A stretch of 64,000 bases of DNA from Hyaloraphidium curvatum SAG 235-1 (taxonomy: Eukaryota > Fungi > Monoblepharomycota): assembly GCA_025558095.1 (NCBI GenBank), contig JAIVFI010000008.1:372001-436000 (forward strand). Reading direction: 5' to 3'. Shown here in pieces: positions 1 to 64,000 of this stretch (positions are counted from its first letter, which is position 1; each line of letters begins with the position of its first letter). Below the pieces are notes generated by a model that did not search any database, was not told the origin of the DNA, and saw nothing but the letters and a program-made list of their open reading frames with translations. The position numbers were made by a program, and so were the translations under genes.

Positions 1-391
1 AGGATGGCCGGGGGGAGCGCGATGCCGTCGTTTGGCGGGCGCTGAGGAAGACCGGGCGCGCATTTGCGCGCGGGCGGAGGAAGAGTTCGAAACCCGAGAT
101 TCCCTTTGTATGTTCGAGGAGAGAGTTGCGATTCCCGTGTGCGCCACTGTTGCTCTGCGTTGTCCAAGTCCGATCCAGGTTGAGGTGGTCCCCGAGGGCG
201 GCTGCCGACGCGGGCGAGGGGCCTCGCGTGCCAATCATGCCTCTACCGACCAAGCTCTCAGGTAGCCGCAAAAGTAGCCAGGAACCCTCCTTCAGACCGT
301 GTCGAGGTCGTCCTAGAGTGCGGGCTCCATGTTGGCCACCTGGCAGACAGGTCCACGACACCGCCCGCGAAAGCAGCCAGCGCCCTCCCTT

Positions 392-736
392 TCAAATCTG
401 GTCCTTCATCTGGTACGAATTTTCCTCGAGGATGGACTCGAGCCGCGCCTGGATCTCCTCCAGGAACTCGGGCGCGATGACCACCTGCCGCTCCCCGAAA
501 TCCGCGATGACAAACGTCGCCTCGCCGCGCTGCTTGCGCTGGTCGTTCATGTCCAGGATGATCTGCTTGATTGTCGGTTCGCTGGGTCCGTGGCATCAGG
601 GGAGAAGAGGGAGAGGAACCCGGCGCGTTGAGCGGGGAAGGAGCGGGCGGGTAGGCGTCAGGAGGGGAATCGGAGCAGGCGGGAGGCAGAAGCATCATTA
701 CCACTCAATCAGAACGCTCTTGAATGCCCTGACCAT
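392..736 (-). CDS. TFB5: TFIIH subunit Tfb5/TTD-A (74 aa, 2 exons: 736-702, 581-392)
   Basis: Manual splicing (GTAATG...CCAG intron 701-582) gives MVRAFKSVLIECEPTIKQIILDMNDQ...FVIADFGERQVVIAPEFLEEIQARLESILEENSY, matching the Tfb5 pattern (MV...GVLIECDP.IKQ.IL...FII.DL). Not captured in the ORF track. Confidence 0.9.
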
Positions 737-930
737 CTCGACCAGGCTTGAAACTTGCTGCCAGGAACGCGTTTGGGCGCGCTTTTTCGCGCGTCGACCC
801 CCGGCCGCGAAACCCCCGGTCAAGGCCCATCACTCGTTCCGCGGCCGCCTTTCCGTGCCTCCGCCGCACGGATCGCGCAGCACCGCACCGCACCTCCGCG
901 ATCCCGCCGCCCCTTCGCGGGATCCGCACG

Positions 931-2040
931 ATGCGCCGCCTCTCCACGCTCCTCCTCCTCGTCGCCCTCTCCCTCCTCCTCACCCGCCCCGACGAGCCCT
1001 CCTTCCGCCGCTTCCTCGTCTCGGAAGCCAATAAACGCGACAGCCAGTTCCTCCGCTCGCTGGCCTACTCGCCCCGCCTGGACCTGCGGCAGCGCGATTT
1101 CGTGCTGGCGCGGTACGCCTCCCTGCCGGGAATCGGGGGGGCCGAGTTCGTGGGCGCGTGGGGGACGTGGTGGCCCGTGCCGAGGGCGGGGAAGGGGAAG
1201 GGGTGGACGGCGTGGGTGCCGGCGTGTTCGGGGGGGTGCGGGCCGGGGGTCTGCGTGGGCGCCGAGTCGTGCCTTTGCCTGCCGGGCCATACGGGGCGGG
1301 GGTGCTCGGCGACGGTGCCGCAGTTCAGGTCGCTGGGACCGAGATTGCCTAAGGAGCGCATGGCTTCCGTCAGGGGGTTCTTAGAAGCGGCAGGGAAGTG
1401 GGGCGCGCCGGAATGGGCGCTGGATGCCGCGGAGGGGGCCGCCGAGGCCGTTTCGGACGCGCTGGACCAGGCGACGGTCATGGAGGCCATCATGGTGCTC
1501 ATGGTGGGCATGTACGTCGCCGGCACCGTGTTTGCTTCGCCCTTCCCGGCCATGCGGGCGCGGTTCGACGCCTTCGCCTCGAGCTCCCCCGCCCGCTTCA
1601 ACCCCGCCGGATTGCTCCTCGCCAACTTCAACAGCAACTCGCTCGCGGACCTGCTGCTGAACCTGGGCTTCTTTGTGCACTTTGCGCCGGCGGCGTACGC
1701 CCGCCTCGGGGAGCGGCGCTTCCTGTACCTGGTCGGGGCGTGCTGCCTCGCCGCGCAGGGCGCCTCGCTGCTCTGGCGCAACATCTCTGGCAACTCGCGG
1801 CGGTCGGCCGCGGGCGCGAGCGGCTGGGTGGTCGGCCTCGAGTCGTACGTGCTCGCCGCCGTGGCGGGGTCGTCGGCCTACGCGCAGGGGCCGCTGTTTG
1901 TGGTTCGCGAGAGCGTGCTGAGGCACCTCATGCTGGACCTGATCGTCAACGGACGGCGTTCGGACTGGGCGGCCGCGGTCGGGGGGTTCGTCGGGGGCGT
2001 GCTGTTCCTCAGATTCGCCGACTCGCGGGTTGTTTATTGA
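931..2040 (+). CDS. Membrane protein: N-terminal signal/anchor, EGF-like Cys module, C-terminal degenerate rhomboid-like domain
   Basis: Intronless ORF from ATG 931 with a hydrophobic N-terminus. It contains CSGGCGPGVCVGAESCLCLPGHTGRGC (6-Cys EGF-like) and rhomboid-like motifs LLLNL, LGERRFLYL, GASG and AAAVGGFVGG. Confidence 0.7.
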   Translation: MRRLSTLLLLVALSLLLTRPDEPSFRRFLVSEANKRDSQFLRSLAYSPRLDLRQRDFVLARYASLPGIGGAEFVGAWGTWWPVPRAGKGKGWTAWVPACSGGCGPGVCVGAESCLCLPGHTGRGCSATVPQFRSLGPRLPKERMASVRGFLEAAGKWGAPEWALDAAEGAAEAVSDALDQATVMEAIMVLMVGMYVAGTVFASPFPAMRARFDAFASSSPARFNPAGLLLANFNSNSLADLLLNLGFFVHFAPAAYARLGERRFLYLVGACCLAAQGASLLWRNISGNSRRSAAGASGWVVGLESYVLAAVAGSSAYAQGPLFVVRESVLRHLMLDLIVNGRRSDWAAAVGGFVGGVLFLRFADSRVVY

Positions 2041-2617
2041 GGGACGGACGGGTGGATATCTCGCTGATTATGGAGAGCATCTCGGGTCTTGGACCGGGGC
2101 GGCCGGGGCACGGCCAGTTGCGGCCTTGTGCGTCATGGTCCCTGACGGCTGGGATGTTTGCTGTTGGGTTCAAACGGTTCAGGAGTCCGCCGCGCGTGCG
2201 CGCCCGACCTGTCACGCGCGGACTATCCCGACCCGCTGAATCGGATCCGCGCCCCGCCGCCTAGCGACCTCCGCACGCCTCGCGCTTCCGCCGACCGCAT
2301 TTTCTAGCGCCGCCCGTCCGCCTCCGGGCCCGCCGTCATCCGCGCACCTGCCGCCCGCGCCGCGCCCGCCGGACCGCCGTCCGCCGCCGAAGGTGAGCCG
2401 TCCCCGCCGCGCCGCCGCACCGCACGGCCGCCGCCGCCGCGCATTGCGCGGCGCGCGCTGAGACCGCCGCAATCCCGCGGCGCCGGGCCGCCCCGCCCGG
2501 GATGCCGCCGGCCGCGCCCGATGGCGCACCTGTCAAATGGCCCGCTGACGTCTCCCCCTCTCCCGCCGCACGCCTCGCAGGCCCGCCTCCGCCCTCCTCC
2601 GCCCTCCCTCCGGCAGA

Positions 2618-3733
2618 ATGATCATGCAGGTCGAGCCCGTCGGCTCGTTCGAGCGCAAGCGCGCCGACGTCGCAGAGCTCGAGGCCCTCGCCACGCTCGT
2701 CCGCGAGCTCAACGTGCAGCTCGACGTCTACGTGCGCGCAGCATTCGAGCGCCTCGTCGACCTCGCCGGCACGCGCGAGTTCCTGCACCCGTTCTGCACC
2801 TTCCAGCAGTACCTGATCGCGATCAAGAACAAGCGCGACGAGCAGCTGGCCGCGCCCTACGGCTCCACAGACGGCGACTGGACCGCCCCGCCGCCCACCC
2901 GCCACGCAGCAGTCGTCGACCCGCTCTTTATCTTCGACTTCCTGCGCATGAGCTACGAGCAGCGGCCAGGCGTCAAGGCCGCCGCCCTCACCGCCATGCG
3001 CAGCGAGCCCGCCCCCGCCCTGCCCGTGCCCGCCGCCACCGCCGCCCCGCTGCTGCGCGTCGCACCCCTCGGCGCCAACGAGGACGCCGCGCTCGAGGCC
3101 GGCCAGCAGGTGTTCGTCAAGTTCATGCGCCGCTCCGAGTCCGCCGGCCCCGAGGGCCTGCACGCCGAGGCGCACGCATCCGCGCAGCCCGCCGCGCATG
3201 CATCCGACGCCATGGACGTTTCCCCGGACGATGTCACCCGCGCGATGCTCGAGCGTGCATACGCCGCATCGCACGCCGTCCTGGACTCGGCTTCGGCCGC
3301 GCGCACCGACTACGACGCCGCGATGGAGCAGCTCAAGGACGAGCCCGTCCAGGCCGTCTCCGAGTTTGCCACCGCCGTCGCCTCCCCCGTCTTCTTCACC
3401 CCCATGCTGAGCGTGCAGCTCACGGCCGAGCAGATCGCCGCCTCGGTCAAGGGCGCACAGCTGAAGCCCATCATCACCGCCCTGGACGCGAACCCGCAGC
3501 AGCTGCCCTCGCCCGTCTCGCCGGCCTCGAGCCTCGAGCTCCTGGCGACGAAGCAGCAGCCCATGCAGCCCATGCAGCCGGTGCTCATCCCGCGCATCTT
3601 CACGAGCGCGGAATTCGAGGCGCAGCTGGCGCACTTCATGCTCTTGCAGCAGGGTTCCTGCATGGGCATGGGACTGAACACCATGCACGCGGTGCCCGCC
3701 ATCGGCGCGCCCGGGCTCGTCTCCTTCTCGTGA
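2618..3733 (+). CDS. Hypothetical protein (371 aa)
   Basis: Long intronless ORF with strong GC3 codon bias, preceded by a probable 5'-UTR intron (GTGAGC ~2393 to CGGCAG ~2616). No recognisable domain. Confidence 0.75.
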   Translation: MIMQVEPVGSFERKRADVAELEALATLVRELNVQLDVYVRAAFERLVDLAGTREFLHPFCTFQQYLIAIKNKRDEQLAAPYGSTDGDWTAPPPTRHAAVVDPLFIFDFLRMSYEQRPGVKAAALTAMRSEPAPALPVPAATAAPLLRVAPLGANEDAALEAGQQVFVKFMRRSESAGPEGLHAEAHASAQPAAHASDAMDVSPDDVTRAMLERAYAASHAVLDSASAARTDYDAAMEQLKDEPVQAVSEFATAVASPVFFTPMLSVQLTAEQIAASVKGAQLKPIITALDANPQQLPSPVSPASSLELLATKQQPMQPMQPVLIPRIFTSAEFEAQLAHFMLLQQGSCMGMGLNTMHAVPAIGAPGLVSFS

Positions 3734-3905
3734 ACCCATCCTCTCGCCGAAGGGATGATACCCAACTGTCTGTGAGCTCCTGTCGTCTGTACTCTCGTCT
3801 CCCACTGTGGCGCGCATATCTTGGTCATCTGTCTCGACCTCTCTCTCTAGAGTCCTGTATCACCATCTCGTACTATTCTGTACTGGGGCGGATACTCTAT
3901 TTAAT

Positions 3906-5333
3906 CTACCTGTCTTCATCCTCCGCGTACTCCTGCTCCAAGTCCTCGTCCCTTGCCTCGTACTCCTCAAACACCTCGAACGCCCCGGTGTCGTCGTCCA
4001 CCGGGGACGGAATGTCCGCCGGATCCACCTCCATCAGCACCGGCGGCGGCGGCGGCGGAAACCCGTCGTCGTCCGAGTCTGTTCCGATCTGCACGATCCC
4101 GTTGCTGACAATGTAGGCAACGAAGAGGGCCAGCACCGCCGCGACCCCGCCCGCCTTGCCCAGCGCGTCGCCCGACGGCACCCAAGCCTTCCACGCCGCG
4201 GGGTCGAGGATCCGCAGCGGATTCGGGAGCGACGAGAGCCACGGTTTCGGGGGAGAAGGGTGCGGGTGGTTGGCAAAGGCCAGCGGGCGGAAGCGCCGGC
4301 AAAAGGCGACGAGGTTCGAGTGGCGCGAAAGGAGGTCCCGCAGGGTCGGGTTGGGGAGGGGGAGGAGGTGCAGGAGGAGGTGGCCGAGGACGACGGCGTC
4401 GAGCGAGGTGGGCCTGCGGGGCCAATGAGGCGTTAGGGGGCACCTTTAGGCGCGGGCGGTCCGAAACAAACTTGTCGGACAGGAAGAAGTTGCGGTTGCC
4501 GAGCTTCAGCGATAGTGCGCGATAGCACCTGTCCGCGACGGCGTAGATCTCGCTCCTCGCCCCGCGGCTGGACGGCGGCCCCGACGCCTCCGCGCCTTCC
4601 GGTGCTTGTGCCGCCGGCGCGGCGCCGCTCCCCTCGTAATCCCGCAGCCGCTTCCGCACCCCGTCCCTGATCCTCTGCGGACCCGTGTACCTGGTGAGCA
4701 GCGGCATCGCCCGGGAGTAGGTGGGGCTCGCGTGCCGGGCATAGTTGTCCGGCTCGAGCCACCACGAGAAGAGCTTCGGGGATCGGGTGAGCAGGCCGCC
4801 GGACCAAAGGTACGGGAGGGCGTACGAGGGCTTCGTGCAGCGTGTCCTCGACCATGGCAATGTAGGCCAGGGAATCGACCCTCTGCATCGCGTCCAGGTC
4901 GGCGTCGATGTCGGTCCCCTGGTTTCCACACCACCGGGCGTCAGAGGGCGCCCGTCGGCCCAAACATCGAGCAGCAGACCTTCTTCCTCGCGTAGTCCAC
5001 GATTCCAAGGGTTCCGGTCACGACCGTGGGGCCGTCCTGGAGCACGGGCAGGCGTCCTGTCATCCGCGGCGCGCGATTCAGAACCGCGACATTCCGGCCC
5101 AGCGGCGGCAGAGAGCTACCGGTTGGCGATATTCGGGTGTCGTTGCAATCGTTCGGTGTCCATCGGATCCCGGAGATGTTGAGGATGATCTGTCCGAGGG
5201 AGGAGGAGGGAAGTGGGTCCGTGTCCCACGCGTCCAGGCTCCGCAACGCGATCCGCACCTCGGCGGATAGGCAGAACGGGTCGAAGGAGGGGAGATTATC
5301 GGGTCCCGGGCCCCAGGAATGGAGCTCGACCAT
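3906..5333 (-). CDS. Metaxin-1/Sam37-like mitochondrial outer membrane protein (multi-exon)
   Basis: MVELHSWGPGPDNLPSFDPFCLS, GRLPVLQDG, DIDADLDAMQRVDSLAYIAMVEDTLHEAL and LSLKLGNRNFFLSDK, followed by a C-terminal TM (AAVLALFVAYIV) and an acidic tail. Confidence 0.85.
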
Positions 5334-5368
5334 CGCAACGCGTAGCCAAGGAGGCAGCGCCGTGGGTT

Positions 5369-6147
5369 CTATTTGAACGTCGTCGCCCGTCGCCCGATCA
5401 AAACGAGCAACGCCTCGTCCGCCGGGAGCGAGACCTGCCTCGACGTCACATGATAGCCCCAGTTGGCCCCTTCCCGCGCGAGCACATCGAAGTAACTGGC
5501 AAACGGGTCGACGCCGGCGCCCGAGTCCACGGTTTTCCCGTCGTGATCGACGAAGCAGCACGGAACGAGCAGGAAGTCGCAGCCGCTCTGGCTTGCGATC
5601 CGGGGAATGAGGAGGGTGACATCATCTGCGTGAGAAACCGTCAGAAGACATCGTTGTGGGCATCGGAGCACGTACGGGGTCGAAGCGCAACGATGAGATC
5701 GACATCGAGAAAGCGCGAGTCCTCGCCAATGGTGGCCTCGAAGAACGTGCCGTCCGGATCTCCAGGATACAGAATCCACTGAGGACGCTTGGTTCTGTCT
5801 GCACCGCGGCCACGGAACTTGCCCGAGGCATTCAAAGCGTGCGTGAGGCGCCCCCGCCCGCAACAGATCTCCAGAAACCGGGTCGGTAACCCCGGTTCGC
5901 GCATATCCGCGAATGTTTTCGTTATCAGGGCCGCGAGCTGGAGCGTTTCTTGAACATCCCGATTGGTTCGCGCGGCAGCCGGGCAAGAAGCTTCGAAGAT
6001 CGCCGAGATTCCTTCCGGATCCGGTTCTCTAGCTCTTCCCAAAGAGCCCGAAGTAATCGCGCGTTCAGAGAGGACTAGTTCGCCCAAGCGCTTCGGTTTC
6101 GCGGTCCATTTGGGCACCCGGCTCGCCCCTTCGTCTTTCGAGCCCAT
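5369..6147 (-). CDS. Trm44-like SAM-dependent (tRNA 2'-O-) methyltransferase, short form
   Basis: FLEICCGRGRLTHALNASGKFRGRGADRTKRPQW and DVTLLIPRIA...FLLVPCCF resemble Trm44/AdoMet_MTase motifs. One intron at ~5625-5675. Confidence 0.65.
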
Positions 6148-6401
6148 TCATCCCCGCGACCCCTGGCAACTGGTGGCCGACGCGACGACTGAAGAGAGAG
6201 ATATCTTTCTGCAAGCGTCAAGCTACCGAAACGCGTGCACGACGTGGATTCGCGGTGCCGGAAGTGAGTGTGATCGCGCGCGGATCTCCGCGGTCACCGC
6301 GAGACGCGCTGGTGAACGACGCCCTTCTGGGGCGCTCTCTCCTCCCAGCAATGCCTACTTGAAGAGCAATTCGCGTTCCTTCAATCATCGTCGCCGCCGA
6401 A

Positions 6402-9400
6402 ATGGCGATGCTGTTCACGAAGTCCCTGTCGGACCTCATCCGGGGCCTGCGGGGGAACAAGCGGAACGAGGAGGCGTACATAACCCAATGCCTGGACGAA
6501 TGCCGGAAGGAAGTGAGGTCGAGCGACATGGACATAAAGGCGCAGGCGGTAGCGAAGCTGGCATACGTTGGTGGACGGCCGGGCGCGTTCCCTGGCCTCG
6601 CCAGGCTGACGCCTGCGATCGACGCGTCGGCAGCTCAACATGCTGGGCTACGACATGGCGTGGGCTTCGTTCCACATCGTCGAAGTTATGTCTTCTTCCA
6701 AGTTCGCGTACAAGCGGCTGGGCTACCTCGCTGCGAGCATGTCGTTCCAGCAAGACACCGAAGTTCTCATCATGTGCACCAACCTTTTCAAGAAAGTGAG
6801 CTGTCATCCGTGTTGAAACATGATCTCGAATCTCATGCCGAGCCCAGGACCTCTCCTCGAACAACTACCTGGAGGTCTCCTTGGCCCTCGGAGGACTGGC
6901 GCAGATTGTCACCCCGGACCTGGCGCGGACGCTTCTCAATGACCTCCTCAACATGCTCAACAATTCGCGACCATACATTCGGAAGCGGACCGTCCTGCTG
7001 CTCTATAAGGTCTTTCTGAAGTACCCGGAAGCGCTAAAAATTGCGTTCCCGCGACTCCGGGAGAAGCTCGAGGATCCGGACGAATGTGAGTCGGTCATTG
7101 CACTCCTACTCGCGCTCTGAGTAAGGTTATTCCGTTTGCAGTGGTCGTCTGTGCTGCAGTCAACGTGATTTGCGAGCTGGCACAACGGAACCCGAAAAAC
7201 TACATCATCCTCGCGCCGCAGCTCTATGGACTCATGACGACATCGGCCAACAACTGGATGCTGATCAAGATCGTGAAGCTGGTAATGTCGCGTGGGATCT
7301 CGGAGGATCGCCATAGTCGTGACACCCGTTTCTGGGGCAGTTTGGGATCCTGTGCCCCATCGAGCCGAGGCTTGCCAAGAAGCTCCTTCCTCCCCTCACT
7401 AACCTTATTCAATCCACCAACGCCATGTCCCTGCTGTACGAGTCGATCCACACTGTCGTTTCCGGAGGTCTCCTGACCGCCGAAGGCGTGGACGCGTCGT
7501 CACTGTCGGCACTTTGCATCAGCCGCCTGCGTATCTTTTTGGAGGAAACCGACCCCAATCGTAGGCTGGCCATGACCTTGTTGCTTCGCCTGCTCATTTG
7601 GCACCGCAGTCAAATACCTTGGCCTGTATATCCTTGCGAAGCTTCTCACCGCGAACCCGCGGGCCGTTTTGGAACACAAGGAGATCGTCTTGAAATGCCT
7701 CGAAGACGCAGATTCCAGCATCCGACTCCGGGCGCTGGACATCGTGACGGGCATGGTCACGCCGAAGAACCTGAAGGAGCTCGTGAAGAGGCTCATTCAC
7801 CATCTCGTTCCTTCGGAGAAGGGGCCCAATTTTGCGCTGGAAGCGCAGTACCGCGACGAGGTCGTGCGCCGCATCGTGGCCCTGTGCAGCAGGGACACGT
7901 ACGAGCTTGTCCAGGATTTCGAGTGGTACATTGATGTACTCGTGGACCTCGTGCACTTTTCTGGCGTGAACGTCAGCTCGTTGCTGAACGCTCAGCTCAT
8001 GGATGTCGGCATCCGGGTCGTCGGCGTTCGAGAGTACGCGGTTCAAATGATGGTAGGCCAAGCGCTCACCAGGAATTGTGCGCTGGTCTGACCTGAACAT
8101 GATTTCAGGCTAAGCTGCTCGTTGACCGCAAGCTCTTCGATTCTGCGAACTCTCCGACTTCCAATATCGAGGTGATCCACGCGGCCGCTTGGTTGGTCGG
8201 CGAGTTTCGGAAGTTCCTCTCGGACCCTTTCGCCACGATGGCATCTCTACTTGGACGGCCAATCCAGCGGCTTCCTTCCTACGTGCAGATTGTCTGCCTT
8301 CAGAGCGCAATGAAGGTCTACAGCAGCCTCATTGCCAACACGGATGGAGTACCTATCGCAGCGGAGGAGTTTGGCCACGTTACGAAGGCGGCTCGGGAAG
8401 GAATGGAGGCTTTTGCTGGGAGCTCGGACTTGGAGGTTCAGCAAAGGGTGGGTGGCCGGTGCCTGTCTCCACGCGGCGTGGTTTTCTGATTGTTTATCCT
8501 TGTCAGGCAAGCGAGTTTCTACACCTGCTCGTCACCGCCGAACGCCACGCGGGAGAAAAAGATGTTGCACGGAATGTCCTGCAGCTCAGGAACGTCTTTG
8601 TTGGCGATCTCAATCCCGTGGGGCCAAAGGCACAGAAGCGGGTGCCGGTCCCGGAAGGACTCGACTTGGACGAGGCTTTTGTGCGGCTACCGGAACGGAC
8701 AGAGGATTCTTTGGCGTCGCCCGAAAGGGCAAACGAGCGCGGGGAGGAAGATGGTCTTGCTCCGGCGCAAACTTCCCCGAGAAAATCGAGGCGGCGGAGC
8801 ACGAAGGCACGGGCGGATGTGGACGAGTTCAAGGAGACCGAGCAGCAGGCCACCGAGGAGTCCGAAGAAGATGAGGAAACCAAGGAGCAGGTGGGTCAGA
8901 CTCACAGCATGGCGGAGCAGCGGTGACCTCGTCGTGCAGCGGAGACGGGAACGAGAAGCGAGGATCGAGAGCGACCCTTTCTACATCTCGCGCCCGAGGC
9001 CGCAGAAGAAGCAGCCCGTCGTACCGGAGCCTTTGGAGCTGGATGTGGACTCGATTCCGATCGTCAAGCTGGACATTGCGGATTTTGCTGGTTCGTAGTT
9101 TCGGGCAGCACGTTCGACAACCCCTGACGTTTCTCCAGCTCCCCTCACCATTGCCAAGGCGAAGAAGGCTGGCAAGAAGACGAAATCCTCTGAACCCGCG
9201 GGGCCATCGAAGACGTACCAGGTTGTGAAGGGAGAGGAGCTGCCCGAGGGGGCAGTGCCGATTGACGAGGTTGCGGAGAGCCGGAAGGCGTCGCGACGCA
9301 AGGGAGCGGCGGGGGTGGACGACGAGCTCAATCTTGCGAGCGTTGATTTGACGGAGGAGCTGGCCGAGTCCGCTCCGGCAGCGGGCAAGGCCAAGACCCG

Positions 9401-9488
9401 CCGAAAACCAAAGAAACGGACGGTGGTGGTCGACGCCGGCGAGGTGCAGGGCACACCTGCGGATCGATCTATGTACGAGTCTCTCTGA
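6402..9488 (+). CDS. APL5: AP-3 adaptor complex subunit delta (multi-exon)
   Basis: MLFTKSLSDLIRGLRG, FHIVEVMSSSKFAYKRLGYLAAS, VTPDLAR, SANNWMLIKIVKL, DLNPVGPKAQKRVPVPEGLDLD. Confidence 0.95.
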
Positions 9489-9782
9489 ACTCATGGATGC
9501 GGGGGGCCATTTCGTGCGTGTGATCAACGGTGCAGTGACGTGGGTCTGTTAGTCGCGAGGGGAGGGCGCGAACTACTTCCGAATTAAGGGCCCAGGAGAG
9601 ATATAGTCCCGCGGCAACTCCCGCGACGAATCTACCGAGTTCTTTGTGGCGCTCCGAACGCCGGCGCCGGACACTTCCGACGGCTCCTTGTGTGCGCGTG
9701 GAGGCCGACAACAGTGGACGTCGACGTCTCCCGACAAACTCGCCCCCGTGCCACCCCAACCGCAGCCGCGGCTTGTTAGGAG

Positions 9783-12740
9783 ATGGATTCGGACCCGCTC
9801 TACTACCTGGCGCCGGACTTTGAGCCGGGCAACCTCACCGTTGCGGAGCTAGCCTCCGTGCTGACGGCCAACGACGTTCCGGTGCCGCAAACCAAGGCGA
9901 AGAAGGCCACCTACGTCGAGCTCTTTCAGAAGCACATCACGGGGAAGAGGTCGCAGCTGCTGAAGCAGTACAAGCTCGCCGGAAGCATCAAGCCGAGCCG
10001 CCGCGGCATCGTCGCTGTGGCCGCGGACGGGACGGAGCGGGAACTCGGAAGCAGCGACGAAGAAGAAGCGCACGACACGAGAAGTCGCTCGGGTCGCAAC
10101 AGACCCACCAAGAACGTGAGTCCGTTCGCCGCGGACCGGCTAGCATGGACCTGAATCTGCCTCGCCAGCGCCGCAGCAGCTCAGTGCCTGCCCCCGAACC
10201 GCAGCTCTCGACACGGCCCACACGCGCCCGGAACCAGAGCCCCGAGCGTCTCCTGGCCAGGATTCACCCGGACGCGGAAGAAGCTCCACCGACCCGCAGT
10301 GGGCGCAATACGCGGAAGAAAAAGGCCGATGAGCAACCCCGCTCCCAGGTGAACGACTTCCAGGTTCGCTCGTGCAAAGCTGCTTGCCGTGCGTCCGTTG
10401 ACCGCTATATCCATTGCAGAGCGATGGCGAGAACTCTCCGCCCGCAAAGGGCAACTCGCGCGGCAGGAAGGAGGCGGTCAAGACGTCGCCGAAGCCGCAG
10501 CGAGTCGCAGCGGCCGAAACGCCTGCTCCCGACACCCCGCGCCGGCGCGTCCAGCTTCGTCGCATGATGTCGCCGTCTGCTGGGGCGACTGACTCGGAGC
10601 GCGTGCCACCCCCGACTGTGTTCACTCCTAAAAGCAAGAGCACGGCGCAGTATGACATGGCAACCTGGGTTTCGAAAACCGTGGACGTCTCGGACTCGGT
10701 CGACGACGTCTATGGAACGGGACCGCAGGCTCTCCGTGCCCTCAAGAACATCCCGTACGAGAAGGACCTTCAATGCCAGTTCCACATCCCGGCGGTCACT
10801 CGGGCGAGCCAGCTTATCGGCATCCGCCTCCTGGACGAGAAGATATTCGACGAGGTAGGCCGTCAAGGTGCTTTGCAGTTCAGTGACTCGGTGTCTAATT
10901 TGTTGATTGTGCAGGTGTTGAAGCGTGTCGCCGAAGCGCCGAACCGCCTGCGACTGCGCGACGCTGTCGAGAGCTGGCTGGCTGCGCACGGCATCACCTT
11001 CGGCGACAAGAAACTGGGCTCGAGCATGACGCCCAAGCATGCGGCGGGCGGCAAATCTACAGCTCAGTTCGACTTTGCCAGCTGGACGCAAAAGGACATA
11101 ACGATGACCGAGACCGTCGACAACATCTGGGGCACGGGGCCGGCGACTCTGAAGGAGCTCAAGGCTTTGCCCGCGGACTATGAGTTCGTTGGTTTCTACT
11201 TCTGTCCAGCAATCACCACGGCAGGGCAGCTCCTCGGGTTGAGGCTCCTCGGCAAGGATGAGTTTGCGAAGGTTGGCGAAGAAGCCTTCCGATCGACCAT
11301 TCTTGCTCACTGTGGCCCCTTGTGCAGGTCATGGACCTCACCCACCCGTCGTTCATCGCCCCCAACAAGGCGAGGCTGACTGCTGCAATCGAAGGATGGC
11401 TCGAGAACCACGGCGTCACGCTTGACGACAAGGAGATCGAGGCCAAACCGCGCGCGATGACCGCCTCTTTGGAGGCTCCCGCAACCCGCACCGAAGCTAT
11501 CGACCTGCTCCGCCGCTTGTCTCGCCAGAGCACTCGCGACTCGAACGGTGCCGCTTCCCCCACGTCCCCTCTGCGAGCTGCAGCCCAGGGCGGGCAGCAG
11601 ACTTCTCCCAGCCGACTTGGAGAGACCAGGAAGCTTCACCGCAACCTGCTCCGTGGACCGGCGGTGCAGTCCAAGACCATGGAGGCCTCGCCTCCGCGCG
11701 TGCCGCCGATGACCGCACCTGTTGACTCGGACGTTCCTCCTCCGGCCGATGTTGAAGAGATCGACGCTTCCGCCGGTTCCGATGCCGCCACGATGCCGTC
11801 GGATCTCGACGCCTCCATCACCGCCTGGGTGATGCCTGCCGCGGCCGAGTCCGCGCCGTCGGAGACAGCCAGGCAAGCGATCGAAGATGCCCTGCAGACG
11901 CTTCCGGCACCCAAGAAGCGAAGCAAGACGTACATGCCCCTTATCGCCGCAGTACTCGCGGGTTCCGGCGCCTACGGCGCGGTGACCACCCTCGAAGGCA
12001 ACAGCGCCGTGGCGCAAAGCGTGCAGTCGCATGCGAGCGCCGTGTCCGCAATGGTGCGGGCGCAGGCCGAGGCCGGCATGGCCATGCTCCCTAGCATGCC
12101 CGCTGGCGTCGAGTGGGATAAGCTGCCGGGCGTCGAGTACGCCGCCGAGCTCGGAAACCGCTACGTCGCGCCTGCTGTCGATTCGGTCTGGCAGGCGATC
12201 GCGCCCACCATGGAGTCGGCCTGGCAGGCGGTCGCCGATTCAGGGCTGTACGAAAAGGTGGCGGACGCCATGCCTGCTGGAAGCGTGGACCCCGCGATTT
12301 CGGCGACCCTCGCCGCCTCCATCTTGGCCTTCCTCGCCCGATCGCGCGGCAAGAAGACCAAGCCCGCGGCATCCGCCGTTGCGCGAGCGATTGCGGTGGC
12401 CCTGCGCCAGGCAAACGGCGGCCTGGACGTGGCCGAGCTGAAATTGGCCCTGGCGAAACAGGCTCCGGACGGCGTTGCGCCGTTTACGGAAGCCGAGTGG
12501 GATGCAATCCGCACGATCGCGGTCGAGGAACTCGGCGTCGTCGTGCAGTACGAGCCCGAAATCTGGTCGGTTGCTGCTCAGGCGGAGCCGATCATGCCCG
12601 AATCGCCGAAGCGGGGAGGCGTGGTGCTCTCCAAGAAGCAGCTGTGGGAGAAGCGCGCGGAGGCCGATCGGGTCGCCGATCCCAAGGCGCGCGCGGCCGC
12701 CCTCGCTGCGCTGGAAGTGACCGAGGAGAGCGACATCTAG
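9783..12740 (+). CDS. Src1/Man1-like inner nuclear membrane protein: HeH/LEM domain, two BAF-like repeats, two hydrophobic segments, C-terminal winged-helix-like region (exons 9783-10115, 10169-10363, 10420-10854, 10915-11271, 11328-12740)
   Basis: The N-terminus YLAPDFEPGNLTVAELASVLTANDVPVPQTKAKKATYVELF is the fungal HeH/LEM signature. All four GT-AG introns join the exons in frame. Hydrophobic stretches are MPLIAAVLAGSGAYGAV and AISATLAASILAFLA. Confidence 0.8.
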
Positions 12741-12920
12741 AGAAGAGCCGGGAACCGGGCTTGAGTTGGGACTGTTTGCCGAAAATCTTGCAATCTTCCG
12801 GGTTGCCGCTTGTCGTAATGAAGCAAAAGCTATCGCAAGGTGTACCACAAAATGCAGTAATCTATCGTCTTCCGGGTATCTAAAGCAACAGTCGCTCAAC
12901 TGCAGACACTTCCTTGAAAA

Positions 12921-14621
12921 TCAGCAATTCGTAAAACACGGTTGCCGAGTAAAGGCTTCGAACCGCCTCCGTATGGTCCGAATCCTCCTCTTGAAGGGCG
13001 TCTCCCCCGCTTCAGCGTCCCCAATCGGCGCCTCGTCCATCGGCACCTCCACGTCGACCTCCTCCTCGTACACCATCACCGGCGGCCTCTTGACGAGGGC
13101 ATGCGGCGATCCCGCCTCGCCGTCGGTCGACAGCGCGGCGCGCCTGAGGATCTCGACGGTGTTGAACGCCTGGCCCCGCATGACGGCCTTCTGCTTGCGG
13201 AAGAGCGACTCGTCGAAATCCGGGTCGAGCCGGAAGAGGGCCTCCAGCTCGGCAAACGTCCGGCTCCACCACTCGTTGGACGTCAGCCGGGGCAGCACGA
13301 GGTCCGACGTTTCCTTGGAAAACGGCGTGTGCGAGAGCGGGAGGAAGGACCACGCGGGGGGGTAGGAGCGCCAGTTGTCGGGGTGCTTGTGCGGGAAGGC
13401 GAGGCCGTTGTCGATGGCCCCGAGGCGGATCTTGGGGCCCGTGCGACCATCAGCGGCGCCGGGGACGGGGTTCAGGGAGGGCGAGCTTGCGTCGCCCTGC
13501 TGGCTGCCGATCTGGGTGGATTCGGAGGACAGCCGGGCGACGTCGAGCTCGGGTGCCAGCAGGGCGGCGGCTTCGGAGGACGAGGCGCCGATGTCCTGCA
13601 GCGAATGCTCCGATGCGGGGCGCTGGCCGGGTCGCTGCACCGCGCTGCTACTGCCGGCGCCTGCCGGGGCCGGCGGCGCGTTGGCCTTTTGTTTCCGCGC
13701 GTTCCGGTCCGTGTCGTCGCGCACGAGCAGGTTGTCCAAGCTCCGGTCCGTGTTCCGGATGAGGATGTCCAAGATGCAAAGCTTCTCAAACTGGAAGCGG
13801 AATTCGCGCTGCGTGTCCTCGTCCCATCCCAAAGGGTGGCCGCGGCCCATGTGCAGGTAGGCCAGCCGGTCGTATCCCGTGCTGAAGAAGAGCGTGGCGT
13901 CCTCGTATCCCTCCAGAAAAATCTGGAACGAGCCGATTTTTGGCGGGAGCGGAGCCCAGCCTTTTTTCGCGGCCCAGCGTTCCGCTTTGGAGTAGTGGAA
14001 CGACGGCGAGGCCAGCGTCACGACCTCGGTGCGCGGCACCAAGCCCAGGTTCAGCCGGCGGTCGATGTACGACGCGCCTGCCTCGGATATGTAGCCCACG
14101 TTCGGAATGAGGCACGAGCGGCCGAAGCAGAAGGGGAACAGGTGTTTGTGCACCCATTTGGTGAACTTCGGGTTCATGCGGCCGTACGGTTCCTCGTCGC
14201 GCGGTTTGAAGACGCCGACGATGCGGCCGGCCTTGTTGCGCGCAAAGTACGAGCCCGACGAGCCCTTGTGGATGCGGGTGGGAAACACGCCGTCGTCGAT
14301 CGCCTCGCGCACCGAGTCGACGACGAGTGCGAACTGGGCTGCCGACACGTCGGGGTACGCGCGCAGCGGCGAGGCGGGCGCGCCGTCCTCGGGCTCGTCG
14401 GCGAGGATGTGGTCGACCTGCGCCGACGCCGTCGACGCGCCCGAGCGGTGGCGGACGTGCGCGGCGCGCGTGACGAGCAGCGACGTCGCGCGGCGCTTCG
14501 GCGTCGCCGCCCCCCGCGGCGCGCGCACCCGCGGGATCAGCGGCGTCTCGTCGCCCTGCTCGGCCGCCGCTACCGCCTCGTCGGGGCCCGGCCCGCTGTC
14601 GGGGCTCGCGGGCGCCGACAT
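12921..14621 (-). CDS. LSB6: Phosphatidylinositol 4-kinase type II
   Basis: GSSGSYF, VFKPRDEEPYG, CFGRSCLIPNVGYISEAGAS, LDILIRNTDR, AIDNGLAFPHKHPDNWRSYP. Confidence 0.95.
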   Translation of the reverse strand: MSAPASPDSGPGPDEAVAAAEQGDETPLIPRVRAPRGAATPKRRATSLLVTRAAHVRHRSGASTASAQVDHILADEPEDGAPASPLRAYPDVSAAQFALVVDSVREAIDDGVFPTRIHKGSSGSYFARNKAGRIVGVFKPRDEEPYGRMNPKFTKWVHKHLFPFCFGRSCLIPNVGYISEAGASYIDRRLNLGLVPRTEVVTLASPSFHYSKAERWAAKKGWAPLPPKIGSFQIFLEGYEDATLFFSTGYDRLAYLHMGRGHPLGWDEDTQREFRFQFEKLCILDILIRNTDRSLDNLLVRDDTDRNARKQKANAPPAPAGAGSSSAVQRPGQRPASEHSLQDIGASSSEAAALLAPELDVARLSSESTQIGSQQGDASSPSLNPVPGAADGRTGPKIRLGAIDNGLAFPHKHPDNWRSYPPAWSFLPLSHTPFSKETSDLVLPRLTSNEWWSRTFAELEALFRLDPDFDESLFRKQKAVMRGQAFNTVEILRRAALSTDGEAGSPHALVKRPPVMVYEEEVDVEVPMDEAPIGDAEAGETPFKRRIRTIRRRFEAFTRQPCFTNC

Positions 14622-14702
14622 GTCCAACAGGGCGGGGCTGCTCGCGGGGCTGAGACCCGAAATCAGGCGCGCCCTTGAACCTTCGTTGGTCACTGGTTCT
14701 CG

Positions 14703-16331
14703 ATGGAGGCCGCCAGATTGCGGAAAAAAGCTCGCCGTCGATGCTACGTCGCGATGGCGTGGGACGTGTTTGCTGCCTGCACCGGCCTGGCGCGTGTCGG
14801 AACCTGGCTCCGTGCGTTTTCAGGGCACGCGTTGCCAGGGCCCGCACAGGAGACCCAGATTGACGGGGCCCCGAGGAAGCCGGCGAACAAATGGCTCTCT
14901 TTGTCTCGGACGCTGTGGTTGGCTCTTTTGGCCCTCGTTGTTGCGACGGTACCTGCCACGCAAGCTTCCTCCCTCGACGCGCTTCCCGTGGGCGCGGAAA
15001 AGCACCGCAAAACTCCTCCTCCTCCTCCTCAGCAACCACCCCCCACGGACTCTTCCACCTACAACCTGGCGTGGCACCTGGGAGCCGCCGCGGCCGTGCT
15101 GGGCGCGTCCGCCCTTGGCGCCCTCCTCCCCTTTGCCTTTGCGCGATCCAAATCCCTCCTGGACAATGCCGAGTATTTCAACGCGGGCAAGGCGTTCGGC
15201 TGCGGCGTGCTGATCGCCACGGCCCTCATCCACATGCTGCCCCCGGCCTTTGAGCAGCTTCGCGGGGTTGAAGCGCTCAAGTTCTACCCTCCCATCGCCG
15301 GCCTGCTCGCGCTCGCGGCGATCCTGGCGATGCACCTAGTTGAGTTCTTTGCGGTCGAGTCGGTGCTTAAGAGCGGCGTCGCGGAGATGCCAGAGGACGA
15401 CAAAGCGCCGCCTCGAGCCGTGAGGGAAGAGCACGATCATGACCACAGTTCTGGCGCAGGACACGCCCATTCCCACGACAGCGGGGCACACAGTCACCAC
15501 GATGGGGCAGCACACAGTCACCACGATGGGGCGGCAAGTCGGCTCCACGATTCCATTTTGACTCTGCCGGAAGGCCAGGACGGGATCGTCGAGGACGAGA
15601 CCCGGCCGCTGCTCTCCACCGTGCCCCTGCCCGTCCCCCGGTTCCGCGGGCTGGACTTTACCGCGGACTTCCCCGTGCCTCCGGCGCGGCCGGCGTCCCT
15701 CGACGGGAACCCCGTCGTGCAGGTCACGTTCCGCATCGTGCAACCCAAGAACTGCAGCCACGGCCACTTGGAACCGTGCCAGCCCAAGATTTGCGGGCAC
15801 ACGCACGTGGACGCCTTCGATATCGCCGACCTGCAGAGGCGCAAGATCTCGACGTACCTGCTCTTTGGTTCCGTCGCGGTGCACTCGGTCATCATCGGCA
15901 CCACGCTCGGTGTGGAATCGGACGCCGCCTTCCTCAGCCTCCTCGTCGCCCTTGTCTTCCACCAAGGATTCGAGGGCCTCGCGCTCGGTGTCAAGCTGCG
16001 CGAGAACCGCGAGCTCGACCCCGACTTCGGCCGGCGCACGACCAACCTCCCCACCATTGTGCTGTCGCTGATGTTTGTACTCGCTGCGCCCTTCGGCGTG
16101 CTGCTGGGCATTTTTCTGAGGACGAAGTACGATACCGGCTCGCAGACCTCCCGGATGGTGCAGGGCACCCTGGATGCCATGTCGGGCGGCGTCTTGCTCT
16201 ACGTGGGGCTTGTCACCTTCCTGTCGGGCGAGCTCAACGTGCACACGGGATCCAAGTGGGGCAAGGTGGCGATGGTGGTGTGCTTGTGGCTGGGGGCGGC
16301 GGCGATGGCGGCGGTCGGGCTGTGGGCTTGA
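14703..16331 (+). CDS. ZIP-family zinc/iron transporter (Zrt1-like) with His-rich loop
   Basis: KAFGCGVLIATALIHML, His-rich loop, VAVHSVIIG and FHQGFEGLALG. The start codon is uncertain (14703 or 14754). Confidence 0.92.
   Translation: MEAARLRKKARRRCYVAMAWDVFAACTGLARVGTWLRAFSGHALPGPAQETQIDGAPRKPANKWLSLSRTLWLALLALVVATVPATQASSLDALPVGAEKHRKTPPPPPQQPPPTDSSTYNLAWHLGAAAAVLGASALGALLPFAFARSKSLLDNAEYFNAGKAFGCGVLIATALIHMLPPAFEQLRGVEALKFYPPIAGLLALAAILAMHLVEFFAVESVLKSGVAEMPEDDKAPPRAVREEHDHDHSSGAGHAHSHDSGAHSHHDGAAHSHHDGAASRLHDSILTLPEGQDGIVEDETRPLLSTVPLPVPRFRGLDFTADFPVPPARPASLDGNPVVQVTFRIVQPKNCSHGHLEPCQPKICGHTHVDAFDIADLQRRKISTYLLFGSVAVHSVIIGTTLGVESDAAFLSLLVALVFHQGFEGLALGVKLRENRELDPDFGRRTTNLPTIVLSLMFVLAAPFGVLLGIFLRTKYDTGSQTSRMVQGTLDAMSGGVLLYVGLVTFLSGELNVHTGSKWGKVAMVVCLWLGAAAMAAVGLWA
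15487..15533 (+). repeat. 24-nt tandem duplication encoding AHSHHDGA x2 in the ZIP His-rich loop
   Basis: GCACACAGTCACCACGATGGGGC occurs twice in tandem. Confidence 0.85.
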
Positions 16332-16780
16332 TCGGGTTCGGGTTGGGAGGCGCCCCCGTGGTTGGGCGGTGCTGCGGGGAGGCGTGATCTGGTTTCCACA
16401 AGTGCTGCGGGTCGGGTGAACCGGGCGTGTTCGTTGATCGGAAAACTCTTGTTATCTTGGTTGAAGCACGGCGAGGCTGGTCTTCTGTGTGGACGGGGTT
16501 GCCACGTGTGCTTGATCGGCCGACAGGGCCTTTCGTCGGCTTCCGCAAGGTCGGTTCAGCCCGACCGGTTCCTCGGAATCTCCCACCAGTTCCACACCCA
16601 CTCAACGCACGGTAGCGGATCCGCGCACTTGGAGCAGTGTTTGGCGGGGCCTCCGCACCCATGACCGGCTAGCCGCGGGCTCCCGACGAGGACTGCCGAG
16701 AGCGCGCACCTCTGAGTGCCGCAGGGCCCGCGCGGAGTTCTCGCGGAGTTCTCGCAGCCGCCGCCCGAGGCACCGCCGCC

Positions 16781-18540
16781 ATGCCGACGATCTACGACAA
16801 GACGCGGCGCGCGCGGTCGGCGCTGCGGGCGCACGCGCTGCTCGCGCCGCTCAACCCCGACGGGTCGCTGCCCGGCCCCAAGCCGGCGCCCGCGAGCACC
16901 CGGCCGCCGCCGGCCGACCCGATCACCTTCGAGTCGCGCTCGGACGCGGACTGGGAGCGCGACGAGCTCGTGTCGACCCTGGAGCGCGTCATGCTGGCCA
17001 CGGCCGAGAAGCGTAAGGCCCTGTTCAAGTCCAAGGTCGGCCCCAGCGGGCCCCGGCGGTCGGACCTCGAGGTGGAGGACAGGAGGATGTGGCTGGTGGT
17101 GCAGTGTCACGAGATCGTCAAGAAGGAGCGGGACAAGGTGGTCTCGTCGAGGCGCGGGCTCTGTGGGTGGCGGACGGCGGATCTGGGAGGCGTCCGCTGA
17201 CACGCCGGTGCGCTGGCAGCGAAACCCGGCTCGGACGGCCTCTCGACGCTGAAGATCCTCATCCGCGCCGTGTTCGACTCGCTGGAAAAGGAGCTGCTCG
17301 ACCTCTCTCCCGACGGGGTCAACTCGCCGCAGGATCCGGAGCGCTCTCGACGTTCCGGACGGTCTCCGACGAGGTCGCCAACCCGAGCGATGGACATTGC
17401 TTCCGATCGGAGGAGGAACGAGCTGAGAAACGAGCTGGGCATCTCGCCGCCGAGCGGCGTGAGCATCAAGATCGAGAGGCTGAAGCGGTTTGACGACGAA
17501 GTCAAGAACGATCGCTTTCGGCGCTCCTTGGACCACCGAGGACGTGGGTAGCTTGCTGTCTTGTGATACGGCAACATTCTCACGCCTGTTTGACAGTCGA
17601 GATTCGAGGGTTCGGCAATAAGCGCCGCAACCTCGGCAACACGCTCTACCTCACCGACGCCTTCTTCCCCGAGCTCGATCAAGACGAGGACCAGTCGACG
17701 CCGCTCCTCCCGCCGCACGTCAACGGTCCGATTACCCTCCCCACCACGGACAAGAGCCTGCGCGCGTCGCTCCGCCGCCTCTACTTTCCCACCGTCTCCT
17801 CGGCTCCGCAGAAGAAGAGCAACATCACCGTCAACAACCGCAGACCGTACCCGAAAGTGAAGTTCCGGGGCCGGAACCACCGCAACGGTGCATCGCGCGC
17901 CAGCAGCGTGCCTCCGGTCAGCGTGCCGCACCCTGCACACGCGGCGCCCGAGCTCGTGGTGGACCCCCCGGAAGGAGCTTCCCCGCCGGAGCGCTCCGCG
18001 CACGAGCGCATGGCGCACGAACATTTCCACAGCGACCTGCCCTGGCTGCGGATCCAGACGATTGCCAGCGCGTCGGACCTGGAGGACAAGCCCGAGCTCG
18101 TCGCCCAGGCGTCTGCGCTTGTCCGCCGCGAGTTCGGCAAGATGGGCTGCGACATCTCCGGCTCGCGCGTCGCCGAGGGGGTCGAGGAGGGCTTCGGATG
18201 GGACCTCGTGGTGCTCTGCACGCCCTCGCGCACGGCCAGGGGCGCGGTCAGGGAGGAGGTGGTCGCGGCGCTGGAGCGGACCTTCATGCGGTCGTACGTG
18301 TGGGTGCACCATCTTTGCGTGCACTCGCGGTACCAATCGTCGGGGCTGGGGACTTGGCTGATGGAGAGGTGCAAGGAGATGGCACGTGCTAGGGGGAAGG
18401 ACGGGGTGCTGCTGTTTGCGCTGGGAGAGGTGGCGGCGTGGTACGGAAGGCAGGCGTTCACGGACTACGCGACGATACCGCCGCAGGAGGAGTGGGGCGA
18501 GGATCGCGTCATGGTGTGGAAGGCAGAGCTTTCGCCCTGA
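16781..18540 (+). CDS. Protein with C-terminal GNAT acetyltransferase domain (multi-exon)
   Basis: C-terminal VWVHHLCVHSRYQSSGLGTWLM (motif A) and AAWYGRQAF (motif B). The N-terminal exons are joined by GT-AG introns. Confidence 0.75.
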
Positions 18541-18639
18541 TTCTGATGCACGGTTGCGGACTGGGCTCTTTCATGTGATGCTGTGCCGGCACATTTGATT
18601 CCGGCGTGTACAATCAATTCATGATTCATTACTCATCCA

Positions 18640-19727
18640 TCAAAGCTTCGCGGCCTTCTGCTTCTCTTCCCGCAGCCGCTTTTGCCGTTCCGCCAGCCGA
18701 GCAAAGGCCTGGGTGGGTTCCTTCCGCACGTATTCTGGGACACGGGCGGTTAGCGTACCTTTGGCTCGCATGCCAGGCATACTTACGAGCCGAGACGAAA
18801 TCGACTTCGGACACGAGGTTGGCCGTGACTTTTCGGTTGTATTCGAGCGCCTCCCGCATCAGCTTCTTGGCCTCGAACATGCTGTGCTGGCACATCAGCA
18901 CGGATGCAAGCTAGGACGTCGGTTGAGGCCCACCTCCGCGGGTTGCACTCCTTCAGCATCTCCTTGATGTGGTTGTGGACGTCCTGGTGGAAGTTCTCCT
19001 TGGGGAACAGCCGGTTGAAGTAACCAGCCTCCAAAAGCTCCTTGGCATTCATCTTGCGAGCAAAGATGAGGGCTTCCGAAGCGCGTCCCAGGCCCATCCG
19101 CAAGGGGAAGCTGAGCGACGTCGCCGCCTCGGGTGCAAGAGCGAGCGTGACGAACGACGCGTGCACCGTTGTATCCTCCGTAGCGTAGATGATGTCCGCA
19201 TGGCTGGTCCACCCTCCGGGGATCCCGACCACGGGGCCGTTGAGGGCTGCGACGAAGATCTTCGGGAAGTTGGCAATACGCCGGACAAGGAGGCTCGAGC
19301 TGCCGGCGCTGGTCGAGTGGAAGTTCCTGCGAATCTCCCCCGGGTTCGGGTCCGCGCCGCCGCTCGCTCCTCCGACCCCGATGTCGATGCCGGCAGAGAA
19401 GTCTTAGAGAGAGACAGGAAAGAGAGACGAGATGAGGGGAAGTGACATGCCAGGGACAAGCAAGCCACCCACAGCGTCCGGTCCCCGTCAGCACCACCAC
19501 GATGACTCTGTCATCGCTCTCAAACTCGGTGATGATATCGACGAGCTTGTGGGACGGCGTCCAAAGTCAGTGACCCCTTGACCCGGCACCACGGAACTTG
19601 GACCGACGTCGTGGATAGCCCGCCGAGTTATCGCATTCAGAGACTGAGGGCGGTTGAATGTAATGGTGGCGATTCCAGAGTCGAGCGTGACGTCGAAACC
19701 GTCGTACGGGCCGGAGTAAGAGGCCAT
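18640..19727 (-). CDS. ECI1: Peroxisomal delta3,delta2-enoyl-CoA isomerase (crotonase family), PTS1 -AKL
   Basis: IATITFNRPQSLNAI, FPKIFVAALNGPVVGIPGG and FVTLALAPEAATS. The spliced last exon ends KQKAAKL*. Confidence 0.85.
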
Positions 19728-19812
19728 TGTTTCTGGTACGCGTGGGAGACACGCAGCAGAGCCGATCGAAGACGTCCCTCAATCGAAACAGCTTCACTTT
19801 CTGCAGACCGCG

Positions 19813-21025
19813 ATGGACCTTGCATCGCTACTCTATGCCCTGGTCGGCATTGCCGCCTTCCTTTATGTTGCCAAGATTGCCTACCGGTGCGGAAGGGCCT
19901 GCCTTGCCGTCCGCAGGCCGGTTCTCACCCCTCCTCTACTCGTCCGGACTCTGCGCACATCAGCAAATTCTTCATCGATGTTGACGACGACATCCCGACG
20001 GTCTCGTATATTCCCCTCTTGGGCGCCCAGAAGGACAAGCTTCAGTCGCTCCACACGATGAGTGTCGACAAAGCGCGCGAGCACGGTCCGGTTTACCGCG
20101 AGGTCAACTGGTTGAGGCCGTGGATGCGGACGGTCAACATTACCGATCCGAATCTTCTGAAGGTGTGGCGTTTGTCTAGCAGCAGTGGCGTCTGCTACCC
20201 AAACCCGATTTCAGGAAGTTTACGTCGGCAAGAACTGGAACCTGTTCACTCGCGGTCACCCCATTCTCGAGAGCTTCCTCCCGTACTCGGAGGGCATAAT
20301 CCACTTGCCTAATGCCGATACGTGGAGAGAAGTTCGCGGGATGTTTGATCCCCCCTTCCTCTTCTTTTCTTTCGGACGCTCCTCGCCTTCTGCGCCTACG
20401 AGCTCTCCAAGCGCCCCGATCTCCAGGCCGCCATCCGCAAGGAAGTCGAGGAGGTCACTGGCGGCGCCGAGCTCGACAACCTCGAGGTCCTCGAGAAGTG
20501 CAAGGTGCTGAACGCGTGCATCAAGGAAACCCTGCGTCGCTACCCTTCCGCACCCGGCGGTGCGGGGAGAGCCATCCACCTGGACCTTGACTTCCGGTAC
20601 ACCGACATCGCGGGGAAATCGCGGCTCATCAAGTTCCGTAAGGGGGATATGGTCAACACCGCCATCTACGCCATCCAGAACATGCCGGGGTTCTGGGTGA
20701 AGGACCCCCAGGTGTGGAGCCCGGAACGGTTCTACGAGGAACCCAACGGCGACTCCAAGGCCGGGCTGTTTGCCTACTGTGGGTCTCCCTTCTTGCGCGC
20801 GGTCTGCTGCCCTTCTCAGCCCTTCTCACCCCCCACGCAGCTCCCTTCGGCAACGGCGCCAGGCGCTGCCTTGGCGAGCGGCTCGCCCTGGGGGAGGCAC
20901 GGCTGTGCTTCGCTTCCATCCTCCGGAAGTGGGAGCTGGAACCCGTCCCGTTCAACTTTGTCGAGATCTTCAAGGGCACGATCGCGCCCAACAAGTGCAT
21001 TGTCAAGCTGAAGCCCGTCGTTTGA
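19813..21025 (+). pseudogene. Cytochrome P450 with large internal deletion/frameshift (probable pseudogene or assembly defect)
   Basis: The N-terminal anchor, C-helix WREVRGMFDPPF, K-helix ETLR, PERF and heme motif FGNGARRCLG are present. Helices D to mid-I are absent and the frame shifts at ~20360-20376. Confidence 0.7.
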
Positions 21026-21194
21026 GGATTGGAACACGTCGATATCCTTTGGACGCCCCATGGCTCGAAGTGGAGATAGAGAAGTGCTATGTACAAGATG
21101 CCTTTACATTCATTCTTCCTTGATGGACGTCCCGCGTCCAGCCAGTCCCTCGCTCCACCTCTCCCCTGAAACAGCTTGCCTTCGCAGGCCGCCT

Positions 21195-23025
21195 TCACTT
21201 GAACGACGCGGGGGAAGGCGGGGGCGCCGGCGGCAGGAACCCGTCCTCCTCCAGCGCGTCGTCCAGCGCGAGCCTGTCCAGCGACTCGACGAACGCCCCC
21301 CTGTCGTACGCCTTCTGGCTTGCCCGCGGGGCCGACCTCGGCGGGTTGCTTATCCGACGGCCCGACGGCGGCGTCCGGTACGGATCGTCCTGCGCCGGCG
21401 GCGGGCGCGCCGATAGGTCCCCGGCAATCTCCACAGCGTGTCCGTCGAGCGGCACCGCGGGCGGATACCGCAATCTGGGCGGCTTCCCCCGCTCCTCCGC
21501 CTCCGCATCGTCCTTCGGCTTCGCCCCGTTGACCGTCTCGTCGCTGCGCTCCGTCCCCGAGCCGTCCTCGTGTTCGTGCGCGTCGCCCGCGAACGTGGCC
21601 GCGTCGCCGTCGGCCGAGTCGGTGCTTTTGCGAGGATCGGCTTCCTCTGCTTCGCCGACGGGCGCGGGCTCGGCCGATCTCCGGCGGCGCCGCCGTCCGG
21701 CCTCGCGGTCCGCTTCCCGCTCCGAGACCGCGGGTTCCGTCTCGCCGTCCAGCTCGCGGCGCCATTTCTCCAGCACGGCGCCCGAGGAAGAAGTCCGTCC
21801 CAAGGAGGAAGGCGGGCGGGGGCTCTCGCCCGCGCCGCTGACGCTGCGCACCGACATCCTGCCGCTCGATCGGGATTCCGAGCGTCCGTACTGCCGGATC
21901 AGCAGGCTGCGGTCAGGTTTGGGCGTCCCCGGTAATGCCGAGCCCTCGGCGAGGAGCAGTGCCACGCCGAGGCGGTCCGCGGCGTCACGCCCCACGGCAC
22001 GGACCACCCGCATCGCCAGCTCGTCCACGGAGAGACCCTCCGCGGCCGCGCGGGCGCGCACGGCCTCCTGTGCCGCCGGGTCCCCCGAGATCACGCCGGG
22101 GATCTTGCCGAGCACGAGGTCGCCCGCGACCCCGTCCGGCAGCATCTCCCCCGCGCCAATGTCCCTGAGCCCCTCGGCGCCGACGACGCGGACCACCTGG
22201 CGCACCACGTCCTCCATGCGCTCGTTGGTGGCCCGCGCGCAGGCACGGAGCTCGGCGAGCCCGCGGACCTGGCCGAGCAGGAACATGCCGCAGGCCGAGG
22301 CGGCGGGCTCGACGTGCACGGTCTCTACGAAGCCGCCCAGCGAGGCGCGCGCGGCTGCGGCCTCTGCGGCGGCGGCGCGCGGGTTGCGGGCGGCCGAGAT
22401 GGCGTACTCGAAGATCGGGAGCACCTGGGCGCGGGACTGCGCCAGGGGCAGGGTGAAGATGCGCAGGCACGTGGGGAGCGCGATGGCCGCGGGCTGCACG
22501 TGGTGGTCCATCGACATGGAGAACTGCGTGAGCGTGGCGTCGGTGTGGGTGAGCACCAGCACCACGGGCAGCTTCGGGTTGCGCGGCGCGATCTCCTCGT
22601 CCCACCACTGAACAGGCGGAGGCGGTCAGCACAAATCGCAGGTTGCGTCCGATCGCTCGACAACCCACCCTATTTAAAACGGCGTCCAGGCTGCCCTTGC
22701 GGGCGACGTCGACGAGGACCAGCGCCAGATCGGCGCGCCGCAGCAGCTCGTCGTTGCGGGCCCGCATGCGCTGGTTGATGACGTCCAGGCGGAGGTACGC
22801 GCGCACCTCCGAGATCTCCTCGAAGTGCGCGACGGCGTCCCTGTCTGCGTGCGTGGGGGCGGCCACCGTCGCCGACAGCGGGATGGGCGACGTCTCCTTC
22901 GGCGCGCCGTCGGCGTCCCACGCCTGCAGCAGCTGCGACTTGCCGGTGTGCGGCTCGCCGCATAAGACTATCAGCGGGCTGCGGGCGGCGCCCAGCCCGA
23001 CAAGCGACAGCAGCGCGGAGCTCAT
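21195..23025 (-). CDS. Divergent Ras/Miro-like small GTPase domain with long low-complexity C-terminal tail
   Basis: LIVLCGEPHTGKS (P-loop), ADLALVLVDV and LPVVLVLTHTD (G4 position). One intron at ~22610-22670. Confidence 0.6.
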
Positions 23026-23259
23026 GGCCGGGGTGGGCGGCAGCCGCTAGCCAGCGGCAGACTCAGGCACGCCGCCTTAGCGGGAAATGCTATGCCGCCG
23101 CATCATCGGCGGCCCTCGCTAAAGAGCGGATATGGAGCCGGAGGGCGGGGGGAGCGCCGGTCGGAAGTTGGGGCGATTCGACTATTCGACTCCGGCTGAC
23201 AAGCGGACGGTCACGAGCCCGGGTGAACCGCAGCAGCGCGATCACGTGAAACGGCCGGG

Positions 23260-24141
23260 ATGGCCTGGGGCGCCGCATCGCGGACGAATAGACTCGCATC
23301 GATTGTATGCCGAGCCCAAAGACCGCGATGGCCCACCGGAACCGTTCGTTCCTTGAACTCCGAGGCCCGCCCACCAGCGGAGCCCCCACAACCCGACCAA
23401 CCGCCGTCGAAGCACTTCATCGTCTCTCAGACCGCGAAGCTGGTCCTGCCCTTCATCCCCACGGCCCTCCACCTCGCCCTTCCTGGCTCCTCACTCCACG
23501 GGTTCACCGAGCTGGACCTTGCCTCAACCGGTCTTCCCCCGCCCTTCTGGGCATTTCTGTGGCCGGGAGGCGCGGCCCTAACCCGATATGTCGCGGAGCA
23601 AGGCAAGACGGGACGGTGGAAGGGCAAACGCGTGCTGGACCTGGGTTCCGGCTGTGGATCGGCCTCGATCGCGGCGGTGCTGGAGGGAGCGGAGGCTGCA
23701 TCTGCCAACGACATCGATCCCTGGGCTGCAGCAGCCTTGGAATGCAACGTGGACGCCACCTGCGAACTGCTGCCGCCGGAGTCTCCCATTCGTGGCGAGC
23801 TCAAGTCCAGGATCCGGCCCCTTGTCGCGGACCTGCTGTCGCCCAAGCTTTCCGACTCCGACCTGTCAAGGCTGCTAGGCGGACACTGGCCTCCCTCCGC
23901 GGTCCTCGTCGGCGACCTCTTTTACGACGGCGACACGGCTGTCCTGGTGATCGCCTTCCTCCGGCGCGCGCGGAATGCCGGGGCCGAAGTGTTGATCGGC
24001 GACCCCGGACGCTGGGCTTTCAAGGGGACCCACGATGGGGCCGACCTTGAAGTGGTGGCCGAGTACCCTCTCTCGGAGCTGGACGGGGCCGTGGAAGAGA
24101 ACGATGGGTGGCGGTCGGTGCACGTCTACGGCATGAGATGA
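23260..24141 (+). CDS. METTL20/ETFBKMT-like protein lysine methyltransferase
   Basis: PPFWAFLWPGGAALTRY, VLDLGSGCG, ANDIDP, VLVGDLFYD and VLIGDPGR. The start is uncertain. Confidence 0.88.
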   Translation: MAWGAASRTNRLASIVCRAQRPRWPTGTVRSLNSEARPPAEPPQPDQPPSKHFIVSQTAKLVLPFIPTALHLALPGSSLHGFTELDLASTGLPPPFWAFLWPGGAALTRYVAEQGKTGRWKGKRVLDLGSGCGSASIAAVLEGAEAASANDIDPWAAAALECNVDATCELLPPESPIRGELKSRIRPLVADLLSPKLSDSDLSRLLGGHWPPSAVLVGDLFYDGDTAVLVIAFLRRARNAGAEVLIGDPGRWAFKGTHDGADLEVVAEYPLSELDGAVEENDGWRSVHVYGMR

Positions 24142-24221
24142 TCGAACGTTGCTATTGTCTGTCGGGTATCGTTCTCTGCCGCTGCTACGTGCCACCTCCC
24201 CTTTGCTCCTCCGTATGCGCC

Positions 24222-25996
24222 TCACATCTGCATCTCAACCTCCCCCACATCCCTCTCAACCTCCCCCACATCCTCCACCACCTCGTCGAAGAACCTCCTC
24301 ACCCTTCTCGCCGACTTCCGGTCCAGCGACGCCGCAACCAGCTCCGCCTCGCTCGCCGCCGCGATCCCCGCCAGCGTCTCAAAGGCGTCCTGGAGGATGT
24401 AGCACTCTGCCGCCTCCTCAGCTCCCCGCTGCCCACGGTGCTCCCGGCGATCTGCCCACCGTGCTCCTTGAGGGGCCGGTCGCCGCCCAGGGCGGCCAGC
24501 AGCGGCATCCATTTCTTGGGATCGGACATGTCGGGCGCGCCGAGCACGGGGAACTGCGACCGGCGTCAGCCTGCGCCCGATCCGCCGCCGGCATGGAGGA
24601 GTACGCACTGCGTCGATCGGGGTCAGCCCCTGCGCAGCGGCCGACGCCCTCGCCACCGCCGCGACATGGTTGACGGCCTCGTCCGGGGTGCGGAACGGGA
24701 GCGGGAAGGCGAAGATGCCGCGCGAGACGAGGCTATTTGGGGGGTCAGCCGACGCACGGGCGCGGCGGTGCGTGCGGCGCACTTTTGCTGCAGCCGGAAG
24801 AGATCCTGTTCCCGGCCGCGGACGAGGGGGAAGAGCACGTGGATCGACGAGTATTTGGTTTGCGCGCATGCGATCCTGAAGCAAGGGGGTCAGCGGGGAC
24901 GGGATCATCGTGATCGGGGCCGTACCGTTCAAGCACTTCGGGCGCGGGATCGGAGCTTGCGACGCAGATGAAGGCCGCTGATCCCGGCCGCACCGAGACA
25001 TCGGCGGGGTTAGCAGGGGTCACCTCGCAGACTGGATCGGTCAGATCATTGGCACCGCGGGGCTTAGGAGCACCAACACCGCAGCCGAGCGTTTGGCAGC
25101 ACCTTGAGCCCCGCGCAGACCTCGGACCACGGCGCGGCGTCGGCGAGGCCCTTGTTGAACAGCACGACGGGAACCACGGGTCGGCGCGGGCTCGGTTCGG
25201 GAACGGGCTGCGGGGCGGGGCGGCGGGGACGGGGAGGGGCGAGGTGCAGGTCGGGGCTGCTCCAGTCCGGGGCAGGCTGCTCGGGAGGGGCGAGGTCGAC
25301 TGCCGGCCGGGGCTGGATGAAGTCGTCAACGTCGATCGGGTCCTCGTCGAGGTCCTGGGGTGCGATCGGCTGCATGTAGCTAGGCGGCGCGATCGGCTGT
25401 CGGTGCGGAATGGGCCGCGGCTGCTGGAAGCGGGGCGGCGCCGCGGGCTGCCTGTAGTCGTCGCCTGGCATCTGCTCGTTGTATCGGCTGGAGTTCTGTC
25501 CTGTTTGGAAGCGATCGATCGGAGAGACGCGTGTCTGGCGGGCTGGAACCGCGGCGAACTTCGGAGGGCGTGCGTCCTCGAACGCGTCCTGCTCCCGCGC
25601 GCGGCCGCGCGTCGGCTGTCCCAGCTCGTGTTCCGTCGTTGTTCTCGCGCCCCTCGATTCGGTCGCGCCGAGTATGAATGGCCGAGGCTTGGCGGGACCA
25701 CGCGTTGCGACGGGCATGATCGGTGACGCGGCCGTCTGCGCGGGGGCCCCGGCCGCCGTCCGCGGCGCAAAGGGGTGCATCTTCTGCACTGTTGCGCCGC
25801 CCGCGGACGGGTGGAACGGGTTCCTGTGCGCGCTGGGCGTGCTAGCGAACGCCGGGACGGCGGGAGCGAACGGATTCGCCGCGTTCGAAACGGCCGGCGG
25901 CGGCGGCAGCGGGGCGGCCTTCGGGCGCGGCGGCGGCATTCCTTTGATGCCGCCGTGCGAATCGCCGCGGCGCTGGTTGATCGGGGCGCGGCTCAT
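24222..25996 (-). CDS. SPO16/SCRE (C1orf146)-like ERCC1-fold protein with HhH C-terminus and Pro-rich N-terminal extension
   Basis: PGSAAFI, LFRLQQNL...PLPFRTPDEAVNHVAAVAR and ECYILQDAFETLAGIAAASEAEL...ARRVRRFF resemble the inactive XPF/ERCC1-like partners (SCRE, FAAP24). Confidence 0.55.
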
Positions 25997-26151
25997 TTGG
26001 CGCTGCTCGTGGCAAACGGGGTGGCGGGCGCCGCCTTCGATCGGATCGGCTCGCTGGCGACGTCTCCCGGATCTCCTTTCTCGCGCACTCCACGCCCGGG
26101 GGCAGGCTCCGCATTCAATCGGCGGGAGCTAGCGCGGAGGGACACGCGACG

Positions 26152-28237
26152 ATGCCGTACACGCGCGTCCACGAGGATGCCCGCAACGCGGCAATCGCGC
26201 TGCTCGGGCACGTCGGCTTCGACACCCCGGAGACGCGTGCCCTCGTCGCCGCCGCGATTCTCGAGGGTTCGAAGGAACCATTTGTTCCGTCGCCCTTCAA
26301 AGTCGCCCAGATGATTACGGGACTCACGACGGCCATCTCCGTGCTTGCCAACATCATCTCGGAGCAACGGCTCGGGAGGACACAGGAGGCCAGGATAGAC
26401 GTCGACCACGCTGTGGGGACCTGCACCTCCCATTTCAACGTGGAGTTCCAAGGGGCAACGGGACGCTTCATGCGGTTCCTCCCGGCGTCGGCCTACCTCG
26501 AGGAGGACGCCACGACGGCCGACCCGTTGCGGTGGGAGGCAGAAATGGCAGCCCGCCAAACCATCTGTTGACCGACCACCGGATTGCCGCAGACGGTTCC
26601 GGGAAATCTTCAACACGACCCATCGAGCCAAAGACGGTTACATTTATTTCTACATGCGGGTAAGAAGGCGACCATTTCCCGTCGCCGAGTCCCCGTTGCT
26701 GACGAGCCACCATCAGGTCACGGACACGCCCGAGGGGATTCTTGAGGCACTGGGATTCCGCAAGGAAGAGATCCCCGCGCTCATTGAAATGACGCGGACC
26801 TCCCCAGAAACGCGGAAAGCCTACCTGGAGCGCTTCACCTCCAAGGTGCGCGAATGGAAGGCGTCGGACCTGGAGAAGCACATGCGCACGCGCAACACGG
26901 GGGCCGTGGTCGTCCCCATGTCGCGCGAGGCCTTCCTGCAGACGGAGCAGGGCAGGATCGTGTCGAAGCTGCCGCCGGTGGAGGTCATCCCGCAGCAGAA
27001 GCCCGCGGGTGCGAGGGCGGGCGCGTGGGCGCCGACGCCGTGGTCCAAGCTCGCGGACCCGTCCAAGGGGCTGCTGCACGGGATCAAGTACCTGGAGCTC
27101 ACGCGGATCCTGATGGGGCCGCGGATCGGCTGCGTGCTGGGGATCTTCAACGGCAACGGGATCAAGGTGTCTTCGCCGGCGCTCGAGGACGCGATGCTGG
27201 CGTCGATCGACCTCAACTGCGGCAAGCGCTGCATCTACCTGGACCTGAAGTCGGACGAGGGAAAGAAGGTCTTCCGGGATCTAATCCTTGACGCGGACGT
27301 GGTGATTCAGAACAATACCTACGGGGCGATGGATCGGCTCGGGTTCGGCGTCAAGGATGTGATGGAGCTCGTGAAGGACAGGGATCGGGGCATCATCTAC
27401 GCGCAGGGCAACGCCTTTTCCTTCCACGGTCGGCTCGGGCGTTCCTCAGATCCTCGATGGCGGCTGATCGTGCCTTCCAGGGCCTGACGCGTCAGCTGCT
27501 GGATACGAGCACCTCGCGCAGATGATCTCGGGGATCGCGGTGGAGCAGGGCCGGTACGCCAAGCACGAACCACCCGTCGACACGCCCATCCCCTCGGCAG
27601 TGCCGGTCAACATCCTCGATGTCGGCACCGGGTGAGCCCGTCCGGCTCCGATCGAACTTCTTTGAGTTTGGCTGACTTTGCTTCCTGTGGTCGCAAGGCA
27701 CATGGGCGGCCTCGGCATCCTCTCCGCTCTGCAGCGCCGGGCCCAATTCGGCGGGTCGTACGTCGTCCAAGTCTCGCTGCTCCAATCGGCTCTCTTCCTC
27801 CAGTCCCTCGGCAAGCAGCCGGACGACGTCGTGACCGATCTTTGGAAGCGGTGGGTCTGCCAAAAGCTCTGCTGTCGTCGAACTTCCTGACAGCTATCCC
27901 AAGGTACCGTCCGGAAAGCTCAGTCATCGACCCCGAGGCGCCCCTCGTCGGCACGATGGGCTACTTCTCGGGCTTCCAGAGCGAGTACCTCCGCGAAGGA
28001 CACCACGAATCGTACAGGGATGACTTCTTCATGGAGTACGACGGAACGGGCTTCCCGGGCAGCCGGGTCCGGGTGCTCAAGCCGGTGCTCCGGATGAGCA
28101 TCGACACCCCCCGCTATCGGATCGCGCCGAGGCCGTTCGGGTTCGACAAGACCACCCGGTTTGAGGAATATGAGGACGTGCAGCAAGTGGGGCCCAACGA
28201 GTGCCTCGTGAGACCGCCGGTGCGCACGAGACTTTGA
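26152..28237 (+). CDS. CoA-transferase family III (CaiB/BaiF) protein (multi-exon)
   Basis: LHGIKYLELTRILMGP, DLNCGKRCIYLDLKSDEGK, DADVVIQN, GYEHLAQMISG, GGSYVVQVSLLQ. Confidence 0.9.
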
Positions 28238-28788
28238 GAATAGAGCCGTAGAGCATGACGACGATGGAAACGGGTCTTTGCCTGGTCCGTGAAGGCCGGC
28301 GGACACTCTCTAGATATCTGGGAGCTGGTCCCGAGTCCGCATCGCTGGAGCCGAGCAAAGACGAGACGTCTCCCACAATGCTGCCCGTCGATCGGGAAGG
28401 ACCGGAGTGAGGGAATGGCTGGAAAGTGATCGGGCCTCGAGCACCAGTGTTCGGGTCGGGAAAGTGCCAACGTCACGTCCGGTCCCAAAGCCAACATCGC
28501 GCTTTGGCCGGGCCGCCTCCTCCTTGCCGTCGTCGCCCTCGTCGTCGGTGCGTCCCTCGCGGGCCCGCTGCCGCCCCGCGCCCCGGCCGCCGCTGACCGC
28601 CGACCCCAACGCCACTGCCACGCCCCGCCGCCTCTCGACAACGATTCAACACCGCCGGCGCCGCATCGCCCCCGGCAACCCGCCGTACGCCACGCCTGTT
28701 CGGCGCCCCAGCGGTTCTTCTCCCGCAGCTCGAACGCGCGGCCAGGAATCAACCCCGCCTCGCCGACTTCGAACACGCCGACATCGTC

Positions 28789-31416
28789 ATGGAGGTGCGA
28801 CCCAGCGGAACGCTCCTGTCTTCGGGATCCCATCCTGATCGGCGCTCTCCGTCTCTCGCCGCCCCGTCGGGCTCTCCTGCGCGCCTCCCCGCGGTGCCGA
28901 GCAGCACGAGGCCCCCGCCGGCGAGGACCAGGTCTTCCCTGTCCCGACGAACGCGTCATGGCCCAAGGCGCACGTCTCTTCGCTCGAGGAGTACCAGAAG
29001 ATGCACGAGCAGTCTATCAAGGACCCGAAGGAGTTCTGGCGCAAGGTTCGTGGCGCTGATCCCGCCCGCCCGGCTTGATCCGAGGTTCGCGGTCTGACCT
29101 CCGCGACCACCAGATCGCCTCCGAGGAGATTAGCTGGTTCAGGCCCTTCTCGACCGTCTTCTCGGGCTCCTTCGTCGACGGCGACGTCGCGTGGTTCCAC
29201 GATGGCTACCTGAACGTGGCGTACAACTGCGGTGCGTGGCGCCACTCCTCAGTGATCCACTGGATCTCATCTCGGCCACCTCCTCCGCGGACCCGCTCCC
29301 TGCTTTCCAGTCGACCGCCACGCTTTCAAGAACCCTGATAAGGTCGCCATCATCTGGGAGTCGGACGAGCCCGGCCAGCACGTCCACATCACCTACGGCG
29401 AGCTCCTCAAGCAGGTCTCGCTCGCGGCCAACATGCTCAAGGCCAACGGCGTCAAGAAGGGCGACACCGTCATCATCTACCTGCCCATGGTGCCCGAGGC
29501 CGTCTACGCCATGCTGGCGTGCGCCCGCATCGGTGCCGTCCACAGGTGCGCGATCGCTGGCCTCAAACACCGGTCGCTGGGGCTCACATCTGGTCGATTC
29601 CAGTGTCGTGTTCGCCGGATTCTCCGCCGAGGCGCTCCGCGACCGTATCCAGGACCTCGGCTGCAAGGTCGTCATCACGGCAGACCAGGGTATGCGCGGC
29701 GGCAAGCCCACGCACCTCAAGAAGATCACCGACCAGGCCCTCCTCGAGTGCCCCCTGGTCGAGAAGTGCATCGTCTTCCAGCGCACCGGCGACTTTGACG
29801 TCCCGATCCACAAAGGCCGCGACATCTGGTGGCACGAGGAGATCGCCAAGCAGCGCCCTTACTGCCCGCCAGAGATGATGAACGCCGAGGACCCTCTCTT
29901 CGTTCTTTACACCTCGGGCTCTACCGGGAAGCGTGGGTGATCTCGACGGGGCCCGACCTCGAACCCGTGACTGATCTTTTCTTGCAGCCAAGGGCGTGCT
30001 CCACACCACCGGCGGCTACCTCGTCGGCGTCCACGTCAGCACCAAGTACGTCTTTGACGTGCACGAGGGCGACGTCTTCGGCTGCATGGCCGACGTCGGC
30101 TGGATCACCGGGCACTCGTACATCACCTACGGCCCGCTGTCGGTCGGCACGACCACGGTCGTGTTCGAGTCGATCCCCACCTACCCCAACGCCAGCCGCT
30201 ACTGGCAGCTCGTCCAGACTCACAAGATCACCCAGTTCTACACCGCCCCGACGGCCATCCGCGCCCTCCGCCGCCTCGGAGACCAGTGGGTCGACGGCTT
30301 TGACCTCTCCAGCCTGAGGGTCCTCGGCTCCGTGGGCGAGCCCATCAACCGTGAGCACTTGTTTGGATTGTACCTCGCCGGTCCTTGGCCTTGACGCACC
30401 ACGCCCCGCCCTCCAGCCGAGGCCTGGATCTGGTACAACGACAAGATCGGCAAGGGCAAGTGCGCCATCGTCGACACGTACTGGCAGACCGAGGCCGGCT
30501 CGATCATGCTGTCTCCCCTGCCCGGCGCGATCCCCACCAAGCCCGGGTCCGCCACCTTTGCCTTCTTCGGTTTCGAGCCCGCGGTCCTCGATGCCACCAC
30601 CGGCAAGGAGCTGCAGGGCAACGGCGTCACCGGCGTCCTGGCCATCAAGAACCCCTGGCCCAGCATGGCCCGCACCATCCTCGGCGACCACGCCCGCTAC
30701 CTCGAGACCTACATGTCGGTCTACAAGGGGTACTACTTCACTGGCGACGGTGTCACCCGCGACAAGGACGGGTACTACTGGATCCGCGGCCGCGTCGACG
30801 ACGTCATCAACGTCTCGGGCCACCGTCTCTCGACCGCCGAGATCGAGTCCGCCCTCATCCTCCACCCCGCGTGCGCCGAGGCCGCCGTCATCGGCGTCAA
30901 CGACGACGTCACTGGGTGAGTTACCCCGGTCCAGAGTTGTTCGACGGTGGGCTAATGTCGTTCATTCCAGCCAAGCCATCTTCTGCTTCGTCTCGCTTAA
31001 GGGCGACGACGCACCCCCCCAAACCCCCCACGACCTCGCAACCTCCACCGCCCACCTCAAGGAGCAGTCGAAGGAGGCCCGCGACGCCGAGTACCTCAAG
31101 AAGACGGCGCAGTCCCTGATCCACCAGGTCCGGAGCCACATCGGACCTTTTGCCTCGCCGAAGCGGATCGTTATCGTCGGCGACTTGCCGAAGACCCGGT
31201 CCGGAAAGAGTGGGTTGATTTATTGCTCCCTGTTTTCGCCCCGGCTGACTATTCTCCTCAGTCATGCGCCGCGTGCTGCGCAAGATCGCCAACGGCGACG
31301 TCACCACGACGACCGAGGAGGACATGGGCAAGCTCGGCGACCTGTCGACTCTGTCGGACCCCGGAATTGTGCCGCAACTCATCCAGAAGGTGCACGGGCT
31401 CGCCAACGGCAAGTAG
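28789..31416 (+). CDS. ACS1: Acetyl-CoA synthetase (multi-exon)
   Basis: [58 protein letters not shown] and LPKTRSGK. The 5' end is uncertain. Confidence 0.96.
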
Positions 31417-31494
31417 ATGTATGGCGTCGTTGGGCTTTGGAGGAATTCCATCATGGTGGTGTGAGCAGAGGAGCGTCGTTGCCAAGCGAATACA

Positions 31495-34404
31495 CTAGAA
31501 CAGATACAGATTCTGGGCCATGGGGACCTTGTCCGCCGGTGCGCATTGCAGCAGCTTGCCGTCCGCCCACACCTCGTACGTCTCGGCGTCCACGCGGATC
31601 TTTGGCGTGGCATCGTTCAGCTTCATGTCCGCCTTGGAGATCGTCCGCGTGCCCTTGACGGGCTCCACGCGCTTGCTCAGCCCGTAACTCTTGACCTTCT
31701 CGACGCTGGCGCCGCTGACAAAGGCGATGGACGTCGTGGGGGCGGCCTTGCCGAGGGCGCCGTACATCGGCCGCATGACCACAGGCTCCGTCGTCGGGAT
31801 CGACGCGTTCGCATCGCCCATCTGTGCGTAGGTGATAATGCCGCCCTTGATGATGAGCTCGGGCTTGGTTCCGAAGAAGGCCGGCTTGTACATGACCAGG
31901 TCTGCGAGCTTTCCCACCTCGATCGAGCCGATCAGGTGGCCAAAGCCGTTGACGATCGCGCTGGATGCCGCGTCAGCGAAACCGGCCTGTGGACCTTCGG
32001 CGGATGTGCTTACGGGTTGATCGTGTACTTGGCAACGTACCGCTTGATGCGGAAGTTGTCATTGCCCTTGCCTTCATCTTCGGGCAAAGCGCCTCGCTGG
32101 GCTTTCATCCTGGGGAAACGATGGTCAAGCCAGACCGGGACAGAACTCGATCCAACGTACTTGTGTGCCGTGTGCCACGTTCTCGAAACGACCTCGCCGA
32201 TCCGTCCCATGGCCTGCGAATCCGACGATATGATCGAGATCGCACCAATGTCGTGCAGGATGTCCTCGGCCATGATCGTCTCGGAACGGATGCGGGACTC
32301 TGCAAAGGCAACATCTTCGGGAATCTTCCTGGACAGGTGGTGGCACACCATGAGCATGTCCACGTGCTCGTCCAGCGTGTTCTTGGTGTAGCACCGCGTC
32401 GGGTTGGTGGAGCTGGGGATGACGTTGGGAAGGCCGGCAACCGTGATGATGTCGGGGGCGTGACCACCGCCTGCTCCCTCGGTGTGGTAGGCATGAATGA
32501 CGCGGCCCTGCAGCGAAGAAGCACGTCAAGGAAGCGCCGCCGTTGCCCCAGGGACCTCTGACCTTGAAGGCTTCTATGGACTGCTCCACGAAGCCCGATT
32601 CGTTCAGAGTGTCGGTATGGATGTTGCAGGAGACATCGTACTCGTCGCAGACCGACAGGCATGCGTCGATTGCCGACGGAGTGGAACCCCAGTCCTCGTG
32701 GAGTTTCAGGCCCATGACGCCGGCCTCGATCTGCTCCCGCAGCCCCACTGCAGACGACGAGTTGCCTTTGCCCGTGAAGCCAAAGTTCATGGGGATTTCG
32801 TCCGTTGCCCTGAGCATCATCTGCACGTGGAAGGATCCGGGAGTGCAGGTCGTTGCGTTGGTGCCGGTGTTGGGGCCCGTGCCGCCGCCGACGAGCGTGG
32901 TGATGCCGTGTGCGATTGACTCCTCCACGATCTGGGGACAGATATAGTGGACGTGCGCGTCGATGGCGCCGGCCGTGAAGATCTTGCCCTCGCCCGCGAG
33001 GGCTTCCGTGGTAGCGCCGACCACCATGCCCGGAGTCACGCCCTCCATGACGTCGGGATTGCCCGCCTTGCCGATCCCGACGATGATGCCGCCTTTGATG
33101 CCAATGTCTGCTTTGTAGATCCCCGTGTAGTCAACGATCAGAGCGTTGGTGATGACCAAATCCAGGGCCTCCGTGTCCGGAACGCCGTCGGCCTGGCCCA
33201 TGCCCTCACGGAGCGTCTTGCCTCCGCCGAACTTGCACTCGTCGCCGTACTTGGTAAAATCACGCTCGACCTCGAGCACCAGGTTGGTGTCCGCCAGCCG
33301 GACCTTGTCCCCAGTCTGCAATGGAGACGCTCGAAATCGCTCGCTTCCCCTGCACGGAGCGCACCAACCGTTGGCCCGTAGATGTCGGCGTAAACCGTCC
33401 TCTCGATCTCAAACGGTTTGGGTTCCTCCAGCGCGGCGGCTTCCTCGTCCGCGAATCCCTTGTCCGCGATGAGCTTCTTCGCGGCCTCGGCGGACGCCTC
33501 CCCGATCTTTCCCGACGCAAGCCTGTTGCCCCCCCGAATCGTCTTGTTCCCCGAAATCTCCACCAAGGACACGGTCTTGGTCTCCCCCGGCTCGAAGCGC
33601 ACGGCGGTTCCCGAAGGGATGTCGAGGCGGTATCCAAGGGCAGCAATGCGCGCGAAAGAGAGCTGGGGGTTCGTTTCGACAAAATGGTAGTGCGAGCCAA
33701 CCTGAGGGCAGGGCGATGTATGAGACAATACGCCGCTTTAAAGTCAAAGCATTCTTGCCTGGATTGGACGGTCACCGTTATTCTTGACCTTGAGCGCAAC
33801 TCGTTTCCTCCCTGGGTTGAGCACAATCTTGCCCGCCTTGGCAACCACAGCTCCCGGCACATCCTCCTCCTTGATCGGGGTCTCGAGAGGGAACTTCGAA
33901 GAATCCGGAACGGGCAAGAAGGACCCGTAAAGCGCGAGCTCGATGTCCCCATCGTCCGACGAGATTGGGTCGTGCACCGTCACGAGCTTGCTGCCGTCCG
34001 GGAACGTGCCCTCGACCTGAACCTCGTGCAGAAGATAAGGCACGTCTGGCAGCACATGCCGACGTCCCAGAATGCTGCGGCCCAGGCTCATAAGGTCCGC
34101 CACGGTGCGGTTGCCATCCCGGACCAGCTCGAGCAGCTGCGAGGATGTTCGGGTTGGCGCCAAAGGGCACTGAGGCGAGCAAGCAAACGGCACCTGACTC
34201 GCGATGAGAGCATTCGCCTCGGTATAGTTGAGTTTCAGACCCCTAGCGAGGCGTTTCTGCGCGACGAAAGCGGCCTGGTGCAGGACGAGCTTGTCGATCT
34301 GATTCCCGCGATGCGGACGCGTCCGCACGTCAGGTGTCCTGCAATAGGCTGCAGACCGCACAGAGCCGTGGCGAACGTACTTCGCGCGGGATTAATCGCG
34401 ACAT
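31495..34404 (-). CDS. URE1: Urease (single-chain gamma-beta-alpha fusion, multi-exon)
   Basis: MSRLIPRE|[26 protein letters not shown]|[56 protein letters not shown]. Confidence 0.98.
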
Positions 34405-34477
34405 CGCGGCGTAGATAAGCGGGGAGACTTGGGGTGCGGCGGCGTTGCGTTTCGCACCAGCTCGCACAAACAAGAGG
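34405..34477. promoter_or_regulatory. Putative 73-bp bidirectional promoter region between urease and UreG
   Basis: Divergent ATGs at 34404 (-) and 34478 (+). It contains a GATAAG sequence (~34414), a possible nitrogen-GATA site, though it lies close to the urease ATG. Confidence 0.45.
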
Positions 34478-35516
34478 ATGCCGGGCAGCACAGACGCAGA
34501 GCTCCGAGCCGTGGTGGCGCGTTTCGCGCCTCGCGGAGATCATAGCCATACGCACGCGGACCACGGGCATTCACATTCCCATGGAGAGCACAGGTCCGTC
34601 GAAAGCTGTCTCCGTGATCTCCACCCTCCTGACGCGACCGATCCGAAGCCACGACCACGACCACGATCATGGGGATCATGGGCACACGCATGAGATACTG
34701 GAGCACCCCGGGACGTACGGATCCCGGCCCTTGCCTGAGTACAGGGGGCGAGATTGGGACGAACGGGCGTTCACTGTCGGCATCGGGGGGTGCGTCCGCC
34801 ATCGGTTTGATCCGGGCTCAGTGGATTGATGCTGGATATGCTGCGATGCGCCAGACCCGTGGGGAGCGGCAAGACCGCCCTCATGCTCGCCCTGTGTCAG
34901 GCCCTGCGGGACAAGTTCAACATCGCGTGCGTGACAAACGACATCTTCACCAAGGAGGACACGGAGTTCCTCCAGAAGCACGGAGCCCTGCCCAAGGAGC
35001 GCATCCGTGCGATCGAGACGGGAGGGTGCCCGCACGCCGCGATCCGCGAGGACATTTCCGCGAACCTCCACGCGCTAGAGCAGCTGCAGGTTGACTTCAA
35101 CACGCAGCTCCTGCTGATCGAATCCGGAGGCGACAACCTCGCTGCAAACTATTCGCGCGAGCTGGCGGACTACATTATCTACGGTACGTCGGGCGCCGCA
35201 ACCGCTACCCTGAAGCTGACGCAATCACCACCGAACAACAGTTATTGACGTGGCCGGTGGCGACAAGGTGCCCCGCAAGGGCGGGCCGGGCATCACTCAG
35301 TCCGATCTGCTCATCATCAACAAGACGGATCTGGCCGAAATCGTCGGCGCCGATCTCAGCGTCATGGCACGGGACGCCAAGCTCATGCGGGACGAAGGGC
35401 CGACGATCTTTGCGCAGGTCAAGAACGGGGTCGGTGTGCCGGAGATTGTAGAGCACATCCTGACGGCATGGACTGAGAGCGGCGCATCCGCTCACGGGGT
35501 GGCATTGCAAGCATGA
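34478..35516 (+). CDS. ureG: Urease accessory GTPase UreG with His-rich N-terminus (multi-exon)
   Basis: [14 protein letters not shown]..., [57 protein letters not shown]. Confidence 0.97.
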
Positions 35517-35545
35517 AGCTTGCAAAACGGAAACAAAGATCATCC

Positions 35546-38500
35546 CTAGCCGTAGGCCCCGTTCCCGTCCGCCAATGCCCCAGCATCTTCGGCACCGAAG
35601 AGCTCGTCACCGGATCCAACAGCGTGCCCATCAAGGGCGTCATCCAGATCAGCGAGACCGTCCTCCATGTGGAGATTGTCCACCATGCTTTCGATCAAAG
35701 CGGCGTCCACATCGCCATAGGCGGCTCCGAGCGGCTTCGATCGGCGCATGAACAGGTCGGTGTCCCAGTTCCTCTCCAGCAGACCCGCTTCAAAGACCCG
35801 CAACTGCAGCTGCAGCGGAAGCTCGGCGTCGTGCACGCATCCGTGCCTAAACAAGAAAGCCAAGAAAGTGCCCCAGGTGCTCTCCACCGTGGAAAGCAGG
35901 TTTGGATCCCCAACAACCACAAGCAAGGCTTTTGCCCTGGTGATTGCCACGTTGAAGCGCTGCTCGCTGTGCACCAAGCCCATGTCGTTCTCCATGTCTC
36001 GTTCCAGGAAGGCTTGGGAGCTGCGCACGCAGCTGATTATGATAATCTTGCGCTCCATGCCCTGGTAATCCTCGACGACGCCGACGTTGACTGCCGCGTG
36101 TCCTTTCTTCCTCAGCGCGAGACGGATGCGGCGCACTTGCTCCCGGAAGGGCGCGATGACACCAAAATCCTCGTACTTGACTTTGATAGCAGGGTCGGCC
36201 AGGAGCGACTCGACGACATCGACGACTTTTGCCACCTCGTCGTCGTTGTACCCTGAAGAGCACGACTTTCAAGCGATACGTCATAAGGTCGCCCAGAGCA
36301 CTCACAGGAATCTCCGTTGCCGATCCCCGCATCCTGCCCAGCAACACCGAAAAAGGCAATCGGGAACTCGGAGCCCTTGAGCTCATGCCACGGCAAGAGC
36401 GACTCGGTGACCCGGTCGTCCGCAAACGGCAAAAGGCTGTCGTTGTAGTACATTTGGGAGGGTATCTGCGATCGGCGCCAGGCATGTCACCTGCATTCTG
36501 ATCCAGCGACAGGGCCCCCGACGAAGATACTCACCATCAGGATGGACTTGTGGCTGCGATAGTTTCGGCGGAGGTGGACGAATGGGGCGGAGAAGTCGCC
36601 GTGGTGACCATCCTCATCGCGGTAAACGGGCAAGGCGTGCAACCGCTCCAAAAGGGAGCGCTTCAAACCCTTCTCGCGGGCAAAATCCGAAACGACGCGG
36701 GGTCCCAACTGTCTGTGGTCGCCGCAGAGAACGAGCTGCGGCGGCCGCCCGGCTCTGGCTGCACCCCCGGCAGGTGCCTTGCGGAAGACGACGCTCATCG
36801 GTATCAGAATTTCGGGTTCCGTTGCCTGCCCGCATTCGTCGACCAAGCAGTGGGTCCAGTGCGGACTCGATGGCTTGGCCGAATGATAGATGGGGAACGT
36901 TGCCCTTGCGTAATCGTCGTAGCCCGCCAAAGTGCCCTCGTACTGAGCGTTCGAAAGACCCAAGTGCACCAAGAAAGCCGCGTCGAAGCAGGTGCAGACC
37001 ACCACGCGGAAAGCCATGAGCTTCGTCTTGTCCGGGAAGGTGAAATAGCCAGACTGCGAGGCCGTGTACGGCAACATGTCGTCCGCGACTTCAGCAAACG
37101 TTCGCGCCGGGTTGCAGAGCCGGAAAAGATCCTTTGGCATTAGATGAGGGATCAGACGCTTCAAAATCGTGTCGGCTGCGCTGCTCGAAGGTGCAGTCGC
37201 CAAGATACGGGCATCCGGTCTGTGCTGCAGAATCTGCAGTATGGCTTCCACGATGGTTGACGTTTTGCCGGTCCCGGGGGGGCCGAAAATTACAAACGGA
37301 CACGGTCCGTAAGAGTCTTCCACGATCCGCTCCACAGCCAGTCGCTGCTCAAAGTTAAGCTCCGCGTTGTAGACATCGAGGGTGGGAATCTTTCCCAGCG
37401 CCGGCTGTGCAACGGCTTCGGCCTTTAAAGGGTCGATCTGTGTCCGTTCAGGTTTGACCGGGAAAAGCCATTCCTCGCGACCTTCCTCGCCGAAGAACTT
37501 CACCGCACGAGCGGCAGCGCCGAGCGAAGCTTTGTCCGGCTCCCAACGGACGTTGTAGGTGCCGTGAAACGGAAACTGCGGGTTCACCGCGACGTAGACG
37601 CGCTGCAATCGCCGATCCACGGCCCATACAGGGCACCAGTAATCCCGCCCGTCAAAGGGCACCGTCTGCTGGCGAATGCGCAGCTGGTCTCCGACCTGGA
37701 TACGGGGCTGATCGTCCATCAAGCCCGGTATCTCCACCACGGCAATGAGCGGGCCCAGGCCCATTTCGCCGAAACGGGAGGTCGTGGCCTGATCGAAGGC
37801 GACGTGTGCCCCGTACATCTGATGCCGCGCGCAGCGGTCAACCTGCGCCGCCAGTTCGGATCCCAAGAGCAGCCGGAAGAACGTAGTGTACGTTTGCATT
37901 TCAAGGGTCCCGGGGAGCTTAGGTTTCAGCACGGGCTGTACCTCGGGGAGGTGGATCGACCAATCCAGCTCAGCAACCAGGTGCGGAACGGGCGGCAAGC
38001 CCTGCAGAAAACGCGCCCTGAGGTCTGGCAATGGAGGAGGCAGGCCGGCGAAAGCATATCGTCCCAGACTGTCGCCAAGGAGTTTCAGATTCGAAGGCAC
38101 GTAGGGCTCAGCGTAGAGCGCGCTGCCGAAATCAAAGACGGTGGCGGGTTTGACTCGCAAAGTGAGGGAGCGGAGCAACACGAAGCAGTCGTTGACGACG
38201 AGCAAGAGGTCTGATCGGATGTGGCCGTACTGGCGCAGTCCCGTGGCAGAAACCTCGACCAGGAGCTCTTCCCCGGGCTTGATAATGATAGGCTCGTTCC
38301 CGCCGCCTGGCCGCTTCACCCTCGCCGCAAACTCGTCCCGCGGGGGGACGATGGTCAAGAGCGAAAAAGAAACGGGCTTATCCTGCGTTGTGTTGCGGAC
38401 AAAAATGCTCTGCGTCAGGGTCGTACCGCTCCTCAGGGACTGAAAGTCCAGCACCTCTCCATTCCCTCCAAGCCGGCGAGCCTCTTCCGAGAACAAACGC

Positions 38501-38886
38501 AGGAGCTCCGTCAGCGACGTCAAGGCGCTGCCGCGCGTCGCCCGATCCCCTTGCAGCGCGCGATACTGCTTCAGCCGCTGGATGATCCGCGAATGGATCG
38601 GGGGAACTTCCTCGGAGGGAGCGGGGGCCGGTTTCGGGGTCACTCGGGGCTCAGGCGTCATGGAAAGCTCCGGTGTGCCAGGAGACTGCTGATTTGACAG
38701 TCCTGGCGGTGCCCTTGCAGATCCCAAGAGCGGAGAGCCCGCTACGGATCCTGATTGGGATCCGGCGGGCGATTGGGCCTTTTGCGCCGACCCGTTCAAG
38801 CGGGGCGACGGCAGCCCCGGCGGAGGCCGCAGCAGGGGGCTGCCTTGAGCCACAAGGCCCTCCCGGCTGCCCTCGTCGCCTGTCAT
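35546..38886 (-). CDS. MOV10/SDE3-like UPF1-family RNA helicase
   Basis: FGPPGTGKT, ILATAPSSSAAD, VDECGQATEPE, GDHRQLGP, NYRSH, VEDYQGMER and RFNVAITRAK, plus a MOV10-type N-terminal Ig-like/beta-barrel region. Confidence 0.88.
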
Positions 38887-39030
38887 TGCCGGCGAGGCTC
38901 GGCGTGGCTCGCCGCGGCCCCACAGCCAGCCGGACGATCGACGCGATCGATGAAATTGAGTGCGCGCTTTAGCTACCGGTAAGGTACAAAGACGAACGAC
39001 CAGCCGGCCACCTGGCGAGCTGGCGGCCCG

Positions 39031-39673
39031 ATGGCCGAAACGGAAGCCGATTTCGACCCTACCGTGAGCCTCGTATAGGCGCGGTTCGCGTCATTTCGCC
39101 CGCTGACCGACTCAGCGTTGCATACATTAAATAGGCATCTAGACAAGACGGCAATTTCATTAGACGAAGCAATCTTTCATTTTCATTCTATAATTAGAAA
39201 TTCTAAAGTCCTACTTATGCTTTATGCGACCTTGAGAATAACATCAACTTCCCTAAGTCTTAACTCATGAGAGTTATGAACAAGGATAGTCGTTAAGGCT
39301 TAGGAGCAGCGGGTGCCGGGTTTATTCGACCGCGTCCGCCGCGCTCCATCCGCGCCGATGCACTGCTCACAAGGCGATCGAAATGGCAGACGGGACAAGG
39401 GTTCCAATAATCAACGAGCAGGTAACCCTACCCTGCGCCTGGCGCCGAATGACCGACGGATTGCGACAGGAATACGTCGTGATCGACGTTGATGGCGGGC
39501 ACGTCATCTGCATGGACGAAGGCGGGAACCAGCTGCGGTTCGACCTCGGCCAGCATGCTGGCCGCGCGGCCGAGCTGTGGAAACGAGGGGAAGGGAACGT
39601 CCGGGTCAAGGTGCGGAGTGCGGTTGGAGTGGATCAGGTGGTCGATGTGCGGACGGCCGCGGAAGGGGAGTGA
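39031..39673 (+). pseudogene. eIF5A-like gene retaining only the C-terminal OB-fold; middle exon disrupted by AT-rich sequence
   Basis: Exon 1 MAETEADFDPT is followed by a canonical intron (39064-39115). The 3' exons encode VPIINEQ|EYVVIDVDGGHVICMDEGG...VRVKVRSAVGVDQVVD, similar to the eIF5A C-domain. An in-frame TAA follows the first intron. Confidence 0.55.
39121..39300. other. AT-rich island (~34% GC, hand count 61/180) in a GC-rich context
   Basis: Abrupt compositional change on both sides. Contains a small hairpin, TAACTC-ATGA-GAGTTA. Confidence 0.9.
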
Positions 39674-39887
39674 AGTACTCCTTGAGCCCTCCTCTTCCTC
39701 CTTCCTCCTTCTCTGTCTCTCTCTATCTTCATGTCCCGGACGGCAGGGTACTTCGCGACGGACCAGTTCCCTCAGCATGTGTATCGATTCAGCAAAACCA
39801 TGACAATCTAAAGAATGCAATCAATCCACGCAACGGAAGCTCGGCGAAGAAGGATACATCGATCAGCGACGCAATCCAAACCGCCGA

Positions 39888-41505
39888 TCACTCCTTCCCC
39901 ATCTTCCGCTGCCAATCGAACCAGAAGAGCATGATGGCCAGCGGCTGCCCGATGATGCAGAAGCTCATCCAGAAGTGCAGATTGCCCACTGTATCCGACA
40001 CCTCCTTCGGCGGCCTCCACCCCAGCGCGTCCCGGATCTTGGCGACCGCGCCGTCGAGGTAGATCATTGGCACCTGCGCGAGCATGCCCAGGGCGGCGTA
40101 GCCGTAGAGCACGTGCGTGGGAACGCCGATGATGAGCTCGTGCAGGAGCGCCGAGACGGTGAAGACGATGAGCTGCGATGCCATGGGGGAGAGGGCGTGG
40201 TTGCGGATCAGGGGGATATACTGGGGGGGGCGGGTGTTCATGTCAGCCGAGGGACACCGGCAGCGATCGCGGCTCCGAACCCACGATGTGCCTCTTCGCC
40301 CAGGTGCTCACGGGGAGGTTCCAGAGCCTCCAGTACTGCCCGTAGCTCGTCGAATTCCACCACTCCCCGAAGAAGCGCCTGTCACCGAACCGCAGGGCTT
40401 CCGCAAAGGCGTTGAGGAACGAGTGAAATGTTAAATAGAAGCCGAGGATCCAAATATAGAGGGAGGTCATCGACAGCTTGAGCAGCCTCTCCGCGAGCTG
40501 CCCGATGGTCTTTGCGTTGCGCGTGTTCTGCAGCGTCGGTAGAGCGTACTGACGAGTGAGGAAGAGGATCGCGAGCGAGACGACGACCAGCTCCAGGACC
40601 CTCTTTGCAAAGTAGCTCTTGCGGAACCGCCGGGTCCTTGGGTAAACCGGCTGGTAACACAGCGTCGGAGCCAGCCAAAAGTAGAGAGCGTTGCCGAAGG
40701 TGAGGTTCTGGGGATACGGGAGCTCGTTCGGGTCAAACGGCGGGGCGTCCGTCTCGAGCAGCGCCGCTTCCTGTGAGTCCTTGACAGGGTCCTCGGCCGG
40801 CCGGGGGCTTTTGGGGACCGGAATGCCTTGCCCGCGGCGGGTCGTGTCGACGAGCTCCTGCCGCAGCTCGCGGTTCACGAGGCAGTAGCTGATGAGCTTC
40901 AGGAAGAGGATCGTGGGGAGGAAGAGGGCGCACATGCCCGGCAATGGGTGGTAAATGCCGAACCAGACGACGAGGGTGGGTATCGAGATCTCCAGCGCGA
41001 TGTTGAGCACGTGTAGGGTGGGTACGACGGCGGTGGCGATCGGCTGCCCCTTGGCGGCGATTTCCGCGGCAGCACGGCTCTCAATGAGTACGGCAGCGGC
41101 GAGGTGCACCGGCATCAGAGCCAGGCACAAGCCGGCCATCAACCAGTCCCGCGTCGGGGCGCCGAAGCCGCCAAAGTCGATGAGCAGGCCATACTTCGAG
41201 TAATTTTCTAGCACAAGCCGCACGTTGGCCACGAAAAGGAGCAGTAGGCCGAGATTCAGGAAGCCGCGGTAGTTGTTCTCCGGACTTTGCTTGTCGAACG
41301 GCGAGGCTCTGATGCCGGAGTGAACCAAGTACGCGTGCGAATAGAACCCTGGGAGCGAGTTCCGGCGTTCCGGCTTCCCCTTGGCATTGCCATGTGCGCG
41401 GTCAGCGTCCTCTCCGGCTGGCAGGTGACTGTCGGCAGCCCTCGTGCCGGAAGCCGCCTGCGGGTTCCGCTGGCGCAGGACGCGGGCTGGCGACGCCTCC
41501 GACAT
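39888..41505 (-). CDS. DGAT1: Diacylglycerol O-acyltransferase 1 (MBOAT family)
   Basis: NYRGFLNL, FWLAPTLCYQPVYPRT, FGDRRFFGEWWNS, YWRLWNLPV, VSALLHE, GNLHFW. Confidence 0.92.
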
Positions 41506-41674
41506 CCCGCAAAATGGCACAGACGTGCAGGAAACTGGAGCCGGCCAGAAAGAAGGGCTCTTCGTCCCGAGCTGTCTGACGTGTCGAAGGTCAGGGTGCA
41601 GCTTGGCACAGCCGCATGTTCGCGCTGCCCGATCACGCCCGACTGTGCATTTGGACTTGCGCCGAAAAGCGACA

Positions 41675-42857
41675 ATGCCGGGCAAGTCGCCCGAGGGCGG
41701 CGCGGCCACGTGAGTCCCCGAGGCGCCTTTCGCGGCCCCGCTGACGCGCCTCCGCCGCGCCGACCACCGTGCCGCCGCCCCGTGACCGGCCTCCCGCCTG
41801 CCACGCCGCGCCCGCCTCCGCCTCCACTCCGTATCCCGCGCCTCTCAGCGCGCCGCCGGACGACGAGCCGGCCGACGACTACGAGAGCGACGAGGGCTCC
41901 GACGCGGCCTCGGACGCGGGCGGCGCCGCAAAGGGCCGCGGCCTGGGAAAGGGGAAGGGGAAGGGCGTCAAGCGGGGCATGCCGTCGTCGCTGGCGCACC
42001 TCGACGACGCTGCCGCCGACGACGCGCTGAGCCCCGGCGCGTCGGACGCGGCGGGCAGCGGGGCCTACTCGGCCGGCGGGGACTCGGCCTCGGACGCCGC
42101 CGGTGGCGGCGCCGCGTACGACGAGGACAGCCCGGTAGAGGAGTACGAGGAGGACGGCGCGGAGGACGACGGCGAGGGCAGCGGCTACGAGGAGGTGCCG
42201 TGCCCGCGCGGCCGGTTGGAATGTCCCCCCCTCACGCGTCCCCCATCCAGAACGGCGCCGTTGCGGTCTACTACGAGGAGTCCGAGGACGCGGACGACGA
42301 CGAGGAGGACGCGTATGCCGACGACGCCGAGTTTGCGGAGATCAAGGACCGCGCGCCGGTCTCGGGGGAGGGCTCCCGATCGGGCTCCGAGAGCGAGGGC
42401 GAGGGCGACGAGGTCGAGCAGGGCTCGCCGTCGGAGCCCGAGGACGAGGAGGACGATTATTTGAACGAGGGGAGCGGCCAGCGGCCGCAGCTGGCCGGCA
42501 AGGGTGAGCTGAACTGCGGGTGGCCGCCGTGCCTGACTGACACCTTCGCCGGTTTCAGGCCTGCCGGAAGCCTCGCCCGAGCCCGCGGACGAGCTCGGCG
42601 AGGACGACGAGTTCGAGCAGAGCTACCTCGCCCCGGGCGCCGTATATGGCGCGGCGCCCGACGACGCGCCGCCCACGGGGGGCAAGGGCCCCAAGCGGAA
42701 GCGCGACGACGAGGCCGCGGACGACGACTTTGGGGACATGGCCGCGTTCGACGCGGAGAACGCGGACGTCAACGAGCTCTTCGAGAGCGAGTTCCTCGTC
42801 GGCGGGGAAGGGAACAAGCGGCAGCGGATCGACGAGTTCGTGGAGGACCTGGAATGA
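41675..42857 (+). CDS. Highly acidic low-complexity protein with basic NLS-like motifs (multi-exon)
   Basis: Asp/Glu-rich exons joined by GT-AG introns, with KGPKRKR and NKRQR motifs. Ends EFVEDLE*. Confidence 0.6.
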
Positions 42858-43004
42858 CGCCGCGGATCTTGGGGAATGCCTTTGGCGGAAGGAGCCGGTC
42901 AAATGTACAGGCGGGCCGCGGGGCCCGCAATCGGGAATCAATTTCGGAGTCTAGCATCATGCCCATTCCAAGAGTGCCAAGAGTGCCGGCGCCCGGCGGA
43001 ATCG

Positions 43005-43848
43005 TCACGGCTTGGGTATCCTCAGCGACTTGCTGATCTGCGCGCAGCCGCTCGCGAACCACAGCAGGATGTACGGGTGGAACCTGGCGGGTCCGGTCCG
43101 CGTCAGCGAAGTGTCCCCCACGACCCGGCGGCGCCACCCACAGCGGTCCACCCGGCCACAGATGCCGCACGCCGAACGGCAGAGCGTCCTCGATCATCCC
43201 CCGCCGCAGAAAGTACCCCACGGTGACGGTGAGCGCGAGCGTGGTCGGCACCGGCGTGCCCTCGAAGTACTTGATCTGCCCCTTCTCGTCCTTTATCACG
43301 TTGATCGTCGCGTTGAACCGGGCCAGCCTGCTGATCCCGCACGCGACAAAGAACACCAGCACCGCGCAGTCCGCCGCGGTGCGCATGCCGACCGCGAAGG
43401 CGAGCATTGACGGCGCGACCGAGAAGGACACGAGGTCGGCGAGCGAGTCCAGCTCCTGGCCTGCTCGGCGTTAGCCGCTTCCGACGCCGCGAGTGGTTCG
43501 GAGCCACCAACCGAAGAGGCTGCCCTGCCCGTTGCCCATCCACCGCGCCACGCGGCCGTCGAGCGTGTCGCACAGGAAGCTCAGCGGCTGCAGCCAGATG
43601 GCCCACCACAGGTCGCGCGGGTCGCGCGAGACGAGGAACGCGGCCGAGGAGAGGTACGATGCGATGCCGCAGATGCCGTTGCCGAGCGTGAAGTAGTCGG
43701 CGAGGGCAAAGTCTCTGGCGTGTTTGGGGGCCGGGTGGGGTGACGTGGCAGGGTGAGCGGGCAGCCGCCGCACCGACGCGTCGCCGCACCTGATCATCGT
43801 GAAGCGGCGCCTGCCGGAGGTGCCTGGCGGGGGCCGAGGACGCGACAT
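43005..43848 (-). CDS. CHO1: CDP-diacylglycerol--serine O-phosphatidyltransferase
   Basis: DFALADYFTLGNG, DTLDGRVAR, GQELDSLADLVSF, RLARFN, YFEGTPVPT. Confidence 0.93.
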
Positions 43849-43956
43849 CGCGGGGGGGGCTTTATTTAGAGGTTTAGAGGACGCGTCGAATCCCTTGGTC
43901 CCTTCATCGCGTGCACCTCTCCGGGAGAGGCCGAGGGGAGGTTGAGGGTCGCGACG

Positions 43957-46900
43957 ATGGCGGGCCCGCTGCGCGACAACATCGAGATCCAGCTGAAGGA
44001 CGCCGACGAGGTCGTCGAGATCGACCTGACCGATGTCGCCGAGAACCGCGAGCTGGTCGGCCAGGTGCTCGAGCTGCTCGCGTCCAAGGAGCTCGGCGGC
44101 GGCAAGCAGGTGCCGTTCCTGTACCTCACCTTCGCGCTCGAGTTCTACAAGCGCAAGATGTTCGCCGACTTTGAGAACTTCCTGCGCATCGGCATCGAGA
44201 CCGTCGGGCGCTCGCGTGACGACGAGGTGACCGCAAACACGGACCTGCTCAGGGTGTGCCTGGCCGCATACAAGACGCGCAAGGCGCGCGGGATCCCCGA
44301 GCCCACGGAGGCAAAGCGCGCCGAGAAGAAGGCGCTGCACGAGGAGGCCATCCAGACGCTGAACGATGCCACGTCGCGGAACCCGTTCGTCATCCTGGGC
44401 AAGAGCTTGCTCCTGATTTCCCAGGCCGACTACGACAACGCCATGAGCATGGTGGCCCAGTTTGCGCGGGGGAGCGCCAACACGGTCGCGCTGCTGGCTC
44501 GGGTGGGCTGCACCGCATCCCCCTCGCTGCCGCGTGTCTGAACGTGCCGGCAACAGGCTGGGCTTCTCTACCACAAGAAGGAGTACAAGGCTGCCCTCTC
44601 GGCGTACCAGACGGTGCTGCGCATGGCCCCCAAGATGAAGCGGCCGAACCCGCGGATCGGAATAGGCCTGTGCTACTACCAGCTGGGCCACATTGCCGAG
44701 GCGAGGAAGGCGCTCCTGCGGGCCGAGGAGATGGTGGGCTGCGGCTCGCGTGTCCTGCCGATCCCCGGCTCATCCTCTTGCTCCCTTCCAGGACCGGTCG
44801 AACGACGCCGTCGCCGCCGTGCTGATGCAGATGGACCTCGCCGCCTTCAAGACCCAGACCAACGCCGAGGACAAGGCCGCGTGCATGGCCTCGGCGCAGG
44901 AGCGGTACCGGACCGCGCGGCAGCTCAACAACAAGAGCGCCGCGGCAAACCTGTTCCGCGCCGAACAGCTCTTCCTGGCCGGGGACCTCGCGCAGGCGCG
45001 CGGCTACGCCAACGCCGCCTACACCAACGCGGACTTTCCCCCGATCACGGCGCGGGCGCTGCTGGTGGCCGGCAAGATCCAGCACGTGCAGGGCAACTAC
45101 GCCGCGGCCCTGAGGAACTACGAGAGGGCTCTCAACGACTGGCCGGACAGCCTGGTCGTCATGTACCTGATGGCGCAGGCGCTCATCGAGGCCAAGGACC
45201 AGGACAAGGCGGTGGAGACGATCGAGAGCGCCCTCGCGCTGGCACCGAACGAGCCCAACTTTCTCAGGGTAGGCCGGGGCTCGGAACACTTGCGATCCTT
45301 GGCTCACATCCTGCGCCACTCGCGCCCCAGCTCCTCATCAGCATCTACGCCAAGCGCGAGGCCGATCACCCCAAGGCGATGGCCAAATGGGACGTCCTGC
45401 AGTCGGTGCTGCGGCGCCAGGCTGCCGAGGCCGACACCGTGACGACGCCCAAGTCGGCCGGCCCGGCGGTGGAGGTGCTCCCGTTCGAGCACGTCGTCGA
45501 CCCGGACTTTTGCCTCGAGCTCGCACAGCTTCACGAGGAGCTGGGGAGGACCGAGCTGGCATTCCAAGCCTACCGCCAGGCTGCGACCCTGATCGAGAAC
45601 GAAGGCCGGGAAGTGCCGGTCGAGATCTGGAACAACCTGGCCGCGCTGGCGCAAATGCAAGGTGGGTCCGATCCGTCGGGCTCGTGGCTCAATTCTCATC
45701 CCTCGCGGCAAAAGGCAACATGGAGGTCGCACAAGCCAACTACCAGAAGGCGTTGCAGGGCGTGACGGAGAAGCAGGGCGAGAAGGAGGACTCGGCAGGC
45801 ACCACGGTGCTCTACAACATCGGGCGCATGTACGAGACCCTCGGGGAGCCGGACAAGGCCGCGGGTTACTTTACCAAGGTCGTGGAACGGCATCCGCGAT
45901 ATCACGACGGTGAGCACTAGACGGCACTCGGGCAGAGGCACATGCTGACTTGTTCCCAGCATGTTTGCGCCTCGGAGCGATCGACTGGGGCAAGGGTCGG
46001 TCTACGGACGCCAAGAACCGGTTCACCGACGTCACGGACATCGATGAAACCAACGTGGAGGCGTGGATCATGATCGGCCTGCTTCAGTACAGCGAGGGGC
46101 AGCTTCTGCTCAGTCGCCAGACCTTTGACAAGATCCTGGGAGTCGACAAGAACGAGCTGTACGCGCTGGTCCAGCTGGGGAATATTCTCGTGGAGGATTC
46201 GCGCACCGAGAAGAGCAAAACAAAGGTCGGTGTAGGCTGCACATGGCTTCTGTCAACCTTATTGACTCGGCTGCCTCAGCGCGCCGAGCTATTGAGCAAA
46301 GCGCTAAGCGCGTACATGCGCACCATCTCGATCGACGAGTTCAACAGCTATGCGGCCAACGGCATCGGCATCGTGTGCGCGGAGAGTGGCGACTTTGCCG
46401 AGGCGGAGCGGACTTTCGAGATGCTCAAGCACAATGCTCCCAACCTCCCCTGGGCGAGGGTCAACCGCGGCCACGCGCTCGTCGAACTCGGTGTGAACCA
46501 GTCGGATTCGGACCAGGCCGGTGCGGAGAAGCAGCGACAGTACTTTCAAACGGCGATCACCGAGGTTTGTGGCATCACAGCTCGCACTTGCGATTCCTGA
46601 CACGGACTCCCTAGTTCGAGACGTCGTTCCGGATACACCCGAAGACGAGGACGTGGCAGACGCTGCTCGCGCTGGCCAGGGCGTACTACATCATCGGCCG
46701 GTCGGAAAAGAACGTCGACAACCTGATGACGGCGCTGCAACACGCGGAGGAGGCCCAGAAGCTGAATCCGAACAGCAAGGATCTGCAGCACGACATCGCG
46801 CAGATCAAGCTCTTCTACGGCTTCTCCATGGAGCAGAGGAACAAGGACCAGCGTACGGTGGAGGACCTTGAGCGCGCGCTGGAATTCATGAAGGCCGCCG

Positions 46901-47914
46901 GAACGTGGGTGCGGGGTTGCTCCCGAAGGTCATTTTCTGACGCATCGCTCGCAGGACGTTCCGCACGATGAGCGCAGAAAAGCCCTCGTCGGAGCTCCAC
47001 ATCGAGCACAACACGCTCAAAGTGAAGGCCGAGTACTGCGAAAAGACTGCAAACGACCTCAAGCAGACGATCGACAAGCAGCGTGCGTTTGAGCGGGAAA
47101 GGGCGGAGCAAAAGGAGAAGGCAGAGCAGCTGCGCGAGCTCGAACGCCGCATGCGCGAGGAGGAGGAGGAGCAAGTGCGCCTCAAGAAGCAGCAGGAGAA
47201 CGAGGCTCTCTACCAGAAGCGTCGGCAGGACATCGCGGAGAAGGAACAGCAAATCCAGCGCGAACGCGAACGCGAGGCCGAGCTGGCTCGCCAGCGCGAG
47301 CAGAAGAAGGGATCTCGCAAGAGCAAGAAACGGGACGCGGATTCCGATGGCGGGGCGTCGTCGGGCGAATCGGATGCGGAGCGCAAGACGTCTCGCAAGC
47401 GCGCGCAGAGCAAGTCCGAGAGCGAAGAAGAGGACAAGAGGTACGTCGCGCCACCTTCCGAGTGTGTCGTAGCCTTCCTGACCACATTGCTTTCAGGCCA
47501 AAGGGGAAGAAGGCAAAACGCAAGCGGAGGGAAGAGAGCGCCGAGTCGGCGGACTCGGACGCCCCAGCCGCGGAGGAGCGGAAACGTGTGAAGAAGAAGA
47601 AGCCGCTCTCGGAGGAAGTCGTGCGTGAAGATGTTTCCGACGAGGACATGGAGGACGCGGAGAAGCCCGAGCAAGGAACTCCTCGGGGAAAACTGAAGAG
47701 GCGGAACGTGAAATCGGACACCGAGGATTCCGCGGCAGGAGAACCGCCGGAACCCAGTTCTGGGCGGTCAAGGGAGGACCATGCCTCGGGTCTTGCGAAA
47801 GAGGAGGAGCCGGAACGGGCTGCAGCGGCCCCGAAGCCCGACAGCGACGATGATGATGGGGTGGCCGTGAAGAAACGGCGGAAGGCAGTCGCGCTGTCCG
47901 ACGATGAGGAGTGA
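43957..47914 (+). CDS. CTR9: PAF1 complex TPR subunit Ctr9 (multi-exon)
   Basis: IEIQLKDADEVVEIDL, PRIGIGLCYYQLG, VPVEIWNNLAAL, TTVLYNIGR and NSYAANGIGIV, followed by a charged C-terminal tail. Confidence 0.9.
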
Positions 47915-47976
47915 ATGAATACCATTACGCTGTATGTACATTGACCGTCTATTCCATCTTTTTCTCTTGATTGTGA

Positions 47977-50900
47977 TCAGAAGAGCCCGATCGGCTTGCC
48001 ATCATCATCGACGTCCTGCAACAAGGTGTGAGCGCGCAGCAACACCATGCTTGAAACATCACTCACGATGTTGAAGAATCCGGGTCGCGTGGGGAGCCCC
48101 GGCATGGTGCTCATTTCGCCAAGGAGAGGGTAAAGGAAGCCTGCCCCCACGCTTGCCCTGATATCGCGGACGGGCACGATAAAGTCTGGTGATCGGAAAG
48201 TCGATTCAGCGTCCCATTCGTGGCCGACACGACACCCCGAAACTCACCCGACGGGGCTCCCTTGAGTTTCGGGTCGTGCGAGAAGCTGTACTGGGTCTTG
48301 GCCATGCAAATCGGAAGGTTTCCGAAGCCTTGGGCAGTGTAGGTCTGTATCTTCTCCTGGGCGAGCGGGCTGTATTCCACGCCCTTTGCGCCGTAGATTT
48401 CGCGGCAAATGGTCTCGATCTTGGCCTCGATCGGCAACTCAACGTCGTAAAGGTACTTGAACTTGGTAGGTAGCTCGCATGCGTCCACCACCGCCTTTGC
48501 CAGATCGGCCGCACCCGCCCCTGTCAGATGGGAGTAAGGATCAGCTTCTCTTCTTGGTCCCGGATTCCTTGACGACCCCACCGCCCTTGCCCCAGTGCTC
48601 GCAAACGACGGCGGCCTGTGCGCCAGCCTTGACCGCCTCGTTCTTGACGATCTCCAACTCCTTATCCGTGTCCGCCCTGTTCGGATTGAACAATCAGTTT
48701 CGCCCTCTAGGAAACGCCGAATGAAGCTCACGTGAACCGGTTGATGGCCACGACAACAGGCACCCCAAACTTGTTTGCGTTCTGAATGTGCCTTACCATG
48801 TTGGCACAGCCCTTCTCCACGAGCTCCAGGCCTTCCTTCTGGTATTCTTCCGGGATGGGCTTCCCTGCGACAACCTCCGGCCCGCCCCCGTGCATCTTCA
48901 GAGCTTTGACAGTCGTCACGAGAACGACCGCGTCAGGCACAAGGTTGCTCGCCCGGCACTTGATGTCGAAGAACTTCTCCATGCCCATGTCCGCACCGAA
49001 GCCAGCTTCGGTGACAACATAGCCTGCCTCCTGCTTTGGGTCCGCTGGATCAGTTCCGGCGAGCTTCAAGGCAATCTGGTCCGAGATGATCGACGAGTTT
49101 CCGTGGGCGATGTTGGCGAAAGGTCCTGCATGGACAAACACCGGGGTGCCCTAAACGAAAACGAGAATTCGATCAATGGCATCCAGGCGTCTGATTGAGG
49201 AGAACGAACCTCGAGCGTCTGCATCAGATTCGGCTTGATAGCGTCTTTCATGAGCAAAGTCAGGGCTCCACCGACACCAAGGTCATCGGCCGTGATGGGT
49301 TCCCCAGACTTGGAGCTGCCAATCACCATCCGCCCCAACCTCTCCCGCATGTCCTTCAGATCCGTCGTCAGCGCGAGGACAGCCATGACCTCGCTTGCGA
49401 CGCTGATATCGTAGCCAGTTTCCCGCGTGAATCCCTTCTCCGCGGCCCCTTGGCCAACGGTGATCTTTCGCAGGAAGCGATCGTTCGTGTCCGTCACACG
49501 TTGCCACGTTATAGACGCGGGATCAATGTCCAAACGAGCAAAACGAGTGATCTCCTCCGGGGTGAGATCCTCTGGCTGTGTCTTGTTTATGCCGAGTTTC
49601 TGCGACAGGCAACTATCAGCTCCGGTCGAGCGTTGTGCGTTAGGACGGGATGACGAAACCTTCAGACGCCGCAGCATCACCGGGGCGAAGCTTCGCTTGC
49701 CCTTCTGCATGGGGCACAACCGGTTGAACAGGTCCGCGTCCTTCTGAGTCGCCTCGTGGAACATCCTAGCATCAATGGCAGCGGCTGAGGCACGACAGAA
49801 CACCGGTCAGGGCGAGGTAAAGCAGCGCCGCGCTGCTCTCGTACCAAGAAGATTGTTTGCGGCCGTCACGGCATGAATGTCACCCGTGAGATGGAGGTTG
49901 AACTCGTCCATGGGAATGACCTGGGAATAACCTCCACCAGCAGCACCGCCCTTGATGCCAAATGTCGGTCCCTGACTCGGTTGTCGAACGCAGCAGAAGG
50001 AGAGCTTCTTCAGCTGGGAACCAAGCGCTTGGCAAAGTCCGACGGAAGTCGTCGATTTGCCCTCCCCGAGCGGCGTCGGGGTGATGCTGGGACCGGATTC
50101 GTCAGTGGGAATCGAAAGCGAGCGACACAGCGCCTAACCCGGTCACGACAATGTAGCGTCCATCTTTACGGTGCTGGAGCCTCTTGAGCACCGACAACGA
50201 AACCTTGGCTTTGTAGGGACCGTGAAGCTCCAACTGCGAAACAGGACTTAGAACAGTCCGCCAAAGCACGCTGCTGGAGCAACGAACCTCGGATTGAAGA
50301 AGCCCAAGCTCCTGAGCAAGCCTCGCCACGTTCTTCGGCTTCTGGGCCATGGCGATGTCGATGTCGCTGGGGACAGGGCTCTTGATGTCCAGCTCTAGGT
50401 ACGAGAGCGGCTTGGCGAAGCTGCCCATGAAGCGCTTGGCGCTGGCAACAGTGTTGGAAAGCAAAAGAGCGACAGTCATAGGCCCCACCCCCTTGGGAAC
50501 GGGGGTAATGTGCGAGGCCACTTGGGAACAGGATTCGAAATCGCAATCGCCGACCCAGCGGAATCCGGCCTTTTTGGTGCTGTCTGGAGCCCCAGCTGTC
50601 AGTTTGCCCCGTTTAGAACAGCAATGACGGCAAACATACCTGGCAGCGGGTTCGTCCCGACGTCAATAACAACAGCGCCAGGCTTCAGCCACGACCCCTT
50701 GACCATCTGAGCCTTTCCAATCGCGGCGACCACGATGTCGGCGTTCTTGACGACCGCCTCAAGGTCCGGGGTCCGCGAGTGAGCCACAGTGACGGTGGCA
50801 TTCGCTTTCGTGAGGAGATGTGCCATGGGTCCGCCGACGATGTTGCTCCGTCCGATCACGACCGCCGTTTTGCCAGAAATCTCCGTGCCTTCGAACCCGG

Positions 50901-51667
50901 AATGAGACGACATTCAGCAATTGCCGGCACAATGCGCACCAGTGCTTCGGATGAGTTCCAGGCAACCCAGAGGAGTGCAGGGGACGAACATGGGGTGCCC
51001 ATCCTTTTGCGCCAACGCACCGGCATTCACAGTGTGGATCCTGCGGGGCACTCGTGAGGTCGATCCTTCAGCAGAGGCAGAAGTAGTCACCCGTCCACAT
51101 CCTTCCTGTAGTCGATGGAGTCGGTGACAGACTTCTCGTCCAGGTGCGCTGGAAGCGGCAGCTGAACCAGGATCCCGTGTACGCCACTGTCCTCATTCAA
51201 GGTCTCGATCTCCGTAATGAGCTGCAGCGAAACATCCTCGTAAGACGCGAACCGCGACGGAGCCACAAGGAAGGCGAACCCGAGCTTCTGTCACGTCCGC
51301 AGGCAGCTTCACGAAACTCGTCTTGATTCCACACTGTTGCCGGTCCAATGAGCCCTCGGCACGAAAGTAGAATCCTAGGTTCACAATCCCACCTGGGCAG
51401 CCGCCTGAATCTTCATGCGCACGTACAGCGACGAGTCTTCCCGGTCTCCGACCTGGACGATGGCCAGGTGGGGCGCAAAAGACTCATTCGTCTTCTTGAT
51501 CTCCTCCACTTCGGCCTTTAACTTTTCTCGGATCTGGCTGTTTCCCCAAGGGTGCAGATGTGTCTTCAGATCCTCTGGGAGCCCGGGCAGGCACGTCTCG
51601 GAACAACTGACCCCGCAATGGCCTGTCCATCAATGAGCTTGCCCACGGCACCGTTCTCAGCAGCCAT
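47977..51667 (-). CDS. ADE3: Trifunctional C1-tetrahydrofolate synthase (multi-exon)
   Basis: [77 protein letters not shown]. Confidence 0.96.
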
Positions 51668-51988
51668 TGGTAAAATTAATCGGCTTCCAAATACTTGGCG
51701 GGCGTGCCTCTTGAGTCCGTGGTCCGCGAGTGAGGACGAGGACCTCGCGGTACCGCGGAACCGGAACCGAGGAGAGCCGACGACTACCGCGCGTCGTTCT
51801 GCGAGCCCGCCGCAAGCCGGTGGCCCTCGGCAGCAGAATGCGGTCCACGGGACCCGATGAAAAGGCCCGAAAGAGCCTCTGGCCACGCGAAAAGAGGCCA
51901 CGGCGCCGTTGTGGGCCAGTCGTTCTGTTTGTTGTTGTTCGAGCCGACTCATCACCTCATTCCGCGCTCGGTCCATCTACACGCTCTG

Positions 51989-54900
51989 CTAGGTTTCGGT
52001 TTCGGCAAACTCGCAGTCCATGGCTGATTCCTCCGTATCATCTACGCCTGCGTTGAATTGAAGCATGTACCAGAACGTGTGCACAATCGGAAGCATCGCC
52101 CGCGGTGCGAATGCGTCCGGTGCAGCTTCTTCGGCGCGCGTCTCGTCCAGCCAGGACCGCTCCATGGCCGCATGCAGTTCCCGGAGGCCGTCGATATCCG
52201 CGGTCTTCTTCTTCGAGTGGTTCGCCGGCACACACACAGTGAGCTCCCTCAGCCGGAGGGATTCGGGCTTGGTCGTCTGAGCGCAGGATCGCTTGATGTC
52301 TTCCAGCACCAGCATCGTCAGCGGGATCAGCCGCGTGCGCGTGCCCGGTTCTGCCGCAGCGGGTTCGCCGCGACCTTCCGGGGCTGAACGCAGCTCGTCC
52401 ATGGTCGGGCAAACGGTGCGATCGACGCGCACGTCCCGCACACCGACAATCAAGAAGCCCCCGTCCTTCAGCCGCGACACTGCCGAGCGCGCGGCATCCG
52501 AAACCACACCTCGATATGCTTGGATCCAATCGCCGGCCGGCAGGATGGCTTCTGGGCCAAAGGCCAGTGGCGGGACGAGGATCAGGTCCAATTTGGCAGC
52601 CTGAGGGACCTGCACGGTTGGCGCCTTGCGCCATAGGTCCAAGTGGCTCCCAGGCTCCGGATCCGGTATCGGGAGCAAGCCAAATTCCTTCATCTTCAAA
52701 CGGTTGGCGGCGACCTTTGCGAACCGAGCCTGCTCGTACTCTGACAGCTCCTCCCGAGGCTCTGGCTCGTCGGATTTCTCTTCGACCGCAAGTGCCGGCA
52801 GGCCCATCGTTGCAGGGAACGAGCATACGCGAGCGTCTTTGAACGAGCGCAGCGCGATTGCGGTTCCGAATGCGCTCAAGTCATGAACCTCACAGAGTTG
52901 TTCGTTCCTCCCAAATCGCTCGAGGATGCGCGAAACTGAAAGCTCTTCGAAGGACGCAATCCCATCGAAGCTCGGTATCTCCCACAGAGTCCCCCGAGCC
53001 CCGGAACCTCGATCTCGGAGGAGGAAAGGAAGCCTCTTGACGCAGATCGTCCGCGGCACCCTCGAGATGAGCTCCTGCACGTCGCTTGGGAGATCGAAGC
53101 GGTGATGCTCACCCGCAGGAACCTTGCGAACAATGGCAACCAGCTCGTGATTGAAGAATTGGAACCCGAAAGTCGAGGACAAGACTTTCCCCAGGGGCGA
53201 GTGCTCCATGAATCTCTGCCCCTTCACGATAAGCTCCTCAACTTCGAAACCGGCGTCGAGAAAGGCGCGGACGAGATCAAAGGTGATGGGCTGATATATC
53301 CGGTTTCTGGATCCGAACGTCAGAGCACCCTCCCGAACAAGCTGTGGAAAAGCCTACCGCCGATTGTCGCCCATGCAGAGAGTCGCCCTTCTCCAGGGCC
53401 TCAGCAAACGGTACGCCTCGCGTGCGACAGCCTGCAGAGCCTCGCAGAACAGAACGGGGCTACTGATGTGGGACAGGTCCCCAGGAACATCGTCTGTGTA
53501 GCGGATGGCGTTCTTGTACGGCGGATGGCAGAGCACGTGGTCAAAGGCACCCTCCTCCACTTGGGGCACGGCACCCAGGAATCGAGCATCGCCCACAACG
53601 AGTTTGGGCCGGTGCGCGGGGGTGATGCCGTGCGAGCCTGCTGGCAAGGCGAAGTGGAGGTTGCGCCTCGAGAGCAGCACGGCGGAGGGATTGATGTCGA
53701 TGCCGACAAGCTTCCGCCGGAGCAGGAAGCTCTCGACTGCATCCGTGCCCTGGCCGAGAAAGTTGGAGAGGACCAGATCGTCCGGCTTGGTGTATCGGAG
53801 CAAGGACGCGCGCGGCACTTGCGGCAGCCACTGGCCATGATATGCACCCGAATGCGAAGCCCAGCGCGGAGCACGGTCCTCAATATCATAGAAGGTGGAG
53901 TCGTAGAAGAGGCTGTAGAGCTGGTCATCCGCTGGTGCGTAGCTCTTGAGCATGCTAGTTCTTGCGGACGGCGAAGTGTCCGATGCGGTTGCTCCAGGTG
54001 CTCCGAGGATGTTGCCTGAACGAGTGCTGTGCAATAAGCTACGCACGGTGTCCATTTCCTGCTGCAACGTCCCGACCGCGGCGTCCATGCTAGCTTCGAG
54101 GGCTCCCGTGCAAATGCCCGCCTTGCCGTAGCATTCCCGACAAGTCGGGAGCTCCCCAGGTATCGCCAGACTCGCGTCGAAGATTTCGTCACCCCAGCAG
54201 TAGAAGCAGCTCGTTTGCGCATTGCGAGGTCTCTTGCGAGGTCCGGGCACTTTCTGGAGAAGGATGCATCGGTCAGTTGTTGGGATGACCGCACAAGACG
54301 AACCGCTCGAATTCCCATCAGCTTGTTCCGCTCGGCTCTAACATCCACCATAGAGCTCGAAGCATCATCCTGCGCAGACTGGAACGAAGTCAAGACCCAT
54401 CGCTCGTCCTTGTGTTGCACAACGTGCTGGACATCGGGAGCGCCGGAGGCCGACTGCTTCGCTCCGAAGCAGTCTTTGCAGCAGTCCACCGTGGAGAAGG
54501 CATGATGGTCCCGGCAGGAGGCGCACGTAAACCATGTGTCATTCTGGCCGAATGCGGTCCCGCAGCCGTCGCAGCTGTAGCTTTCCTGGAATCCAAAGAG
54601 GCGCGGATCGTGCTTGGCGCACCAAAAGACCTTGCCGGACAAGAACTCGGCAGGCTTCTGGCCAGTGCATCTAACGTGAAATGACCACCTGCACTCTGGT
54701 GCGAAACATCCCACGCTGGCACCTCGGTACTGGCACTTTGCGCACTTGATCTTGCGTGCGCGGTGCTTGAGGACGTGCGCCACATTGACCCACTGGGGTC
54801 CGAACTTGAAGACATCCGGATTGAACTTAGCGCAGTTCTCATGGGCGAAGAACTTGACCACTTTTTTCCCCTCGGCATCTAAACTGAGCAGGAAGCCGAC

Positions 54901-55728
54901 GTCCGGCCCCGAGCCGATGAAAGGTCCGCTGGAACCCGCTTCCATGCCGTCGTCTTCCTTGTCGTCGTTACAGAACGCGCATATTCGACGTACGTCCGGC
55001 TTGGGCTGGATCTTTTTCTTCATGCCGCGGCGCCGCGGACGCAGCGGCCCGCTGACACCGTCGGGAGTGGGCGAAACAGCGTCAATGTCAGTGTACAGCA
55101 GTGACTCCACGTCCGTATTGAGCGTCAGGAAATCGGGTACGCAAGGGAACAGGGAACAGGTGGCCAGAGCCTTGACGGAGCGGAGAAGGAACTCCCGAGC
55201 AAACGCGCTCATGGTGTGCTCATGGTGGAACGGGAAGCGGGCACTGTAGCACTGCATGCAGAGGCTGTATGGCTCGTCCGTGCAGTAGGTGCAGTAGAAC
55301 CTAACGTGCTGTAGCCTGTTGGAGCAGACCTTGCAGCACTGTCCCTTTGCGTTCGCGAGGCTCGGATTGAACTTGAGCTGGTGCGATCCGGGCGCGGCCC
55401 GTTTTCCGCGGCCCACAAACTCGATCTCCATCGAGGGAGGTGGAGTCAGAGGCTCCAGCCCTCCTCCCGTGTCCGGCGTCCGGGGGTCCGAGGCCGTCAA
55501 GGGCAGCCCCTCCTCATCGCACACAATGAGACGCTTCGACGTAGCGGAAACCTTCTCATCCGGCCATCCTGGAACGGATTCTACGTATCTGCACACGATG
55601 GAATCGTCCTCTGGTCTGTATACAACCATACGGACGGGCCACCTTTTTCGTTTTGCGTCCACCAGGAGCGCCGAGCGATTGGGCGAGAAGAAGGGGGGCG
55701 GTTCCCGCAGCCGACGCCGGGAGGACAT
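51989..55728 (-). CDS. Chromatin-associated N6/N4 DNA methyltransferase: Tudor/chromo-barrel-like, ZZ, extended PHD, ZZ, C4 finger, MTase, KRI-like motif, degenerate second MTase
   Basis: HSGAYHGQWLPQVPR...VLSNFLGQGTD (motif I), VGIDINP, DHVLCHPPY (motif IV) and EAYRLLRP. Zinc fingers CKVC...YCTYC...CMQC, CAFC...HENC...CAKC...GASVGC...FHVRC and CDGC...CASC...CKDC. Also ELSEYEQARFAKVAANRLKM. Confidence 0.82.
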
Positions 55729-55892
55729 CGTGATGCGCGGGAATTGGATGCGGGATCGAGTCGTCGTCTGTGCGCGAAATGCAACTTCCTGCCCGCCGGA
55801 TGTGAAGGGCGCAGGACGCGTTGCTGCGATAAACCGATCCCGCCCCACGGTGACGCGAAGTCAGATCAGTGCCTCATCTGGATCGACATGGT

Positions 55893-57474
55893 CTATTCGG
55901 CGGAGAATCCTTCTGTGCCCTTCGGCAAATAGCCTTCTGTCATAAGCCTCGGATTCTCCATCAATCTCCGGTTCATCTCCACCACGGCGTCGACCTCCCG
56001 GTTCAGATCCCCCGCGATCCGCACCCAGCGCCCAGGGGTCCCTCCCGGGAACTTCTTGGTCAGCTGGCTCAGCTTCGAAACCTCCTCAGCGGTCCAAGTC
56101 GGGGAAGTATTGACGCCTTTGCCAGGCTTCGCGTCCCGTTTCGCTCCACCACCAGCCACATCTGTTTCCTCCGACGCCCGCGCTCGGCGTTGGCGAACAG
56201 CACCTGCGTCGAAATCGCCGTCCGCAGTGTCGGCCCCATCCGCGTCCGATACCGAATCGCCTTCCTCGGACGAGCTCGAGCTCGAGCTCGGTTCGGCCTT
56301 CGCCTGAAAAGGATCCAAGCGCTTGGCGGCCTCTTCCTTGCGCTTCCGCTGCTCTTCCCCGGCGGCGATGGCCTTCTGCTTCCTGCGCTGCTTCTTCTCC
56401 TCGTCCCTCTGGCGCCGCACCTCTTCCTCCGCCCGACGAGCATCCCGCTCCAGTTCCAACGCCCGCCGCTCTTCTGCATATCTCCTATCCATTTCCAGTG
56501 CCCATTCGCGCTCCTCCGCTTTGCGCTGCCGATACGCGCGGTACGAGCTCGGCAAATTATAGACTGTCCGCACGAGCCAAACCGGCAAGGTGAAAAGCCA
56601 AATGTCGCGCATGCGCGGCTTCGTCGGCTTCAGGTGGTCGACGCTGATCCCATGTGCCTCGGCAATGAGCTCCAGCGGAGTCTGCGATTTCAGCTCGCTG
56701 CGATTGACGCTGCCCCCGGTTTGCTTCTTCACGTTGCGGCGGAGCTTGCCGACGTTGATCTGGTTCACCTCCTCCATGATCTGGGCCAGCTGGTACTTGT
56801 CGTACTGGACAGCGAGAGACATGAGCCGCAGTCGCGCGCGCTTTCATGTGCTGAACCCACCGCATACTTCGCCCACCCGCTGATGAACTGCACCACGGTT
56901 GCGAAAATCGCGAGGAACACCATGACCACACCGAGGGAGGGGCGGTAACGGTGGTAGAAGTACCCCGTGCCCCTCCACTTGGGAATGCCGACCTACAAAG
57001 AGGGCCGCGGTTCAGTACTGCGGGGAACCCACCGCGGAAGGATTACCCTGAGGTGCAGATCGTAGCGTTCCCGCCCTTCGGGATCCTTCAGCAGCTCGAC
57101 GACCGAGGTCAGATGCTGGTAAAGCTCCTGCGCCGCCTTGTCCGGGTTCTTGTCCGGATGGAGCGTCAAGGCAAGCTTCCGCCAGGCCCGGCTTATGTCT
57201 CGCTCCGACGCGGAGCTCTCGACCCCGATGGCCTGGTAGAACGTGGTTCCCGGGCCCAGGGCCTTCTCGACATAGTCGTGGAGGTCAAAGATGCTGTAGT
57301 CGACCTGCCGTTAGACGCGTCAGCCTCTCTTCGGTGTCTCGGGACCCGGGGTGCCGGCAACGAATAGAACAACCCTGCCGACAATGCACCGCCGACACGA
57401 ACCTGATCGAATGCATCGACGGACCTGAAGACAGAAGAGGCGAATAGCAGCAGCAGCAAAGCTGACCGTCTCAT
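55893..57474 (-). CDS. ER membrane J-domain protein, DNAJC1/Erj5-like, with C-terminal SANT domain
   Basis: Signal peptide, WRKLALTLHPDKN, RERYD, GIPKWRGTGYFYHRYRP, a TM segment, and WTAEEVSKL...KKFPGGTPGRWVRIA. Confidence 0.88.
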
Positions 57475-57596
57475 CGCACCGAAGCGCGAAGTGGTCGCGG
57501 GGTTCTGAGAGGCGCGCGTCTGCGGTTCGCCCCAACTCGCGAAAGGGCCAGTCCGGGCCGCTGCCGAGGGCGGCCGGCGCTGACGGCCTGGGCGGG

Positions 57597-60592
57597 ATGG
57601 CATCTCCGGACTTTGACCCTCACGACCATCTGTCCGTGAAGGCCAAGTTTGACAAGCTGCTCCAGACTTTGACCGGGTCGGCCAAGTCTGTGGAGACCGT
57701 CGCGGACTTTGCCCTGGAGCACGGGCGCAATGCCCAGATCTTCTGCCGGTGCATCAAGGAACGGATGAAGACTGTGGAGCTCCGGGAGGGCCGGCCGCGC
57801 GACCCGAAATCGCTCATGGAGAAGAGGCTGGGACTCTTGCACGTCGTGGACCGCATCTGCCAGAAGGAGCGGGCGGGAGGCGCAAAGGACTTTGTCGATG
57901 AGGTCCATGCGGAGATTGAAGGGATGGTGTCGCTCATTTTCGAGGTCGGCAAGGTGGACAAGGGTCTCGCGGAGACGTTCGAGTCTACCATGGCGGCGGT
58001 GGAAAAGGTTGGGCTCAACTCCCGGCACGGCGTCTCCGGGCTCACTTTGCTCCAGGTTCTCGGCGCGTGGAAGATGAAGAAGGTCTTCCAGGACTCTACC
58101 ATTGAGCAGATGCAGCAGCAGATCCAGCTTCTTAGGAGAGAGCAGCAGCAGGCCACTCGCAAGCAGAGCGAACAGGACGCGGCAGAAAACAAGAAGATCC
58201 TGCGAAGAATGGAGGAGGATCGGGACAAGGTACGCGACTGGCCTCGGCCAGCATCCTTCCCCGGCTTCTAATACGATGCCGTGCCGAAACAGCAAAAGAA
58301 GGCGCGCGAGGAGGCGTGGCAGCGGCCCGTGGGCGAAACGGACGAGATGGAGTTCGAAGATGCCTGGGAGAACACCTCGGAGTTCAACGATTCGGACGCG
58401 GCCGAGGTCTTGGTGCTGCAGGAGATCGAAGCGCTGGACTTGCAGGGGTACTTTGACGGGGAGCAGCAGATGGACGACATCGAAGCTTCGTATGGGAAGC
58501 CCGCGGGCCCGAGGCCGTTCATCGGGAATCACCCGAAGGAGAACGGTTTCAATCTCCCACAGGGAATGAGACAGGTGACGGAACCTCCGGACTTCATCTT
58601 CAATCTCTGGCGGCAATCACCCGGTTTGCCCCGAGGCAAAGAGGGCTACCCGCGCCCTGCTTTTCCCGACACATTCCCTGGGCTCGACAGTGCGGGCGCG
58701 AATCAATCGCCTCCGCAGCAACCTGGACTGGATGGCAAGTCGCCTGGGCAGCCGCTCGCTCCGCCCGGTTTCCCGCAGCCCCCACCGAACTTCCTCGCTC
58801 GTCCTGCTGGGCTTGCACCGCCGTTTTCTCGCTCTCAAGAACCCGGCGGACGCGATAGTTTCCCTGGAAACGGAAGTGCGCTTCCCAGCGCGGGGTTCAA
58901 GCCGTCTCCGGCAAGGCCTCTGGACAATCGGGCGGGGCAGCCCCGCAAAGACTTTGGCTCCCAAGCCTCGGCCCCCCAAACCTACCGGAGTGGCCAATTT
59001 GCATCTTCTGGTTCCCAAAATCGCTCCGATCTTCCTCCACCGCCACCTCCTCCCCAACCACCGCCTCCGCTGCCTCAGAGGCCGCGCGACAGGTCGCCCG
59101 GTCGGTCTGGGGGCCACCGCGGAGAGTCGAAGCCGTCGGTTCCTTCAAAGCGGCAACGGTCGCGGTCTCGGGATCGGTCTCAATCTCGGCATCATTCCCC
59201 GTCGAGGCGCAAGTCGCCGCGGGATCGGACGCCTCCGCGGCATCGCTCCCGGGAACGCTCGCCGGATAGGCGGAGATCACCCGGCCAGCACCGGGGCTCG
59301 GACAGGCATCGCTCCCCCGGCAGGGGCCGCAGTCAGGATAGACATCGGTCTCTGCGGCGCGGTCGCTCGCCCGAGCACTGGGAAGGCAAGAATGCCCGTT
59401 CCGATTCCAGGGACGCGAGGAGAAGCTCCCAGGTCAATGGATCGGGTGGTAGTCTCCCCCCCCTGTGCTGGTTTGCCGAAGGGGTGCTCACATTCGTGGA
59501 ATCAATCAACCCGGACAACCGCAATCCGCCGCTCTACGTGCAACAGGTGAGGTCAACTCTCAGCTGAGCTGAAGCGAGCCCCCACTGATTCCCCATTGCA
59601 GAATGCCAAGGCGTTTGAGAAGCTTCACGAAGAAGCCGACCTCTTGACGACTTGGGTTTCGAGGGAGCTGTTATTCCTTGATAGTCTCAAGTTTCTGGAT
59701 CATTTGGAGAAGGAAGTTCAACCGCAGCTTCCGCCAAGGTATTCTCTCCGATTGGATGCTGGGCGAAGCCACGCTTACTTGGCTCGTCAAGGGACTACGA
59801 TTTTTCCCGCGATAGCCTATCTAGGCAGCACGGCGACTCGCCGGAACCCTATTTGGACGCTTTTGGCAATGCCCCACAGGAGGTCGCCTACCGGATACAT
59901 GAGATCCACAGGAGGTTCGCTTTCTACAGCACAGCGGACTTACACCGTGGGGTCATTGCATTGTTGCGGCGCTCGGCAAGTGCTCATTCTACGTGGTTCC
60001 AGAACGGTTGGGAAAAGAGTTCGAGGAGCGGCATATCAAGTTTCTTGAGGAGCTGAACAGAAACACGCACACTGCCGCGAAGCACGTGCGATACTTGGTG
60101 CACGAGCTGCACGAAAAGTAAGCACGCCTGATCCCCCTCCCGATCTGATGCTAATTGGTCGGACAACATCAAGGCGCGTCAGGCAAAGAGTCATCTCGCT
60201 GCAAGGCATCAGCCATACCTTTGCGAAGCTCATGCTCTTCCGCCTGAACAAGTATTTCAAGCCTGACGAGATCATGGTGGCCCGTGGCAGTGAGTTTCTG
60301 TGCAACTCAGCGTGGCACGCTTGGTGACGTTCATTCGCAAAGGGGTCGGGGATCTTTTGCGACGTGTCAACCGCCTTCCGGATGATCCGACGATCATTCT
60401 CCCTCTCGGAGGAAGGGTGAGCCGCCGCAGTTCGACCGAGAGCGCCACTAACGCTTGCTCCAGACTGTTCTCGAGAACCCCAACGAAAAGGATCGGAGTA
60501 CGTGCCCATTCTTTGAGTTCCGCGAGGATCCGCCGGACCTTCGGGAGTTCAGCCAAAGATTCCGGATTCCCGAGTCGTATTGGTTGCGGTAG
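57597..60592 (+). CDS. CTK3: Ctk3 (CTDK-I gamma)-like CID protein extended by Pro-rich, RS-rich and unknown C-terminal regions (multi-exon)
   Basis: KFDKLLQTLTGSAKSVETVADFAL and ILRRMEEDRDK|QKKAREEAW...EFEDAWE match the Ctk3 N- and C-motifs. The ORF continues through RSRSRDRS repeats and in-frame spliced exons to TAG 60592. Confidence 0.7.
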
Positions 60593-60639
60593 TAACATTA
60601 GGTGTAGGATACCTTCTATACCCAAGCCAAGAGACTCGA

Positions 60640-62232
60640 TCACCAAACCGCCCCAAAAATGAACCAGCGCACGGCGAAACTCGTTGCGCTCCCGACAGCC
60701 AGACCGAAGAAGAGAATCAGAGACATGAGGGCGCCCGCGCTCCGCTTCGCGTGAGGATGCTTCTCGCTGACGTAACCCGGCGCAAGCATGAGCGCCACCG
60801 TGCTCAAGTACCCGTGGGAAACGAAGAACAGCCCCACGAAGGTGAAAAAGAGACCGTCCGCAGCGAAAACAGTCGGTATGCGTGGAGGACGCACCGCACC
60901 GGAGAAATCCAAATTGCAGGCCGCGAAGACGAAGAGAAAGGCCACACGAAGCAGCGCCAAAAGCAGCAGCGTCGGTTGGCTCGTCAAGATCAGCCGTTGC
61001 ACGGCCGGAATGGAACGTCCGATCCAGTCCCCGATGCCGGAGCAGAGAAAGCCCAAGGGAACAAAGAGCCGGTCGTACATGGTCGGAACGGGCGGTGCGC
61101 CGGCGGGTAGCACCGTTGCCGTCAGCGCCGGATACAGAGCCAGTGTCACGGCGAAGCAGAGGAAGAGAGACCCGCCGAGGTAGCGCAGATCCCACAGGAC
61201 TTGCCACGTCCCAGCGCGGGTCTGGGCGGCCATCTCCTTGGCCTTGGCCTCGTTCCAGATGAGCGCCTCGTTCTCCTGCGCATTCCAACCAGATTCAGAC
61301 TCGACGTCCGAGTCGCGGTCCGTTTCTATCGATGCTCGTTCGACGGCCGGGGAGCGCAACGCGGGTATCGGAAGGGGCGACTGGCGCCGCCGGAGCGACG
61401 AGTAGCACACCATGGTCACCAGAACCGGCAGGCAGCACAGCGAAAAGTAAATCCAGTAGTCGCGACCTTGCGGCTCGTCGACTGGGGGGTCCGTCGACCC
61501 GCCACCGCCACCATGGTGGCCCTTGTGTCCTTTGTGCTTCTTCTCGGCCCCGACGCTCTGGCCTCCTTCAAGGTAGTCGAGCGCAACGGCGCTCATCGAA
61601 AAGATGGACATTGCGATCGCCGCCAGCACTTGCCCGATTGCAATCGCTTGCATGTACACAGGCGGGTATTCGGCCGCCACCAGAGCAAACACGTCCAGCT
61701 GCAAGACCCCGGCAGCGACGGTCGAGATCGTCAGTAGCAAGATGACCGTGCCAAAAAGGACGTAGGGATCCAAAGGAACCAGCGTCAGGAGCGCCGAAAC
61801 CACAAAGACCGCTGCTATCGTGAAGAGGGACACCTGGATGGCATCCACCCTGCTCGCAGAGTGTGCCTTCGGCGGCCGCTGCAGCGAGTACGCCACAAGA
61901 CCGACAAAAAGAGTCACCCAGGTATTCGTCAAGCCAATCCAATTGAGGAACGTCCCCAGCAGGCGCGTGTGCTCCAGTCGGAGGCGCAGCCACCCCGTCG
62001 AGTTGATCATACTGTTCCATGGCATTAGCATCGAGGCGCCCAGGAGCAGAAACGTCACGTAGGCGAACAGCGAGAACGGCCGCACATCCGGGACGATATG
62101 CTCGTCCACCGACAGTTGCAGCGAGCCCGTCCGCTCCTCCCGGGACCACTCAGGCTCAAGTCCGTCCTCAATGACGGGGTGACGCAGGGACGACACGCTC
62201 GCCCGCTTCCGGGGGCTCACTGTCGCCGGCAT
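60640..62232 (-). CDS. FUN26: Equilibrative nucleoside transporter
   Basis: FLLLGASMLMPWN, YMQAIAIGQ, VTLALYPALT, GDWIGR, SHGYL and GLAVGS, with ~11 TM segments. Confidence 0.92.
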   Translation of the reverse strand: MPATVSPRKRASVSSLRHPVIEDGLEPEWSREERTGSLQLSVDEHIVPDVRPFSLFAYVTFLLLGASMLMPWNSMINSTGWLRLRLEHTRLLGTFLNWIGLTNTWVTLFVGLVAYSLQRPPKAHSASRVDAIQVSLFTIAAVFVVSALLTLVPLDPYVLFGTVILLLTISTVAAGVLQLDVFALVAAEYPPVYMQAIAIGQVLAAIAMSIFSMSAVALDYLEGGQSVGAEKKHKGHKGHHGGGGGSTDPPVDEPQGRDYWIYFSLCCLPVLVTMVCYSSLRRRQSPLPIPALRSPAVERASIETDRDSDVESESGWNAQENEALIWNEAKAKEMAAQTRAGTWQVLWDLRYLGGSLFLCFAVTLALYPALTATVLPAGAPPVPTMYDRLFVPLGFLCSGIGDWIGRSIPAVQRLILTSQPTLLLLALLRVAFLFVFAACNLDFSGAVRPPRIPTVFAADGLFFTFVGLFFVSHGYLSTVALMLAPGYVSEKHPHAKRSAGALMSLILFFGLAVGSATSFAVRWFIFGAVW

Positions 62233-62464
62233 TGTGCAGGTCCTCGGAGGTAGAAGAGTCAGACTGGTCACGGGCCACTTCGCATGTCAAGTCCGCGGCT
62301 CCAGCGCCCAGGAAAGCCAGAAGTGCCCGCCTCGAGCAAAGAGCGGACGTCGTCGCAACGAATCCTTCGCTCCCTCGCGTACCGGGCTTCCCGAGGAGGT
62401 GCTGGGCTGGTGCGGCGAACCGTTGCTGCTCGTTCCACGCTCCTCTCCGATCCACGATCCGACA

Positions 62465-64000
62465 ATGGTGACGACACGCAGCCAGGCGAGCTCTCCGGCG
62501 CCCGCGACGCGGCGATCCGCGGCCGCCAACGGCACGGCGACGCCGCGCAAGGCAAACGGCGCGGCGAACGGCGAGGCGCACGCCGGCGCGAACGGTTCCG
62601 CCGAGCCTAAACTGGGATCGCTCAACCCGAAGACAACCGAGTTCGAGTTCCTCGGGCCGCCCGGCGCCGCTTTCCTGCTCGTGCTGCTGCCGGCCACGGT
62701 GTACGGACTCTACTTCCTGTGCGATGCTACGGGCTGCCCCAACCCCGGCGTGCTCCGCGGCGACTTTTCCTCCGTCTCGAAAGCATTCAAAGCCGCGAAT
62801 CTGCTGGATCTCCAGGCCTTTGCAGCATACATCGGCTGGCTGGCATACATGGTGGCCCTGTGGTTCGTGCTGCCCGGCAAGTGGATCGAGGGCATCGAGC
62901 TGCGCGACGGCTCGCGCCTCAAGTACAAGATCAACGCGTGGCCCACCTTCGTCGTCACGATGGCCCTGATTCCCGCCGTGGTCTACCTCTACGGGCTCGG
63001 CCCGCTCGTCTGGATCGCGGATCACTACGTCGGCCTGGCCACGGCCTCAGTGCTGTACAGCTTTGCGCAGGCGGCCTACCTCTACGCCTCGTCGTTCGGC
63101 GAGGGCCGCCTGCTGGCGGTCGGCGGCAACTCGGGCAACGTGTTCTACGACTACTGGATCGGGCGCGAGCTTAACCCGCGGATCGGGGACTTTGACCTCA
63201 AGGTCTTCTTCGAGCTCCGCCCGGGCCTGATCGGCTGGCTCGTCCTGGACTTTGCCTGCGCCGCCAAGCAGTACGCGACCCTCGGCTACCTGACCGACTC
63301 GATGTGGCTGGTGGTCCTGTTCCAGGGCTACTACGTCGTCGACGCGCTGTGGAACGAGGCCGCGATCCTGACCACCATGGACGTCATCATGGACGGCTTC
63401 GGTTTCATGCTCACCTTTGGCGACCTCGCCTGGGTGCCCTTCACCTACTCGCTCCAGGCCCGCTACCTGATGCTGTACCCCAAGAACCTGGGCTACCTCG
63501 CCACGGCCGCCATCGTGGGCGTGAAGCTGCTGGGCTTCGCCATGTTCCGCGGGGCCAACAACCAGAAGAACGCCTTCCGCAACGACCCCAACGACCCGGC
63601 CGTCGCACACATCAAGTACATCGAGACCGAGGCCGGGAGCCGGCTCATGACCTCGGGGTGGTGGGGCATGGCGAGGCACATCAACTACCTTGGCGACTGG
63701 CTGATGGGCTTGGCCTGGTGCCTGCCCACGGGGTTCGACACCCCGATCACTTACTTTTACGCGTGAGTGTTTCATTGATTTGTGAGGTGCCGATTTCGCC
63801 GACCGTCCGCCTGCCGCCCCGCAGTATCTACTTTGCCGTGCTTCTCCTCCACCGCGAGGGCAGGGACGAGCACAAGTGCAAGCACAAATACAAGAAGGAC
63901 TGGGACCGGTACTGCGAGGTGGGCGCGGACGGCGATGGCGGTCGCGGACCAGTCCTAACCGCCTTCTGAAGATTGTCCCGTACCGCATTATCCCGGGCGT
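62465..64000 (+). CDS. ERG24: Sterol C-14 reductase (runs off window end)
   Basis: EFEFLGPPG, GGNSGNVFYDYWIGRELNPR, DGFGFMLTFGDLAWVPFTYSLQARYL, SGWWGMARHINYLGD, VPYRIIPG. Confidence 0.96.

Follow-up and report, generated by a model that had tools for sequence, protein, structure and literature searches.

The analysed window, a 64,000-nucleotide stretch of Hyaloraphidium curvatum DNA, contains at positions 9783-12740 of the forward strand a gene of five exons that encodes a protein of 910 aa. All four introns are of the GT-AG type, lie in phase 0, and measure 53-60 nt, and the exons have GC3 values of 0.75-0.84. The architecture and synteny are common to two loci, L001 and L004, from two further species. 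The exons and introns are as follows.

9783..10115, + strand: exon 1, 111 aa, with the start codon and the HeH/LEM-like domain; P0017, the annotated protein, has the same exon
10116..10168, + strand: intron 1, 53 nt, phase 0; position common to L001 and L004; spliced in P0017
10169..10363, + strand: exon 2, 65 aa; low-complexity basic linker with NLS-like clusters
10364..10419, + strand: intron 2, 56 nt, phase 0; also in L001, absent from L004, which is open through the junction
10420..10854, + strand: exon 3, 145 aa; linker, then the initial 73 aa of repeat 1
10855..10914, + strand: intron 3, 60 nt, phase 0, without an in-frame stop; spliced in P0017, missing from P0001, P0002, and P0016
10915..11271, + strand: exon 4, 119 aa; remainder of repeat 1, linker between the repeats, and initial 73 aa of repeat 2
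11272..11327, + strand: intron 4, 56 nt, phase 0; at the same residue as intron 3; orthologues P0002 and P0016 are uninterrupted here
11328..12740, + strand: exon 5, 470 aa and the stop; remainder of repeat 2, a linker rich in S/T/P, both hydrophobic segments, and C-terminal domain

The NCBI model KAI9027849.1 keeps intron 4 unspliced and stops at 11379, giving a product of 475 aa; exon 5 lies outside every annotated gene, and the public gene model lacks the membrane part. A preliminary description of this sequence had placed the HeH exon and the repeat exons in a single gene, with which the syntenic orthologues in the two further species agree. Exon 1 is 59-60% identical in two orthologues. 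Judged from the sequence, the HeH exon and the repeats almost certainly belong to one gene. The encoded protein carries the following features.

9825..9947, + strand: HeH/LEM-like domain of the DNA-binding type found at the LAP2 N-terminus; over the cut-offs of Pfam HeH and Thymopoietin; PDB 1h9e
10636..11004, + strand: predicted BAF-fold repeat 1, interrupted by intron 3; the G-T-G turn is encoded at 10714-10722 and the equivalent of Gly47 at 10819-10821
11053..11426, + strand: predicted BAF-fold repeat 2, interrupted by intron 4; the G-T-G turn is encoded at 11131-11139 and the equivalent of Gly47 at 11236-11238
11937..11993, + strand: hydrophobic segment 1, a probable membrane span with a basic cluster ahead of it
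12282..12338, + strand: hydrophobic segment 2, a probable membrane span with a basic cluster behind it
12375..12563, + strand: conserved domain of ~63 aa in the alignment of three orthologues; winged-helix-like by eye only

Exon 1 exceeded the curated cut-offs of the Pfam families HeH (E 8.5e-9) and Thymopoietin/LEM-like (E 2.5e-8), whereas Pfam LEM (PF03020) was not among its matches at E<=5. The top PDB match was 1h9e, the LEM-like domain of LAP2 (residues about 6-48). LEM and LEM-like domains have a common fold; however, LEM-like domains bind DNA and not BAF, while the canonical LEM domain binds BAF. The N-terminal HeH/LEM domain proposed in the preliminary description is therefore retained as an HeH/LEM-like domain, but not as a canonical, BAF-binding LEM. 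A search for other fungal Src1 proteins with the HeH region, covering proteins of 261-831 aa that share exact words, returned only the protein of the window itself.

The two repeats of ~100 aa reported behind this domain were confirmed by the identity of their N-terminal parts (40% over 57 aa, pairwise E 3e-18) and by the phase-0 intron that splits each of them at the same residue, and the repeat peptides were found where they had been placed. Repeats 1 and 2 are distinct types that are kept in four species and form the best-conserved part of the protein. Compared with its counterpart in three relatives, repeat 1 shows 69-84% identity, and repeat 2, again against its counterpart in three relatives, shows 57-72%; the repeat-2 group received 100/100 support. 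Each repeat has an insertion after the HhH helix. The equivalents of G25, G27, L34, A42, and G47 are invariant in 11/11 alignment rows, as are both glycines of the HhH G-x-G turn, and the W84 equivalent is invariant in the 9/9 rows that extend that far. The equivalent of Gly47, the dimer-interface glycine of the central helix, lies within an invariant Q-L-I-G in a register set by eye. Most repeats start with a K-S-T-A motif, about two residues off the register of BAF Thr3/Ser4. The N-terminal Thr/Ser switch of BAF is phosphorylated by VRK1. By eye, equivalents of Phe49 and Trp62 are missing from the fused repeats and present in the holozoan and stramenopile BAFs of Koreny and Field.

At the level of sequence, the proposed relationship to BAF was not recovered: neither singly nor as profiles did the repeats directly match Pfam BAF (PF02961; curated cut-off 25 bits) or BAF in the PDB, and the orthologues likewise gave no match to Pfam BAF. 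The queries in the searches were individual exons, uninterrupted genomic ORFs, and proteins that the searches themselves had retrieved, among them P0017. A stand-alone relative, P0005, which is 39% identical to a repeat of the window, aligned with positions 8-88 of the 88 in the Pfam profile (E 8.5e-4) at 20.2 bits, under the cut-off. The AlphaFold2 model of P0005, built without templates from an alignment that includes the window's repeats and has no BAF row, reached a pLDDT of 75 and a pTM of 0.68. In a Foldseek search of the PDB, human BAF accounted for each of the best eight folds for this model, with probabilities of 0.97-1.00, a best E of 0.03, and TM scores of 0.57-0.63 by query and 0.65-0.71 by target over 90-95 columns; the next fold, the HhH thumb of a Y-family polymerase, had a probability of <=0.28. 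Given this whole-domain match, together with the invariant G-x-G and Gly47, the repeats of the window are very probably divergent BAF-fold domains, as transferred by homology from the confident model of their 39%-identical relative, and the earlier view of them as BAF-like rather than as members of an unrelated HhH/SAM family holds for the fold. The AlphaFold2 model of repeats 1 and 2 in tandem had a pLDDT of 45, and its Foldseek hits were meaningless. Matches of the repeats to enoyl-CoA hydratase and similar proteins were noise.

The stand-alone relatives, to which repeat 1 is 37-39% identical, carry mitochondrial-type leaders, which raises the idea of a BAF-like mitochondrial nucleoid protein. 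No relatives were found by a pattern scan of viral, prokaryotic, or JGI metagenome contigs, nor among predicted viral structures. Partial tblastn matches to phage primases/helicases (E 1e-3 or worse) were attributed to chance, and P0003, P0004, and P0007-P0009, large repetitive proteins with short matches, were rejected as relatives.

The two hydrophobic segments reported earlier are present, and both recur in two orthologues, with Kyte-Doolittle values of 1.5-2.0 and basic flanks, but in the window protein they are only moderate (1.42 and 1.58 over 19 aa) and rich in Ala/Gly. Their peaks lie ~115 aa apart with basic outer flanks, and the stretch between them contains no Cys. The C-terminal domain was read by eye as three helices and two strands with two Trp, resembling the MSC winged helix; this likeness remained visual, as neither the domain or exon 5 nor the orthologues matched Pfam MSC (PF09402) or any PDB sequence. 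The protein is probably anchored in the nuclear envelope.

We rather favor the view that the gene encodes an inner-nuclear-membrane protein of the Heh1/Src1/Lem2 type, belonging to Hyaloraphidium and its relatives, that acquired a divergent domain of the BAF family by fusion, with duplication of this domain afterwards, making a membrane-anchored DNA cross-bridger. Anchored in the inner nuclear membrane by the two hydrophobic segments, the protein would have its two ends in the nucleoplasm, and the LEM-like domain would contact DNA directly, as is known for that of LAP2. Repeats 1 and 2, each predicted to fold as a BAF monomer from the structure search with the 39%-identical relative, may pack together via the Gly47 helix into a fixed pseudo-dimer. 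DNA binding by the repeats is likely; the G-x-G hairpin of each would grip the DNA backbone, and a single chain could then cross-bridge two duplexes at the membrane. In animals, BAF bridges DNA and serves to keep chromosomes at the nuclear envelope. The G47E substitution abolishes both dimerization and DNA cross-bridging by BAF (PMC5638020). The BAF dimer has the first and last helices of its two monomers on a single face (PMC6212729), and thus a short linker can join two monomers. Such a protein would likely serve to compact chromatin and keep it at the envelope, also in mitosis, which in this fungal class is polar-fenestrated: in Monoblepharidomycetes, the mitotic nuclear envelope is fenestrated at the poles (PMC6492006).

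Pairing of the two repeats within one chain is plausible, with the odds leaning slightly in its favor, from the invariant Gly47 equivalent and an adequate linker (24-37 residues from Trp84 of one repeat to Trp10 of the next). Alternatively, the repeats could be BAF-fold DNA binders that form pairs across chains (1-1' and 2-2') or work as independent monomers, producing a meshwork of membrane protein and DNA or an avidity effect. The invariant Gly47 is compatible with any pairing, the stand-alone relatives must pair in trans, if at all, the linker varies in length, and the tandem model had no confident interface. However, tethering gives the partner repeat a high local concentration, and the repeats of one chain are now 29-48% identical to each other while each type has been conserved, which is the pattern to be expected of a fixed heterodimer-like pair. 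We consider pairing between chains or independent action unlikely.

The preliminary description went further and proposed a Rosetta-stone fusion of LEM and BAF, where the domain at the N-terminus of the same or a neighboring chain docks on the pseudo-dimer of repeats, the animal interaction being either ancient or reinvented. LEM and LEM-like domains are alike in fold, and LEM binds the BAF dimer asymmetrically through Arg37, Phe39, Gln48, Val51, Leu52, Leu58, Glu61, and Trp62 of BAF (PMC6212729). With the gap past residue 51 placed by eye, these positions are mostly changed, repeat 1 being similar at 51, 58, and 61 only. In this by-eye register, repeat 1 has a hydrophobic residue at 58 and mostly Glu61, and repeat 2 has Glu58 and Lys61, a difference that fits a one-sided site; however, the stand-alone relatives, which lack a fused HeH domain, have the residue types of repeat 1 at 58/61/62, and the pattern may therefore be ancestral. 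The equivalents of Phe39, Gln48, and Trp62 are altered in both repeats, again with the register past residue 51 set by eye, and a conserved insertion occupies the loop that bears Arg37/Phe39. With an N-terminal domain whose type is a binder of DNA rather than of BAF, and with the LEM-docking face altered, the Rosetta-stone reading is not sustained, and we regard such a docking module as doubtful. A still bolder combination is marginally more doubtful: an asymmetric pseudo-dimer that both bridges DNA and docks its own LEM-like domain through a pre-animal or reinvented contact, alongside the redeployment of the same divergent BAF clade, as a nucleoid protein, to the mitochondria of another microbial eukaryote. 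Nor does the protein bear out the suggestion that the LEM-BAF module predates animals. BAFs have been published from choanoflagellates, Capsaspora, stramenopiles, one haptophyte, and one cryptophyte, none of them fungal, the genera being Salpingoeca, Capsaspora, Phytophthora, Thalassiosira, Ectocarpus, Aplanochytrium, Emiliania, and Guillardia (Koreny and Field, 2016; PMC5630835); since BAF outside animals was already known, the window protein does not date the LEM-BAF interaction. In our preferred interpretation, the fusion would replace rather than prefigure the animal contact, with the bridging unit held covalently at the envelope.

A change of function was also considered, in which the repeats keep the BAF fold but bind protein or lipid via the aromatic insertion, or in which an HhH domain has converged on BAF. 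Identity to BAF is only ~20%, the repeats range from neutral to acidic, a conserved aromatic, hydrophobic insertion is present in repeat 2, and a weak IMS-type HhH match was obtained (E 0.011). In contrast, BAF alone matches the whole domain structurally while other HhH folds match in part, the G-x-G hairpin is invariant, and the T-x-x-x-Q-L-I-G that follows the insertion recurs, by eye, in the published stramenopile BAFs; a changed role or convergence therefore appears improbable. It is hardly credible that the annotated soluble 475-aa form, with the HeH domain, repeat 1, and a broken repeat 2, is the main product and the membrane part minor or unexpressed: the public model does retain intron 4, whose donor GTTGGC is non-consensus, but the donor of intron 2 is equally weak and yet spliced in that same model, retention would remove the final two helices of repeat 2, and exon 5 is open for 470 codons with a GC3 of 0.79 and is 39% identical across its full length (E 2e-78) to P0016, in which it is continuous with repeat 2.

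BAF is absent from yeasts (PMC3198171), and no report of a fungal or fused BAF was found in a literature search whose reach excluded most subscription journals. If an early-branching fungus has a BAF-fold domain that Pfam does not see, the family would be shown to be wider than the family's profile searches suggest, so that the family is wider than profile searches indicate and that its "loss in fungi" needs re-checking by structure. In human cells, it is the dimerization of BAF, not LEM binding, that shapes a single nucleus (PMC5638020). The window protein would separate bridging from LEM docking and has halves that can be mutated independently, which makes this live question testable. A DNA cross-bridger joined covalently to an envelope protein would represent an independent answer to the problem that animals solve by LEM-BAF binding.

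Among known systems, BAF/BANF1 (PF02961; PDB 1ci4, 2ezx, and 6ghd) shares with the repeats the whole-domain fold, the G-x-G turn, the Gly47 helix, and the C-terminal Trp, whereas the window protein has two copies per chain inside a 910-aa membrane protein, and its repeats carry the insertion after the HhH helix, have most LEM-contact residues replaced, and fall under the Pfam cut-off. The stramenopile BAFs of Koreny and Field resemble the repeats, by eye, in the insertion and the motif behind it; unlike the window protein, all BAFs of that study are small and stand-alone, and none is fungal, tandem, or fused. With Heh1/Src1/Lem2/Man1 the protein has in common that an HeH domain stands at the N-terminus, that the linker is long, basic, and disordered, that there are two hydrophobic segments, and that the C-terminal domain is small, but it differs in that Pfam MSC gave no match, the stretch between the spans is free of Cys, and the linker carries two BAF-fold domains. 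The layout of those proteins combines an HeH or LEM-like domain with two membrane spans and an MSC winged helix. LAP2 (thymopoietin) provides, in its LEM-like domain, the best PDB match of exon 1, and LAP2-beta likewise brings a BAF dimer to the inner membrane together with a DNA binder. However, LAP2 uses a second LEM domain, a canonical one, to recruit BAF in trans, whereas the window protein has no canonical LEM and would carry the BAF fold in cis.

The two repeats of about 100 aa (repeat 1, window 10636-11004; repeat 2, window 11053-11426; plus strand) had been likened in the preliminary description to BAF (barrier-to-autointegration factor). Direct sequence searches of the repeats against Pfam BAF and the PDB, with single exons, continuous open reading frames and database-returned proteins as search queries, gave no BAF match. 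The fold is supported through P0005, a stand-alone single-domain relative that is 39% identical to each window repeat. P0005 matched positions 8-88 of 88 in the Pfam BAF profile (E = 8.5e-4; 20.2 bits against a cut-off of 25), a match that is suggestive only, since about nine sequences were tried. The AlphaFold2 model of P0005, built without templates from an 11-row alignment of the repeat proteins and their relatives alone, had a pLDDT of 75. In Foldseek searches of this model against the PDB, ranks 1-8 were all human BAF (probability 0.97-1.00, best E 0.03; TM 0.57-0.63 by query and 0.65-0.71 by target; 18-21% identity), and the next fold, a Y-family polymerase HhH thumb, reached at most 0.28. 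Both matches lie below the usual thresholds, both are for P0005, and they extend to the window by homology; because both methods, though different, point to a single family across the whole domain, we consider a BAF fold of the repeats very likely. Published stramenopile BAFs, compared by eye, share the insertion that follows the HhH helix, with T-x-x-x-Q-L-I-G after it.

Four credible relatives came from a full HMMER scan of 1.84 billion cluster representatives, namely the tandem orthologues P0001 and P0002 and the stand-alone proteins P0005 and P0006 (~140 aa), and an additional word-based search added P0016 (tandem) and P0017 (the public model of the gene). No prokaryotic or viral relatives were found in contig scans and predicted viral structures, and the tandem architecture has so far been seen only in H. 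curvatum and three relatives. Introns at window 10855-10914 and 11272-11327 cut both repeats at the same residue. P0001 lacks the first repeat intron and ends two residues past the second junction, as if the second intron were present; the syntenic orthologue locus L004 has an intron of its own within repeat 1 (L004:9878-9961). The N-terminal parts of the repeats are 40% identical, which together with the shared intron position points to duplication of a single intron-bearing unit. Across four species the identity is 64-84% for repeat 1 and 57-75% for repeat 2, whereas repeats 1 and 2 within a chain share only 29-48%; in the tree, the repeat-2 sequences group together with full support and repeat 1 has no resolved grouping. 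It follows that the duplication is older than these species, which have kept two distinct types of repeat. No part of the protein is better conserved than the repeats.

The stand-alone BAF-fold proteins P0005 (L002:3224-3658), P0006 and P0015 (both in JGI sample 3300059473) share a neighbourhood in a compact eukaryotic genome (exo/endo-phosphatase and DDHD genes), and their genes keep synteny across at least two related genomes. Their first 30 residues contain 7 Lys/Arg, 0-2 acidic residues and an R-x-Y/F-S/A motif, a basic, acid-poor leader that we take to be typical of mitochondrial presequences. Judged from these leaders, a mitochondrial nucleoid protein is possible; a BAF-like protein in mitochondria, if true, would come as a surprise.

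Functional positions were numbered from an alignment by eye, with the human numbering anchored in part on residues given in papers; the register beyond residue 51 is a lead only. The equivalents of Gly25, Gly27, Leu34, Ala42 and Gly47 are invariant in 11 of 11 alignment rows, and that of Trp84 in all nine rows that extend to it. Gly47 is the centre of the BAF dimer interface, and G47E abolishes cross-bridging (PMC5638020; PMC6212729). Both monomers of a BAF dimer contribute their first and last helices to one surface (PMC6212729), so one monomer's end lies near the other's start. Counted from Trp84 of repeat 1, position 10 of repeat 2 lies 36, 37, 36 and 24 residues away in the four species, which exceeds by about 9-22 residues the length taken up by the domain ends, a spacing compatible with the intramolecular pair proposed earlier without demonstrating one. 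The AlphaFold2 model of the tandem repeats was of low confidence (pLDDT 45). Pairing of the repeats in trans, likewise consistent with the invariant interface glycine, is the most probable alternative and still unlikely. Repeat 2 carries a strongly aromatic insertion (window 11187-11216), kept in four species and unlike the conserved insertion of repeat 1, that may form an inter-repeat contact or touch the membrane.

Exon 1 scores above the cut-offs of Pfam HeH and Pfam Thymopoietin, and its closest solved structure by PDB sequence search is the LAP2 LEM-like domain (residues 6-49); canonical LEM in Pfam gave no match at E<=5. The N-terminal HeH/LEM domain of the preliminary description therefore stands as an HeH/LEM-like type, but not as a canonical BAF-binding LEM domain. 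The LEM-like domain is old and binds DNA directly, whereas the BAF-binding LEM domain occurs only in Holozoa (PMC5630835; PMC3198171). In the by-eye register, most LEM-contact equivalents of the repeats are replaced (Phe39 by Val/Ile, Gln48 by Leu/Ile, Trp62 by Val/Ile/Thr), the Arg37/Phe39 loop is taken up by a conserved insertion, and repeat 1 keeps Ile58 and mostly Glu61, with Glu58 and Lys61 in repeat 2. By this alignment the LEM-contact set of BAF is largely lost. True LEM-type docking on the repeats is improbable. A changed function of the repeats has the invariant G-x-G hairpin against it, and we regard it as quite improbable.

The orthologous loci L001 and L004 encode an in-frame N-terminal extension of 20-26 aa with a conserved Phe/basic pattern (L001:9559-9618; L004:9089-9166), possibly an amphipathic helix, which is absent in the window because an in-frame stop lies two codons upstream of the ATG at 9783. 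Three short motifs are conserved within the otherwise divergent linkers and are candidate kinase sites and a nuclear-import signal:

10169-10186, plus strand, R-R-S-S-S-V motif after intron 1
10534-10566, plus strand, T-P followed by a basic R-V-Q-L-R-R stretch
10624-10647, plus strand, T-P or S-P directly before K-S-T-A at the start of repeat 1

Over 21,379 bases compared, the window is identical to scaffold JAIVFI010000008.1 (GCA_025558095.1) of Hyaloraphidium curvatum, a member of the Monoblepharomycota among the fungi. As read from the window sequence, the gene has 910 codons and four introns, all GT-AG, phase-0 and 53-60 nt long, between these exons:

9783-10115, plus strand, exon 1
10169-10363, plus strand, exon 2
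10420-10854, plus strand, exon 3
10915-11271, plus strand, exon 4
11328-12740, plus strand, exon 5

In P0017 (KAI9027849.1, DFJ74DRAFT_505317; 475 aa), introns 1-3 are spliced exactly as read here and intron 4 is retained, leading to a stop at 11379 and leaving a 1.36-kb open GC3-rich frame without annotation; across window 11272-12740, the public annotation keeps intron 4 and omits most of exon 5. The retention reflects a mistake in the gene model or else a soluble isoform, which would recall LAP2 alpha/beta. The order AP-3 adaptin, gene under study, PI4-kinase (minus strand), ZIP transporter, acetyltransferase is conserved in three genomes of 54-65% GC (window about 6400-16331, L001 and L004), the order from adaptin to ZIP transporter in L001 and L004, loci from sequencing runs, being as in the window. 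Intron 1 is common to all three, intron 2 is present in L001 and read through in L004, and introns 3 and 4 are missing from both. The L001 and L004 products run on from repeat 2 into the exon-5 region, and exon 5 matches P0016 end to end with 39% identity; the HeH exon, repeats and C-terminal part therefore appear to be one gene. Comparison with syntenic orthologues thus upholds the earlier placing of HeH and repeat exons in one gene rather than in separate genes. That the short isoform of the public model is the main product is, beside this conserved exon 5, very improbable. A gene of the related fungus (L004:18574-20598) combines a papain-type peptidase, EGF repeats and discoidin (F5/8 type C) domains, and Pfam identifies ordinary eukaryotic genes elsewhere in the window:

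36487-38886, AAA_11 helicase
40243-41709, MBOAT
53401-55848, PHD/ZZ-finger protein
60640-62271, nucleoside transporter
62234-63766, ERG4/ERG24 sterol reductase

Two Ala/Gly-rich hydrophobic stretches, present in all three species, have basic clusters on their outer sides, in agreement with a hairpin whose two ends lie in the nucleoplasm. The segment between them has no cysteine. Downstream lies a conserved domain of ~63 aa; the winged-helix-like C-terminus described earlier keeps its likeness by eye to the MSC winged helix but drew no match in Pfam and PDB searches. A charged helical tail (window 12620-12720) follows the putative winged helix; it is about 60% identical to P0016, weakly retained in P0002 and without a family match.

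With moderate confidence, we favor a membrane-held, DNA-bridging fusion of BAF-fold repeats to a LEM-like protein as the best overall explanation. The protein would be anchored in the inner nuclear membrane, repeat 1 would pair with repeat 2, and the paired repeats would bridge two DNA duplexes at the envelope with help from the LEM-like domain. The repeats retain the DNA-binding turn and the dimer glycine, with most LEM contacts gone. The mitotic nuclear envelope of this fungal class is fenestrated at the poles (PMC6492006), and we conjecture that a membrane-held bridger would be useful in such a mitosis. The observation in the preliminary description is confirmed and its interpretation holds in part. 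The window protein by itself is no proof that LEM and BAF interacted before animals arose, and BAF beyond animals is already published, with holozoan, stramenopile, haptophyte and cryptophyte members and no fungus in the Koreny and Field supplement (PMC5630835). A literature search of limited coverage found no paper on fungal, tandem or fused BAF. The parts of the window protein are known and their arrangement is new; it does not make a new class. Its layout is like that of Heh1/Src1, of whose family it is no more than a putative member, and on the favored reading the fusion would be a functional analogue of animal LEM-BAF in which the protein-protein contact has been made unnecessary.
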